Shown piece by piece: positions 1 through 64,000 of a stretch of 64,000 bases of DNA (position 1 is the stretch's first letter; every line of letters starts with the position of its first letter). Position numbers and translations under genes: made by a program. The notes under the pieces are model-generated. The model saw only the letters and a program-made list of their open reading frames with translations, was not told the DNA's origin and made no database searches. This DNA comes from Octopus bimaculoides (lineage: Eukaryota). The stretch spans positions 24,510,720-24,574,719 of the forward strand of contig NC_068993.1 in the NCBI RefSeq assembly GCF_001194135.2, in the 5' to 3' direction.

Positions 1-1116
1 CTGTCTGATTATATTGTGAATTTTCTATCGGAAATCAATTTTTGTAAACCCATGAATAGATAAAAAAAAATTCGTGTTGTTTATGAATATGAGTTTCGTC
101 GTGGAACCAGTGCATCACAGCGGGCTTGAAACATCAATGAGGTGTTTGGAGAAGATGTGGCGAATGATTTCAGTGCGCGTCGATGGTTTGAGAAGTTCCG
201 GTCTGGCAATTTTACTCTTGAAAATCAGTCCCCTGGTAGACCTGAGACCGAGGTAGATAATGAGGAGCTGGAAACTGTAGTGAAGGCGGAGTTAGCTGCA
301 AGGTTTGATGTTTCGATTCCAACTGTAATGGATAATCTGAAACAAATCGGCGAAGTAAAGAAGCTGGACAAGTGGGTACCACACGAATTGAACGAGCATC
401 AAATGACAAGTCATCTCGAAACTTGCTGTTCTTTACTGTTACGGCATAAAAGCGAACACTTTTTGCATCGTATTGTTACGTGTGAGGAAAAATGGATTTG
501 TTTTCAACAATAGCAATAGTTCTGAACAGTGCTTGGATAGAGACGAATTGTCAAAACACAATCCAAAAAAGAATATTCACCAGAAAAAGCTAATGGTATC
601 TGTTTGGTGGTCCAGCACTGGCGTCATCCACAACAGCTTCACGAGAACTGGTAAGTCAATTACAGCGGATATATACATCAACTAACTCGATGAAATGATG
701 AATGTACTTGCAATTAAACAACCGAGATTGGTTAATAGAGACAGGCCAATTCTCTTGCAAGACAATGCTCGACCACATTTTGCAGAAAGAAAGCTACTCA
801 AGTTACAGGAACTGTACTCCACCATATTCAACAGACCTCGAACCAACTGACTATCACATTTTCCAGTCATTAGACAAGTTTGCAAGGGAAAAACTTTAAA
901 TCTGAAGAAGATACAAAAGCAACCTCTCGTGATTTCATCACCTATTCTTGCTCTCCAGAATTCTTCTCTGCCGGCAAAAATAAGCTACGGATAAAATGGC
1001 AAAATTGTGTTGACAATTTAGGTGCATACTTTGATTAATTGCATTGCTTTTTGTTGAGATAAAGTAAAACAAACTTTTCAGTTCAACATCAGACAGTCCA
1101 TTGTTAATGAGCTGAT
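1..1116 (+). mobile_element. Decayed mariner (Tc1/mariner, DD34D-type) DNA transposon; left TIR runs off the window edge
   Basis: Transposase relic from ATG 52 to TAA 1038 with stops and frameshifts: WFEKFRSG..GRP HTH, WVPHEL, HRIVTCEEKW (first D lost), LLQDNARPH, YSTDLEPTDY (YSPDLAPSDY-like), C-terminal GAYFD*. Bases 1-9 ctgtctgat are the reverse complement of 1088-1096, and the right end is followed by TA repeats. Confidence 0.93.
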
Positions 1117-1130
1117 ATATATATATATAT

Positions 1131-1525
1131 TTCTCTTTCGCCTGTTTCAGTCATTTGACTGCGGCCATGCTGGAGCACCGCCTTTAGTCGAGCAAATCGA
1201 CCCCAGGACGTATTCTTTAAAAGCCTAGTACTTATTATATCGGTCTCTTTTGCCGAACCGCTAAGTTATGGGTACATAAGCACACCACCAGCAGTTGTCA
1301 AGCGATGTTAGGGGGACAAACACAGACACACAAATATATACACACATACATATATACATATATACGACGGGCTTGTTTCAGTTTCCGTCTACCAATTCCA
1401 CTCACAAGGCTTTGGTCGGCCCGAGGCTATAGTGGAAGACACGTGCCCAGGTGCCACGCAGTGGGAATGAACCCGGAACCATGTGGTTGGTAAGCAAGCT
1501 ACTTACCACACAGTCACTTCTGCCA
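1131..1525 (-). mobile_element. tRNA-derived SINE (family A/B): tRNA head, body, internal (TG/TA)n, 3' tail
   Basis: Minus strand starts with a box A-like tgtggtaagtagc and a box B-like ggttccgggttcattccc. The tail ggcggtgctccagcatggccgcagtcaaatgactgaaacag recurs at 35905, 46890 and 53515. Confidence 0.8.
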
Positions 1526-2410
1526 CTCCATATATAATATGGTGAATTTATGGAAAGAAGTTCCATAAAACTCGTCAATTTAGTTCAAAATAGAGGAGAC
1601 AACTTGTTGAAGTATATTCGAAGTTTAATTCTTGCAGACGATCGTTTCGTACAGAGATATAATCTTAATGTAAATTCATAATTGAATTACATTAATTATA
1701 TATCAACGTAGTTTTCAGTGCAGGAAGAAAACACCATAATGCAAAGAACTTGAGAAGGAATATAGCAGAAGAATTGAATCTAGGAGATTCATATTTGTAT
1801 TCGTGTGAGAAAGAGATGTGAGTAATGTCGGATATACAACCCTAACTAACGGCTACAACAGATATTTGAAGATATAAGTAAAGAGCTATCATAGACGTTC
1901 CCTCTATAGATGAGTATGGAAATTAGAAATTCAAATTCCAAATAAGTAGCGTAGGGCAAATATGTATTTGAGTTGTCCAATGGAACGACACTTCTAGGTT
2001 TGAATTAAAAGATGAGCTAATCTTTGAAAACATTTCGTAATTTCATGTATTTTTATACACAAGAAACAAGTTTAGCGTGAGGGAGTTGTATATAAGAAGT
2101 TAATAGTCACTTTTTGCTTAGTCTGATATTTTTTAGAAAAAATATATTTATATTTTACCCTTTACTTTGGAATATAATTACTCATTACATCCACTTTACA
2201 TTACTATATCTTTCACTATCTTTGTAAATTTTTTCTTTAACATTTCCTTCTTACAATAGCATAAGGGATCGGGTGAGAGTGGGATGGGATGTATAGGGAT
2301 GTTGGGGTTGGAATGTGTAGGGGTGGGGTAACGAGGGAGGGGGACGATGGAGGGAGAGAGTGGAAGGGAGAAGGTGGATAGGAGTGAAAGAGGAAGTAAG
2401 TGCCAGAGTA

Positions 2411-2433
2411 TACACACACACACACACACACAC

Positions 2434-2499
<66 letters not shown>
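2411..2499. repeat. Compound (CA)n(TA)n microsatellite
   Basis: Direct reading. Confidence 0.97.
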
Positions 2500-2502
<3 letters not shown>

Positions 2503-2808
2503 AATTCAAAACACGTTAGAGAAAACTGTACCTGGGTACCAAAGGTTGAGCAATATGCAATGTTTTAAAACCGAAAATAATCTTTACAAACTGTACTTTA
2601 TCGCTCGTCAGGCAGCTTTGATCAGAAAACTCTGGTTTCATAAATTTGAAATAAAACATGTCAAATTCTTAAATCTATAGTAATTAACACCAAAATATAC
2701 AGTGCGTGTATTTTCATTGGCTAAACTGGCAATATGATCATCCCCAAGTACAACAACATCTGTTTCAACACACGATTTCTCATAAAAAATCTTGCAAAAC
2801 AAATACAT

Positions 2809-2845
<37 letters not shown>

Positions 2846-3280
2846 TGATGGATTTAAGTATACGCAAAGCATGTAATTCATAGTCATTCGTTCAGTTGTT
2901 TGAACTTTACCATTCTATCCAATGTTTCTTCGGGTTTTCGCTTTTTCTATAGACTGATAAAGAGATATGTGCGCTATAACTATAGCCTGTTTATCTATAC
3001 GTGCGCAGAAACGTTCGCATTCTTCGTATTGCTCACCAACTTCCAACAAATAATGTATTTGCTAAAAAGGAAGAGGATAAAGCAGAGACTGAAGATGACG
3101 TACAATTAAATGGATGCAAAGTAGATACAATTCTCCCACTTCCAACTTAGCCATCCAGTAACCTTACTGCAAAAATGCTGCTAGTACAACTAAACAGGTT
3201 GTTTATGCAATAGTCATCTAGATCTCAGTGATTAGACTCATACTATACTTGCAAATAGCTATCCCTGTTGTTCTCAAAGT

Positions 3281-3283
<3 letters not shown>

Positions 3284-3341
<58 letters not shown>

Positions 3342-3359
3342 CAGATAGATAGATAGATA
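3284..3359. repeat. (GATA)n microsatellite
   Basis: Direct reading. Confidence 0.97.
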
Positions 3360-3419
3360 TGAATGTACGTGTGTATGCACGTCTGTTTATTTGTGTATAA
3401 ATACATACATCACTATCAA

Positions 3420-3700
3420 TGACACTCTTGTCGTAGATGACTAATGAGAGTTTTGCAATATCTTGCTGAACAACCTGTACAAAGCATTTCTTTATACTGA
3501 TTAAATGTTTGTGCTATACATTAGCTTACTCTCTCAATATAAATGACATTGCTTGTACAGCTGCACGATTAAATGTCGAAGTAATCGCAGTGCAACGTGA
3601 AATGAATTTCATTAAAGAAGAACACCAGCACCACCCGATCCAAACATTGAAACTACGACGATTGGATCGTGAATGCAACTCTCCAACTACTAGGTCATGC
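3420..3700 (-). mobile_element. tRNA-derived SINE (family D), decayed
   Basis: Reverse complement gcatgacctagtagttggagagttgcattcacgatcc...gtttcaat...ttcatttcacgttgcactgcgattacttcgac aligns along its length with the plus-strand copy at 42955-43250. Confidence 0.7.
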
Positions 3701-4485
3701 ATACATTAATATATATATATATATATATATANNNNNNNNNNNNNNNNNNNNNNNNNNNNNNNNNNNNNNNNNNNNNNNNNNNNNNNNNNNNNNNNNNNNN
3801 NNNNNNNNNNNNNNNNNNNNNNNNNNNNNNNNNNNNNNNNNNNNNNNNNNNNNNNNNNNNNNNNNNNNNNNNNNNNNNNNNNNNNNNNNNNNNNNNNNNN
3901 NNNNNNNNNNNNNNNNNNNNNNNNNNNNNNNNNNNNNNNNNNNNNNNNNNNNNNNNNNNNNNNNNNNNNNNNNNNNNNNNNNNNNNNNNNNNNNNNNNNN
4001 NNNNNNNNNNNNNNNNNNNNNNNNNNNNNNNNNNNNTATATAAATACATATATATATGTATATGAGGATATTATTGTTTATAATAATATCCGTGGTTTAG
4101 CATGCGTAAAAAACCTATAAAGGAAAAAATGCTAAGCCACTGATATTATTATAAACAATAATATCGTCATATATATTTATATAATTTTTATTCACTTCCA
4201 TAACCTTTTAAAATTTGCTGCGGCATTAAAAACAGTCATCGCACTCATTGGTTGAGAGGAAAAAACTCTTCTGCCCTGGGGTCAGTAAGACTCGCTGTAG
4301 ATGAACTAAGAGTTTTTCTTAAAGTTCTAAATCACTGTGATACGGATATGTCTGACTTTTTCAATTTTCGATCATTTTCGTCATAGGTACCGAGACTTGG
4401 AGTTTTTGTTAATTTGCCCGATTTCACCTCTGTGTTTAAGTGAAAACTTATCCTTTGGTCATTTTGACTGCTATGTTAGCGTGCC

Positions 4486-6442
4486 GGTACTGCCTGTTAG
4501 AGATCTAGGACAATTCGCCCTAAGACATTTCGTCGTAGGACAATTGATCGTAGGACAATTGGCCATTGGACAATTGACTGTAGGACTATTCGCCGTAAAA
4601 CAATTCACCGTACGGATATTTTGACGCAAGGACATTTTGTAGTGAACCATAAGAAGAGAAGGATAAAAATAAAAATAAAAATAATGAAGGTCATACACTT
4701 TATATAAAAAGTTAAACTAAAAAACTAAAAAGCTAAAAACCATGTAAGTTCATTGAAATTGCATGCAAATAAATGTTGGTTTTGGCTTATATCGTAACCT
4801 CTGACATTTTTTCTTGGTTGCTGTTTCTCCTCTTGCTGCATCGTTTACCTTCCTTTTAGAAAGAGATTCATTTTTCAAGACATTGATAAGTTTCTATAAA
4901 TTTGGATGAGTATTTGTAACAGATGCTTGCAGCACATAATCGAAACATTCTACTCCATTGCGGGCGTTAGCCAGCTGATTTAGGGATCTTTCATAAATAT
5001 TCCAAAGACCGATAGGAAAGTAGGAGAAATTCTATGTCTACAAGATCGCCTGACTGTCTCCCAACCAATGTAATGCCTTTCAAAATATGCCACAAGTTCT
5101 TGTGTCAAGTCATCGTCACCCAAAAACACTATGAATGCATCGATGGTGTCTGGAGGTGGGATGAATGCAAGTGTCATAAGGTACTTTACTTTTGTGTTAA
5201 AATCACAATCAGTTTGATATTACACCTTAAGCCCAATATCTGTCATCCTTCGGTAAACATTTTTACAGAAGTGTAAAGAACATCCTGTTACATTTGCAGA
5301 TGGAAAATTGTCAGAAAAACTTAGAAAACGATCTTGTTCAAAATCAGTCATTAGATTTCCAGGTCTTAGGGACCCGAGCAAGTGTTTAACCTTTTGAAAA
5401 AAACCTATTGTATGTGTCAAGAGTCTTATTCGGAAGGAGACTGTAAATTCGTGGGATGCGTGCATGTCCTATGTTGACACGTAGCTTATATAACTGATAA
5501 TAAATTTAAGGACAAACCTTAAATGTTCCACGCAAGCCTAATTATTTATTTCTAGATCGTGCAACCCTGCAGTCGTACCAAAAATCAACATTCTGTTTCG
5601 TCTTCACCCCACTATCGTAGAGTAAACATCTTTCTCTGTTTTGTAGACATAAATTCTTTGGGAATTACATACCCGATTCTTTGTCTAGGTAAAGGAGGGA
5701 CATTTCTTTTTGCCTCCATTTTCTGTTTCTTCATAAACTTGAAGTTGATGGCATAAGAGAGTGTTCTTCATCCACACCATTCAAAGATTTTGAAGCTAAC
5801 TGGGAATTAAGTGCATTTTCTTTCATAATTGCTATTGTTTCTTGCATTTTTAGTTGGCTAGGATTCGATGGATGTGTAATCTCATTTACAATTTTACAAA
5901 TAGAAATTACTTCACTATTCAGTTTTGTATGAACTCCTGCCTTACAGTTTGTATCAACGCACGTCCAATAGACCTTGCCTCCATATTTTCTTTCTTGTCT
6001 ATAAATAAAGTTAGAGTCGTCTACGAACTTATTACAACCTCTGTGCTTTTAATAGCGTACCACATCATAAGGGTTTAACTTTCAACTTTTAAAGAAAAAT
6101 AATGTAAATAATGTAAACGGTCGCGGTAACCTCTCAAAACAAGTTTTTGCTTTTGAATTTTCAAGATAAGTTTCTTATTTCTAAATAAATGTTAAACGAC
6201 TTTTCTGCTTTTAAATTCTCATTTCAGCAAATAACGATGCAGTTTCAAATTTAAACGATCTTTCTGTTTTTAAATTATCCTTTCAGCAATTACCGAACAT
6301 GATTGCTGTAAATAATATTCCTTTATCTACCTTATTTTAATTGAGAACGCAATTTCAAGTTTCTAACTTTTACGGCAAAATGTCTTTGCAGCGAAATATC
6401 CGTACGGCGAATAGTTCTACAGTCAATGGCCTGTTGGTACCC
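4486..6442 (-). mobile_element. Mutator-like (MULE) DNA transposon, decayed, with TIRs built of 15-bp subrepeats
   Basis: Minus-strand fragments LMTDFEQ..FPSANVTGCSLHFCKNVYRR (5220-5465) and LAFIPP..ELVAYFERHYIG (4980-5177) are MULE transposase motifs. The 15-bp units ggacaattcgccgta at 4508-4645 recur inverted at 6368-6442. Confidence 0.85.
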
Positions 6443-6579
6443 TTCATTATTAATATACATCTGTATGTATTCATATATATTTGTATGTATGTATGTGTAT
6501 GTATATGTATATATATATGTATATATATGTATNNNNNNNNNNNNNNNNNNNNNNNNNNNNNNNNNNNNNNNNNNNNNNN

Positions 6580-6623
<44 letters not shown>

Positions 6624-6700
6624 ATATATACATATGTATACATATATATTTGTATGTATGTATATACATACACATATGAATACACACACACATATATATT

Positions 6701-6746
<46 letters not shown>

Positions 6747-7049
6747 ATTGCTAGAGGACAGAGTCTGTTTAGAATGGAGAGAAAGAGTGAGTTGGCAGTT
6801 TATAGATGGGTATTGTCATAATTTAGAAAATGTATAACTGACTGTCTATAACGAAGGCTGGGTAGTAGAAGACCGTAAATCAAGATGTTAATTACCACTG
6901 AAAGGGGCAAGACGCTAATAAAACCTATCTCTGTTCTATTTCATTGAAGACCTGACTCTCCTCAATAAAATCTGAACCTGACAGGTGGTCAGCTGCTATA
7001 TAGTGAGTTTTGTTAACTACATTGATTAATACTACCCCTCTTATGGTGA

Positions 7050-7890
7050 CTTTTTCTCTGTTTCTGTTGTTGTAGTAGTTTGTGTCATCTTAAACATTGG
7101 CATTTTCAATTATTTGTTTGTCTTGCCTCACTTTTCTGGGATTTGTTACTTGTTTTCAAACTTTTTTTTTCAAATCCCATGAACGATATTCTGTTTCTAT
7201 GCTTGCATTTTATAACCATCTCAGAGTGATTATTTATCACGCTTTCCCTGGATGTTATTTTTCTCAGGATTTCTTCACTGCATATGTTGAATACTCGTCA
7301 AGTCTCGTTATAAGGTGAAGCATTCTTTATAATTGACGAGTGGATTGTGTATTCCACTCCGTTCTGTTTTAGCCTCCAGACGAAGTTCGATACACATATA
7401 GAGTGTCGTTTGTTTATATTGATTTCTCAGACGATTTTTGATGGTGTCTGCGGAACTACCAATGTATACATATTTCTGCGTATTTGCCTTGACCTCAAAT
7501 TTGTACACTACATTCTGTATCATGAATTTGTTGCCAAATCGAAATTCGTCTTTACGTCTGAAGTTAATCGTGATACTATTGTTTTCTTTCTATCCGTAAT
7601 CGTGCACTCATTTTCCTCATGTATGCATTGTACTTCTAACTGTGAATGTTGTTTGAGTTTGATTTTGCTATTGATGAGATTTTACTACCACTATTTTCCA
7701 CCGTTCTATCATTGAACACAGTTCTGTTAGGTTTGTTTGGTTTAAATACCTCCTCTGGTAATATTCTATTAAGTTCTATGTTATTTAGTTTGTGTATGGG
7801 GTACCCTAGACTATGAGAAGTTTCCTATGCTAGTTTTATATTAGTCTGTTTATGATTTTGTGATATTTGGAAGATATATATATATACATA
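7050..7890 (-). mobile_element. Penelope-like retroelement fragment (GIY-YIG endonuclease end)
   Basis: QNVVYKFEV...KYVYIGSSADTIKNRLRN (7308-7523) is a GIY-YIG motif, followed by C-terminal KCKHRNR. Confidence 0.75.
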
Positions 7891-7950
7891 TAAAAACACA
7901 AACCGTTCATGGCGAAAAACATTTTTCGCCATGAACGGTTTGTGTTTTTA
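7891..7950. repeat. Perfect 29-bp-arm palindrome (2-nt loop)
   Basis: taaaaacacaaaccgttcatggcgaaaaa-ca-tttttcgccatgaacggtttgtgttttta; the arms are exact reverse complements. Confidence 0.97.
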
Positions 7951-9432
7951 AACCGAATGTATTTTTTCTGATATTATATTTATTCCTGAATGATGTGTAA
8001 AGAAATTTTGATTTAAGCATCTTAATGAATTCTTTATACTGAAATATATTGAAGAAGATAAATATGTTCATTTGAATTTATACGTTTTTGCGTCGTAACT
8101 CCGTTATTATTATTATATANNNNNNNNNNNNNNNNNNNNNNNNNNNNNNNNNNNNNNNNNNNNNNNNNNNNNNNNNNNNNNNNNNNNNNNNNNNNNNNNN
8201 NNNNNNNNNNNNNNNNNNNNNNNNNNNNNNNNNNNNNNNNNNNNNNNNNNNNNNNNNNNNNNNNNNNNNNNNNNNNNNNNNNNNNNNNNNNNNNNNNNNN
8301 NNNNNNNNNNNNNNNNNNNNNNNNNNNNNNNNNNNNNNNNNNNNNNNNNNNNNNNNNNNNNNNNNNNNNNNNNNNNNNNNNNNNNNNNNNNNNNNNNNNN
8401 NNNNNNNNNNNNNNNNNNNNNNNNNNNNNNNNNNNNNNNNNNNNNNNNNNNNNNNNNNNNNNNNNNNNNNNNNNNNNNNNNNNNNNNNNNNNNNNNNNNN
8501 NNNNNNNNNNNNNNNNNNNNNNNNNNNNNNNNNNNNNNNNNNNNNNNNNNNNNNNNNNNNNNNNNNNNNNNNNNNNNNNNNNNNNNNNNNNNNNNNNNNN
8601 NNNNNNNNNNNNNNNNNNNNNNNNNNNNNNNNNNNNNNNNNNNNNNNNNNNNNNNNNNNNNNNATATATATAAAACACCCTAGTCACATTTAGTGACAGT
8701 TATAATTCGAGAAATATTCCAACCTGCTGTTTATTTCAATTGAAGATATATATATATATATATATATTAGCCAATAAACCTTATTTTATTTTCTCTCTCT
8801 GCTTATTTCTGTGTTCCTTTCTGTTGAAGAGCGTGAAGCTAATACATATGTTTGTTGTTTACACACCCGTCTTCGTCTTTTGTTTTGCTTTTTTATAAAT
8901 TCCAACTACATACATACATACATACATACATACATACAAGACAAAATGAGTACAAATTGCAGTCTAATTAAAAACAAGAGAACTGTCTTTAACATTTCGA
9001 ATTTGAAAAGAGAAGGGACGAGCGATAAAGGGGGTGATATATATTAATCTGTTTTAGGTGCGAATGACAACGGCTAGGTCGAAAATAACCGCATATGACA
9101 GAGAAGACAGAGGGTTTCAGCGACACAAGTGCAACAGTATATAATTCATGTATACATCTTTTTTTTTTTTTTTTATACCTGTGTCGATGTGCTCTTAAGT
9201 CGTAGTTGCGTGTATGTGTGTTCGTTTATGTGTGGTATTTGTGAGTCAGTACACAAATTATGTGTGGAAATTTTGTGTGTGAATTGAAGTATGCGAGTAT
9301 ATGCATGACAGTGCCCATCTGCTATAAGGGCGGATGGGTATTTTCTTTCAATGGTAGGTTGCGCAATGACGATACTGTATGCATGGAATAGTACTATGGA
9401 TGTATGCGCGTGTGTATACATATGTGTGTGTG

Positions 9433-9464
<32 letters not shown>

Positions 9465-9869
9465 AGCGTGTTAGCTGTCTCAATGGGTGTTATGTAGTGA
9501 TGTTATGAGAACATTGTATGGTGCGTGTATGCTTACATTTCTTTGTTGACGAGAGCGTGCGTCTTTACGTATTTGTGTGCTGTTAGTGTGGTTAATGTTG
9601 TGTCCTAATACGTGATATTTCAATCTTGTATATTTGTGGAATTCCTGTGTAGAGTGTGTATATATCACTGTGTGATTCGTGAAAGTTGTGCGTTCGTGTG
9701 TGTATGTATTTGTTTGAATGATCAGAAGGTATTGATCAGGCTGATATTGTGATAGACGACACGTACACAATGTGTCGAGAAGTGTGATCAAAATTTAAAG
9801 CACGATATTTCGAAACGAATTTTTTTTATTGCAATCCAGATGTGTGTGCTCGCGTGGTGTGTGTATGTG

Positions 9870-9929
<60 letters not shown>

Positions 9930-9999
9930 TATGAGTTTGTGCCTGTGTAAGAGAGAGAATATCTGTGAGAATGTGTGTTTTCCTTGGTGAGTCTGGAGG

Positions 10000-12850
10000 A
10001 AGGGACAGAGCCCATGACCACTGCCGTCCCTCCTAGACTGGTGACATTCATATCATTAATGTTCTATTTAACTAGTCAACAATTGCAGGAAACTATCATT
10101 TGGGAGAAAATTCCGTGGGGATGATATCCTGTGGATGAGGTATTATGCATAGTGGTTAGTGTGAGAGAGTGATAGGTTGAACGCAATAAGGGTGATGATA
10201 GGTGAAGGGAAGAGTAGATAAGTGATGGATTTATGAGACTAGCCAGATCTGACGAGCAGTGCCAAAATATTAGTGATAGAAACATAGAGACAGAAGATAA
10301 ACACAACCGTACTCCAAAGACAAATGATGTACTGTCAGCGATGAGCGTTTTTGTAAATGATGGTGGGCCACTCAGCCGAGGCACTTTCTCTGGTTGTGGT
10401 CCAAGATAATTGTGTGCGTAGTAAACAACTGCGAACCTTCTGGAGCCTTGTAGAGTATCAGCAACAACAGTGGGATGCAATATCTCCCGCCTTGATGAAA
10501 AGAACTAATCTTAGGCATTAGCTGTAAGAAGGATGTGCTCTCGCCTGGCAAAAGTTTTGGTGATAATGAAGCCAAGCATTACGACTGACTGTGTGAGGTC
10601 TTGTTGAGTGCCGCTCATGTTTAGAAGAAATATGGCACGGTAGTGTCTTCTTGATATCAATAGCACTTGAGATGTTTTTTTCACAAGGCTGTCATCCCGT
10701 CTTCGAGGATATTGAAGAGATTTCCGTTTATAGAATCAAGGAACGTTTGGGTTGTGTTGTCTGGATTGCATGTGGATAATGTATGGTAAGGAAAAATTAA
10801 GGAAGGGATAATGTCATTTGCATAACAGTAGGCATTTTGTGATGAACCGTCAAGTAGATCACTGATGTACAGAAAGAAGATATCATATTATAGAACAGAA
10901 CCCTAAGGAATACCGGACTTCACTAAAGATGTGGTAGAAAGAATTCCATTAACACAAGCTGAAATTGTACAAAGCTGACGATAAGGAAATGAGATTGGTA
11001 AAACACGTTGATGACAAGTTTTGATCGGGGATGTGCATGCCTGAAACGATCGAAAGTTTTGCTGAGACCTTGAGCAACATCATTATTTTAGCAGAATTTC
11101 TCTAAAGTGAGATTGTATTAGTGAGTGACATAGAAAAATAGATCTCAAGTGGATCTGACTCTGCGGAAGTTCTTCTGGTAGTCATTGAAGAAAGAGATTC
11201 AAGATGACGGAAGATGTTATTGTTAAGAGTAGCCCTTACTCTGGAGAAATTAAAAGTGGGAACGATAGTGCAATAACTGGTTGCATCGAAGAGGTTGTCA
11301 TTGTTTTAGGATGGGACAAACTAAGATGTCCGTCTAAATGTTAGTGTATTTCCTTGTGGAGAATGAAAGATTAGAGGTTTTGGTGAGTATATGGACAGGT
11401 TTGGGGGTACAATATTTGAGAATACTTGAAGGGATCCTGTCAAGGACAGTAACATTTGTGTGAAGTGGCTGGAAATATGTCCGGACTTGGCCATTGTGTA
11501 GCAGACTGAGAGTTTGTTGGAGTGGAAGGTGTGTCGAATTGCAGGAGCTGGGCAAAGGTGTATATATAATGCGGAATTGAAGATAACTGTAGCAGTAATG
11601 GTGGAGACTACGACACAATGTTTGTGGCGTCCTCATTGGTTAGAAAAAGAGACTCTGCAAACTTGGTAAAGTAAGTGAAGAGAAACGATCGGCTGCAGTT
11701 TGGGAGACTTAAGAGCTTGAGCGACGAAATTATCCTTTGCACATTTATTATTGACCTTGCAGGTGTTACGCAGCCGGGGCAACGTCAACCAATTTTCGGA
11801 TGTGAACGAGAACTTCCAGATATTTTGGTCCTTGGTTGTTGCCCGAACAGATGCTGCACAACTACGAGTCAACCACTCGAAACAGTAGAATGAATGCTTT
11901 TGTTGCGTGACGGACTGACAGCTATAAGGATATTCACGGGCAGAGTTTTCGCAGTTTCTGAAAAATCAAGACTGAAGCACGTGTACTGCCAGGTATAAGT
12001 GACATAAAGCTAGTGAAATTCCAACCAGTTAGCCGAACTTGGGTATGCGGGCATTTGAAAATACCCCCACTGAGTGATGACTGCACCCTGCATAGTTACG
12101 AGCATAACACATGTTTAGTGACGTTGCCAGGGATACGGCGAAGTCAAAGGACTGCAGCTTGGTATATTGTTAAAAGGTAGCAGAAGGTCTCAACAGAGTC
12201 AACAGTGATTCTGACATTGATGCTGAGTGGAGAAATCCTAGAAGATCAACAGTCAGAATCACCATGCTCTATCAAGCGAGTAACTGCAGCGATAGCGAGA
12301 AAGAGTCATGGAAATCCGCGGAAGCAGCCGACCTGATGTGGCATAAGTTCCGGAATAAGGTTGTGTTGCATAGTATGTGATTTTATGTTGAGCAGTTGTG
12401 ATGAGGCGTGACAATATGTCCCGATCGATGCAGTGACAATTTTGGTATAGTAGAGGTCAAGTTTTTAGATGGAATCAAGGATGTTCGGGATGTCTATACA
12501 ACGGTCTGGAATGCCAGGAGGACATGCAGCAACTCTTAATAATCACTTCCACACCAGACGTTTCACCGTGTGATGACTGAGAGAGCTATGAGGAATTGCG
12601 ACCCCTTATACTGGAAAGATTTCTCAGCAGTCTCCAGAGTTCGAGGCGCGATAGGGAAGTGGATGTTTCTAGAAATGAGTGAGCAAGAGTAACTAGAAGT
12701 TGGTGATGCCGAAATTCAGACAACTGAAGTGATAGAAAGTGGGAGTGGGAGGAAAGATTCAAGTGCACATAAATAACTGAACAAAAGAAAAATAGAGAAC
12801 TACGTTTACACCAGATATTTCGCTAAGAAACCGCAGAGCTGCTCCGTTGC
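10000..12850 (-). mobile_element. CR1/L2-type non-LTR retrotransposon, heavily decayed ORF2
   Basis: Minus-strand RT motifs SKTFDR (DISKAFDR-like, about 11000-11080), GIP*GSVL (about 10900), FLYISDL and YANDI (YADD-like), plus C-terminal FWHCSSDLASLI and WNFLP. Many stops; the 5' boundary is approximate. Confidence 0.8.
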
Positions 12851-12991
12851 TACAACACATCTCTATTGAGATGGATGGTGAGAGCATCGTTTTCGTTTAT
12901 TTTTTGCTTACAGATTCTTTTACGAGTTTTTTTCTTTGCACTTGCTTTACTTTTATAATCACCAACATAGCCAAATTTTCTCTTACTTTCG

Positions 12992-13023
<32 letters not shown>

Positions 13024-14247
13024 NNNNNNNNNNNNNNNNNNNNNNNNNNNNNNNNNNNNNNNNNNNNNNNNNNNNNNNNNNNNNNATATATATTATATAT
13101 TATATATATATTACATATATATATATATTATATATATATTACATATATATATATATATATTATATATATATTACATATATATATAGACACACACACACAC
13201 ACACACACACACGCACGCATAGCTTCCGCTAGATGGTTTCAATTCATGGAGTACGTAGTGGATAGTTTCATTATGTTCAGTCATGCAACATAATCATTTC
13301 CATTGAATCCGTAACACTCTGGGTTCAATATCTTGAATATTACTCATTGATTTAGGCCACGTGGTGTTAGGTGAATCGATTCCCGTTTAACAAAACAATA
13401 ACGAATCAATGACTGAACAAAACTGAGTCTTATAACATTATTGTTATCTAACCGCCCGTACTGCGTGTCATGTAAGGGAAGATGTGAATGCATTACAACT
13501 TTGAACTTCTCGCTATAGGTCTTCCGTAAATTTACTCGATGTCTGAAGAACAAAGGTACATACATATACATACATACTCACATTCACACACTCATATATA
13601 TTCTTCCACTTCACTAATAAATGCCTGACACTAGACCTCAGCATCCAAGGATAAAGAAGTCGAAATAATGTAATTATGTATTCTGTTCTCAACTTAGGAA
13701 AGAATTCAATGCTTCCAGTACCTGCTGGGTCTCTTCACAGGTCCCATCTACAACAGTTGTATATTTACGGTTGTGGTGAAAATGAAAACTATTAAATGAA
13801 AGTGAAGATTGCAGTTCGCTGGTTATTTGCAAGGGAGTAAACTGTGGCAGCGGTGGCTGCGGTGATGACTACGACATTACATGATGATAATGCAGAAGAT
13901 GGAGGTGGCGGTGATGAGGCCTACGGCGATTCTGCATCATACCAGTAGTATGTTCTAGATAAATCTTAATGACTATATTATTAGTTGATGTCGATCAGCA
14001 ACAACAGAATCAGAACTACCATCATGTATATTCTAACCGTTTATCATATATATTTTCTTTCAGGTATGGTATGTGTAAGAGAGCAACACTCAAAATTGTA
14101 TTAATGCTTTTTCTTTTAAACGGGAGTATGTAATTTTTTAGATTTCGCTCCTAATTTTAGGTGTAATAGCCACATAGAAACTGGCTCATTGGTTTCAGTT
14201 ATTCTATATTTTAGAGGATGTGGTAGCTTTATGTAAGTATTAGCAGC

Positions 14248-14405
14248 TTACATTATTTACATTATTTACAATTGACGGATATTTGTCCTCATCTTGTGTT
14301 TGTTGTTAACACAACGTTTCTGCTGATATACCCTCCAGCCTTCATCAGGTGTCTTGGGGAAATTTCGAACCTGGGTTCTCATTTTTAAGGTATTTTTCGA
14401 TGTTG

Positions 14406-14437
<32 letters not shown>

Positions 14438-14448
14438 GTTATTATTAC

Positions 14449-14486
<38 letters not shown>

Positions 14487-14583
14487 TCACTGCCTGGAAT
14501 CGAACTCGGAATCTTGGGTTTAGTAGCCCGCACTCTTAACCACTACGCCATATGCCCGTGGGCATATGGCGTAGTGGTTAAGA
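14248..14583 (-). mobile_element. Composite non-autonomous element: tRNA-like head, (AAT/AAC)n spacer, Penelope-type tail with hammerhead, (TGTAAATAA)n end; inverted partial head copy at the 5' end
   Basis: Head 14557-14485 has box A TGGCGTAGTGG and box B GAGTTCGATTCC. Spacer 14401-14482, hammerhead 14353-14308, tandem end 14270-14248, palindrome 14534-14583. Confidence 0.75.
14308..14353 (-). ncRNA. Minimal type I hammerhead ribozyme-like motif (Penelope type)
   Basis: RNA GACAC-CUGAUGA-AGGCUG-GAGGGUAUAU-CAGCA-GAAA-CGU-U-GUGUU. Both core boxes are intact; stem I is GACAC/GUGUU, stem II GCUG/CAGC, and stem III the palindrome ACGU. Activity is untested. Confidence 0.65.
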
Positions 14584-14595
14584 TTGTTGTTGTTA

Positions 14596-14815
14596 AGGCA
14601 GCATGCTAGGAGAATTGTTAGCACACCGAGCAAAATGCTTAGCAGCATTTCGTCCGGCTGAGTTCAAATTCTGCCGAGGTTGTTTTGCCTTTCATCCTTT
14701 CGGGGTTGAGAAAATAAGTACAAGTCAAGCACTGGAGGTCGATATAATCGAGTAGCCTCCACCTCTACCCGCATTTTCAAGACTTGTGTCTACAGTCGAC
14801 GAGATTATTATGTTT
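14596..14815 (+). mobile_element. tRNA-related SINE (family C)
   Basis: Contains gttagcacaccgagcaaaatgcttagc, gagttcaaattc and gcctttcatcctttcggggttgagaaaataagtac; matches the copies at 24347 and 56390. Confidence 0.8.
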
Positions 14816-16199
14816 TATTATGTAGCTGAATTAGAATCAACCTTCCCTTTCAAAAGAGTATTTCAAGATATGTACATATTATTTAAAAGGAACGCACCTT
14901 TCTGCATCTGCAAGCTTTATTATTTGGTGAAAATCATATTCTGTTAGTGAGAAATTTTAAAAATAGAAAATACACTTGAATCTTTCCAACGAATTATTGT
15001 TGGATATTTCTGATGCACTCTGAATGATTTCGCGTTTTATGATCCCCTCAAAGCAACACTAAATATGTTTTGACACACGCTTTTTATTTCTCACTTGTCA
15101 GAGAGGATTGGGCCACTTTACTTCCCAAACATCTTAATAAAAGAGCCTAATATGTGTAAATGTTTTCATAATGTCTTTCACTTTATGAAGGCTGCAATTG
15201 GCTGCTCACAATAAAGGATTCGTTTGCCAACAACAAAAGCCATGGCTATTTGCCTCATGGGTGGAAACCATAATACTTAAGCAACAAAAGACGATCTCTT
15301 CACCTAGAAAGAAGTTTATGGGAAGTAAACTTTGTGGCAGTCGATTAATAAATGAAAATTAGCGTTATGATTCATCACCTGCCTAGCGGCATCTAAGTTG
15401 CGTTAGATGATGCAACAAATGCCTTTATTTCAAGAGGCTTTATTTCAATCGTCAGTCGTTAATGAGAGCTATATTCTACGCATTCTAGTAATCTACAAAA
15501 TGGGAGTAGCTTTACAATAAAAGGATGACACAGACTTCTAAAATGTTGTTGTTGACACCAATGATGTGCCATTATAGTGTCCTCTGATGCATTGTGTGCA
15601 TGTGCTACTATGTAATATCCTGCTGACGTAAGTCTAGCCTTAAATATGTGTCTGAGTAAATGTATTAATGCATGACTACGCTTGTGACTATGTGAAGGTG
15701 CTCTGTTCTGTTATAAAATGTTATTAATGAGACATTACTTTAAATGGTAACGGTATTGATGAAACCAATGTAGAATTAAACGTTTTGTTTAGAGTCTAGT
15801 TTATATATAAAATTATAACTGGCTACAGATATTAACAGATAAACCATCGTAATTCTCATTTATCTAAGCAAGATCATTTGCATAGTTATGAGCGCTTGTG
15901 ATTGTCGCGTCTCTTATTTTGTGTGTGTGTGTGAGTTCGCGCGTGAGTGCGTGCGTGCCTGTGGTAAGGAGTGTGTCTGTGTGTTCGTGTATATGTAATA
16001 TGTATGCTTGTTGCGACTTCATAGGTTGATTGTGTAAGGGTTGCAGGATTGTATGTGAATGTGTGTATGCATGAAGAAATGTATCTTTGTTAAGTTGTGT
16101 CATGTGAAAGTATGTGGGGCATAATTTAATGTGTATGTATGTTTACTGCTCGTATTTTGTTGTTGCGTGAATAGCATAAAACCGTTGAATACACATGCG

Positions 16200-16880
16200 C
16201 GTGTACATTTGTTACGAGTGGCGAGTGTAGTAGAAAAATATTGGGGTATGAGAATGGTGAGACTGGTAACTTGAGAGTGAAAGAGTTATAAGTTCGGAGA
16301 GAGAATATAAATTGCAGCGCTCGGCAAAGCCTGGAGTTTGCAGATCCGGTGTGTAAAACCAAGCTAAGCACAGATAGAGGATATTTTGAGTAGTCCATAG
16401 AGCAGAGCTAGTAAGAGTCACTACTCCGCCTGCCAAGCCTAATATCCGTGGAGATTTTCCATGAATTGGTCAGCCAAACGGCAGCGGGTTTTTTACATTT
16501 ATAGTGCATTGTAAACTGAAATACGGAAATTGCAGTGTGCTAATCGCAAGTAAGAAAGATGGTGCTGGTGAGGAATGGACAGGTGTGGAAACGTTGTCAT
16601 AAACAGGAGATAGATCAGAATTACTACGAAGAACTAAAAAGCTAGTAGGCCACGGAGGTTCTGGGCACGCTTGGAGAAATAAAGAGGCGGGTTAATTCAG
16701 AGGTGGTGTTCAGCAGTGTCAGAAAGGAAGGAGGTGGGAATGAGTAAGATCATAGGGTGGAAAGAATGAATAACATCATAAAGTTGAGGCATGGTGAGCA
16801 AAAATCACTTGGAATATGGTTGGTAAGAAGGCAAAAAGTGAACCTTGCGGGTAAGTTTAGCCCCTTGGACTTATTTAGGG
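16200..16880 (-). mobile_element. Penelope-like element fragment (zinc knuckle and GIY-YIG C-half), decayed
   Basis: Minus strand gives RFHTCPF (CxxCP-like), RLADQFMENL (RLADRFxEHL-like) and LSVLSLVL..GSANSR. Confidence 0.6.
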
Positions 16881-17553
16881 TTAACAATGCTAAATGAATA
16901 CATATACTATACCTGTGAGTTGTGTTCGCAGCTGCACCGGTGGCAGAGCCGGAGAATTGTGTGTGTGTGTATGTGTGTTGCAGGATTGATAGCCGGGCAT
17001 TAATAGCTGCAGCACTGACACCTATCCCATTATGTCATTTGATTTTAATTGATACACACACACACACATGTACTCTATGCAACGTAATAAGTTCCATTTA
17101 CATATCAAGAAAAGTATGTTCAAAAAAATATATTTATCGATAGCTTGCAAGCCACAAATGCCAGTAACTGATAAATGATATTACTTATGAAGAATAGCTA
17201 AATAGCTATGTTAAGATAGAATTAAGGAAATACAAACAATCTTCGACGAAAGAACATATTTAAAAGGAGTTATTGATAAAATACATTAACACGTATATAA
17301 ACATGTGTGTACATACGTTTGTATGTACGTGTATATATATGTGCAAGTGTATATTTTTTCGGTATTGACGTCATAGGAATTTTATAAGCTTTCGAGAGAA
17401 GGTGAATTCATTCCTCTTTGGAATATCTCGAATTACACATATGAAGCTATAAATATATCATGCAAATATTGGATTGAAAAATCTTTTGGGGTAGACGCTG
17501 TCGACTTTTGCAATATTTTTCAATATGTTTCAATGTTTTTAAAACAGGATTTT

Positions 17554-17890
17554 CTTAGGCTGCTAGAGCGTGTTCATCAAAAATGCTTGAAATGCATACT
17601 CAACATCAAGTGGCAAAGTCAAACATCTGACACAGAAGTTTTTGAAAAGGCAGGACGCACAAGCATCCATTTACTCATCATATCTATCCAAATGCTTTGA
17701 TAGGATCATGCTGTGTGCATGGAAGATAATAGGGTTCTGAAATAGTTGTTCAGCAGTGAGCTGTGCACTAGAAAGCGTTCTGAGCACAAAATGCATAAAA
17801 GACAATCTGAAGTAACTGCAGATCAATGTAAAGAAGCTAGTTCCAAAGAACTAGCTTTTGGAAAGAGCAGAATGGTAGAAGCGTATTAGG
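17554..17890 (+). mobile_element. RTE-clade LINE 3' fragment
   Basis: LRLLERVHQKCLKCILNIKWQSQTSDTEVFEKAG, then a GH.V.MEDNRVLK.LFSSEL..KDNLK-like stretch typical of the RTE/BovB ORF C-terminus. Confidence 0.75.
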
Positions 17891-17899
17891 CAAGGTTGT

Positions 17900-18590
17900 A
17901 GAATTATGAAGAGGGGCGTCTTCGGCCCGAAAACATTTAGCGCTGGTGTCAGAGAACATAAAGCGTTGGAGGTGTGAAAAGTGTGCCTGGTTATGTCAAC
18001 CATCCGAAGTCTCATGAAATCCATGAAAGATCAACTCTATGCAATGCGTTTCTCCAATGTAGCGTGTGAAATGCTTGCAAGTCGATTTCAAGTCTGAAGA
18101 TATAACAGTTCACAGTGATCATATCTAACAACCTGGTCCGATCCATATAGATCTGCAGTGGAACTGCATAATCATCTGAGAGTTCATTGACGGAATATCT
18201 GAAATGTCATTGACAACGTGGAAGCTCGGAGAGACGACAATCGTCTGTGAAGGGGGAACAATCATGATGTGTATCTACTCTTCAAACGGCGCAACCGAGA
18301 TGTATCTCCCAATGCTGCACCAGGAACTTTTATTATCCTCAAATTTCATATCGAATGTCTGTATCAATAACGTTCGATGTATTTGAGTACTCGTCGTCCT
18401 ACAATAGACTGCGGAAGCTTCCAAAGCATATTGAGATTTCCACTTCTGATATTTCTATCACGAAGCAGTAGCCAGCAAAGTCTACTCAGTGTTGCAGAGT
18501 AAGATAAGAAATAATGGAATCTTCCCGTAAATCTCCTTTGTGTATTTGTGCAGACGGACAGAGATGTTGTGTGTTCTAATGGGAATTCAA
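17900..18590 (-). mobile_element. Probable very old Penelope-like fragment
   Basis: YIGET on the minus strand near 18050 and a PLQIYMDRTRLLDMI stretch resembling the PLE linker; the similarity is weak. Confidence 0.35.
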
Positions 18591-18723
18591 GTTTATATAT
18601 ATATATATATTCAAAACAATCGTGAAGCAACATTTTCTTATTCTAAATTTTTTGTCCCGTTTTTGTATTCCTTTTTAAATACATATTGCGTCGTACGTAC
18701 ACTTTGATCTCTTATATGTAAGT

Positions 18724-18834
<111 letters not shown>

Positions 18835-19568
18835 AATTTTGTACTACTCTTATTCTTTCATTTTTTCTTTCTTTCTGTCAGCCCCTTCACACTTACTTCG
18901 TTCTTTCCACTCTTCTTTCTTTCGTTCCCCCTCTCTCACATTTCATGGCTTTCTCTTCATTTTCACCTTCCCTTTTCTTTTTTCTCGTCCATTCCTAACT
19001 CTTCTGTCCCTCTGCCTCTACCTCTCTCCTCTCTCTCCGCGTGACTGGTATTCGGCCAAGCCTGACCTTTCTTTCTTGGGTCGACTACAATCCGTGCAAC
19101 ACCTATATTCCTCACCATGCCTGTCATCCCTTATGTCCCTGCCGTAAGGCTGCACTTCCACACATGCCAGCTTAATTTGATTCGTCGTTAGTCGAAAGAT
19201 ACCAGTTGTTATATCTTGTTATTTGCATTTGCATTTGTGTACCATTTCTCCATTTTTTCCGTCCTTCTTTTCGTTTACATTCACTGCTTTTTTCCAAGTG
19301 CTCTTTCTTCTAGTGCTCTTAGCTTACATTTTCCTTGGGGGCTGACCAGATTGGAGCAATTTCGAGTATAACCAGCCGAAATTGCAAAGATAATCTGGAA
19401 CTCTATTGAGGAAAGGAAACTTCGAATGACCCGTCCGTGTTTTTTTCTTTTTCTGGCCCTTTTTGTATCACCAGTCTGGATGTTTTGCCCCATTTTTTGT
19501 ATTCCTTTTTATATACATATTGCGGCGTACGTACACTTTGCGCTCTCTCTCTCTCTCTNNNNNNNNNN

Positions 19569-19607
<39 letters not shown>

Positions 19608-19975
19608 TTGTGATACACAATGTGGATATGTAAGAAACGGAGTGTGAAATATCTAATGTGATTTGTAGGTACGTAGTATTTCGTTATGCAACCATCATAT
19701 ACTATAAATTACATTAGATATTTTTTTTATAAGTCAATATCACGTTCTGCTGTGTAACAATGCACTTTCTATAAAGTTTTTCATCTTCGATCTCATTGTT
19801 TGTTTACATCTGACGTCTCGTAGCAAAAATCAGTGCTAGCTATATTTTCTATAGGATATCTACAGACATAACCTTAATAAATAACATCATAAACAAGTCA
19901 TAAAAATATATTTATGCATTTAAGCGTTTAAGTGTAACAGAAAAGAATCTGAAAAAACAAAACAGTGGTACTTAC

Positions 19976-20799
19976 TTTCCCTCGCTCTTTTGTCTTTCAC
20001 CAGTGTCACCCAGTTTTAAAATGGCACTTGATAATGCCTCTGTATAGGCTGTGTCTTTCCGTACAGCAAATCCATAACCTTTCAAATCGAATGGATTCCC
20101 GATTTCCATAAGATCGCATTTGTCAGCAATTTCCCATCGAAGTGTCGGAGAATCCCAGATAAAGGCATATTTGGTGTTTCTTGCTCTAGCTAATCCTTCC
20201 TCTACCCTTTGTACAATGCTTTCGGGATTATATCTCATATGGAGCCACATCTTACTATAATGACTAATATTGGTGTGCTTGAAAAAGTCTTCAATTTGGC
20301 TCTCATTTACCGTTCCATAGTCATATGTTGTTTGATATGCTAGGTCTGCTGCATTTTCTATTGGTAAGTAAATGTTAGTAACAGTGAGAAAAGCAGCAAG
20401 ATTGGCTGTGTACACAGATATGATAATCAGTGAAAAAAGCCACCATGAACTACTTATGATTCTACTAGATACTGCTAACGGGGAACTCTTAAGACTTCCA
20501 CGTAGTAATGTTCCCCATATGTACCAAAAGCTCTCGAGGAAGTTGTGCGTATATTTGCGGTGTTTGTCAGAGTTGACTCGACTCACGCCAAACAATGCAA
20601 GGCTGACCACGAGAAAGGATAAAAATATTCCAATCCACACATAGTTTGATAACGGAAATAAAAACTGAAACATCCACACTGTTCTCTGTGGCTTCTTTAC
20701 GACCACTGTGGTACCTTTCGTCATGAATGACTTGGTAAAGTCCACCACTTGGGATCGCTCAGGGGTAACGCTAAATGGTGCCAAAGCAACATCAGCTTT
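19976..20799 (-). CDS. iGluR exon G (824 nt): end of S1, M1, M2 pore loop, M3, S2
   Basis: tttcag acceptor, KADVALAPFSVTPERSQVVDFT...VYTANLAAFLT...YGTV...AFIWDS...KGYGFA...ILKLGDTG, then aa|gtaagt donor. Phase 0 in, phase 2 out. Confidence 0.96.
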
Positions 20800-20802
20800 C
20801 TG

Positions 20803-20810
20803 AAATAATA

Positions 20811-20860
<50 letters not shown>

Positions 20861-20911
20861 CAGCAACAGCAGTAACAACAGAAATAATAATAATAATAAT
20901 AATAAGAATAA

Positions 20912-21001
<90 letters not shown>

Positions 21002-21008
21002 TAATATT
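20803..21008. repeat. (AAT)n microsatellite with AAC/AAG interruptions, abutting the exon G acceptor
   Basis: Direct reading. Confidence 0.97.
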
Positions 21009-21777
21009 GAAGCATAAACGAAACAGAATATATTACGTAACAGCAGAATATGTACAGATTGAAGAGAAACAACCATATTATTTCAGATAGCCCAGTCTTA
21101 GAGCAAAGAAGAATTCATTTAGAATTAAAATTCATGTGAAGCTTTCAAACGTTGAAAATTTTGCCAGTATGTCAAAAGTGGTGACGATTACAATGGTAAT
21201 GTTTGATCGCCAGAAAATAATTTCGATTCTAGTACAACTGAGAAACAAACTTCCTTTATAAGCATTAGATCATGAAGTTAGTGCTCATTTTTTTTACAGT
21301 GTCATTGCTGGTTTGTTTGAAGTAACGTAACTTCATCCAGCAGTTAAGTCTCACTCGGTAACCTAACGCGATAGTAGCTTATTCTTATACTGTAACAATA
21401 TTTTCGTATAATTACATAATTGACGAATATATATACTAGTTCAGTATACACATTGACACAGGCATATAGTTCATATCAATCTTTCATACACACCATCATA
21501 AAGAAATACAATAAACTTTTGCACTTAATGTATAACACTATCTAAATTCAATGCTCTCGCTTCTGAGCTTAATTCTGGTTAAGGTAAAATGGAGGTTTTT
21601 GTAAAAGACGTGAAGGTATAGTATTCTAAGTGAAGTACATTATAAATCATTTGTATTTGTGTGGGAGTATGTTTGTACAGAGAAAGAGAGAAAACGAGAG
21701 AGTGAACGCATATTTATGTGTGTATGTATGTACCCTTGTATTCTTACTTATTTGAAGCCTTAATGTAAGGGAGAAGC

Positions 21778-21900
21778 TAAGGCGGCGAGCTGGCAGGGTG
21801 GTTACCGCGCCTGAAAACATGCTTAGCGACTTGTCTTCCGACTTCACGCTCTGACTTCAACTTTTCTCACACCAATCTTACTGCACGTGACGGAGAACTG
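21778..21900 (+). mobile_element. SINE family C-related 5' part
   Basis: taaggcggcgagctggcag...catgcttagcg matches the head of the copy at 56390. Confidence 0.55.
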
Positions 21901-22748
21901 AGACCAATGGTGACGGCTGCCTATGAAAGATTTTCTAGAGTGACACACCAACGTCTGGTTGCATCAGTTAAGGGGACATCGATGATGAGGATGTTATATA
22001 GGAGGGTATATATTATCCAGTAATTAACTTTACATAATTCCATGATACTTTTTTTTGCACTATAACCGTGTAGTAACAATAAAATATATAACAGCAGGGC
22101 AACAACAACGTAACAATCCAACAAACTCTCTAAGAACTATACTCGAATCAACAAACTATATTCAGACTACTACCTAAACGACACCTTACGACTTCCGGCG
22201 ATTAACGCCTATTCTCTCTCATCTCACTCAGACCGCAACTATTTATTCGGTCAGTCTATTCTGACTGGGGGTGTCGTGACTCGCCACAACAGTATTCATA
22301 TATACATGTCAATATGTATTCAATAGCGCTTCTGGGAATGACTCGGTTAAGTGAATATGATATTCCTTCTCAGTGACCAAATATCTTTTAGATGGAAGGT
22401 TAGTTTATTTTTATCCATGAAGTAGTTGAAACATGGAACTGAATATCTCTGCAAAATATTTGTTTTACATTTCATTCCCAAGTAATATTCATATGTTGCT
22501 CTTAAAATTATGTATTTGGTGTATTTAGGGATCATTATCTTCAGTAGCATTGCAATATAGCATTTGAAAATAACACCTAAATCGAAACACTTTGGATTCA
22601 TATACTAGTTTGTTATTAACACAATTGCACACGCATTTAAAAAACCTGAATCACAATAAAAGCACGTAAGCATATAATTATATATCGGCATAATGTAGGG
22701 TAATATGAAATAAAAACTAAAAAGTAAGTTGTGATACATGATGCTTAC

Positions 22749-22970
22749 ATTATCAATTAATTCTCGAATCATTCCTGTCCAACCTCTTTTTTTCTTGCTG
22801 CCAAATTTTCCATCGGGTGCGAGATAAATTTCAAATTGAAATTTCAAAATCTTTGACATGGCTTTCAGTATATCGATGCAAAACCCCTCCAACTGCAGGC
22901 TATTTCTGGACTTAACTGGATCATCGTTTAGATAGTCGGTGGAATTTCTAACTTGAACAAACGGTGGTTC
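22749..22970 (-). CDS. iGluR exon F (222 nt): S1 lobe
   Basis: ttctattcag|EPPFVQ...LEGFCIDILKAMSKILKFQFEIYLAPDGKFGSKKKRGWTGMIRELIDN|gtaagc. Phase 0-0, joins exon G in frame (DN|KAD). Confidence 0.96.
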
Positions 22971-23073
22971 CTGAATAGAATAAAAGAATATTTTATTATG
23001 TGCAACAGCATTTGACTAGGTCACAATTGTAGATTCCCACCTACCATTCTCCTCTTTCTATCCCTCTTATTCT

Positions 23074-23121
<48 letters not shown>

Positions 23122-24171
23122 TCCTTCATTCATATTTTTATTTACACACACACACACACACNNNNNNNNNNNNNNNNNNNNNNNNNNNNNNNNNNNNNNN
23201 NNNNNNNNNNNNNNNNNNNNNNNNNNNNNNNNNNNNNNNNNNNNNNNNNNNNNNNNNNNNNNNNNNNNNNNNNNNNNNNNNNNNNNNNNNNNNNNNNNNN
23301 NNNNNNNNNNNNNNNNNNNNNNNNNNNNNNNNNNNNNNNNNNNNNNNNNNNNNNNNNNNNNNNNNNNNNNNNNNNNNNNNNNNNNNNNNNNNNNNNNNNN
23401 NNNNNNNNNNNNNNNNNNNNNNNNNNNNNNNNNNNNNNNNNNNNNNNNNNNNNNNNNNNNNNNNNNNNNNNNNNNNNNNNNNNNNNNNNNNNNNNNNNNN
23501 NNNNNNNNNNNNNNNNNNNNNNNNNNNNNNNNNNNNNNNNNNNNNNNNNNNNNNNNNNNNNNNNNNNNNNNNNNNNNNNNNNNNNNNNNNNNNNNNNNNN
23601 NNNNNNNNNNNNNNNNNNNNNNNNNNNNNNNNNNNNNNNNNNNNNNNNNNNNNNNNNNNNNNNNNNNNNNNNNNNNNNNNNNNNNNNNNNNNNNNNNNNN
23701 NNNNNNNNNNNNNNNNNNNNNNNNNNNNNNNNNNNNNNNNNNNNNNNNNNNNNNNTATATATATATATATATATTATCATTATTATTATCATTATTATTA
23801 TCATTATTATTATTATCATTAACTAGCGATCCAGAGAAGGAGTTAAGGATTGAGAGCGTTAATTAGAATATAGAGAAATACTACATAATCCAAGCTTATT
23901 TCATCAGTGATATCGAATTGCTTCCATAAAGTTTCGAAACTGCATTCTGTTTCACTTACGTCTTGCATTAGACTACTTGTTATAATTAAATTTTTCTATC
24001 AATAATTACCTTTTCAGATAAGACTCATTAGTTTGTTCAAAATTAATTAGATATGCTTGCTCTTTAGGGAATTCCGATATAGAACGTAAATTTATTTATG
24101 TACGCACTTCATATATATCTTTCCACTTCGCTACAACATATGCCGATTATATTAATAACTTCTGTGAAATG

Positions 24172-24339
24172 TTTTCACAAATATTTTTACATTGTTTTAA
24201 TATTCATCGGAATCAAATTTTCTGATTTTACTTCAAAGATATAATAGTAAAAGCAACTGCCTCTCTGATCTGTGCGTGAAACAACGAGTAAATTCATTTT
24301 GTGCATTTGATGATATTCGTTGATTATTGTTTATGTGAA
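24172..24339 (+). repeat. 168-bp repeat, left arm of an inverted pair (partner 26500-26667)
   Basis: Manual alignment to the reverse complement of 26500-26667 gives about 5 mismatches. Confidence 0.92.
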
Positions 24340-24346
24340 GGCATTA

Positions 24347-24830
24347 TGGACCTAGCAGAATCGTTAGCACACCGGGCGAAATGCTTCGCGGGATTTTGTA
24401 CGTCTTCATGTTCTCAGTGCAAATTCTGGCGCCGTCGACTTTGCTTTTTATCCTTTTCGGAATCGATGAAGTAAGAACTAGTTTTACCAAAATTTGGAAT
24501 CAATATTATTCATCAAAATAACATTTTCTGATTTCACTTTATAATAGTAAATGCACTTGCCTCTCTGATCTCAGCATGAAACAACGAATACATTGATTTT
24601 GAGTACATGACAATATTGGTTGATTATTGTTAACGTATAAGCATTATGGAGTTTAGCCGAAGTCGCTTTTGCTTTTCATCATTTCGGGGTCAATGAAATA
24701 AGTACCAGTCGTGAACTGGGTTCGATGAAATGAGTACTAGTCATACATTGGGATCGATGTAATCGTTTAGTCTCCTCCCTACAACTTTCAATCTTTGTGC
24801 CTATAGTACAAAGAACTATGTAATTTACCG
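24347..24830 (+). mobile_element. SINE family C pieces, interleaved with a diverged second copy of the 168-bp repeat (about 24510-24650)
   Basis: gcagaatcgttagcacaccgggcgaaatgc... at 24355; cttttcatcatttcggggtcaatgaaataagtaccag at 24670. Confidence 0.7.
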
Positions 24831-25084
24831 AATTTTGTTGGTTATTTAAATGTTTATCACAAAGCGTTATTGTTAAAAACAGACCTATGTCCAACGGGGT
24901 CTTTTTATTAGAAATGATATGCTTATACTCATATTTGCAATGCTAGATGATTTAAAGATTACTAGATATTAAAGTAGAAGCTTTATTACTTAAGAAAAGG
25001 CTCTATTCATTACGATATATTGTCATGACCTTGTGCTTGTATACACTCACACACATATACATACATACACACACACATACATTA

Positions 25085-25128
<44 letters not shown>

Positions 25129-25129
25129 G

Positions 25130-25290
25130 CATACGATGGACTTTCAGTTTCCGTCTACCGAATCCACATACAAGGTTTCGTAAGGTTTCGTTCGGGTGGG
25201 GCTATAGTAGAAGACACTAGCACTCGGTGACGCGCTGAAGGATTGAACCTAGAACAATAGGCTGGGAAGGGACCTTCTTACCATACACAA
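25130..25290 (-). mobile_element. SINE family A head and body, decayed
   Basis: tttcagtttccgtctacc...ggctatagtagaagacac is homologous to 1375-1445. Confidence 0.7.
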
Positions 25291-25633
25291 GTACAGACGT
25301 GACTAAGCTGACTAACGGTACTCGTCAGCACCGGTATTGATAAAAATAATAGTCAGAACAACTCTTAGCCACGAGGAGCACTTATTTAAGGACTATGATT
25401 CCAACGCTATTTTCTATAAACTAACAAAGTGAGTTATCTTTAACCCTCGGCAACTGGGTGAGAATCACTGATGAGGATAAATCAAATCCAAAATCATCGA
25501 TGATAAGGCTCTGTCTCGCTTGCTGTAGGGAGCTGGTCTCCGTTGCCTGTCATTAGATAAGACTCATATTTCTAGCAATACTGGTGCTGACTAGTTAGTA
25601 CTCTTAGTCACCTTAGTGCCGTCTATTTATGTG

Positions 25634-25676
<43 letters not shown>

Positions 25677-25879
25677 GTATGTATGTATGTATGTATGTAT
25701 TAGCATCCGTGTGTGTTAATTTAAGATTTATTTATTCTTTGAGTTTTTTAGGCTAATTTCCAACTTATCAGTATCCGGATTGATACACGGGATACAATCA
25801 ATTCAACTAGAACTGGTGAATTAGTGTATTATCTGTTTCGTTAGAATACCAGTTTATCAGAGTTAATTATTTCCTTTCG

Positions 25880-26220
25880 TGACTGATCACTAGGTTTTTC
25901 CATTTCCTTCACCTAGAGAGATGAAGACAAAGTTGTCCACAGAGAGAAATGAACTCAGAATCTATGCAACAGGAACAATTAACGCAAGCCACGTTTTCCG
26001 GCACTCTAACTAATCTTCCAGCTCTTAATCCTTTTGCTGGCAGAGATAATGGCATCTAATTTACTCGAAAGACCAGAAATTATGAGAGAAGGGTGATTAG
26101 ACAAGACCATCGATACCCGTATTTGACTGGTACTGAATATAATCGAACTCGAATAAATTGAAGATGACCTGCGAAGAATTTGATCTAAGAACCTAAATGA
26201 TTTTTCTAGCTCGTTCTTTC
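25880..26220 (-). mobile_element. Two decayed SINE family C copies, antisense to those at 24347-24830
   Basis: atgaagacaaagttgtcc..aaatgaactcagaa and gactggtactgaatataatcgaac..atttgatctaagaac are reverse complements of the family C core. Confidence 0.5.
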
Positions 26221-26499
26221 GGTGAAAGAAATATTGGTCTCAAATAAAAAATGAATGCACAAAGACAGACAAACAGAAAGAAAGAAACAAAGAAAGAAAA
26301 AAAGAAAGAAACAAACAAACAAAGAAAGAAAGAAAGAAAGAAAAATATGGAAAGTAAACTGAGTTATAGGGTTACAGAAGTAAAGGAAGCTTTCGAATCA
26401 GTATGTCTATATCAAACATCACTGCAAAGTGTCATGCTTCAAACTAGGTCCCAGTACCCGCCTATTATTGTTTTTTGAATATCTCGGAAAAGTTAACCT

Positions 26500-26667
26500 T
26501 TCACATAAACAATAATCAACCAATATCATCAAATGCACAAGATGAATTTATTCGTTGTTTCACGCACAGATCAGAGAGGCAGTTGCTTATACTATTATAT
26601 CTTTGAAGTAAAATCAGAAAATTTGATTCTGATGAATATTAAAACAATGTAAAAATATTTGTGAAAA
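26500..26667 (-). repeat. 168-bp repeat, right arm of the inverted pair
   Basis: Reverse complement of 24172-24339 with about 5 mismatches. Confidence 0.92.
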
Positions 26668-26713
26668 AACTTTTTAAGAAATAAAAATACTAAAATAAAA
26701 AGGTAGAACTTAC

Positions 26714-26842
26714 TATGATGGTTACTACTCTAAGAGGTTTCGTTCCAAAGATGTCTCCGCGGTACCGTGGAACACTGCTAACACTTCGATTGATCATAAT
26801 TCTCAAATCTCTGGTCTTCGGACCGCTACGCCAGGTACTGCG
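26714..26842 (-). CDS. iGluR exon E (129 nt): ATD-S1 linker and start of S1; not in the ORF track
   Basis: tcttgtcttag|RSTWRSGPKTRDLRIMINRSVSSVPRYRGDIFGTKPLRVVTII|gtaagt. Phase 0-0; LRVVTII|EPPFV is the canonical S1 start. Confidence 0.92.
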
Positions 26843-27046
26843 CTAAGACAAGAATAACATTTTATAACACCAAATGTGGAATGAGGTTTAATACGATTAC
26901 ATAAGGAAATAATAATTTGCAGGTGTTTGTGTACGATTGAGTTTAGCTCTCAAGTTAAATTACAGTGACAGAGAGCAACATTTTTGACATACACACACAC
27001 TCAGTATTTAATATACATGTGTGTATGTGTTTAAGTAAGCTTGTGT

Positions 27047-27098
<52 letters not shown>

Positions 27099-27623
27099 NN
27101 NNNNNNNNNNNNNNNNNNNNNNNNNNNNNNNNNNNNNNNNNNNNNNNNNNNNNNNNNNNNNNNNNNNNNNNNNNNNNNNNNNNNNNNNNNNNNNNNNNNN
27201 NNNNNNNNNNNNNNNNNNNNNNNNNNNNNNNNNNNNNNNNNNNNNNNNNNNNNNNNNNNNNNNNNNNNNNNNNNNNNNNNNNNNNNNNNNNNNNNNNNNN
27301 NNNNNNNNNNNNNNNNNNNNNNNNNNNNNNNNNNNNNNNNNNNNNNNNNNNNNNNNNNNNNNNNNNNNNNNNNNNNNNNNNNNNNNNNNNNNNNNNNNNN
27401 NNNNNNNNNNNNNNNNNNNNNNNNNNNNNNNNNNNNNNNNNNNNNNNNNNNNNNNNNNNNNNNNNNNNNNNNNNNNNNNNNNNNNNNNNNNNNNNNNNNN
27501 NNNNNNNNNNNNNNNNNNNNNNNNNNNNNNNNNNNNNNNNNNNNNNNNNNNNNNNNNNNNNNNNNNNNNNNNNNNNNNNNNNNNNNNNNNNNNNNNNNNN
27601 NNNNNNNNNNNNNNNNNNNNNNN

Positions 27624-27655
<32 letters not shown>

Positions 27656-28531
27656 CCATCATGAAATAAAATGTCTGAGGTTATCACCAACACTTAACAG
27701 AAATATTCTTTTTATTATGCCCGCATCATTTGTATGCATGCAGTATGTATTGTATATTAATCTCAAGAATCATCCGAAATGACTAGACATAACGAAAAAC
27801 AAAATAACATAACGGTTTTCAAGCCCGCAAACCCGCCGATGCATACATATTCATGCACACAAACACACGCCTGTATATATACATTCTTACACAGACACAC
27901 ACACTCATACATACATATGTATACACGCATACGCTCATATGTATGTGTATGTGTATGTGCGCGTGTGTGCGTAAAGGTAAGATCCAAGGATCAAGGTGTA
28001 GGAAGATAGTAAACTTCGAGCAGCCCGTACAAGATATAAAATACAACTTTCAGAAATAATAGTGGTTTATTGAGGTAAAAGCTTGTAAATTTTTTCCCGT
28101 TCGATAAGCTGAAAAAATTATTTTATAGCTAACAGTTAGCAGTGGGGGTTCCTGTTTATGCAAATGCAAATCCAAATTTAGAGAATAGAGTATCTCTAAT
28201 TTTGTATATATGTATATGTTTAAGATAAGGTTGATTGTGACGACAACAACGACGGTATGATGATGATCATGATCACGATCATGGTTATGATGATCATGAT
28301 GATCATGATGATGAGGGTGGTAGCGGTGGTGGTGGTTTTATCGATGATGGCGAGTACGACCGTGAAATTTGTATTCAAGTAAGATCATTTCAAGGTGGAT
28401 AGTTTTGTAGCCTTCTTTCCTGGAGCCGACTGAATTGCCAAAACTTTGATACACTGTAAAACAATTATTGGACCACAAGAGGCCCGAACACATTTTAACG
28501 GATTCCCTAAACTTAAATCATACATGGCAAG

Positions 28532-28588
<57 letters not shown>

Positions 28589-28834
28589 NNNNNNNNNNNN
28601 NNNNNNNNNNNNNNNNNNNNNNNNNNNNNNNNNNNNNNNNNNNNNNNNNNNNNNNNNNNNNNNNNNNNNNNNNNNNNNNNNNNNNNNNNNNNNNNNNNNN
28701 NNNNNNNNNNNNNNNNNNNNNNNNNNNNNNNNNNNNNNNNNNNNNNNNNNNNNNNNNNNNNNNNNNNNNNNNNNNNNNNNNNNNNNNNNNNNNNNNNNNN
28801 NNNNNNNNNNNNNNNNNNNNNNNNNNNNNNNNNN

Positions 28835-28879
<45 letters not shown>

Positions 28880-31800
28880 GTATGTATATATAAGTACTGC
28901 CTTGTAAATGAAAATATCACAGAAGTTATTGCAGAATTTCGTTTAATATTCCCTCTTCCGAATTTTTTCAAATATTATTGATTCGGTTTGTAAAGTTAAG
29001 ACACAGGAAAGTTGAATATGGCATTATTTAGAGAACATGGAACTATGAGATGATAACGGGTAACTAAACAATGGAAAGATATAAGGTTTTAGAATGACAG
29101 TTAATATGAGAAGAAAATTTGTAGAAAGTGTAAGACTGTTTTAAAGAAACGTTTAAAAACTATTCTTTAAAATATGTTTTTTTCAATTCAGGTATTTTTA
29201 ACATACGTCTTAGGTCTCTTTAACCATATTTTTCAGACATAGTTATACATTATTACACTGGGCTGTAGCCGAGAATGGGCTGTCTGTTAAATTATTTTTC
29301 ACTTCAAATTGTCGTTTAAATCTAACGAACGGATAAGACCGTTGCTGTTTTTTGTCCAATAAAGTCATTTCCACATAATAATCGTACCTTTTACAAATTT
29401 TTTAAAAGATACACATCTTAAAAATGTACTAAATTAGAACTATTTTTCTTCCATATGTTTCGTATGGGAACACGCTGGTAAAAAGCGTTGTTCTGTGTAA
29501 TGACAACAGACAAAATATGAATATTTTAATTATATGAACATTGACTTTCTGAAATAATAGGTGTAGGTTAATAACAAACATACAAGATTATCCGGCACAA
29601 TCACCTTTTTACGATCTACATATCTGGATTTGTTTTGTCGCTATTTCGAATAATTTTAGTTGATCCTCTCAATTTTACATACTGGAATGTTTTAAAGCAA
29701 ACAACCATCACTCACTATCTTTCTCTTTTCTGTAACCTTTCCTTTCAACTTCTTTTACTATTTCTACAACCACATACAATTCGCTCTCGCTTACCGGATT
29801 TCTCTTCAACCTTTCCCCTACTTACAATCCATGCCCTCTTTCGATTTCTATATGTTCTCATAAAGCTGTCCTCCAACTATCTCATAGATGTAGTACAAAA
29901 TGTATGATGTGTGCATGTATGTCTGTATGAAAAGTGTAATTATATTGATATACATCTGAGTTATTTATTCTTATTTCCAAAACAATTTCACCCTCACGTT
30001 CTATGAAGTATAAGTATATATAATTTTATTTGCAAATAATTGTGTGTTAATCTGCGCCTGGAAATGAAGAAGTTATTTGCTTGTATCGTAAATATTATTT
30101 AACCTTTTTCCCACTCAAATATTAACATCTCTAACTTCCACTTACAGCGGTTACATAAAGAGCTAAACAGAATAATGTACAGACAAAACTACGTAGCTGC
30201 GATATTCAGTTATCTATTGTACAACTATCTGAACTAGAATCATAATATAATCCAAGTAAAACTGTTTTCTATCATCTGCAATTCAAATTTCACTAACTTA
30301 TTTCTTATTGCAATGAAATACTACAAGAGATCCATTATTCATAAACGTCTGTCCTTAGAGATTATAGCGACAGAGGCATATAACTGAAGATAAAGAGGTT
30401 AAGAAATGATTGGGCAACATATTGGTTTGGACGAAGACACCATCACAATGTCAATACATAAATAATGATTTTGCTCTTCTTCTAATATTGAAAGCCTTAT
30501 CACTGATTTCTTTGCATGTGTATATTCTGTTGAATTCTTGATTTCATTGATCTTGGTCTAATGACGCGTCTATGAATTACTTCAATTTGAAAAATCTAAT
30601 GGGGAAACAGCGTAACTAATTAACTATGCAATACTTAAATGATATCACGTTTAAAGCTGATTAACTGATTACGTATTGACTATGCAAATGATATCACAGA
30701 AACTCCAGTGTTAGTAACATGACACACCTTTTTTTATAAGCTTTGTTGTAACATGGTTGAGCTACTGGATATCAGATTTACTTAAAACTATGAGCAGATG
30801 GAATCAAATTATAACAATACATTAATCTGCTTGTATCGGTTTCAATTATATCGAAACATTCTGTAATTTATATCTAAATATACTACAGGATTCTACCATC
30901 AATGAGATTTTAAGGATTCTGTAACGCAATGTTATGTAGGAAAGTATGAGTGGACAACACATCTATACTCATCAGAGTCACACCTATAATTGACGTGTAC
31001 TGAAGGAAGTATTTAATAAGGCACAAGACAATGTCAAAATAAACATTCAAGCAACATGCACTTGTCAAAAACAATCGTAAACACTAGTCTGATGAAACGT
31101 CGTTCTTTAATGGTCAAAAACAAAATTCCGACGGTAAAATCTATACCAAACACATTAGCTCCACCTACAATAAATCAAGAGTATCATACACCAAGAAACG
31201 CACACTAACATCATTTCACTCTGAAGGTGAGAGTACGAATTTCTGGAAACGTTTTTATTGGGTTTAAGAACTTTAACTTCAAAGCAAGTGGCAAGACACA
31301 CATACGGAAATATGAAAAAAGAACTTGATAGAAAAGCTAAACCTAAAACGCAGTCACAATTTCAATACAACATCTAAAAAATAAAAGTGTTGACTGATAC
31401 AAATATGAAACTCTCCTCCACGTACTGAATTCCTTATTCTGTGAAATTTCAAATATTAATAATAATCAGAAACAAATATATTTTTCTATGAAAAATGTCT
31501 CAGTTGCTTTACATAAATAATACTTCAATTGTCTATTGCTGAAACCTGAAAGATTCGTCAAAAGCAGTTTTATAATTCTCATATATAAAGTGACAGGTTA
31601 TTTAAAACAAGTCAAGATTAAATTTCCATTCAAAATGTAGGTTTTTAGCTATATTCGCTGTATAAGACCAGGGGTTATTATGTCACGAAAAGTGTATGGA
31701 TATATTTCAAAACAAAGTAGGCTACTAATAAAAATCACAACGTGAGCCTATCTGCGAACACCTGTCTTCTAATGTTTAAAAGCACTCGTAATTGCAATGT

Positions 31801-32306
31801 ATACTGGCAAGGGTTTCACTGATCAAACTGCAAAACACAAACTACTGCTAGCTTAATTATATGCTGCTAACCTGCAGTCCTTCCGAAAGAACGTTTTCAA
31901 AATATCAAGGTAAAAAAAAGGAAAAACTCCCTGGAAAACTTAAGTGAAGTGGCCAAACCTTACAGCTACACACAAACATCCAAAATATATTACTTTACCC
32001 AAAGAATACTACATGCAAGAAAATGTAACTTTTACCATGAAAATCCTGCACGATTCGAGAAGCAGATAACTGCGTTCTTCGACATTCCTAGGAAATCAAA
32101 AGGCTCAAAAGATGTTAACAATGTTTGGTGATTTAAGCTTTAACTGCATTGCATGATAAATTTCAATTTGCTTCTTGAGGATTATAAAATTATTATTATT
32201 TGTTACCGCTTAATGCCAAAACACGAAACACTATAAATTACATCAGAACCCTCATAACTGCGACAGTCTTGATGCTATAATGTTATTTGAACATATATAA
32301 CTCACA

Positions 32307-32415
<109 letters not shown>

Positions 32416-33759
32416 ACACGAGAATTGAAAATAAATTGTTCACATGCATTTATATTTTCCTAAAGAGGGGAAAATAATTGTACGGGTGGCCTTAGATGTT
32501 TTCCTTAATTTAATTTGACATTGTTAATATATCAACTATGGCCGCTCCACTTTCTGCGTGCCCCAAAGTAGGACACCATTCAGTGTGAACTGGGAGTGAA
32601 TCAAGGACCAAAATCAATCGAAAATTTTCAGAATAGTATGGAAACAATGTTTCTTTCTGCTGCTAAGAAATATACGTCCAACTGGGAGATAAGTCGAGAT
32701 CTGACAATATCCTGTGCTGATCGGAAAACTGAATGTATCCATGACTTGGCTCTCTTAAACAAATGGACAACTTTTGATAAAATGGAATTTACCTCTCAAA
32801 TTACCCACCAAAAAAACAGGTTTATCTTAGCAAATTTTGAACAAAATTGATTCTCAGTGAACTCAAAAACGAAATTTTGTTATCATTCGACGATTTTCGG
32901 ATCACTATAAGTTAGGACGTACCATCTTGAAAATATTGTCGCTAGTGACAAAATATCTCAGAAAAATGTTCAAAACTCAACCTACCGTAGAAAAGTTGAT
33001 TTTGACAGCGTTGGGGGTAATTATAAGAACAAATACTAGAACGTTGTTAGAAGTAACCTCCACTTGATACTAAACTTTCTCCTTAAGACTGACACTCAAA
33101 GGTGCTCCACTTGTAAATGTCTTATGAGATCATCGATTTGATGGGGACCAAGAAAGGAATGTTTCAAATTGCACAGGAGTGACAACAGAGATTCATATGA
33201 AACACATTTTCCAACTAATAGAAAAATTCTTTTAAATTCATTCCAGAAAATTCACAACTCATATTCGTAACTAAACACTGTCTATATAAGTAAATGAATA
33301 TAAATAAATTTATTAATCCAATTTACATCGAATATTTTTTTATTGATTACAATAAGAAAGATTACAAAAAAATGTTTTCAGAAATTGCATTAAAAATCGG
33401 ATTATTGACAGCTTTGCTGATTTGAGCAAGTTGGCAGGAGGGCAGAACATTTTTTAAAAATAGGTCAATAATTATATCAGCAAAAACAAAAAAAAAATAG
33501 TAACGTCCTTTGCATGCAAGCAAGGCGGTCAAAAACGTATATAAAAAGTAAATCTCTTTAAGTCTAGAAATATAGAATATTACAAATGTTATAAATACTG
33601 TAGGTCTATAAAATAAAGTTTATAAATGAGTTTGGTTCAGCAGAAGGTGAGTTTTTATTGACCTTTTAAAATTTGACAGCGAAAAGATGTTTTTTTTTAT
33701 TAAGGTTTCGCGGTAAAATATTATTCCATATGTTAATACTGTTGCAAATAAAACATTTT

Positions 33760-33915
33760 TAACAAATTAATACTCGACAAAAGAGCGGTTCAAAATTCAA
33801 ATCATCGATACCTCTTGTTTGGTAGTTATGAGGTAGAGAACGGCGACTAATAATTTCATAGGAATAAGGATGGCGGAGTTGATGAAATATTTTGTTGAAC
33901 CTGATGGTAGAGTTG

Positions 33916-33965
<50 letters not shown>

Positions 33966-34250
33966 GGTGTGTGGGTGTGTCTGTGTGTGTGTGTTATTAA
34001 ACGAAAGTAATTTTGATTGAGGATTGCTTACTTTAAGAGTCTTCCATGATTTATGAATGGTATGGTTGAGTAAGCGAACATTGCAATTTCTCCATGCAGC
34101 AACACAGTAAGATAACTTTGAGTATATTAAAGAATAATAAAGAGTTATTTTTACATATATACGGTAAGCTGGAACTTCAAAGAATATGCTACATATTTCT
34201 ATATCAAATAGATCTTCAAGCGATGTAGACCACACTAGAATATGAAAACT
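33760..34250 (-). mobile_element. L2/Crack-like LINE RT C-terminal fragment interrupted by (CA)n
   Basis: YYSLIYSKLSYCVAAW...HNYQTR resembles the YxSLIxSRLxYGxxxWG thumb region of L2-group LINEs. Confidence 0.55.
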
Positions 34251-35506
34251 CATTGTGAGTTATATATAGTTTAGAAGTGACTCACAAATGTTTAGTAAAT
34301 CTGCAACTATGTAAATACATCGGGAGTATCTACTTAATGCTGTTATTTCAAGAAATACTATGGAAGTTCATTACAACTTCAATACTCTTTACCAGCAATA
34401 ACCATATTTTCTCTGTATTTCTATTTTCACTCGGAAACCACTAACAGATATTGCTAATTTCACTATATAGATATTTTTTTTATATATTCTGGCATGGCAT
34501 GTTTATATATAAAGGAAAGCAGCAAAATAGGTAAGTGGAACAAATTTAGTAATCACTGACCTTTTTATTATCTTTTCTAATGGTTAGAAACCATTACATT
34601 GCAATAGTTGCATCATCATTTCAAACTGTTGTATCATCTTTGGGAGTAAATTGTGATCAGCATGTTTATCGTTGTTGAAGATGAGAGAGTTTGAAACATA
34701 GTCAGGTGAAAGGCACTTTTTTCTCAACAATAGTTTCACTCAATTTTTACCCGATTATAATTGAGATTGCTAATAAAATATCTGAATAATTTTTTGTTTA
34801 ACAATTAAAATTCGTTTCTCTTTTAAATTCCAACTCATTTTTCCAACACTAATATCTAATTTGATAATTTTGACTTATCAAAATAGCGTCTTTTGTGGGG
34901 CAAAATAACTAATGATTCATTTCACTAATTTCTTCATTCCGATAGCATGGTGCGTAAATATATCAGGAAGAGAACCATTCCAGCACATCATGAAGAAGCT
35001 ATAGGGAATATGTCATGTTGATTATTTGGGATTTAGCCGAGATTCGTTATTTTCAAACCATGTGCGATTTTTCCAAGATTCTCTTTCATTTGACGTCGAT
35101 ATTTTAAAACTATGTAGCCTGTCTGATTTTCAAATGTGTAAGGATGACTATAGATGTGTATGAGTCTTTTTTCAAGTGAAACAAATAACTGAAAAATCGA
35201 GTTTATCGTACTTTGTCTTACTCATTTCTCCCCGCCTCACTTTGTATTTTACATGCTCAAAGAGGGCAGAAGTAATTTTCTGAAATAGTTTTCCGAATAT
35301 GTTACAATGTTCTTAATGCATGCCGAAAGCTAAACCATTTGCTTAGCTATTATAGTTTTTGTAAGGCAGTGAACATTTGAAAATATATTTTTCTCTGTCA
35401 AAAGTGCTGCAAAATATGTGTGGTGCGTGTGTGTATGTGTGTGTAGGGTGTGTACATACACACTAACATAAATATGTATGTATGCATGCATGTATGTATG
35501 TATGTA

Positions 35507-35516
35507 TAGATAGATC

Positions 35517-35576
<60 letters not shown>
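35507..35576. repeat. (GATA)n microsatellite
   Basis: Direct reading. Confidence 0.97.
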
Positions 35577-35779
35577 TGCGTTATATTTTATTGATGTCAA
35601 CCATATAGCGTCTATATTTTCGACCATCCAAAGAAAACTGCACCCCAGTCAATATTAAAGCGTACGACTCATAGAACTGAATATCCCTTACAACATTTCT
35701 AAACCAGTATACGCCCCAGCATGGCCACAGATCATGAGATGAAACTAAATAAAATAAAATAAAATGAAAATGATATATA

Positions 35780-35899
35780 CATTACGGCCATATCACTCTG
35801 AGAGCACCGGTTCTCGTCCGATCACCGAAGTTAAGCAACGTTGTGCCTAGTGAGTACTTAGATGGGTGACCGCTTGGGAAACCTAGGTGCTGTAAGCAT
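35780..35899 (+). rRNA. Full-length 5S rRNA-derived sequence (probably the head of a retroposed element rather than a canonical gene)
   Basis: ttacggccatatcactctgagagcaccggttctcgtccgatcaccgaagttaagcaacg...agtacttagatgggtgaccgcttgggaaacctaggtgctgtaagc: 120 nt, with terminal helix pairing and recognisable box A/IE/box C. There is no T4 terminator immediately downstream. Confidence 0.9.
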
Positions 35900-35975
35900 C
35901 TCACGTTTAAATGGCGGTGCCCCAGCATGGCCACAGCTCATGAGCTGAAACTAGATAAAATGAAAATGAATATAT
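35780..35975 (+). mobile_element. Candidate 5S-headed SINE (SINE3-like) or 5S/retroposon-tail chimera
   Basis: The 5S is joined within about 6 nt to the tail ttaaatggcggtgccccagcatggccacagctcatgagctgaaactagataaaatgaaaatga, which is shared with the family A/B tRNA SINEs. Confidence 0.65.
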
Positions 35976-36765
35976 TATCTATATTGTTATTTAATTGATC
36001 GCATCCATTTCCGAGTAGGTTTATCTTAACCTTTTTGATGCGACTCTACTCTATACCGTTTTCTCCCCCATCCTTCTCTAATTCCCTTTTTCTCCCCTTC
36101 ACCGTTTTCTTTCTTCCTCTCTCACCTCGCTTTCACTTTTTCTCCCATTGCTCACATGTTATTACCGTTCTAGGGGCTGAACGTCTTCTATCTTTTCTCT
36201 TTTCAAAGAAAATATTTATTCCAGCGTTCACTACTTTCTCCTCGTTCTGATCAAATGACCCTCCATGTTTGTTTTTCGGTTTCCTTGTATGTCTCCACTG
36301 CCCTGTTTTTGTTCCCAACTTTAACTCTCCATAAATCCAAAATTTTATTTTGGAAGTTATGGGAGCAACTGTCTTCGAAGCCTCATATTGTCGTTGAATG
36401 CTCGAAATGAGGAGTAGATAGACAGCCGAGAACTGATGAAAATAAAAGTTTGAAGGATATTTAATTTGACACTAGGACTGTTTGTTTGCAGATTCTATGA
36501 TGGCGTTTATCGTCTTCTCTAAACTGTAACAAATAGCACCCAATTGGTGTCTTGAACGTAAGGCACTCTAGTAGCAAAACTGCTAGTCTAAAGCCTGTAG
36601 AAAACATACTGATGTGAAAGAACTATTGTCTGGAGCTAACTTCAGTATTGAATTTCTATCATATATTTCCTAGTATGAGCTCACCCAAAATTATTATCCT
36701 GTCGCCCATGCTGGGTGCCAGGTGAATACGAATTTCCTTCATCCTCAAAGATAACTTCTCTACTC

Positions 36766-36803
<38 letters not shown>

Positions 36804-38773
36804 NNNNNNNNNNNNNNNNNNNNNNNNNNNNNNNNNNNNNNNNNNNNNNNNNNNNNNNNNNNNNNNNNNNNNNNNNNNNNNNNNNNNNNNNNNNNNNNNN
36901 NNNNNNNNNNNNNNNNNNNNNNNNNNNNNNNNNNNNNNNNNNNNNNNNNNNNNNNNNNNNNNNNNNNNNNNNNNNNNNNNNNNNNNNNNNNNNNNNNNNN
37001 NNNNNNNNNNNNNNNNNNNNNNNNNNNNNNNNNNNNNNNNNNNNNNNNNNNNNNNNNNNNNNNNNNNNNNNNNNNNNNNNNNNNNNNNNNNNNNNNNNNN
37101 NNNNNNNNNNNNNNNNNNNNNNNNNNNNNNNNNNNNNNNNNNNNNNNNNNNNNNNNNNNNNNNNNNNNNNNNNNNNNNNNNNNNNNNNNNNNNNNNNNNN
37201 NNNNNNNNATATATATATACCTATACATATACATATACATAGGAAGAGAGAGTCTTAGAACTTCATATGTTCCATTAAGCTTGCAAAAGTAGATAATTCG
37301 TGTTGTGTATCAGATAATTTCACGTTAAATATTTGTCGGTTATAATAGAAATAGAATTTAAATAAAAGGTACATACCAGGAGATTATAGAGCTCTTTATT
37401 CATTTATGATGTATAAAATGCGTGTAAAGTCATTATGAGTAAGTCATTTAATACTATATAATCTAAACATATATCCCTTTTGTGTGTGTGTGTGAGTGGG
37501 TTGGGGTGTTGGCATGCGTGTTTGTATGTCGAATTTTTACTATTACTGATATATTATTAGATTCTTCTATTACTTTCAGTTTCGAGCACCGGCTCTACTG
37601 AACACCTCCCACTCTTCTGGCTCCTAACTATTTTTTGTTTTACTGTTTTATTTTGAACAACACCTCTAATAATTGCAACATAAATTTTAGCATACCATAT
37701 AACATATGTATCTCAGATTGTCAAAACATTGACTAAGGATCAACGATTGATATATACCGGCAATAAAGAGAAGCACGGCAATTTTGTTTCAGTTTTCCAG
37801 TATAAATACTTTCTTCCATTTATTACTTATATGCGATATTGAGTTCTATTTACGGTCTATATTACTAGAACAACAAGTATCAATTTAGATGTGTACACCA
37901 CTTTTAATGATTTAATCAGAAAACAATAATTTAAAATATAATCAGTAGAAGTTTTTTTAGATAAAGCGGGGATATCATGTTGATTTAGAAAATGGTAACA
38001 AGGTCTCATACACACGGGGTGAGAAAATAAGATATTGTGATATTCATAAATAAATTTTAAAATAAAGAATAGAGTATGTATTGAGTGATAGAATGAACGC
38101 ATGAAACAACTGCCTTGACTCAAAGATATCTTGAATTATAATAAATGATGTAAGTTAAAGCTTCATATTTCTCTACTGTAAAAACATGCAAGAGAGTTAC
38201 AGAAAGAGTTAATTTCATGTCCAATGTAATCAACCTTTCCAGAGCTACTTCATTAATTCATGCAGGTTTCATAAGTCTGAAATAGAGAGACTGGCAATCC
38301 CTTTTATCATCAATATATGATATTGAAAGCAAGAAGCAATAGTTTGTAAAACAATAGATGATTTGATAACGTAATAAAATGAATAAGGGAACACGAACTA
38401 GACTGAATTTCTGTTGTTCTTGCCTAGAGTATACGAACTAGCAATGTTAGCTAAGCAAGAAGTGATCAGCTGATCAGTTCCTCCATAACTCCGTTAGTAA
38501 ACTCTATGTGTCTTTTAATAGATAATATTTCTGACAAAGAGCAGAAACCAAAAAATTGGGTGGTTAGAAAAGACTATTACACTGATCTCTGTATTTTTAA
38601 AGGCAGCATCTACGTTTCTTTCTGAGTGATCCGTAACTTCAATGAGGAACTTCTGCATAGACTGGGCATATGGCTCAAAAACATGCTACAGACTGGACTC
38701 CGCTGAAGGTATGAAGAGCTGGTGGGTAATATTAAACCATAGTACGAATTGCTTATTCTTCCAGTTCAAGAAT

Positions 38774-38774
<1 letters not shown>

Positions 38775-38847
<73 letters not shown>

Positions 38848-38870
38848 CCCCTCTCTCTCTCTCTCTCTCT
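38775..38870. repeat. (CT)n microsatellite
   Basis: Direct reading. Confidence 0.95.
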
Positions 38871-40172
38871 TCTGTCTATTATATTTCGCAAATGATGTTT
38901 TAAAAATGTAAGTAATCACTTGCTCGAGATTCTGTATAGTGTTATGAGTACATACACGTAAAGTAGAATCGATTGGATCCAATATTTGTTCTGATTACAC
39001 TCAAGGAATATAAAAGAGATATTTGCCATGATAATGACCGGATTAAATTCTAATTTTTGAAATTTCTTTTTATATTTCTTGCAACAATCATCAATGATAT
39101 TCCTAATGGTTCTTACGGCATGAAAGAATTCTATATGTTGCAGATGCTGCAGTAACAGTCACTGTTACTGTTGCCTTTCTTGCGTCTGCTTTACCGCGAG
39201 TGCAGCCCCAACCGAGCTCAGTCATGACCAAAGGTGTTCCAGGCATGACTGCCCAAACATTGATTTTACCTTTTTGTTTGCATATCTTGTACTACATTAT
39301 TTAATTTTACCCTTCTCTGTAAAAAAGTAGGGTGCGATTTGAGACATATCTGACTGCTATTTTCAGTAATTCAAGCAACTTCTTGGAAGATCATTCCTTG
39401 GTTTTCTATCATTGCATTTTCAAGTGTAGAGAAAATATTGTAAAATTGTTGTGTCAGTTTTTCTTGATATCTCACCGGATTTATATTAATCTGATATCAG
39501 GCAATTAGTTATGTAGTTAGGAACAACTACACAAAACAGGCATATGAAACTTTTGGCTACTGCGGACAAATTGCAGTCACTGAAAACTTTGGGACAGTGC
39601 ATTTGTGGCTGAGTAAAACATTGAATCAAATTCATAGCTATCTAAACTACCTCCTTCGTTGACTCATTGCGTTACCTGTTTTCTTTCATCCTCTATTTGA
39701 AATTGATATAGGTTTCTATTTCTTTATGGAAAAAGCCATTAAAGAACATTGCAGTTCAACAGAAAATATTGTTGCAAATCATGCTTGTCTATAACGAGAT
39801 ATTTGGAAATTGACAGTCTCATTGATTTCCCAACACACATTGGAGTATTTCAATGCAAAATATATTTGATAATGATTAGGAACCTTTAAAATATTTAAAT
39901 TTATGTATATTACAGCTAATTGCATTCCGGGTATATACATACGTATACTTACATATAAATAATGTATGAACATATATGCGTTTTCTAAATATCCGCTTTT
40001 ACTCAGTGATATAACAATGGATGACCTTATGGTCCTCTTCATCTATGCACGTTGGCAGAATGTTGTAGTCACAAAACACCCGTAATCATGCTTATGTGTA
40101 TGTATGCATGCATGTTCCTATACATCTTTGTGTGTATGCTTATAAATATACCTGCGCCTGCATATATATATA

Positions 40173-40235
<63 letters not shown>

Positions 40236-40330
40236 CATATTATATTATATCATATTAAGAATACAATATTTAAAATAAATTAGGTAAACGTTTTCCAAAT
40301 CTTGCGAAATTAAACATTGATACCAATCCC

Positions 40331-40740
40331 GTGAACACACAACCCACCTCAGAGTATCAGAACCCACATCATAATAGAAGACACTATAATTCATTTAATT
40401 ATAATGATAATAATTATACTAGGCAGAGTAGGAACAACTCGGTGAGGAAACAGGAATTTGTTTGCTTCACCCCTCCTATTTCCGCCCAAGTCAGTAACCT
40501 CCCGAATTTTATTTTAGGATTATTGAAAGTTGAGGTTTCAACCTTTTATGAATCAAAGAAGATATACATAGGAAGTACGGCTGACTTTAAGACTAGATAT
40601 AGGGCGCACACAAATTCATTTATTACTCAAGAAACAAAAAGCCACAACCGCACTAGCTACCCACATTTATAAATTTAAAATGTCCAATAAAGAATTCAGT
40701 CTGGATTGGTCTATTACAACGGAAACCACATTTAAATTTT
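40331..40740 (+). mobile_element. Internally deleted Penelope-like element
   Basis: FVCFTPPISAQVSN (IIWFNPPxS-like) is joined directly to KKIYIGSTADFKTRYRAHTNSF (GIY-YIG) and followed by LDWSI. Confidence 0.7.
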
Positions 40741-41481
40741 TTTTCCAAAAATAATTAGTTTATATGATTTTAACCTATTTACCCTTTGTGCATTTGGATT
40801 CATCTTAAAACACTATTATCTATTATCTATAGCTTCATAATCTATTTAAACATGTAATTTTAGTTCTTATTATATCATCGGCTTGAACAGTGTGTTCCGA
40901 AACAGCATTCGATTTTTAAAATCCTTAAATTTCTCATGTTTCTTAAAACTTTTAAGATTTAAATAACTCTTTTATACATCCTTTTAGATTAACTCTGTTA
41001 AGAGAAATGTAGATGATTGTTATGGTTGGAACTCGCCCATGCCAACGTAGATACCTTCGAGACGGCCGTCAGGCTTTGCACCTGCTGAAGATTCTTTTTA
41101 AAATCATTTTATATCAACATTTTCATCTATTTGATTTCACCATGTAGATATTCAAATATCCTCATTGATTTTAATACGGACATACAACCTGGCAAATACA
41201 TTTATGTATTTATATATTTATATATTTTTATCATGTATATATGAATACATCTATGTAAGCTGTGGAGTATTCCGATGCTTTGAAATATACTGAATGAATA
41301 AGAACACGGACATTTGAAATTTGTTCTCTCTTTCTTGCTCTATTAGAGCGCTAATTAGTTGTACTCTATAAGGAGATAATTATCCCATCTGCTTCTTCAT
41401 TAAATATATAGATAGATAGATAGGTATATACATGCATGTATATATATGTATGTATATATATGTGTTTATATATATGTATAA

Positions 41482-41553
<72 letters not shown>

Positions 41554-42954
41554 GTATATACATATTTGTCACAGATTTGTATACATAAGTACATATATTT
41601 GTTTATATGTATATAATATGTGTGTGTATATATGTATATATATGTATATATAAAAATGCACAAGCATTGTCGCTTATTTTGAAGGAGCAAGCGAATATGT
41701 CATTAGTTAGCAAATTGAGTTGAAGTTATTCACAAGGTTATCTACAGCTGCTGCAAACATTCCCTTCCATGTACATAAGGGAAAGACGTTTTACCTGAGG
41801 CGACAGAAAAAGACTCCTATGCTAAGCACAAAGATGATCAAATAACATACCCATGTGCAGCGTCTGTTACAGTGTACATCTTATGTATCGGTGGCACATA
41901 TTGCTGGTAGAAGTATGAGAAACTATTTTCTACTTCGTCGGATGTAAGAGGCTGGTTGGAAAACAAAACGAAAAGAAAACAAAAATAAAACAAAAACTAT
42001 ATATTGCTCACGCAATATTTCATTGCTGAGGTCCGTAGTCTAATTTGTGACACTTGCAAAACAGATATAAGAATCAGGCGATGAAATATATAACAAGATA
42101 TGACCATGCAGAATTAGTTGAGAGGAAATATAAGAAAGGATGTGTTGAAAAAGACAATGCCAAAATGCAATCGCTTTTCTCTCCGTACGTATACAAATTT
42201 TGAGATGCCCAAGTTAAAATAACTTACATAAAAATCACACAAGAATAAATCATGTTATGATATTATGCAAATTACTTTAAAACACTGTGTATTTCACTTT
42301 AAAATAGTGTGAATTCACAGAATTAATGCAGAGAGAGTTTCTTATGAGCTGAAATATAAGGTTGCGAGCGTTGGAACCATTTAGAATGACACTGTTGTTT
42401 GTTATCATAAAAATTCTGTAGAAACACCTTGAAGCGATATATAGTAGATGAAGTATAGAAAGCAATACAATAAGAAGGCAGTTGGTCTAACAAACTGAAG
42501 TGTTGCTATGATGTATTTATGATTTATAAATGTATTTCAGCCCCTATTGGTTCAGATAGGGAAGTAATAACCAAAGAAACATCGTGACGGTAAAAGCCAC
42601 AAGGATTGTAGGAAAATGTAGACGAGGTTGTTGAAGGATGTAATGTCCCACTGGGTCTCTGACCTGGGCTGACTTAGAGGAACCAACGGTTATGTCAAGG
42701 AAATCATTGTTAGAGGTACGATACCATAATATGTTATTAAAAACTATGAGACTTTCTAGCAGCCCTAATATCTATTTCTAGAGGAGTATTTTAGTGGGCT
42801 TTCTAACAAGGATGAGGGTTATATTCAAGAGGCAAGGACTGATGAAAGCATGGTAATTATAGATATCATATTGGCGGAATGATGAGAAAGTTCTTATTTT
42901 CGGGAAGAGGAAACCAGTGGATAACCTCAACTGTATCAAACCTAAGAACAAATC

Positions 42955-43247
42955 AGCACATGGCCTAGTGATTAGGGTGTTGTTCTCACGATCGCGAGAT
43001 CGTGGTTTCAATTCGTAGACCGAATGGTGTTTCTGTTCTTGAGCAAAACAGTTCATCTCACGATGCTCTGCGATCACTTCGACACTTGACGCGTGGTACA
43101 CCGTGTACCTTTTCAGGCAACATCAATTTGATGGTGGGGGTGAGCTAATGTACAGCGCATATATTCGATCACTATAAACAAATCTTTTGTGCAGGTCGTT
43201 TGACAACAGGTGAAAACACATATCTCGTCTTCGACTGGAGAATCCGT

Positions 43248-43250
<3 letters not shown>
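42955..43250 (+). mobile_element. tRNA-derived SINE (family D)
   Basis: Box A-like TGGCCTAGTGA and box B-like ggtttcaattcg; homologous to 3420-3700; ends in (AT)n. Confidence 0.75.
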
Positions 43251-43298
<48 letters not shown>

Positions 43299-44204
43299 CT
43301 GTTGACACATTCTTCTGGTTTGTAAAGTAATTCATGTTTAAGGAAAATATAGGATATCTGTGCACTGGGAGTCCTCTGCTACAATTTGGAAATCTAGATT
43401 ACATAACCATTCTCCTTCATTTAAGTTAAGTAGGAAATGTAATTCTACGAACCTTAGTAAACGCATTTGGTGTTTGACAGACAAGAGCATTAACTACGAT
43501 GTAAATGGCCCATTATAAGTATCATCTTTCTAATTTTTTTAGTATACATAAATAGCTATTTTTTTTAGTATACATAGGTTTAATTTTGTATTCTTTCGCT
43601 ATCTACTGACGTTATCACATACTTAACTGATTTTTCTTAGAATATTATATTTGTTTTTAACCCTTTTGTACGTGTTCATGCATTATAGATATTATTTCAA
43701 TTTGTTTTGAATTTCACTCGTTTTGGTTTATATAATATTGTGATAGCATAAATTTTCAGATGTATTGGTTTGAATCGTATTTTGTATATTTTGTCTACAT
43801 TTAAATATAATAGCACAAACGAAACATTCGTCGATAATGTATGATGTAATCATTAATCAAAGATGCGATTTTTCCCACCCTTGTTCATGTTGATATATAA
43901 ATAAGTGAAAATATGTGTGTATTAAACATATAGCCATTTGGATTTATTTACAAACTTATATATGCGTCTAGGGATTTAAGTATCTAAATGTGTACATGTA
44001 TCTTTCAGACTGCACTCATGTATGCATGATGTATCTTTTAAATTATATGTATACATAAATCTATTTATCTATACATAACAACACCTGAGCCGAGCATTGA
44101 GAGTGAAGTGGAGAGAAGATGAGGAATAAGAAGAAAGCGGTAATGATTCGAGCGGGATACAATCTGCATAGCAATAGGATACCATTCTTTTAAAACGACA
44201 TTAC

Positions 44205-44309
44205 CGAGCCATTGTGCATACCACCAAGAATGATAAGTTGGAGAAACTCTTCTTTGCGAACTTGGTTTTGTTGAAAAGATAGATGACCCGTACAACCGTC
44301 TTTGTGAAT
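44205..44309 (-). CDS. iGluR exon D (105 nt): end of the ATD
   Basis: ttttctattttcag|IHKDGCTGHLSFQQNQVRKEEFLQLIILGGMHNGS|gtaatg. Matches the ATD-terminal GLTGxIxFxxxGxR..LxII pattern; phase 0-0. The frame differs from the ORF-track call 44065-44295. Confidence 0.88.
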
Positions 44310-46599
44310 CTGAAAATAGAAAATAAAGTGAAATTTAATAATATCTAACTCTTGCGCTACAATGCTAATTGGTAAGTTTCTCTTTTTTTTTTCCTTAATA
44401 ACTTATTCTTAAAACTAAAATCGTTATAATTAGGGAAGACTTAAGATTGGAGTCAGTCCTCCAAAGCTTGTGATTTTAATCTTCGGAATTCTGGCATATG
44501 TTTTAAATATTTTTTCATATTTTAAGAATTTCTTTTGATGTGGTTATCTTACATATTTATTACGATATTGCTGGCTACTATTTGACACAGCATTTGCAAC
44601 AGTAGAAACAAATAGTTTCAATAATAAAAATAGTTTGGAAGTACCTGATATGATTACTATTATTTTGCTTATTGTTTGCAGTTAACGCTGTTGTTTTATT
44701 AAACTTTTAGCTTTATTCTCTTCAAATAGCTTTCCTATATGTGTTACCTCCTATAATTTAAAACAACCACATTAGAATAACTAAACAAAACAACGTTGCT
44801 GGCAGCAGCAGACTATATGGCAGCAAAGGAAGTCAAGTGTGATAATCTACACTACCTACAGCAATATGAGCCACGCCAGGATAAAATATAATATATTCCA
44901 TGTCAATCACATAAATGCATAAATATCCAATTATAGCTATTCGATTATTTCACACAACTTTTGCTCCGCAGTAGCCATTGAAATATATCTTCAAATATTT
45001 TTAGCAGTTTAATATTTTTATTCCCTGGAATGCAAAACACAACAAATTGTCACATATATTTCAAATATTCCAAAAAATGGGCTATACCATTTCCTCTTCA
45101 TGTAACATATTTAGAACCTTCCTAGGGTGTGACTATTCGTCTCCATCCATATACAATACAACAAATCAACGACATATTATTCATTGATTATTGATGCTTC
45201 ATTGTTCACCATACATCTAGCTGTGTTCAGATTTTAACGCAGAGAAAATCACCGTTTCAAGAAATACAGTAAATAATATGCTTTCCTGATGAAATTACAA
45301 TATGACCGAAACTTGTTTGGAAATACCGTTTTCTTGTTCTTAAGATGAGTGAAAAGTCTCTCTGTATATATGTGTGTGCATGTGTGTATGTATGTGTACG
45401 TGTGTGTATATGCACGTTTTCATAAATATATGTATATTCATAAGTTTCCTTCGTATGTGAATGGGGTGATTATAAATATAGAGTTATTCTTATGCAAACA
45501 CTCAATCAATGACATATATGCATATAGAATCAGACTGCTTCGCAGCTAGATAAAGAAAGAGAAAGTGAGAATGGGGGAGAAGGTAAAAGAGAACGAGAGA
45601 TTCAGTAAAAGTACAGAGCGTATTGTTTAGAAAACATCTATTTTTGTAAATAGTTCTTAGACATATTGTGTTTTACATACATCTACGCCTGTTTTTTGCA
45701 TATATATGTTCCATTCTGTGCGTTCTCATTACCATGTATATGATTATAGATGAGTGTGTTTGCTTCTAGCAGTTTATATTACTACTATGTAGTAATATAT
45801 TACTCGAATACTAAAGGAACCATTGTATTAGCATGATTCACATATGCAGCAATCACTAGTGACAGGCGATGTTCAAAAATGCTTGTCTTAAATTTTATAA
45901 CGCTTATTGTTCCTTCGGGGATTTCATAGATGTGTACTCACAAAACCTTACCACAAACTTATTATTTGCAAGGCGAGGTAATTTGTTATTTATATGTTGG
46001 CTAATTCAGAATTTGGAAAATATATGTCAGCTAATTCGAAATAATCGCTGAAAAATTAATATTGATTTTACCATTACATAAAATTACGTCTAGTTTGCAA
46101 GATAGATCAAACAGTCATAGAACTGATAAAGAAATGTACGTTTGAAATACGGATGTTGTGTTCTGAACACATTATGGCTTAACAATTTCTGAGGTTTGTA
46201 ATGGATGAGAACAGAGCAAAGACGAGACCGATACATTTCAAAATAACACAGATATCATAACAAAGATCGATAAACTTAGTGATGCTTTTAAATTGGTTTT
46301 TCTGTACCTGTGTTGGTGTAAATTTCTGAAGAGAAATAACAGATATGAGATGTAATATGATGAAAGAAATCTGCGAGTGATTCATTAATAACTCAATCAG
46401 TTTTTTTATTACCTTTCCCAGATCAAGAATAGTTTGACAGAGAAAAATTTAAAGCTTCTCGTACATATAGAAACAAGGAAGTCTTAAAACAAAGAGGTTT
46501 TAAGTGGAGTGGAACAACCTGAATTTTTAACCGTAAAGTATGGTTAAAAAGAGGGCTTTGCAACAACGTTGTTTCAGGTTCGTCACTATTCAATCCCTT

Positions 46600-46955
46600 G
46601 GGCAATATCTTTTAAAATAACCCCGAGCCGACTTATGCCACGTGAGTGAATTAGGTAGACAAAAACTGTGTGGAAACCCGATATGTGTGTGTATGTACGT
46701 GTGTGTGTGCGTGTGTGTGTGTGTGTGTGCGCGTGTGTGCGCGCGTGTGTGCATGTACGTATATGTGGGTATGTATATGCATGTATTTTTATGCTTATAC
46801 CAACCTCGTTTTACAACAAGCGTTGCTTTGTTCACGTCCTCGTAACGACTAAACTTAAAAACATAAGTACTGGGGTCCATTTGTTCGACATAAACTCTTT
46901 AAGGTGGTGCCCCAGAATAGCCACGGTTCGATGGCAGAAACAAGCAAAAGATATA
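46600..46955 (+). mobile_element. SINE family A/B copy with internal (TG)n, decayed
   Basis: gtgagtgaattaggtagacaaaaactg, then (TG)n, then gttcacgtcctcgtaac..taagtactggggtccatttgttcgac..ggtggtgccccagaatagccac. Confidence 0.7.
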
Positions 46956-48317
46956 TATCATAATTTGTATCTCTCTTTTTTATTTTTAAATTTTGTTATG
47001 ACATATTTTTCACTAGTCCTGTGATGTATCCATGGCTGATATCTAACTCAAAATTTTAACGTTTTGTAGTAAATATGCACCAGAATTTTCAATTGCTTTC
47101 ATAAATTTTAGATGTCTGAGTGAATTGATTAATGCATCATTATCTCACAATACTCATTTTAACATATTCAGCTGTGCACATAATATTTTGTATGGTTAAT
47201 GCGTGGTATCCAAACTACTAGGTTTTCTGACCAGTATTTTCTTATCCAGATATCATCAAAACTGATATTTCAATATTTTACCAAGATGCGCCTTGAGGAC
47301 AAAATTATAGACACAGGAAACACAGCCGGTACACTAACTTATGGAGTGACCAGGCTACATACATCAGAGGAAGTACATCAGACATAGATTTGAACATCGG
47401 TAAGATTGTGTAATGCTTACATCTGTAACAGTATTTAGTTCTCAAGATCAAATCTATGTACTGTTTAAAATGGAGAGCTTTTAATTAATTTACTAATTTT
47501 CCCATGTTCACATAGCACAACTTCAAATAATTCAATTCTGGTTACTTTTACAAAAATAATTCGATTGCATTTCTTCTAATTTGTAGCCTATTATATCTGG
47601 CAAATGAAAAGCATATACTATGATGCATCTTCGTTAGATAAAGGAAATACTTTAAACAATTTGACATTTAAAATGTAATGCAGCGGCCTTTTGAATTCCT
47701 GTAGTCGAAGTTGTCACTTAATAACAAAACAATAAAATATTGGTACAAGACGAAAATGTAGAAGAAAGAGAAAGAAGAAGCAGAGAGGGATAACAAAAAG
47801 GAGAACTAAGACAATATATTGAAAAAATAAGAGTACGAAGATTTTTTTTTTTTTCCATCAGAATAATTTCGATTTTCAGGTAAAGTATATTTAATTGTCT
47901 GAAACATGCGAATACTATCGGCAACAGCGACGCCAAACCGAACTGGCACCTCGAATGATTAGCTCATTATTGTCTGTGAGAGTTTCTATTTGTTTGCAAG
48001 TGCTTTGTGCAGTGAGTCGTTACACTTGTTGATATTACAAGAATGCTTGGCTACATAAGAAAGTTTGTTACGATAACAATCAACACAGCCAACTACATCC
48101 AGTTGTTGGGTAGTAATAAACTTGTTACAGATAATCATAAAAAGGAATGCAAATTATTTGTCACGAAATGACCTTCAAACCAGCACTTCTGAGACAAAAT
48201 GGCTTAAATTGCGGAAGGACAACTTCAGAATTGAATAATTTTATTAATTCATGTGTTAGTGTGTGCACTCACATACGTATATTGGTATATATACATACAT
48301 AATACATATATATAAAG

Positions 48318-48441
48318 AGAGAGACAGACAGACGGACAAACAGACAGACATGCAGACAGACAAACAGACAGACATGCAGACAGACAAACAGACAGACGGA
48401 CAGACAGACGGACAGACAGATGGGCAGACAGACTGAAAGAC

Positions 48442-48508
<67 letters not shown>
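48318..48508. repeat. Compound (GACA)n grading into (GATA)n
   Basis: Direct reading. Confidence 0.95.
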
Positions 48509-48509
<1 letters not shown>

Positions 48510-49737
48510 GTAGACATATATACATATAATATATGCATAAATATATATATATATATATATACATATATCTGTGAATGTATGTATGTTTGTATGTATGTAT
48601 GTATGTATGTTTGTATGTATATATGTACACACGTGTTTAAGTATCTATGTACTCATGTCGCAATAGATTTGAAGTTTATTACGGCAAAGCTAAAAAGAAT
48701 GTCTGTTTATCAATCATATTCTCAAATAAAATACACAATTCTTTGCAGCAATTCGACTAGCGATATTAGAGGAATTATTTTCACCAGATTAGGCCTAAGA
48801 ATCCTTAAATTAGTTTCCACTATGATTCGAAACATCCCAAAACTGGAGCTTTTTGCATTTGGTCAAGCATCTCAGTATTTTGGCAAACTTTTAAAACCTC
48901 CAGCTTTAAGGCTTTTATAAGGCTTTGTAGTCGATGGAGATTTCCACATCATACTGGCGGTTTTGTGCCTGAAGTGCTGCATTTATATTATATTCATAAA
49001 AGATATTAAAATTTGTGATTTGAATGGCTAGAACATATCCTAAAATTAGACAATAGACTAGAAGTATAAGAAAGGAAAATGCAAGACGTTTATTACAAAT
49101 AAAAGTGATAAAGAAAAGTTTACCCCCAAAGCCAGCAGGTTAAATTACCCTTCCAGCTAAATCTGAGATTGCATTAGTCAGCAAGAAAATTTGAAGTACC
49201 TCCATAGCAGCATTAGAAACTTTACAAACAGAGAAATGATAGTAACAGACATTATTTGGTTTTAAAATATTACCAATAAACGTAACTCTAGATTTATTCA
49301 ATTTAAATTTGACCTTGCCGAATTTTGCCCTTCCATTTCTAAATATTTCTAATGAAATAATGATAGAAGAATAACATTTAGATTATCATGCATGCAACCA
49401 AAACTCTACTTTTTACCCCAGGTAAGCAAATAATTTTCTTTATATACGATAAGAGAGGAGAATTTGTCAATTAGGACGTGGAATAAGTACAGTGTTATTG
49501 GACGCTCAGGAAAGAAAAGAAAAGAAAGAGGATTTCACGTTTCGGGCGGAGCCCTTCATCCGAAATACAGAAAAAGTCCAAAGAAGGGAAGATGGAGAAA
49601 GAAAATCGCCAACGATACACACGCGGTAACATATTGAAATGACCGGAAGGGAATGGGTGAAGAAAAAGTTCTTTCAAAGATAGAAGAGTGCAAGAGAAGA
49701 AGGTATATGTGTGTATGTGTGGGTATGTGCGTGCGCG

Positions 49738-49768
<31 letters not shown>

Positions 49769-50365
49769 NNNNNNNNNNNNNNNNNNNNNNNNNNNNNNNN
49801 NNNNNNNNNNNNNNNNNNNNNNNNNNNNNNNNNNNNNNNNNNNNNNNNNNNNNNNNNNNNNNNNNNNNNNNNNNNNNNNNNNNNNNNNNNNNNNNNNNNN
49901 NNNNNNNNNNNNNNNNNNNNNNNNNNNNNNNNNNNNNNNNNNNNNNNNNNNNNNNNNNNNNNNNNNNNNNNNNNNNNNNNNNNNNNNNNNNNNNNNNNNN
50001 NNNNNNNNNNNNNNNNNNNNNNNNNNNNNNNNNNNNNNNNNNNNNNNNNNNNNNNNNNNNNNNNNNNNNNNNNNNNNNNNNNNNNNNNNNNNNNNNNNNN
50101 NNNNNNNNNNNNNNNNNNNNNNNNNNNNNNNNNNNNNNNNNNNNNNNNNNNNNNNNNNNNNNNNNNNNAAATGTAAAAAAGCCAGAATGCTGAACTGGGA
50201 GCATAATTTAATTAAGATTTATTCTAACCGGTTTTCATTGCGATGAAGCAAATTATCAAGAAGGAGAATGAAAATGTTTTTTTACAAAGAAGTACAAAAA
50301 AGTACAAAATGAAGAAAATAATATATAAAACAATAATATATAAAAAAATATAAAAAAATATAAAA

Positions 50366-50405
<40 letters not shown>

Positions 50406-51667
50406 TTAATAAAATAGATGGAATGAATAAAAGATTTTATTGGGTACGACACACGTTTCGACCCGCTCTGGGTCTCTACGGGTACATCAATAAAAATCTC
50501 ACAAGACATTTTCTGAGTCGGCTTACGTACCGCTATAAGTCCATCAAATTCGAGAATGAGTGAAAAACAGAGAAAAATTATTGAAACGCAAAAACTTCAA
50601 GCATGTGCATCGGTTACTTAGTTGATGGTCCCTGTTCATGGATTGCAAACGCAAACCGTTCAAAGTGGGAATATATGAATATACATATTTATATAAGCAC
50701 ATCGTTGCTATTATGCAAACGTTTCGTAAGTCCAAAATGTTGCTTTTTGAGAAAACGAAAGAATAGTTTCACCATTCCATAGCAAAACTGTTGTATTACA
50801 CTTTAACAATTATTGATATCTTGGCATCTGAAGCAACTGGAGCTACGATAGTTTGACCAAAAGAATCGGCTATTGCGAAGAAAAATATTGAAAAAGATGC
50901 ATTTGGCAAAATTTGGAAATGCGACAGTTTAACATAATAGCAACGATACATATATTTCAACGTACGTACGTATCTGAGTGTGTTTGTGTGTGGGGGCATG
51001 CATTTATTTTTCGTTATAGTATTTTTCAGTGCCTGTATGCTTGTGCATATGTATATATCTGTGATTAAATTGGCAAAATGTATATTGTGTATTCCCATGT
51101 GTTTGGTAGTTCATAATCAGCGGTATAAGTGGTTATATAAATTAATGTTGTTTCACAAACAGTTATTTACGTTAGGGATGTCTATATTGAAAGAAAAACA
51201 GGAAATCATTCATATGCAACTAGGAAAGATCTTAAATTTTTATCGATTGTATTTTTTTTACTATTAATCGAAATTGCAAATCTTTAGAGTATGAACTATT
51301 GATTTTGCTTAAAATTTTTAAATAATTTTACTAATATTTTCTTGATATTTATTACGTTCCAACTTTATTTTAAACTTTTTGTATTGCTTTGTGTTATTTT
51401 GTATGGAATTCATTTAGAATCATCGGGGGAAAACCCATGACACAGTTTTCGAAAGTGTTATTTGTATTTTTCATGGAAAATTGTATATCTATTTTCATAA
51501 ACGTCATCGTAGTAGCAAAAACATTTAAAAAGAAGCTTTAGATCATATTTTTCTAAGATAAAACTTATTACAGTTTGCAAATAAATATTTTACCTACTCA
51601 GCAAATATATATATGTGTGTGTGTGTGTGTGTGTATACATGGAAATACGTGTGCAGACATACGCACC

Positions 51668-51707
<40 letters not shown>

Positions 51708-51918
51708 TATATATATATCTATANNNNNNNNNNNNNNNNNNNNNNNNNNNNNNNNNNNNNNNNNNNNNNNNNNNNNNNNNNNNNNNNNNNNNNNNNNNNN
51801 NNNNNNNNNNNNNNNNNNNNNNNNNNNNNNNNNNNNNNNNNNNNNNNNNNNNNNNNNNNNNNNNNNNNNNNNNNNNNNNNNNNNNNNNNNNNNNNNNNNN
51901 NNGTATGTATGTATGTAT

Positions 51919-51919
<1 letters not shown>

Positions 51920-51973
<54 letters not shown>

Positions 51974-52022
51974 CATAGATAGATAGATACATAGATAGAT
52001 AGATACATAGATAGATAGATAC

Positions 52023-52109
<87 letters not shown>

Positions 52110-52110
52110 T
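51920..52110. repeat. (GATA)n with GATAC variants
   Basis: Direct reading. Confidence 0.95.
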
Positions 52111-52149
52111 AGTCAACAACCAAATTGTAACTGATATTTTTCATAACCC

Positions 52150-52790
52150 AACGGACTCGAAGTAATATCTCCTGTTTAGCTCATGCCACCGGAAGCGAAA
52201 AACATAAAAAGAAATATCGCCTTTAATTCAGCAAGGAATATTTGCACAATAGAATCTGATAGAAATACTCGGGACCTCCGTCTTCAAGACCTCAGAACAA
52301 CACTAACTAAAGACAATATCCACTCTTGCTTATAGACTATGAACTTAAGCGTGCAAAGAAATTAGGCATTAAAACACCAAAGGCAACAAAACGTAACACC
52401 GTCCCTCATCTTAAAACACTACCGTATATTTCAACTGACAACCCTAAAAACAATGGGGCATACAACACTATTGTAGAAAACCTACCGATGTTCACTAGGG
52501 ATCCAAAAATAAACAACTTTTTGAAAACACATAAATTCATCAAATGCAAAAACCAACACAACTCGCTGAAATTTCTTCTAACAAATGCGAAGCTTTACAC
52601 AACAACCACAAAACCAACGGTTCAAAATGTGGACGCCCAAACTGTGGAACATGTCTCAACCTACTGGAAGGTTCGGAATTCCTATTCAACCAAGAAGATA
52701 AGTTCACAATTAAAACCAACTTCACTTGTGCTACTGAGAATCTAATTTATATTATAACTTGTTTAGGTTGTGGACATAACACTATAGTTA
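52150..52790 (+). mobile_element. Penelope-like element fragment (RT thumb, zinc knuckle, GIY-YIG N-half)
   Basis: [25 protein letters not shown]; KFIKCKNQHNSLKFLLT; KCGRPNCGTC...FTCATENLIYIITCLGC. Confidence 0.85.
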
Positions 52791-52829
52791 AGTATATGGT
52801 TAACAAACTGCCATAGTCTATGATAAAGG

Positions 52830-53480
52830 ACAGTATTGGAATTGTGGCTAAGGAAAGCTTGATTTGCTTCCCTGGCGTTTATAAAGAAAACCTGAAGGAC
52901 AGAAACAGCGCCTGACCTGAAGATATAAGTAGTTGGTACGACTGGTAGGCCACTTACCTATCACTGGGTGGATCCAGACTGCATGGAATTATATAAGGGA
53001 GAGAGCAACTGGAGTAAGATGAGGAAAGGAATTTGGAAAGTCAACAGTTGCAATGATGAAGATTATTGCGGAAAGGAAATTGGTATTTATTTTTCAAATC
53101 GAGAAGGGCATTGTATAGTGTGATACTAGTAGAATAGTTTTCAGAGTTGTCCTAGAAATAGGTGATGCTGAGGTGGAAGATGCAGCTTGGTTTAAGAAGA
53201 ATGATGATTACAATCATATTAATGTAAACAAACTGGCTGCTGTGCTATAGATCATAACTTAAACAAGAAGGTTGCGCGATATATATGTTCGGATTGATTC
53301 GCCATCTGTGATGAGGTGTGTTTGATCAGTAATTAATAATAAGAGGGTTCGAACAATGAGAGCTGCAGATATGATTGCGAAGTGACACCTTGGAATCATA
53401 GAAAAGTTGATCGACCTGAAGCTGCGAGTAGTCTTTTTGTTCTCAGAGAAAAATAGTAAAGTGAATGTTCTTATGTGGGT
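52830..53480 (+). mobile_element. LTR retrotransposon (Ty3/Gypsy-like) RT/RNase H relic
   Basis: CDTSR..FRVVLEIGDAEVEDAAWFKKNDDYNHINVNKLAAVL resembles RNase H motifs (CDAS..; HINxxEL..V); multiple stops. Confidence 0.6.
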
Positions 53481-53504
53481 AAGAAAAACCTTTATTCTTT
53501 TATT

Positions 53505-53630
53505 CTCTTATTTGTTTCAATCATTTGACAGCGGCCATGCTGGATCACCGCCACTAGTCGAACAAAACGACTCATTCTTTGCAAACCTAGTACTTATTTT
53601 ATCGGTCTCTTTTATACTGAAAGGGGACGA
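53505..53630 (-). mobile_element. SINE family A/B 3' tail fragment
   Basis: tcatttgacagcggccatgctggatcaccgcc..cctagtacttattttatcggtctc is homologous to 1141-1250. Confidence 0.8.
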
Positions 53631-54078
53631 AAGAATATTTTACACAGTACAGTTACCCAGTTGGATATTCCGCCCGCCATCCTAAGGAAGCACAATCTGC
53701 ATAGCCACTGCATTGACCCCACCAGACCAAAGGAGCCTCTAAATGTCAAAGATGTCTTCATCTTGTTTCCGATTACTATGATAAAACAGGCAATTCGTAC
53801 GAGACGATTAATTCATTTATATCTGTATGAGAATAACTTTTAAATTGAATAAGTAAAAGTATCCACTTGCGATTTTCAGATATAGTTACTGCACATCTCT
53901 TTGTGATTTTAATTATACTGTGTTTTTAATGTTTTTGTTTTGTTTTCGTTTTATGCTTTTTTCTTTTAATAAGTATGAATTTTATAGCTTACATACGCAT
54001 AGATTGAGTCGTTTGCTCAAACCAACGGTAAAGAGAAAAACAATATTTACAGTAACAAATAATGATAAAGTTTCTCAC

Positions 54079-54321
54079 CGTTTGTATTGGTAACCCTAAT
54101 GTAGAGTTAGATTCGACTTTTGTTGAGTTCTCATTTGTTGAGTCCATTAATTCCATCGATAAAAGAAAAGCATCGTGAAGTATTGCATCAGCTAAGGACA
54201 GGTTTTTATCAGTTAACATAGTTTCTGTACATTGGGACGAATTTTGGTCTACCATGAGCTGAAGCAATGTTACATTAGGATGCGCCGGAATTAGATCATC
54301 CAAATCTACTTCCTCCAGTCC
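54079..54321 (-). CDS. iGluR exon C (243 nt): ATD
   Basis: tacttttctag|GLEEVDLDDLIPAHPNVTLLQLMVD...LADAILHDAF...LGLPIQT|gtgaga. Phase 0-0; NVT and AILHDA match the ATD motifs N(I/V)T and AL.YDA. Confidence 0.85.
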
Positions 54322-54749
54322 CTAGAAAAGTAAATGAAAACAATTACAAAAAGTGGTGCAAATGAAAAATTTAGCGTAATCAATAATTCTGAACTGAATA
54401 TTTAATAATCAGTTATTGGTGTTCATTTTCGACTGCTGTATGAATGTTCTGAAGTTGTGTACATAATATTGATGCACATTACTTCGAATTTTATGATACA
54501 ATAACTAATGCTTTTAGATTTCTCTATGGTTTATAAGTACGGGTTTCAATGTTTCGTTACAATTCACTAGAAATGTATACTAGATTGGGTCCCTAAATAG
54601 ATATAGAAATAAATTTCTTTCAAATCTCAACTGTATAAGAGGGAAGGATAAATTATATATTGTTCTTTCTACCGTTTGGATTGCTTAGCCATGGCTAAAA
54701 TGCTTTTAAACATAGGGCTGTCTACTTGATTAGGAGTGACCTGAGGCTA

Positions 54750-55838
54750 TACAAGTAGGTATGACCTAAATTTTTACCAATTGAAATGCAAGTTTTAGTG
54801 ACGGAGGACAGAATCAGTTGTTTATTACAATGTAGAAGGTTCGTGTGTTATATGGGGACACGAAATTATCAGTACATTGCTCTCTTCAAACCAATTAAAA
54901 AGTTTCATGGGGGAAATATACCGATGTATGGCAGATAAAAAGCTAAGACAAGAAATCAAATGACATGCAGTTATGCAGCCTCTAAGCAACATCAGGTGTT
55001 GGAGTGGACTATCAGAACTGTGGTGCACAAGGACATTCAATACAGATTTTATGTATTGAAGAGAGGCCAAATCAGATTTGCAAGGGCACAGGAAAACCAT
55101 CTGATCCGTGCTAAGCAGTTACTTAACAAGATTAGAAACCCTCACGAAAGGACATGTTATGGTTCTTTTCTCTTGCAAAAAATTTCGACCAGGACCAAAA
55201 GTCTTGACGAGAGAAATGATAAATGGTTATGCGCAGATCGTTCTTTCGTCCCTAGAGTGCAAAGACAGTTACTGAAACCTTTGATATTTTTAGGAGTGGT
55301 CGCCAACAGTATTCACTCTAAAACAGGGTTTTAGAATTAATACTGCTGGATTCGTTGAGGTGCTGGAGACAGTTGTTAAACATTTGATGGATGAAGTACA
55401 GTGGAAGTCCGTGTTTTAGGAAGATTCAGCACATTCTCACAAAGCTCACCGAATCCAAGAGTGAATGTCAGAAAACCTTTACGATCAAGTAACACCAAAC
55501 ATGTGGCCTTCAAACTTGCCAGATTTAAATCTCATTGACTACTACGTTTGGAACGATGTTGAAAACGAGACTAATCACTATCCTCGCAATACAAAAGTTT
55601 CCCTGAAGGCTGCTATTGTCCAAGTGTTGTTCGAAATGAATAAAGGCCATTTGATGCAGGCATGTCACCGGTCCCACGCTGAAGCAGTCATCGATGCTGA
55701 AGGCGGGTATATGGATTAAACTTATACTAAAGCTCATCGGAAACACCGACAGAAGTATTTATTAAAATTCATTGTTTTTTCTCTTCTTTCTTTTAGTAGA
55801 TTTGAGTCGTTTTATTAAATTACCGAATAGTCCCGTAT
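54750..55838 (+). mobile_element. Decayed Tc1/mariner-superfamily transposon, DD37D (maT)-like
   Basis: IRTVVHKDIQYRFYVLKRGQ, NDKWLC, vfQ(E)DSA.SH and WPSNLPDLNLIDYYVW...EAVIDAEGGY (WPxxSPDLNPLDY-like). Ends are approximate. Confidence 0.8.
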
Positions 55839-56302
55839 AAAAGTCGTGGCCTGCACGAATGAATAAAAAGTTCAACCCATATTCATAAAATCGCGAGTTC
55901 AATCCCACTGATTGAAATTTAGGACAGAGTAACTGTATTTATAAAGTGCTGGACCACTATTAATGATCACGTCTATTAATAATCACGTTATTTCATTTCA
56001 TAGATTTACTAAAATATTCATAGTCAACACTGAAGGAGATTCATTTCTTACTAGGTTTTCTTGCTGTGTGTGAAATATCAGCAAGCTTCCATTGTGTTCA
56101 TAGTGAAGATAATTCCTTTTTAGTACATTCCACTTGTTCATAAGAAGAATCACTATGAATTGCAGATGAAGGTAGGGCAGGATTGATTGTAAGAACACAG
56201 TACATGTGATCTCTGTTTCACCAGCTTACCGTGGTGAGTACGAATAATTAGATGTAAACCCTACTATTCAGGGCGGGCCAAAACTCTCGCACCATATTAC
56301 GC

Positions 56303-56375
<73 letters not shown>

Positions 56376-56389
56376 GCTATTGTTATTAT

Positions 56390-56617
56390 TAAGGCGGCGA
56401 ACTGGCAGAATCGTTAGCACCCCGGGCGAAATGCTTAGCGGTATTTCGTCTCTCGCTACATCCTGGATACAAATTCCACCGAGATCGGCTTTGGCTTTCA
56501 TCTTTTCAGGGTTGATAAATTAAGTTCCAATGAAATATTGGGGTCAATGTAATCAACTGGTCCCCTCCCGCTCAAATTTGAGGCCTTATACCTCCAGTAG
56601 AAAGGATTATTATCATA

Positions 56618-56663
<46 letters not shown>

Positions 56664-56820
56664 TCTGAGTTCAAATTCCACCGAGGTCGACTTTACCTTT
56701 CATCCTTTCGCGGTCGATAAAATAGGTTACCAATCGGATACTGAGGCCGATGTAATTGATTTAGCTCCTTCCGTGAACTTGCTGATTTTGTGCCAAAATT
56801 TGAAATCATTATTATTATTC
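56390..56820 (+). mobile_element. SINE family C full copy, (ATT)n, then a second 5'-truncated copy
   Basis: taaggcggcgaactggcagaatcgttagcaccccgggcgaaatgcttagcgg...; the second copy begins ttctgagttcaaattccaccgaggtcgactttacctttcatcc at about 56663. Confidence 0.85.
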
Positions 56821-57143
56821 ATTTTGTTCACCATGCACAAGTACGTGTCTGTGTTCCTCATTATTATACTTATTCAATTTTAGAAAAACTGAAGCATGTT
56901 TTTAACAAGTCAGGAGCATATTGAACTAATTGATGTGTGACTTCTGGACCACCCTCTACATTGCTATTGTATCTAGGTGTTTTAAGAGGTGTTTCTTTAT
57001 ATCGTATAAGACAGGAAAATATTTTAAACATATGGAATAACTATGCTGATATAAAATTTAAGGTATACTCAGAGTATGGGTTGAGCTTGATTCCTTTGGG
57101 ATAACAATGCCATGCATTTGTATCAGAAATAATTAGTACTTAC

Positions 57144-57197
57144 CATGTTGACTACTAACCAGTTATATGGATACGACATCATACTTAGCAATAGAGC
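57144..57197 (-). CDS. iGluR exon B (54 nt mini-exon): ATD; not in the ORF track
   Basis: ctcatttcag|ALLLSMMSYPYNWLVVNM|gtaagt. Phase 0-0; fits the conserved Q|AxxxGMxxxxYxW/Y position between exons A and C. Confidence 0.85.
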
Positions 57198-58018
57198 CTG
57201 AAATGAGTTGGAAAACAAAATAAACTCTCAGTAATACAGTAAAACGAGCAACTAGCAATAATATTTGCGTTAAAAATTCACATTCAAAAACGTGTCCATA
57301 TTTCATAACAAAGTAATGTGGAGACGGTATATTGCATGTTTTATGTAGTTTTACATTTAAAAGTACTACCTAAAAATTTATAAAATGTTTAAATAGCAAC
57401 TTCAGCATTTATACCTTTCCAGGTAATATTTTCCCTTGATGAAATTATATATTTAATGTGTACATTAACTAATTCATATAAAATATTATGTGATTTGTAA
57501 TTTTAGTTGGAAGTTTAAGACAAAAATTATTGTAATTTTGATTAGGAAAGATCTTTTGTCATTTTACCGAAACTGAATCTTCCCTGCGGGTTATAATAAA
57601 TAGATAGTGAAATGAAAAAAATGGCATAAGATACGTATTTAGAGAAAATATTACTGCGAAATGATAACCTCTAACAATAGCTTGTTAGATTTCCACTATA
57701 GATTTAGATGAACGTGGTAGTTTGGCGTTGTCTTTTCTCGACTACAGTGGAGATATGAATCCATCGAAAGAAATCAGTCGATAGTTACATAATATCTTTC
57801 ATTAATGATGGTATTTTCCTTTCGGTATTTATGTTCGAATAAATGAAATTGCCCTTTGAAAATCAAATATTGTTAAAGACCCACAGTAATGAAAAACACT
57901 TGGCTTCCCATCGACTCGGTGAATATGAGTGTCATGTGAAGAGAAATATAACAAATTTTTAACATAAATTTCGCAAAGAGTGTTGTGGTGAAATTAGGAA
58001 TAACAGTGTGTTCTTTAC

Positions 58019-58200
58019 CTGTTTAAGTATTCGTGTAACAGTGACAGAGTCACAGATGACAATATATTGATTAAAGAACTGAGAACGAGTAATCTTCAGG
58101 TAGCGTATTATCTCAGGTATGCTGCGTTTGTCTGACGTGATTTTGGCAGCCTTTACATCCAGTTGGTAAATATGAATAAGTTTCTCAACCAAAAGGAAGC
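58019..58200 (-). CDS. iGluR exon A (182 nt; most 5' exon found): ATD
   Basis: cttttacttgtag|gc FLLVEKLIHIYQLDVKAAKITSDKRSIPEIIRYLKITRSQFFNQYIVICDSVTVTRILKQ|gtaaag. Phase 1 in, phase 0 out; IVICD..ILKQ is an ATD motif. Confidence 0.8.
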
Positions 58201-60633
58201 CTACAAGTAAAAGAAGATCAATAATAATAATGAACATTATTCAGTGTAATTAAATACAATTATAATTTAATTGAACACAACAATTTTGTTGTGATCATAA
58301 AAACTTATCACAATAAGCAGTAATTGTCATTTGTAAAGTTGTAATGTGTGATAAAACGCAAATGAGCATTCAAAATTCATTAGTGTAATGGAACAAAAGT
58401 TGTTAACTACATACAAGGTTAACTTTGCGCGGCTTTTCATTTAAATTACCAGAATTATTAATTATTTCCATAAATATAAGGGTAGGATCAGATTATGGGA
58501 GAGTTTCATTGTAGTTATTCAACCGACTGACGGGGTTGATAAATGTCATATCCAAAATACTGAGGACAATATGTCTGCTATAAAGATGAGATAGCCACAT
58601 GTATCGTATTAGTTTGAGTTGAAACATACATGACAGAACGTGCAACGGGGTTTCATAGCAAAATGAATTATAGCATCACCGAATTATTTCAACAGTGTTT
58701 ACAAACATATCATTGCCGACCATATTACCTGAAGTCCTCTCAGGCAGCTACATAACACTAAGTAGTGAGTCGCCCTAATTCAAATGAATTCTTAATCTAA
58801 CATCACAAATAGTTGTAAGATTTAACCAAACAATATGTTTTCCTAAAACTAAAAGCAAAAAATAAATGTGTGAATCATTCACAAACGAGGCTTCTTTCTT
58901 GTCGAATTGCGTAATTGAGCTAACTTACATATGTATCACTTGCGGTCATCCATATATAAGTCTTCACAGCAGAACACTCAGTTGCTATAACCGTAAGATT
59001 CACACGAAAGTCATTCTGAACATCAAACAACAATTTAGAATTTATTTAACATCAATAGTTGAAGTTTAAAGTTAGATGTTTTATCGTGTAAATATCCGAA
59101 ACACATTCATTAGTCTACGAAGCGACGAGATAGTTTTTTTCTCAATCACTCAACTTTTCTTTTTGTGGAAACATTATTGAATCGGCCGCATAACAGAATA
59201 ACAGAACTTAACTAAATAAATTTCCTATAAAATATCTTTTGTCCTGCTTTTTAGTTGTTATTTTTACAGTATATTTTTTGTGATTGAAAAACGTTTTCGT
59301 TTAAAGGCTAAGGAATAAATCGATTCAGACGGGTGGTATTCCATGCAAATGACAGTCTACGTTCATGAAATAAAGAACAAATACAGATCTGTCTAGATCA
59401 GGGTTATATTATAATTATCTATAGGTGAGTCGAGGTTGAAACAAATATTAGTAGGATGCAGTAAATAGTATACATCATCGGAGTTAATTATACCAGATTC
59501 TGATTTCAAATAACATCAAACCAACTTAAATTATCAAACTTTCTACTCTGGTGCACAATGCTAAGAATTGCAGAATATCACTCACTGAATAGTTTATAAA
59601 CAAGGGTATTGAAGAATTATAGACTTGTAAGTGAGAAAACGACCATAGTTTAATCGTCTCCGAATGGTATATGCCAGAATTTATGCTTGCGTATGAGCTC
59701 AGAACTGTGAGTGTGCTGGAGTTTGTGTAAGTTTGTGTTAACTAATAACTCTGAAATCAGCATTCTCAGAACAAGCTGAAGCATTCAATTTGTAGCGAAA
59801 AATCTTGCTGAAGGCACGGCCAGATGCCTTGACGCCACGTACCAGCTATCCGGTTACAGCAACCCACGTTGTAGAGCAACAAGACAGCACGACAAAAAAT
59901 GGGGTTCTGTAACCTCTGGTGCAAGACTGGATGAACAGAGAACCAAGTCACGTGTTTACTCACACGATTACAATGACCTCGTAACGCAGCAAAACTCCAG
60001 GAACAACCTATGTCGAAGCTTGCCTAATCCAGAAAGCAGAGACACATTAATTTAGCATAAATTCTGTATTAATGTTTTCGATTACTTATTTCTAGGATAC
60101 TGAATGATGAAAAATAACAAATATAAACAACAGATAATTGGAGACACTTCAAAAGAACTTTGAAACTTATCTTGTACAGCTTAATAAAACTAAAATTACA
60201 ACAGTTTCTCGATGGTCGCTAGAAAACCAATCAAATCACTCATAACATTACTCTACTGTTCTGAAAAATACAAGACAAATAAGTTAATATAGATCTGGAT
60301 ACGGTCTTTAAATATAACTGGAATGTCTTTGATTATAAAAGTCTGCCCATCATTGCCGACTTAGGGATACATAACAACGCCAGCAGAATTTATTTATTCG
60401 GTCTAAGTTCCTATGAGGCAGTCATGAACTACATAATTTTACCTTTCTATCCTCGTCTCCAGAGTTTTTGACTCTGAAAATGCATATAAATTCTAATACA
60501 TAATTAGGAATATACACATGCAAAAGCGAATTTAATGTTGCCATCTCGTTTACTAATGTCCTGATGTTTTCATACACATCAAATATTTATAAATGAATAT
60601 GTATGAGATATAGGGAGAGAGAGAGAGAGAGAG

Positions 60634-60699
<66 letters not shown>

Positions 60700-61539
60700 T
60701 GCGTGCGCGCGTATTTGAATCGGTTTCATCAGTCACAAAGATCTATTAAAATAACTTTTGAAAGCTTTCGGAAACTCATTGGCAACTACGTTTTGGACTT
60801 TGAGTGTATAAAGAGATTTATCTGTTAAACTTCCATTTCTATTACGACTCCATCCAAGTGTGAGTGCGTTTGTGAGCGCTTAATTGTTAGTGCGCGTAAG
60901 GATATATATAAATGAGGTGGGATTTTATAACACACTTCGAATAATTGCTCTGAGAGTACTTCTGTTTTCCAAGTGTATGTTTTTTACTGGTATACTGTCA
61001 GAGCTTGGTGCCTTACCATTTGAAAATGACTAGGTACAATTACTTATTACTTCTTTGGTGGAGTCCATTGCATCTATAGGCAACGTTTATTTCCCTTTAA
61101 TTATAGGCTGTTCTATAATGCTCGGTGGCAGTTCAAAGAGATTATAAAAAGCCTTTTATTCTTTCATTTTCATCTTATGGTTTTCTTTCTTCCTATTATT
61201 ATATTCACAGTTGTCCATCTGAGAGAAGGTCATTGGATTTCTGAACCATTTTGTTTTATCATGATTTTATCTTGAAAATAATCTAGCTACTTCTTGTTTG
61301 CCGGTTTGGGGTTTCATCTATTTGTTTTGTATTTTCTAATGTTGCTTTATTAGAAATCAGATATTTTGGTAAAAAAAAATTCTCTAGTACTAATCCCAAA
61401 TGAAATCAATACAGAAGCATCAGCTTATTGGTTGTTGCAACTAAAAGCTAAAACAAAATCCTATTTCTATGAATATGTATCTATATACATCTATTACTAA
61501 GAATCATTCAAAATGTTTTTCGCCCAGAAATATCAACCA

Positions 61540-62060
61540 TCATAGCAGATTCTTGCAACAGGAACGTTTACTGAATGCAGCAAACGTTAGAACATAAAAG
61601 CCATTATATCAGTTGTAGAGTTTAACAAAACTTTCAATTCAATGTACCAAGTCAATTGATGCAGATTCTCAACGCATATGGTATCCTAAACACCATCAGA
61701 GGTGCTATCAACAATGTCCGCAAAGATACTATTATTCTGATGTGATACAGATTTCATTGAGATCCTGGCTGCAATATTATAAGGTGACACTCCACTTTTG
61801 CATCTTTCCTGCTCATTGTGACCTTGGGTAACCCAATACCAATTGCCACATTAAATGCAGAAACAGGGTATTCTACAGCTATTATAATTGATACAGATTA
61901 TGCAGTTGACATTACTCATACTTCTAATATTATCAAGTAATTTAACTAATACGTGAAGGGGTTGAGGACGCTGCAATATAGATTGGACTGGTGTCAATGG
62001 CAACAAGACTAGCGTTATGGCTATCAATCAGCCAAAAGAATATAGTATATCATAAAATGG
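61540..62060 (+). mobile_element. RTE-type LINE RT relic
   Basis: Degenerate FNKTFNS (FxKAFDS), ILNAYGI, ILAAIL*GDT (AGVLQGDTL) and DYA.DI motifs. Confidence 0.6.
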
Positions 62061-62369
62061 TGCAAAATTGAAATTTGTAAATTATTTCAAATATCTCAGA
62101 GCAGGATAGAAAACTCGCGGAGTCACAGCACAGTAAGAACTTAATAAATAATAGGAGGCAAACTTATCTAATGACATTAAAATACAGTTTTTTAGTGATA
62201 CTGTTTAAAGCGTAATGATATATGAATCTGAATACACACTAAAGTAATATAAAGTACACTAGATGGAAGACAAGGAAAGCAGCGAACGCTAGTTGTGAAC
62301 AAAATATACCGAACATGCAAATATATCACGACGAACAGAAATCATCAAACGATGCAGACTTTAGTTTGT

Positions 62370-62510
62370 ACGAGTTTTTTGACAAAGAAAGGATGAACTT
62401 GTACGTCAACTATTACAATGGGAACCAGTACAATGTAGAAAGAGCAGCGAACCTTACTGAAAATATGTATAATAGTTGCTACGGAAGACAAAATATCGGG
62501 CATGGAAGCA
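62370..62510 (+). mobile_element. Possible N-terminal HTH relic of an IS630/Tc1/mariner transposase
   Basis: KERMNLYVNYYNGNQYNVERAANL resembles the EExxDMxxIYGxxxxNxxxAA HTH start; short and unsupported by flanking sequence. Confidence 0.3.
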
Positions 62511-62619
62511 TTTGGACGGAATGTTTTCTACTTTCATTAAATTTCTACTTTAATTAATACATATTTCTACAATTAGTTGGTGTCAGTTAGGTGATAAACA
62601 CTCCATATATATATATATA

Positions 62620-62660
<41 letters not shown>

Positions 62661-63566
62661 AACAAGAGTGAAAAAACTACAGAAGGCTTGTGTTACGTGG
62701 TTAAAGTATATATTTAAATCGTTATGTTAGAAAATTTGTTAGAAAATTTTCAGTATAGAAACATTGTATTTGGAGAAATAACCGGTTTCGTATTTCTTTT
62801 CAAATTTCTCTACCTGTATCGAAACATGTCTTCGCTCCGGTGTATAAAATGGAGTTCTAGATAGGGGAAGATAATCAGGGATTTTGGTTATTGTTGTTTC
62901 ACTTCTTACTAATAATAATTATTTGCAACCATAATAATTGCATTTAGTTATTTATAAAGTCAATTCTACCTTCTTCATTAAATGATAATTTAGATTTGGA
63001 AATTATTTAGATACTAATAACGTTTATACAATATTTAGATATAAAAACATTTTTGCGTGTATCTACATGTATTATAACTATTATTATGTATTTTATAAAA
63101 TATTTTATCAATGCATACTAATATTGTTTTTCCATATACATACCTAATACAATTTTATATTTCCTAATCTACAATATTGGATTAGATTAATCATATCCCA
63201 TATTATAACATATTCGTTATTTACTAATTTTTTGAATTTCCAGTCGATGTCAAACTCTATATTTTGTAAACTCTGTCTCTATAAATATAAGAATTTCCTG
63301 TTTTTTGTACCAAAGCTATCTAATACCTATATCTTGGAATCTTGATGGATCGCCGTTCTCATTTTGAAAGACTGTTTTATTGATTTATGTTGATTTTGTT
63401 TTCATTGTATTGCATATTTTCTATGAATCTTTAAAAAAATTTACTTATATCTTCAAATTTCTATTTTTAAAATTTAATATTGTTCATATTTTCTTCTTGA
63501 TTTCAATCCCTATATTTCATAAATATTGTTCCGAATTATTTTATTTAGTTTTAGTCTGTAATTATC

Positions 63567-63589
63567 CATCATCATCATCATCATCATCG

Positions 63590-63629
<40 letters not shown>

Positions 63630-64000
63630 TATTATTATTATTGTTCAGTACTTTAATTTTTATAACGTGCTTCCACTTCACTACCGAGCGCATCTCTGTG
63701 TGCCTTGGGTATGTGCTGTGGTTTGCTGTGATGCTCTTATGGTTACTGTATTGAAAGTGTTTTGCGTAGGATGTGTGCAGTGCCCAGTAGTGCAATTTTC
63801 TGTATGTTATATATATTTGTAAGTCCTGGTGTTTTTGTTATGTATTTGTTATGTATTTGTCTGAATATTTTTTTATTATACCTACTATGATAGGAATTGC
63901 TTCTGCTTTTAGATTCCACATTCGAGTTACCTCTATTTCCAGGCCTTTGTATTTTGAAAGTTTTTCCATTTCTTTTAGGGAAACGTTATCATTTGCTGGT
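63567..64000 (-). mobile_element. R4/Dong-type non-LTR retrotransposon 3' end with (AAT)(GAT)n tail
   Basis: PANDNVSLKEMEKLSKYKGLEIEVTRMWNLKAEAIPIIVG...IQKIALLGTAHILRKTLSIQ* is the restriction-like endonuclease C-terminus; tail at 63567-63640. Confidence 0.88.

Follow-up and report, generated by a model that had tools for sequence, protein, structure and literature searches.

The peptide WYIWGTLLRGSLKSSP, an exact translation of the minus strand at positions 20479-20526 of the 64,000-nucleotide stretch of Octopus bimaculoides DNA analyzed here (the window), is, judged by its sequence relationships, the pore loop of the octopus orthologue in a molluscan clade of orphan ionotropic glutamate receptors (iGluRs) of the GluR6 type. 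That an Arg at the Q/R site controls Ca2+ permeability is central to iGluR biology, and in mammals this control depends on RNA editing; Aplysia, the source of the best-known member of the clade, is a classic model of learning. Here a whole molluscan receptor clade, with Aplysia and octopus among its members, appears to have had this Arg encoded in the genome from a time before the molluscan classes diverged, and to combine it with a selectivity filter lacking the polyamine-binding Asp and with a ligand-binding pocket predicted to be of the glycine type. By analogy with characterized receptors, we give a probability of about 0.62 to the reading that the octopus gene encodes a subunit of this clade whose germline Arg pore would be impermeable to Ca2+, low in conductance and insensitive to polyamines, and whose agonist would likely be of the glycine type.

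The peptide lies in an exon of 824 nt (19976..20799, minus strand) which encodes the end of S1, M1, M2, M3 and S2, and which is bounded by the acceptor tttcag/AAAGCT and the donor GGAAA/GTAAGT in phase 2. The stop-free run that contains it extends over 380 codons in a window of 32% G+C where the next longest run free of N measures 166 codons and the median run 9. The exon product of 274 residues matches Pfam Lig_chan (PF00060, 4.5e-29) as well as the solved GluA2 chains (1.7e-59), and further Pfam matches (PF10613 and PF00497) were obtained for the ligand-binding domain. The length of this run together with the Pfam and GluA2 matches identifies a genuine coding exon, and a chance open reading frame was dismissed. 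An exhaustive HMMER search recovered the product at 100% identity as residues 212-485 of a 547-aa database protein, the gene model UniRef100_A0A0L8I6N7 (P0121 in our set). Pfam, AlphaFold2 and Foldseek concur on the pore topology of an iGluR, comprising M1, a re-entrant M2, and an M3 with a gating motif of the SYTANLAAF type, which reads VYTANLAAF in octopus (20389..20415, minus strand) and takes I or V in place of S across the clade. A single exon spanning the end of S1, M1, M2, M3 and S2 and ending in EGK/gtaagt is a structure common to octopus and the clade; the donor was read in the DNA of the window and of two related loci (L001 and L002), and its position in the remaining relatives was deduced from the ends of their reading frames, (E/R)GK or EKR. 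The octopus exon is altered at two of 65 clade-invariant sites, other members of the clade at none to six, so that to judge from these substitutions it looks constrained.

The segment at 20479..20526 covers the end of the M2 pore helix and the loop of the selectivity filter, and its codons on the minus strand include the series TGG GGA ACA TTA CTA CGT GGA AGT CTT AAG AGT TCC CCG. Against WFSLGAFMQQGCDISP of GluA2 it aligns without a gap, and the HMMER alignment to solved GluA2 remains free of gaps from the Trp of M2 to SYTANLAAF, through 46 residues in each protein, anchored by W, G, SP, R, WW and LII.S.YTANLAAF. Since there is no gap in this region, the octopus R stands opposite the first Q of MQQGCD, the one subject to editing, and G, S and K occupy +1, +2 and +4, with K opposite D590 of GluA2. 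Counted from the Q/R site the octopus filter thus reads RGSLK, against MQQGCD in the GluA2-type pore. The Arg codon is CGT (20500..20502, minus strand; residue 100 of the exon product), and +2 to +4 (20488..20496, minus strand) are Ser (AGT, 20496-20494), Leu and Lys (AAG, 20490-20488). An AlphaFold2 model of the exon product, built from a 43-sequence alignment (mean pLDDT 81.5), places helix M1 at residues 52-79, the M2 pore helix at 87-99 and M3 at 110-140. In this model R100 directly follows the M2 helix, which ends at L99, and sits at the apex of the re-entrant loop, that is, at the Q/R site. Foldseek matched the model to the LBD-TMD chains of GluA1, GluA2, GluA4 and GluK2 over 268-283 columns for 274 residues with a probability of 1.00. 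By sequence and predicted structure alike, therefore, the Arg occupies the Q/R position. A preliminary description of this DNA, made from its letters, had proposed this peptide and its translation, the ungapped register with R at the Q/R site and G, S and K at +1, +2 and +4, a genomic CGT codon (20502-20500) that editing of CAG could not produce, and a Lys in place of the acidic +4 residue; all of these points were borne out, and the structure-guided comparison did not move the Arg away from the pore apex. As the Arg is written in the DNA as CGT, no Q-to-R editing is needed. Where Q/R-edited subunits possess a genomic CAG, we found CGT in octopus and CGA or AGA in its relatives.

The nearest full-length relative is Aplysia californica GluR6 (NP_001191542 / AAP41208 / Q7Z1H4; 875 aa), 63% identical over the exon, whose M2 reads WGTLLRGSLTGSP and which was classed as an "orphan" by Greer et al., 2017 (PMC5225553). 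This protein has been in the databases for years, and we found no functional study of it. The clade further includes the gastropods Nucella lapillus and Batillaria attramentaria and the bivalves Solemya velum and Pinctada imbricata, and about 20 additional members that are ENA or Logan contigs. The octopus exon shares 58-66% identity with members of the clade versus at most 45% with everything else, and displays the clade signature throughout, namely FWY.WG..LR, Arg at the Q/R site, a residue other than Asp at +4, and I or V for the S of SYTANLAAF. From their domain content, clade members are full-size iGluR subunits with an ATD, an LBD and M1-M2-M3-M4; an ANF_receptor ATD (PF01094) was found in the full-length members P0122, P0264 and P0322.

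Every retrieved member of the clade (27/27) has Arg at this position within W-G-(T/A)-(L/I)-L-R, and the loop LLR[GASN]xx is common to all 27, across gastropods, bivalves and octopus. Around the invariant Arg the filter varies: +1 is G, A, S or N; +2 is N, D, E, S or G; +3 is L, replaced by T or M in the two members that diverge most; and +4 is T, K, Q, S or N, once E, and Asp in none of the 27. The triplet R-G-S is shared by octopus and the three gastropods, and Lys at +4 by octopus and two other members among the 27 sequences, which would make this Lys the one pore feature to set the octopus protein apart from most of its clade. The preliminary description had presented the filter as rewritten in this gene or lineage; its presence throughout the clade, Aplysia GluR6 included, does not agree with this. 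Likewise, the genomic Arg had been considered remarkable in a lineage given to extensive recoding. The occurrence of the loop in gastropods, bivalves and octopus means that the Arg pore is older than the cephalopods and is not evidently tied to coleoid recoding, which for octopus removes the suggested connection. On this distribution the Arg pore goes back at the least to a common ancestor of gastropods, bivalves and cephalopods. The octopus gene is, by the same comparisons, a new and poorly annotated member of an already known clade, displaying an old molluscan trait rather than an octopus novelty.

The Arg is specified by CGT, CGA and AGA in three genomic lineages, differing codons that point to selection acting at the amino-acid level and that all yield Arg without editing. 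Two Logan contigs, P0322 (839 aa on 3.1 kb) and P0282 (477 aa on 2.6 kb), cross the EGK/WW junction into M4, and both contain the Arg; being too short to hold the introns and reading through the junction, they represent spliced transcripts. P0282 clusters at 90% with P0006, in which the genomic Arg codon is CGA. The Arg that the preliminary description advised to confirm in orthologues and cDNA is accordingly present in both the orthologues and the transcripts of relatives. It is conceivable that ADAR enzymes act in octopus around the uneditable Arg, converting the +2 Ser to Gly and the +4 Lys to Glu, Arg or Gly, and thus re-tune the filter towards a canonical Gly and/or an acidic +4. The CGT codon has no adenosine, while AGT (to GGT) and AAG (to GAG) are both editable, so that the +2 Ser common to gastropods is encoded in octopus by an editable codon, and PMC8382921 reports extensive recoding of neural transcripts in coleoids. 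However, the local RNA fold is ordinary (z = -1.79, with 6 of 100 shuffles as stable), the inverted repeats around the site reach only 7-9 nt, and the +2 Ser is also found in gastropods, whose recoding is not extensive. We regard such re-tuning as highly improbable.

How unusual these features are was assessed in 234 retrieved relatives with a recognizable M3 motif. The Q/R site was occupied by Q in 120 of them, R in 48, G in 27, L in 12, H in 8 and K in 4, with other residues in the rest; +4 was D or E in 183 and K in 4; and +2 was G in 178, S in 21 and N in 13, at variance with the earlier characterization of the +2 Gly as invariant. Arg at the Q/R site, which is therefore not rare in this set, was also observed in arthropod kainate-type subunits (FLRQGSGLNP), in spider subunits (LMRQSSELTP) and in amphioxus subunits (MMRKGGEPPP). 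A genomic pore Arg is on record for an acoel AMPA receptor and some fishes (PMC13520880), and among Phi-class subunits none has Gln at the Q/R site (586) (PMC6307864). Within this survey, then, a hard-wired Arg alone is unsurprising; the clade stands out in that it joins an invariant Arg to a lost +4 Asp and a residue other than Gly at +2.

A neighbor-joining tree of 178 LBD-TMD regions (about 280 columns, without bootstrap) recovered the clade as monophyletic on a long stem, outside both the AMPA (FMQQGCDISP) and the kainate (LMQQGSELMP) groups; its loose neighbors in that tree were lophotrochozoan groups with LVQ/G.GTE pores from Pecten, Plakobranchus, nemerteans and annelids. Membership in the AMPA (GluA) class was rejected on this placement, on the RGSLK filter and on the residues S653/I655/D705 in place of G653/T655/E705, and membership in the kainate (GluK) class on its position outside the kainate groups, an RGSLK rather than MQQGSE-type filter, and D705 rather than E705. 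The ATD and the retained equivalents of Arg485 and the acidic residue 705 exclude a chemosensory IR as well; an IR25a-like protein was only 30% identical to the octopus exon and has the pore TPQGGGE. As to the Delta class, the tree was taken without GluD reference sequences, and the ATD of Aplysia GluR6 scored highest with GluK2, GluA4 and GluK1, with no GluD chain among the best 60 PDB matches; by this comparison, which is a weak test, Delta membership of the clade is not supported. A tie between the clade and the silent oyster "Delta" receptor (PMC10861852) is a lead only. Phi and the mollusc-only Zeta classes have been described in molluscs by Zeng et al. (PMC8437780).

The bipartite S1/S2 ligand-binding domain of the octopus subunit is present with its key residues. 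Aligned to GluA2, octopus keeps P478-F-S480 and the R485 equivalent, which binds the ligand alpha-carboxylate (R15 in VTPER; 20755..20757, minus strand). Its S2 selectivity residues, equivalent to G653-S654-T655, are Ser-Gln-Ile (20293..20301, minus strand), and the equivalent of E705 is Asp (D216 in FIWDSP; 20152..20154, minus strand). All clade members have Gln654 and Asp705; Ser predominates at 653, and either Ile or Thr is found at 655. The FIWDSP motif around Asp705 resembles that of the glycine/D-serine-binding classes GluN1 and GluD, and FIWDS also surrounds Asp732 of GluN1. According to a published rule, Gly653 with Thr655 predicts glutamate as the ligand and Ser653 with a non-polar 655 predicts glycine (PMC8437780), under which Ser653 and Ile655 make the octopus subunit a candidate of the glycine type. 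We thus consider it more likely that its agonist is glycine or a similar small amino acid rather than glutamate, bearing in mind that calls from two or three residues are known to be unreliable (PMC13648236). The glycine-type rather than glutamate-type character of these residues had gone unseen in the preliminary description.

Upstream of the pore exon, further coding segments on the minus strand could be assigned by homology. The S1 exon (22749..22970; EPPFVQV...GFCIDIL...GWTGMIRELIDN) is 56% identical to residues 407-475 of Aplysia GluR6, and the ATD-LBD linker with the start of S1 (26714..26842; ...TWRSGP...GTKPLRVVTII/gtaagt) was recognized from its homology to relatives. Two ATD exons of approximate boundaries were found by tblastn, one at 44202..44312 (QIHKDGCTGHLSF...FLQLIILGG), with Aplysia, Batillaria and Solemya proteins as queries (E 5e-5 to 2e-6), and another at 54148..54345 (GLEEVDLDD...NVTLLQLMVD...ILHDA), corresponding to residues 240-301 of Aplysia GluR6 (E 1.2e-8). 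A probable third (57144..57200; QALLLSMMSYPYNWLVVNM) gave weak matches to three clade proteins (E 0.017-0.7) and is collinear with the other exons. With these exons the gene extends over at least 37 kb. The initial ~230 residues of the ATD were not found within the window, and the 5' end of the gene probably lies outside it. The first and last exons of P0121 (36432-36166 and 18200-18015) have no homology to any relative, and the last lacks a transmembrane segment; the public octopus gene model (P0121 / A0A0L8I6N7) is, as these alignments reveal, incomplete and partly wrong.

The octopus M4 exon was not found in window positions 1-19975, the 20 kb downstream of the pore exon. The searches employed the splice pattern AG-N-TGG-TGG, a looser version of it with a hydrophobicity filter, tblastn with the M4 peptide of L001, and a clade M4 profile HMM against six-frame open stretches. 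M4 is present in the relatives L001 (at 13068), P0122, P0264 and P0322, and in L001 it lies 2.2 kb downstream of the pore exon. These results, together with the annotated 3' exon without homology or transmembrane segment, a pre-M4 helix (GDTGERQKSEGK) which is divergent in octopus and has lost the hydrophobic I/L-Y-L pattern kept by the clade, and protein searches that retrieved no cephalopod orthologue (a word-indexed search, which gave only proteins of at most 467 aa, and a search with the S2 half, whose four candidates did not match), could suggest that the octopus copy is decaying or truncated without M4, and that its pore sequence is without physiological effect in this animal. We find this very unlikely, since the 274 codons remain intact in AT-rich DNA with so short a median open run, the splice sites are canonical and stand at clade-conserved positions, few of the clade-invariant residues are altered (the two of 65 noted above), and the S1 and ATD exons upstream are also open and collinear. 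Moreover, the window holds 11 assembly N-gaps and the upstream introns of the gene reach 17 kb, so that M4 may sit in a gap or past the start of the window, and the negative searches do not in themselves speak for its loss. Taken together, the state of these exons makes pseudogene status unlikely.

The expected physiology of a permanently "edited" pore was derived from precedents in other iGluRs. The Q/R-site Arg governs which ions pass, the unitary conductance, block by polyamines and the assembly of tetramers; homomeric GluK2(R) shows a finite Cl- permeability, while GluA2(R) homomers assemble poorly (PMC3753602). Polyamine block requires the +4 Asp, and channels with four Arg are poor conductors (PMC12226733). 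An acoel AMPA receptor with a genomic pore Arg has linear, Ca2+-insensitive currents, as established by back-mutation (PMC13520880). In the octopus subunit a ring of Arg at the pore apex would, as in GluA2(R) and GluK2(R), repel divalent cations and polyamines, and the absence of the +4 acid, along with the octopus Lys, should further remove polyamine block. Homomers would then be Ca2+-impermeable, non-rectifying and of very low conductance, with some permeability to Cl-; alternatively, the subunit could need non-Arg partners, in which case it would set the properties of the heteromer. By analogy, it is reasonable to expect Ca2+ impermeability, low conductance, polyamine insensitivity, possible Cl- permeation and dominance in heteromers. 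The functional predictions of the preliminary description, which also allowed for a silent subunit, are reasonable on these same precedents. A literature search found no electrophysiology of any member of the clade.

With two positive charges contributed by each subunit to the narrowest point of a cation pore, the receptor might also be silent under physiological conditions, a GluD-like ligand-binding synaptic organizer or scaffold in which the pore Arg, and the Lys in octopus, reflects or enforces a closed or blocked pore. The resemblance of FIWDSP to GluN1 and GluD sequences fits this view too, as do the poor expression or conductance of four-Arg variants (PMC12226733), the poor assembly of homomeric GluA2(R) mentioned above, and the molluscan "Delta" receptor CraGluD of the oyster, a merely possible relative of the clade, in which not even the Lurcher mutant gave currents (PMC10861852). 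Nevertheless, few regions are as well conserved within the clade as M2, M3 and the gating motif, which goes beyond the apparent needs of a pure scaffold; GluK2(R) homomers do conduct (PMC3753602); and the ATD of Aplysia GluR6 finds its best matches in GluK and GluA rather than GluD chains. We think a silent scaffold unlikely. More speculatively, and quite unlikely in our estimate, the clade might constitute anion-shifted, inhibitory or shunting iGluRs gated by glycine or small amino acids, or else obligate, independently evolved "GluA2-like" subunits that block Ca2+ without editing, with the +4 Lys of octopus as the most extreme case. If true, this would amount to an inhibitory or shunting iGluR, or to an editing-free route to Ca2+-impermeable molluscan receptors. 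The clade offers a natural experiment on a permanently "edited" pore, on the partners that it needs, and on a possible drift of iGluRs toward anion permeability.

Among known systems the closest is Aplysia GluR6 with its orthologues in Nucella, Batillaria, Pinctada and Solemya. The octopus protein resembles them in an M2 of the form FWYIWGTLLRGSL.(G/S)SP with the Q/R-site Arg and the +2 Ser, in I/VYTANLAAF, in Ser653-Gln654 and Asp705 (FIWDSP), and in collinear ATD exons. It differs from Aplysia GluR6 in having Lys rather than Thr at +4 and Ile rather than Thr at 655, and from GluR6 and its orthologues in WWLF for WWFF and in its divergent pre-M4 helix. The Phi (GluF) and Zeta classes of AKDF receptors are comparable as mollusc-wide, non-AMPA, non-kainate AKDF receptors (PMC6307864, PMC8437780); their residues at 653 and 655 are variable and include glycine-type candidates, and the Phi class shares with the clade the lack of Gln at 586.

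With the Q/R-edited vertebrate GluA2 and with GluK1/GluK2 the octopus subunit shares an Arg at the same pore-apex position, the same fold, an ungapped M2-M3 and, by analogy, the same expected effects on Ca2+ permeability, conductance and polyamine block. In vertebrates, however, the Arg arises by A-to-I editing of a genomic CAG in a QGCD or QGSE filter, whereas octopus has CGT, GSLK and no acid at +4, and the vertebrate subunits carry ligand residues of the glutamate type, unlike those of octopus, which are predicted to be of the glycine type. Kung 2001, as cited in PMC13520880, describes a genomically encoded Arg in the pore of GluA2 from some fishes and early vertebrates. The acoel AMPA receptor Hof-98014323 (PMC13520880) similarly has a hard-wired positive charge beside the Q/R site, but there the Arg lies one residue downstream, at Q2. 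The arthropod kainate-type (FLRQGSGLNP) and amphioxus (MMRKGGEP) subunits have their hard-wired Arg at the Q/R site itself, and the arthropod group is also without the +4 acid. These other genomic-Arg iGluRs nevertheless belong to separate clades and otherwise keep Q at +1 and G at +2, in contrast to the filter of the molluscan GluR6-type clade.

Comparison with the molluscan GluR6-type orphan receptors indicates that the public gene model P0121 (UniRef A0A0L8I6N7) is truncated and partly mis-predicted, because its first coding exon (36166-36432, minus strand) and its last (18015-18200, minus strand) lack homology to any member of the clade and stand in place of the real exons of the amino-terminal domain (ATD) and the exon of the fourth transmembrane helix (M4). 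The assembly of this region is interrupted by 11 N-runs in the window (for instance 3732-4036, 8120-8663, 19559-19568, 23162-23755 and 27099-27623), and microsatellites of the (TA)n, (CA)n or (GA)n type border most of these gaps. One gap, of 10 N (19559-19568), begins no more than ~400 nt beyond the downstream end of the pore exon. The length of the sequence it stands for is not known, and M4 could be part of that sequence. In L002, the genomic locus of a clade relative, no M4 exon was recognised within 10 kb. Reverse-transcriptase, endonuclease and PHD-finger ORFs occupy 17504-20276 of that locus, ~7 kb downstream of its pore exon, and correspond to a LINE-like element and a Pygo-type PHD gene. 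Within the octopus window, an ORF at 142-513 (plus strand) resembles by eye a fragment of a mariner/Tc1-type transposase (…FEKFRSGNF…HELNEHQ…), and is regarded as a candidate.

Upstream of the pore exon, a long (TAT/ATT)n microsatellite (20801-21000, minus strand) reaches right to the 3' splice site, for which it constitutes an unusually long pyrimidine-rich tract, and it lengthens the apparent ORF to 366-380 codons. Further upstream, the intron of 17 kb that separates the ATD exon (44.2 kb) from the linker exon (26.8 kb) contains, on the strand opposite to the gene, a full-length 5S rRNA match (35780-35898, plus strand), which covers positions 1-120 of the Rfam model RF00001 and scores 95.4 bits. 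Since no T-run terminator directly follows the match (downstream sequence …gtaagcatctcacgtttaaa), the match could represent an orphan copy of 5S, or a retroposed one, rather than a member of a 5S array.

Two short inverted repeats bracket the selectivity-filter codons, one of 7 nt and perfect (GGGGAAC/GTTCCCC, 20480-20486 and 20510-20516) and another of 9 nt at 89% (20494-20502 and 20535-20543). Both are absent from the relatives L001 and L002, the stability of a 301-nt fold around these codons was not significant (z = -1.79), and the repeats are probably due to chance.

The search for relatives also returned three Branchiostoma subunits (P0220, P0233 and P0247) carrying Arg-Lys at the Q/R site and the +1 position directly after it, the filters of these amphioxus 'delta/kainate-like' subunits reading MMRKGGEPPP and LVRKGVEPAP. 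They form a further independent group in which the positive charge at the pore apex is hard-wired, and may belong to the Phi class.

Follow-up and report, generated by a model that had tools for sequence, protein, structure and literature searches.

The segment at positions 20146-20319 (minus strand) of a 64-kb window of Octopus bimaculoides DNA (the window being the whole stretch of 64,000 nucleotides analysed) encodes the S2 half of the ligand pocket of a full-length, expressed and constrained mollusc iGluR subunit of the non-NMDA (AKDF) branch, whose preferred ligand is probably a small amino acid lacking a distal carboxylate. The pocket has residues typical of relatives that sense glycine, D-serine, or GABA and not of those that sense glutamate; the earlier reading is sound, and the signature is of a known kind, here in a mollusc-wide receptor family.

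Gene Structure, Transcription, and Constraint

The gene is the O. bimaculoides ortholog of the O. vulgaris 'glutamate receptor U1-like' protein (850 aa) and of Aplysia GluR6; its product matches UniRef A0A0L8I6N7 at 100% and the 850-aa O. vulgaris protein at 98%. The complete O. vulgaris protein has a signal peptide, an ATD, an LBD, and M1-M4, and seven exons of the octopus gene, all in-frame and open with GT-AG borders, lie inside the window. The exons, and the elements located within them, are as follows (a slash marks an exon border):

58019..58200, minus strand: ATD exon, aa ~160-222 of the O. vulgaris ortholog (tblastn 95% identity; acceptor ..tag/G, donor CAG/gtaaag)
57144..57197, minus strand: ATD exon, aa 223-240 (tblastn 100% identity; acceptor cag/GCT, donor ATG/gtaagt)
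54079..54321, minus strand: ATD exon, aa 241-321 (tblastn 95% identity; acceptor ctag/GGA, donor ACG/gtgaga)
44205..44309, minus strand: ATD exon, aa 322-356 (tblastn 100% identity; acceptor tcag/ATT, donor TCG/gtaatg)
26714..26842, minus strand: exon of the ATD-LBD linker and first S1 strand (…RYRGDIFGTKPLRVVTII; tblastn 98% with O. vulgaris, 45% with Nucella; acceptor ttag/CGC, donor ATA/gtaagt)
22749..22970, minus strand: S1 exon, first half (EPPFVQV…DGKFGSKKKRGWTGMIRELIDN; tblastn and splice borders), with the E402-equivalent Glu at 22968-22970 and Phe at the Y450 position at 22803-22805
19976..20799, minus strand: large exon with the end of S1, M1, the pore loop, M3, and the whole of S2 to …GERQKSEGK (donor AA/GTAAGT)
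20755..20778, minus strand: S1 upper-lobe contacts P-F-S (P478-L479-T480 positions) and the alpha-carboxyl Arg (alignment)
20488..20502, minus strand: pore-loop tip, with the Q/R-site Arg (CGT, 20500-20502) and the +4 'D590'-site Lys (20488-20490) (alignment)
20389..20412, minus strand: M3 gating motif YTANLAAF (translation)
20146..20319, minus strand: flagged segment, alphaF motif through beta10/alphaI motif of S2 (translation)
20293..20301, minus strand: alphaF motif S-Q-I (AGC CAA ATT) at GluA2 G653-S654-T655 (HMMER and MAFFT alignments)
20152..20157, minus strand: beta10/alphaI motif W-D (TGG GAT) at GluA2 L704-E705 (HMMER and MAFFT alignments)

Membership of the iGluR superfamily is established by the Pfam matches of the encoded protein (Lig_chan, PF00060, E=3e-29; Lig_chan-Glu_bd, PF10613, E=9e-9), the YTANLAAF gate, the upstream ATD exons, and PF01094 in the ortholog; an ATD-less, IR-like receptor is ruled out by the presence of ATD exons. 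The 824-bp exon at 19976-20799 also encodes M1, the pore loop, and ILKLGDTGE, and in many molluscs a large exon with identical ends forms a stand-alone ORF (ending …LEGK and a stop). In tblastn of the 64-kb window with the O. vulgaris protein, the M4 exon and the first ~159 aa of the ortholog were absent, because the gene spans 274 kb in O. vulgaris; with gastropod and bivalve relatives as queries, neither M4 nor ATD exons were detected in the window, the ATD exons being found with the O. vulgaris ortholog. The UniProt O. bimaculoides model (547 aa) is a mis-predicted, truncated fragment without M4 and with unsupported terminal exons, and this public model is therefore unfit for cloning or phylogeny. 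An AF2 model (mean pLDDT 86) has an LBD-TMD fold closest to GluK2/GluA by Foldseek, a comparison without subfamily discrimination, as the GluK2 and GluA matches all fall at E~1e-36 to ~1e-37. In cephalopods, 'GERQKSEGKWW' stands before M4 in place of the hydrophobic helix 'GILYRLExKWW'.

Transcription was seen in a related cephalopod, where a full-length ORF was recovered on intronless ~3.7-kb contigs from five sequencing runs. Against a distant cephalopod transcript, pN was 0.087 and pS 0.89 (saturated) for the flagged segment, the ranges being pN 0.04-0.20 and pS 0.76-0.92 (saturated); since dS is saturated with so distant a partner, pN and pS are given rather than dN/dS. The gene is under strong purifying selection, and the flagged segment is a real, conserved exon part whose motifs are not due to chance.

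Ligand-Binding Pocket

In frame 0 of the minus strand, 20146-20319 translates exactly to YGTVNESQIEDFFKHTNISHYSKMWLHMRYNPESIVQRVEEGLARARNTKYAFIWDSP, the S2 lobe of an iGluR ligand-binding domain (YGTVNESQIEDFF…KYAFIWDSP). The HMMER alignment of the exon with GluA2 (E=4e-60) is gap-free over both motifs, pairing octopus 'ygtvnesqiedff' with GluA2 'YGTLDSGSTKEFF' and octopus 'yafiwdsp' with GluA2 'YAYLLEST', so that S-Q-I falls at G653-S654-T655 and W-D at L704-E705; the motif columns are identical in a 199-sequence MAFFT alignment. An earlier note, drawn from the DNA alone, had claimed this replacement of G653-S654-T655 by S-Q-I, and both alignments bear it out: the octopus protein has Ile at 655 and Asp at 705, the Thr and Glu equivalents not being retained. 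The S1 motifs named in that note were also located, APFS at 20770-20781 and TPERS at 20752-20766 (both minus strand, in exon 19976-20799), with the alpha-carboxyl Arg codon CGA at 20755-20757 (R485 position), and the identity of AFIWDS with GluN1 and its likeness to GluD were verified in PDB chains (GluN1 'AFIWDS', 9jnn_A; GluD2 'AFVWDA', 6lu9_A).

The pocket retains the backbone clamp (Arg at 485, Asp at 705, and Glu at 402) and lacks three AMPA/kainate glutamate markers, G653 being Ser, T655 Ile, and L/M704-E705 Trp-Asp. With S-Q-I and W-D, it departs from the AMPA/kainate glutamate pocket G653-(S/A)-T655 plus (L/M)704-E705 and follows the Delta-type pattern S653-x-(V/L/I)655 plus W704-D705 (compare S-A-V / W-D in GluD2 and S-S-L / W-D in Asterias); as S-x-hydrophobic / W-D is common to GluN1, GluE1, and a sponge AKDF receptor, this pattern is not diagnostic of Delta. 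Pocket identity amounts to 3/13 with GluA2, 6/13 with GluD2, and 7/13 with GluN1, and reaches 8-9/13 with the S-Q-P, W-D receptors of amphioxus, Ptychodera, and Sycon. Counting against a non-glutamate reading, GluN2, represented in the alignment by a sequence with GST and YD, is a glutamate-binding subunit that also has Asp at 705.

Among the 20 clade members, W-D is present in 19 (the remaining one is gapped in those alignment columns), S653 in 18, Q654 in 19, and I655 in 16, with T655 in 3. The clade pocket is not uniform, because S-Q-T occurs in three gastropod orthologs (Aplysia, Nucella, and Batillaria) and G-Q-I, with G at 653, in four heterodont bivalves. Within the 199-sequence set, the AMPA+kainate clade has G653 in 118/120, E705 in 117/120, and W704 in 0/120, and the other AKDF sequences have S653 and W704 each in 56/73. 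Gln at the S654 position, which the earlier note called unusual, turned out to be the most frequent residue there in AKDF-type sequences other than AMPA/kainate (28/73), with examples among the receptors of hemichordates, amphioxus, and sponges; the glycine-gated GluE1 has it too (alphaF-SQP; PMC13648236). The reading of a glycine/D-serine signature agrees with the rule of Ramos-Vicente (2018), by which S at 653 with a non-polar residue at 655 predicts the glycine type (PMC6307864).

Phylogenetic Placement

The octopus gene falls in a mollusc-wide clade (NJ bootstrap 98-100%), which the trees place within the non-NMDA (AKDF) branch as neither AMPA, kainate, nor true Delta. The AKDF versus NMDA split received 97-99% NJ bootstrap on the full alignment and 78-90% on domain subsets, with the octopus protein in AKDF, and the best PDB sequence matches were GluA2/GluK2/GluK3 (E 1e-60 to 1e-57), in accord with the earlier description of the protein as non-NMDA-like. 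An NMDA-type subunit is excluded by this phylogeny; the protein stands outside the NMDA clade to which the GluN1-type co-agonist class belongs, and the likeness to GluN1 is limited to the pocket (7/13). The octopus protein also lies outside AMPA+kainate, a clade supported at 91-100% on the full alignment and at 60-99% on domain subsets, and outside the Delta clade of GluD2 and named deuterostome deltas (94-100% on the full alignment). The mollusc clade is joined as sister to a second spiralian W-D clade at 86-94% NJ on the full alignment, whether the pocket columns are kept or removed, and at 40-80% on LBD-only or TMD-only subsets; the description 'lineage-specific' fits a gene in such a spiralian/mollusc clade. 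A nemertean carries a separate, true delta-like gene.

The kinship implied by the term 'delta-like' was not supported: a sister relation to Delta gained 15-38% NJ on the full alignment and a RELL of 0.05 in constrained ML (dlnL 4.05 +/- 3.74), which slightly favoured a sister relation to AMPA+kainate (RELL 0.78). On these trees, 'delta-like' is the least supported placement, disfavoured by ML without statistical rejection. The resemblance of ILKLGDTG to GluD1 ILELQDTG was given no weight as evidence of kinship, because the stretch is too short and the helix variable. Among the best 120 matches for a GluD2/GluN bait were orthologs and GluN3, with no GluD or GluN1, and, by motif, 0/150 nearest representatives looked like IR25a, which is a weak argument.

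Phi (GluF) and 'Zeta' iGluR classes have been reported in molluscs (Zeng et al., 2021; PMC8437780). The NCBI accessions used here, Lottia 111488, and the Capitella IDs were absent from the Ramos-Vicente supplements, as were clade-specific peptides from the part of their alignment that was searched. Ramos-Vicente et al. report Q586 in no Phi subunit, and a Phi class without Q586 fits the octopus pore Arg, which is only a lead.

Pore and Comparison with Known Receptors

The Q/R-site Arg is genomically encoded (CGT in octopus) and present in 20/20 clade members, and the acidic +4 residue is lost clade-wide; from these two features, by analogy with edited GluA2/GluK2, a low-conductance, Ca2+-impermeable pore is inferred, and the protein is quite possibly a heteromer subunit rather than a strong homomeric channel. 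When GluA2/GluK2 carry Arg at this site through editing, conductance falls, and Ca2+ permeability and polyamine block are both lost (PMC13520880). The octopus protein shares this Arg with RNA-edited GluA2(R)/GluK2(R) but differs in that the Arg of its clade is genome-encoded, the +4 acidic residue is lost, and the pocket is not of the glutamate type.

Among its relatives, Aplysia californica GluR6 and the mollusc orthologs bear NCBI auto-names of 'kainate 1/2/3-like' or 'U1-like', and GluR6 has been classed only as 'orphan' (Greer et al., 2017; PMC5225553). GluR6 groups with the octopus protein in the ortholog clade at 100% bootstrap and is 49% identical to it over the full length and about 61% in the LBD-channel region, and it shares the large S1-M3-S2 exon, W-D, S-Q-x, the Q/R Arg, and the ATD+LBD+TMD architecture; it has S-Q-T and Gln at the T480 position, whereas octopus has S-Q-I and Ser, and the pre-M4 'GERQKSEGKWW' is a cephalopod feature in which the two also differ. 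Deltas (rat GluD2, PDB 6lu9/2v3u; starfish AcaGluD) resemble the octopus protein in W-D, Ser653, hydrophobic 655, S1 'TP(D/E)R', and AKDF membership, but have Q at the Q/R site, D/E at +4, Tyr450, Ala/Gly478, and Ala/Ser654; their ligands are D-Ser/Gly in vertebrates and GABA in invertebrate deuterostomes (PMC10861852). GluN1 (PDB 9jnn), the glycine/D-serine co-agonist subunit of obligate heteromers, shares 'AFIWDS', F450, P478, S653, and a branched hydrophobic 655, but belongs to the NMDA subfamily and has Asn at the pore N site and Ser654, the octopus protein being nearer overall to GluA2/GluK. Ser653, Gln654, and Trp704 are reported together in just one functionally tested receptor, amphioxus GluE1, which forms a glycine-selective homomer (S653, W704, alphaF-SQP) that neither glutamate nor aspartate activates (PMC6307864, PMC13648236); unlike octopus, it is an Epsilon rather than an AKDF receptor, with Pro655, pore Q586/D590, and strong inward rectification.

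Candidate Ligands and Alternative Interpretations

In the proposed explanation, Trp704 would fill the space of the glutamate side chain, as in GluN1, GluD2, and amphioxus GluE1, and Ile at 655 would take away the hydroxyl that binds the gamma-carboxylate, so that a small amino acid lacking a distal carboxylate is the likeliest preferred ligand; glycine would be the best single guess, with D-serine, alanine, and GABA as live alternatives. In the alignment of Wang et al. (2026), every glutamate-selective receptor has G at the first alphaF position and carries LE, ME, YD, ED, or TD, WD being found only in glycine-selective receptors (PMC13648236). The literature nevertheless warns that pocket motifs predict ligand unreliably. 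The starfish delta AcaGluD (SSL with WD) is GABA-gated and prefers GABA (PMC10861852), swaps of these residues in delta and placozoan AKDF receptors brought no switch in selectivity, and papers of 2026 still call the non-AMPA/kainate AKDF receptors "mysterious", very few having been tested (PMC13520880).

It is conceivable, if rather unlikely, that the subunit is gated by glutamate or aspartate and that Ser/Gln/Ile and Trp-Asp modulate affinity or kinetics without shutting out acidic amino acids. Nematostella Epsilon 5500937 has alphaF-SQP, yet glutamate and aspartate evoke responses in it and glycine does not, which means that the ligand is not readable from sequence alone; GluA2 with G->S keeps full glutamate potency, and GSL occurs in a glutamate-selective cnidarian AKDF receptor (all PMC13648236). 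Thr655 in the three gastropod orthologs, the overall proximity to GluA2/GluK2-3 among solved structures, and the slight ML preference for a sister of AMPA+kainate (RELL 0.78) point the same way. Against this stand the restriction of WD to glycine-selective receptors in the Wang et al. alignment, W704 in none of the 120 AMPA+kainate-clade sequences and G653 missing in only 2 of them, the lack of glutamate current in GluE1 (S, Q, W; PMC6307864), and the effect of GST->SSV/SAV in GluA2, by which glutamate potency falls drastically and responses to Gly/Ala/D-Ser are gained (PMC13648236). A little less probable again is an unconventional subunit, that is, a non-conducting or constitutively active orphan, a GluD-like trans-synaptic organiser, a ligand-inhibited leak (for which a placozoan AKDF receptor is the precedent), or an obligate modulatory partner that is silent by itself. 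Very low cation conductance is predicted by the Q/R Arg with Lys at +4 and is the behaviour of edited GluA2 homomers (PMC13520880); vertebrate deltas bind D-Ser/Gly without gating, and an oyster receptor named protostome delta by Rosano et al., which may or may not belong to this clade, gave no currents and no surface expression (PMC10861852). The cephalopod replacement of the pre-M4 helix and a linked paralog clade with a Q pore, a candidate partner, also favour such a role, but YTANLAAF, the backbone-binding Arg/Asp/Glu, and four membrane segments are kept under strong constraint, a pattern expected of a ligand-operated channel subunit.

That the segment is a decaying or mis-assembled fragment, its odd residues reflecting relaxed constraint, might be suspected from the truncated public model, with no M4 and unsupported terminal exons, and from the lack of an M4 exon within the window. 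This pseudogene reading is effectively refuted by seven open exons with canonical splice sites, a complete O. vulgaris ortholog whose 274-kb gene accounts for the missing ends, a full-length transcript in another cephalopod, pN far under pS, and motifs conserved across molluscs.

Evolutionary and Functional Implications

The occurrence of W-D / S-x-hydrophobic in a sponge AKDF receptor, deltas, GluN1, and GluE1 makes this pocket look ancestral and not new in octopus, and G-S-T / L-E then appears as the derived AMPA/kainate state. The gene thus adds weight to the idea that, within the family, the pocket with W-D / S-x-hydrophobic is older and that AMPA/kainate glutamate selectivity is derived.

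Conservation of the gene extends from chitons to cephalopods; it is transcribed and under tight constraint, and its product couples a pocket of the small-amino-acid type to a pore lined by Arg. These properties make it a clonable candidate, in molluscan nervous systems, for a modulatory subunit or an excitatory receptor not gated by glutamate. More speculatively, and at long odds, an ancient linked AKDF pair in molluscs and other spiralians (the Q-pore clade 2 and the Arg-pore clade, with similar glycine/GABA-type pockets) might form heteromeric, Ca2+-impermeable or partly anion-permeable, non-glutamate channels. If true, the octopus and other invertebrates with large brains would possess an excitatory glycine/GABA receptor system, or a co-agonist arrangement of the GluN1 kind, whose evolution was independent of NMDA receptors.

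Gene Structure, Expression and Constraint

The window is animal genomic DNA (~33% GC, with microsatellites and assembly gaps), and 20146-20319 (-), part of the S2 half of an iGluR ligand-binding domain (LBD), translates in frame to YGTVNESQIEDFFKHTNISHYSKMWLHMRYNPESIVQRVEEGLARARNTKYAFIWDSP. This segment sits inside a single 824-bp exon, 19976-20799 (-), which also holds the end of S1 (APFSVTPERSQVVDF), M1, the pore loop, M3 (VYTANLAAF), and the rest of S2, and which matches Pfam Lig_chan (E=3e-29) plus Lig_chan-Glu_bd. The HMMER alignment between the exon and GluA2 (E=4e-60) is gap-free across both motifs, so S-Q-I is placed on G653-S654-T655 and W-D on L704-E705; P-F-S falls on P478-L479-T480 and the Arg on R485, and the motif columns are identical in a 199-sequence alignment. 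All motifs quoted in an earlier note on this DNA are present, in frame and in place.

UniRef A0A0L8I6N7, a 547-aa model in an accession range that belongs to Octopus bimaculoides, matches the exon at 100% identity. This public model mispredicts a protein of ~850 aa and gives just a fragment of it: neither its first exon (36166-36432, -) nor its last (18015-18200, -) is backed by a homolog, M4 is missing, and four ATD exons found in the window are omitted. The full ortholog came from a database search: O. vulgaris "glutamate receptor U1-like isoform X2" has 850 aa at 98% identity and carries a signal peptide, ATD, LBD, M1-M4, and C-terminal tail. Mapping this protein onto the window set seven exons spanning aa 160-748.

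Receptor exons from O. vulgaris ortholog mapping
58019-58200, minus strand, receptor exon
57144-57197, minus strand, receptor exon
54079-54321, minus strand, receptor exon
44205-44309, minus strand, receptor exon
26714-26842, minus strand, receptor exon
22749-22970, minus strand, receptor exon
19976-20799, minus strand, large receptor exon

All seven have GT-AG borders, and the spliced product is an open frame of 585 codons; because the O. vulgaris gene is ~274 kb long, the N-terminal ~159 aa and the exons for M4 and the C-terminus lie outside the 64-kb window. An 847-aa ortholog (90% identical) is intronless on ~3.7-kb contigs from five sequencing runs, which are therefore read as assembled mRNA. 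Against this transcript pS is saturated (0.76-0.92), pN is 0.037 in M1-M3, 0.07 in S2, 0.12 in S1, and 0.20 in the ATD, and both S-Q-I and W-D are kept. The octopus receptor gene is real, expressed, and constrained.

Other Elements in the Window

A ~200-bp (TAA)n/(TTA)n microsatellite (20803-21000) adjoins the large exon's acceptor, forming its pyrimidine-rich tract on the minus strand, and the introns are broken by 11 N-gaps totalling 3317 N and by more microsatellites of this sort. A degenerate mariner/Mos1-type transposase remnant (142-900, +) lies downstream of the receptor exons, with a Pfam Transposase_1 match in ORF 473-685 (E=4e-18) and a weak Mos1 HTH match at 142-513. Three short intronic ORFs, 40331-40672 (+), 7308-7523 (-), and 52544-52816 (+), carry GIY-YIG-nuclease-like motifs ('IYIGST…', 'VYIGSS…'); two of them score below threshold against Pfam GIY-YIG (E 0.002-0.01), and the third has no Pfam match at E<=0.01. 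They may be remnants of Penelope-like elements or of other repeats. ORF 55465-55719 (+), '…WPSNLPDLNLIDYYVWNDVE…', resembles by eye the C-terminal end of a Tc1/mariner-type transposase and has no Pfam match at E<=0.01.

Relatives and Phylogenetic Placement

Orthologs 58-63% identical over the LBD-channel region occur in gastropods (Aplysia "GluR6", Haliotis, Patella, Lottia, Gigantopelta, and Nucella), bivalves (Crassostrea, Mytilus, Argopecten, Dreissena, Mercenaria, and unionids), and one chiton, making up a mollusc clade (clade 1). A second spiralian group, clade 2 (S-G-I/V with W-D), is ~41-45% identical to the octopus protein, and nemertean and annelid relatives carry S-Q-V with W-D and variants. 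Trees were built by Scoredist/NJ with bootstrap from 386 LBD and channel columns of 199 sequences, comprising named database proteins, 141 representatives from an exhaustive HMMER search, and GluD2 and GluN1 (verified against PDB 6lu9 and 9jnn). All eight settings recover the mollusc clade, at 98-100% bootstrap; its union with clade 2 and nemerteans reaches 86-94% on the full alignment, with the 13 pocket columns in or out, and 40-80% when either LBD or TMD columns are used alone. On the full alignment, the AKDF (non-NMDA) versus NMDA split receives 97-99%, and the octopus clade lies outside both AMPA+kainate (91-100%) and the GluD2 clade (94-100%), the latter containing Xenopus, Ciona, amphioxus, Saccoglossus, and Asterias deltas and a nemertean "delta-1-like" protein.

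No NJ arrangement of the octopus lineage, Delta, and AMPA+kainate exceeds 67%. Constrained ML was run on 29 taxa with optimised branch lengths, under a BLOSUM62-derived reversible model with 4 gamma categories. The placement "with AMPA+kainate" took a RELL value of 0.78, "outside both" took 0.17, and "with Delta" took 0.05 (dlnL 4.05 +/- 3.74). Together, the NJ and ML placements argue that the gene belongs to a spiralian AKDF lineage and is phylogenetically not a delta; the earlier note's interpretation thus stands as regards a lineage-specific receptor, while the delta-like kinship it proposed is disfavoured. A non-NMDA fold is confirmed by an AF2 model of the LBD-M1-M3 region (60-sequence input alignment; mean pLDDT 86, LBD blocks mostly >90), whose best Foldseek PDB matches, GluK2 (40% identity) and GluA1-4 LBD-TMD (E~1e-37 to 1e-35), separate subfamilies no further. 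Class labels in the literature disagree: Aplysia GluR6 was classed as an orphan (Greer et al., PMC5225553), Phi plus a mollusc-only "Zeta" class were recognized (Zeng et al., PMC8437780), and some protostome genes were placed at the base of Delta (Rosano et al., PMC10861852).

In the bivalve Sinanodonta woodiana, clade-1 and clade-2 genes lie ~190 kb apart on a 167-Mb chromosome.

Linked Sinanodonta loci
CM100985.1, same strand, L003 (10001-67150) and L004 (10001-18919)

This linkage suggests, and fits, a tandem-duplication origin, and the clade-2 gene is a candidate partner, possibly forming a functional pair with the clade-1 gene. The same linkage is hinted at by neighbouring locus tags in Batillaria and common chromosomes in Dreissena and Ostrea.

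The Ligand Pocket

At 13 pocket positions (GluA2 450, 478-480, 485, 650, 653-655, 704, 705, 708, and 732) the window reads F-P-F-S-R-V-S-Q-I-W-D-T-Y.

Pocket identity to the window
GluA2, 3/13
GluK1, 4/13
Asterias delta, 5/13
GluD2, 6/13
GluN1, 7/13
S-Q-P and W-D receptors (amphioxus, Ptychodera, sponge Sycon), 8-9/13

Residues at motif positions
653: AMPA+kainate, G 118/120; other AKDF-type, S 56/73
654: other AKDF-type, Q 28/73
655: AMPA+kainate, T or S 120/120
704: AMPA+kainate, W 0/120; other AKDF-type, W 56/73
705: AMPA+kainate, E 117/120; other AKDF-type, D 63/73

By these counts, the divide between AMPA+kainate and other AKDF-type sequences is sharp. The glycine/D-serine-type signature read earlier from S-Q-I and W-D is borne out, whereas Gln654, then called unusual, is the commonest residue there outside AMPA/kainate. 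W-D with S-x-hydrophobic recurs in GluN1, GluE1, deltas, a sponge AKDF sequence, and the spiralian clades, which suggests that this combination came first and that AMPA/kainate receptors later derived G-S-T/L-E. An identical S-Q-P and W-D signature in four related proteins (P0236, P0303, P0368, and P0369; Ptychodera, amphioxus, and the calcareous sponge Sycon) suggests that this version is very old. Within the mollusc clade, cephalopods, the chiton, and some bivalves carry Ser at the T480 position (20770-20772, -), and gastropods and pteriomorph bivalves carry Gln; most iGluRs have Thr at this upper-lobe ligand contact.

Predicted Ligand

As the equivalents of Arg485, Asp705, and Glu402 are all retained, the pocket could clamp an amino-acid backbone; it lacks the Thr hydroxyl and small Gly typical of glutamate receptors and has Trp at 704. 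S653 and W704 predicted, and tests confirmed, that amphioxus GluE1 is glycine-gated, with no sensitivity to glutamate or aspartate (Ramos-Vicente et al., PMC6307864), and its alphaF motif is S-Q-P (Wang et al., PMC13648236). The alphaF-1 residue is G in all glutamate-selective receptors aligned by Wang et al., and changing GluA2 GST to SSV or SAV drastically lowered glutamate potency and conferred Gly, Ala, and D-Ser responses (PMC13648236); a starfish delta with SSL and WD prefers GABA (PMC10861852). From these residues and precedents, the predicted ligand is a small amino acid that lacks a distal carboxylate. Glutamate is probably not the main agonist, and glycine, the best single guess, is named tentatively, with D-Ser, Ala, and GABA as alternatives.

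The caveats to this prediction are strong. Nematostella 5500937, also S-Q-P, answers glutamate/aspartate and not glycine, and selectivity did not switch when residues were exchanged in delta and placozoan AKDF receptors (PMC13648236). Moreover, Thr655 is kept in three gastropod orthologs, and four heterodont bivalves have Gly653.

Pore and Pre-M4 Region

The Q/R site is Arg in 20/20 clade members, and the acidic residue at the +4 'D590' site is missing throughout the mollusc clade, being Lys in cephalopods; clade 2 and the deltas, like most AMPA/kainate sequences, pair Q with D/E at these two sites.

Pore feature
20488-20502, minus strand, Q/R-site Arg and +4 Lys, genomic codons

Edited GluA2 (PMC13520880) is the basis of comparison, although the octopus-clade Arg is genome-encoded (codon CGT, 20500-20502, -) and hence not an editing product. 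By this analogy, the Q/R-site Arg and absent acidic +4 residue predict a pore of low conductance that would be Ca2+-impermeable and free of polyamine block, and a heteromeric or modulatory role is plausible. At the end of the large exon (19976-20005, -), O. bimaculoides, O. vulgaris, and the cephalopod transcript L001 read 'GERQK(S/I)EGKWW', where 'GILYRLE(G/R)KWW', a hydrophobic helix, stands in non-cephalopod molluscs and iGluRs. The corresponding segment of AMPA receptors (the flip/flop helices) shapes desensitisation as well as the interface between LBD dimer partners.

Outlook

The receptor is an unstudied member of a known pocket type, within a mollusc-wide orphan family, rather than a new kind of system, and it merits electrophysiology.
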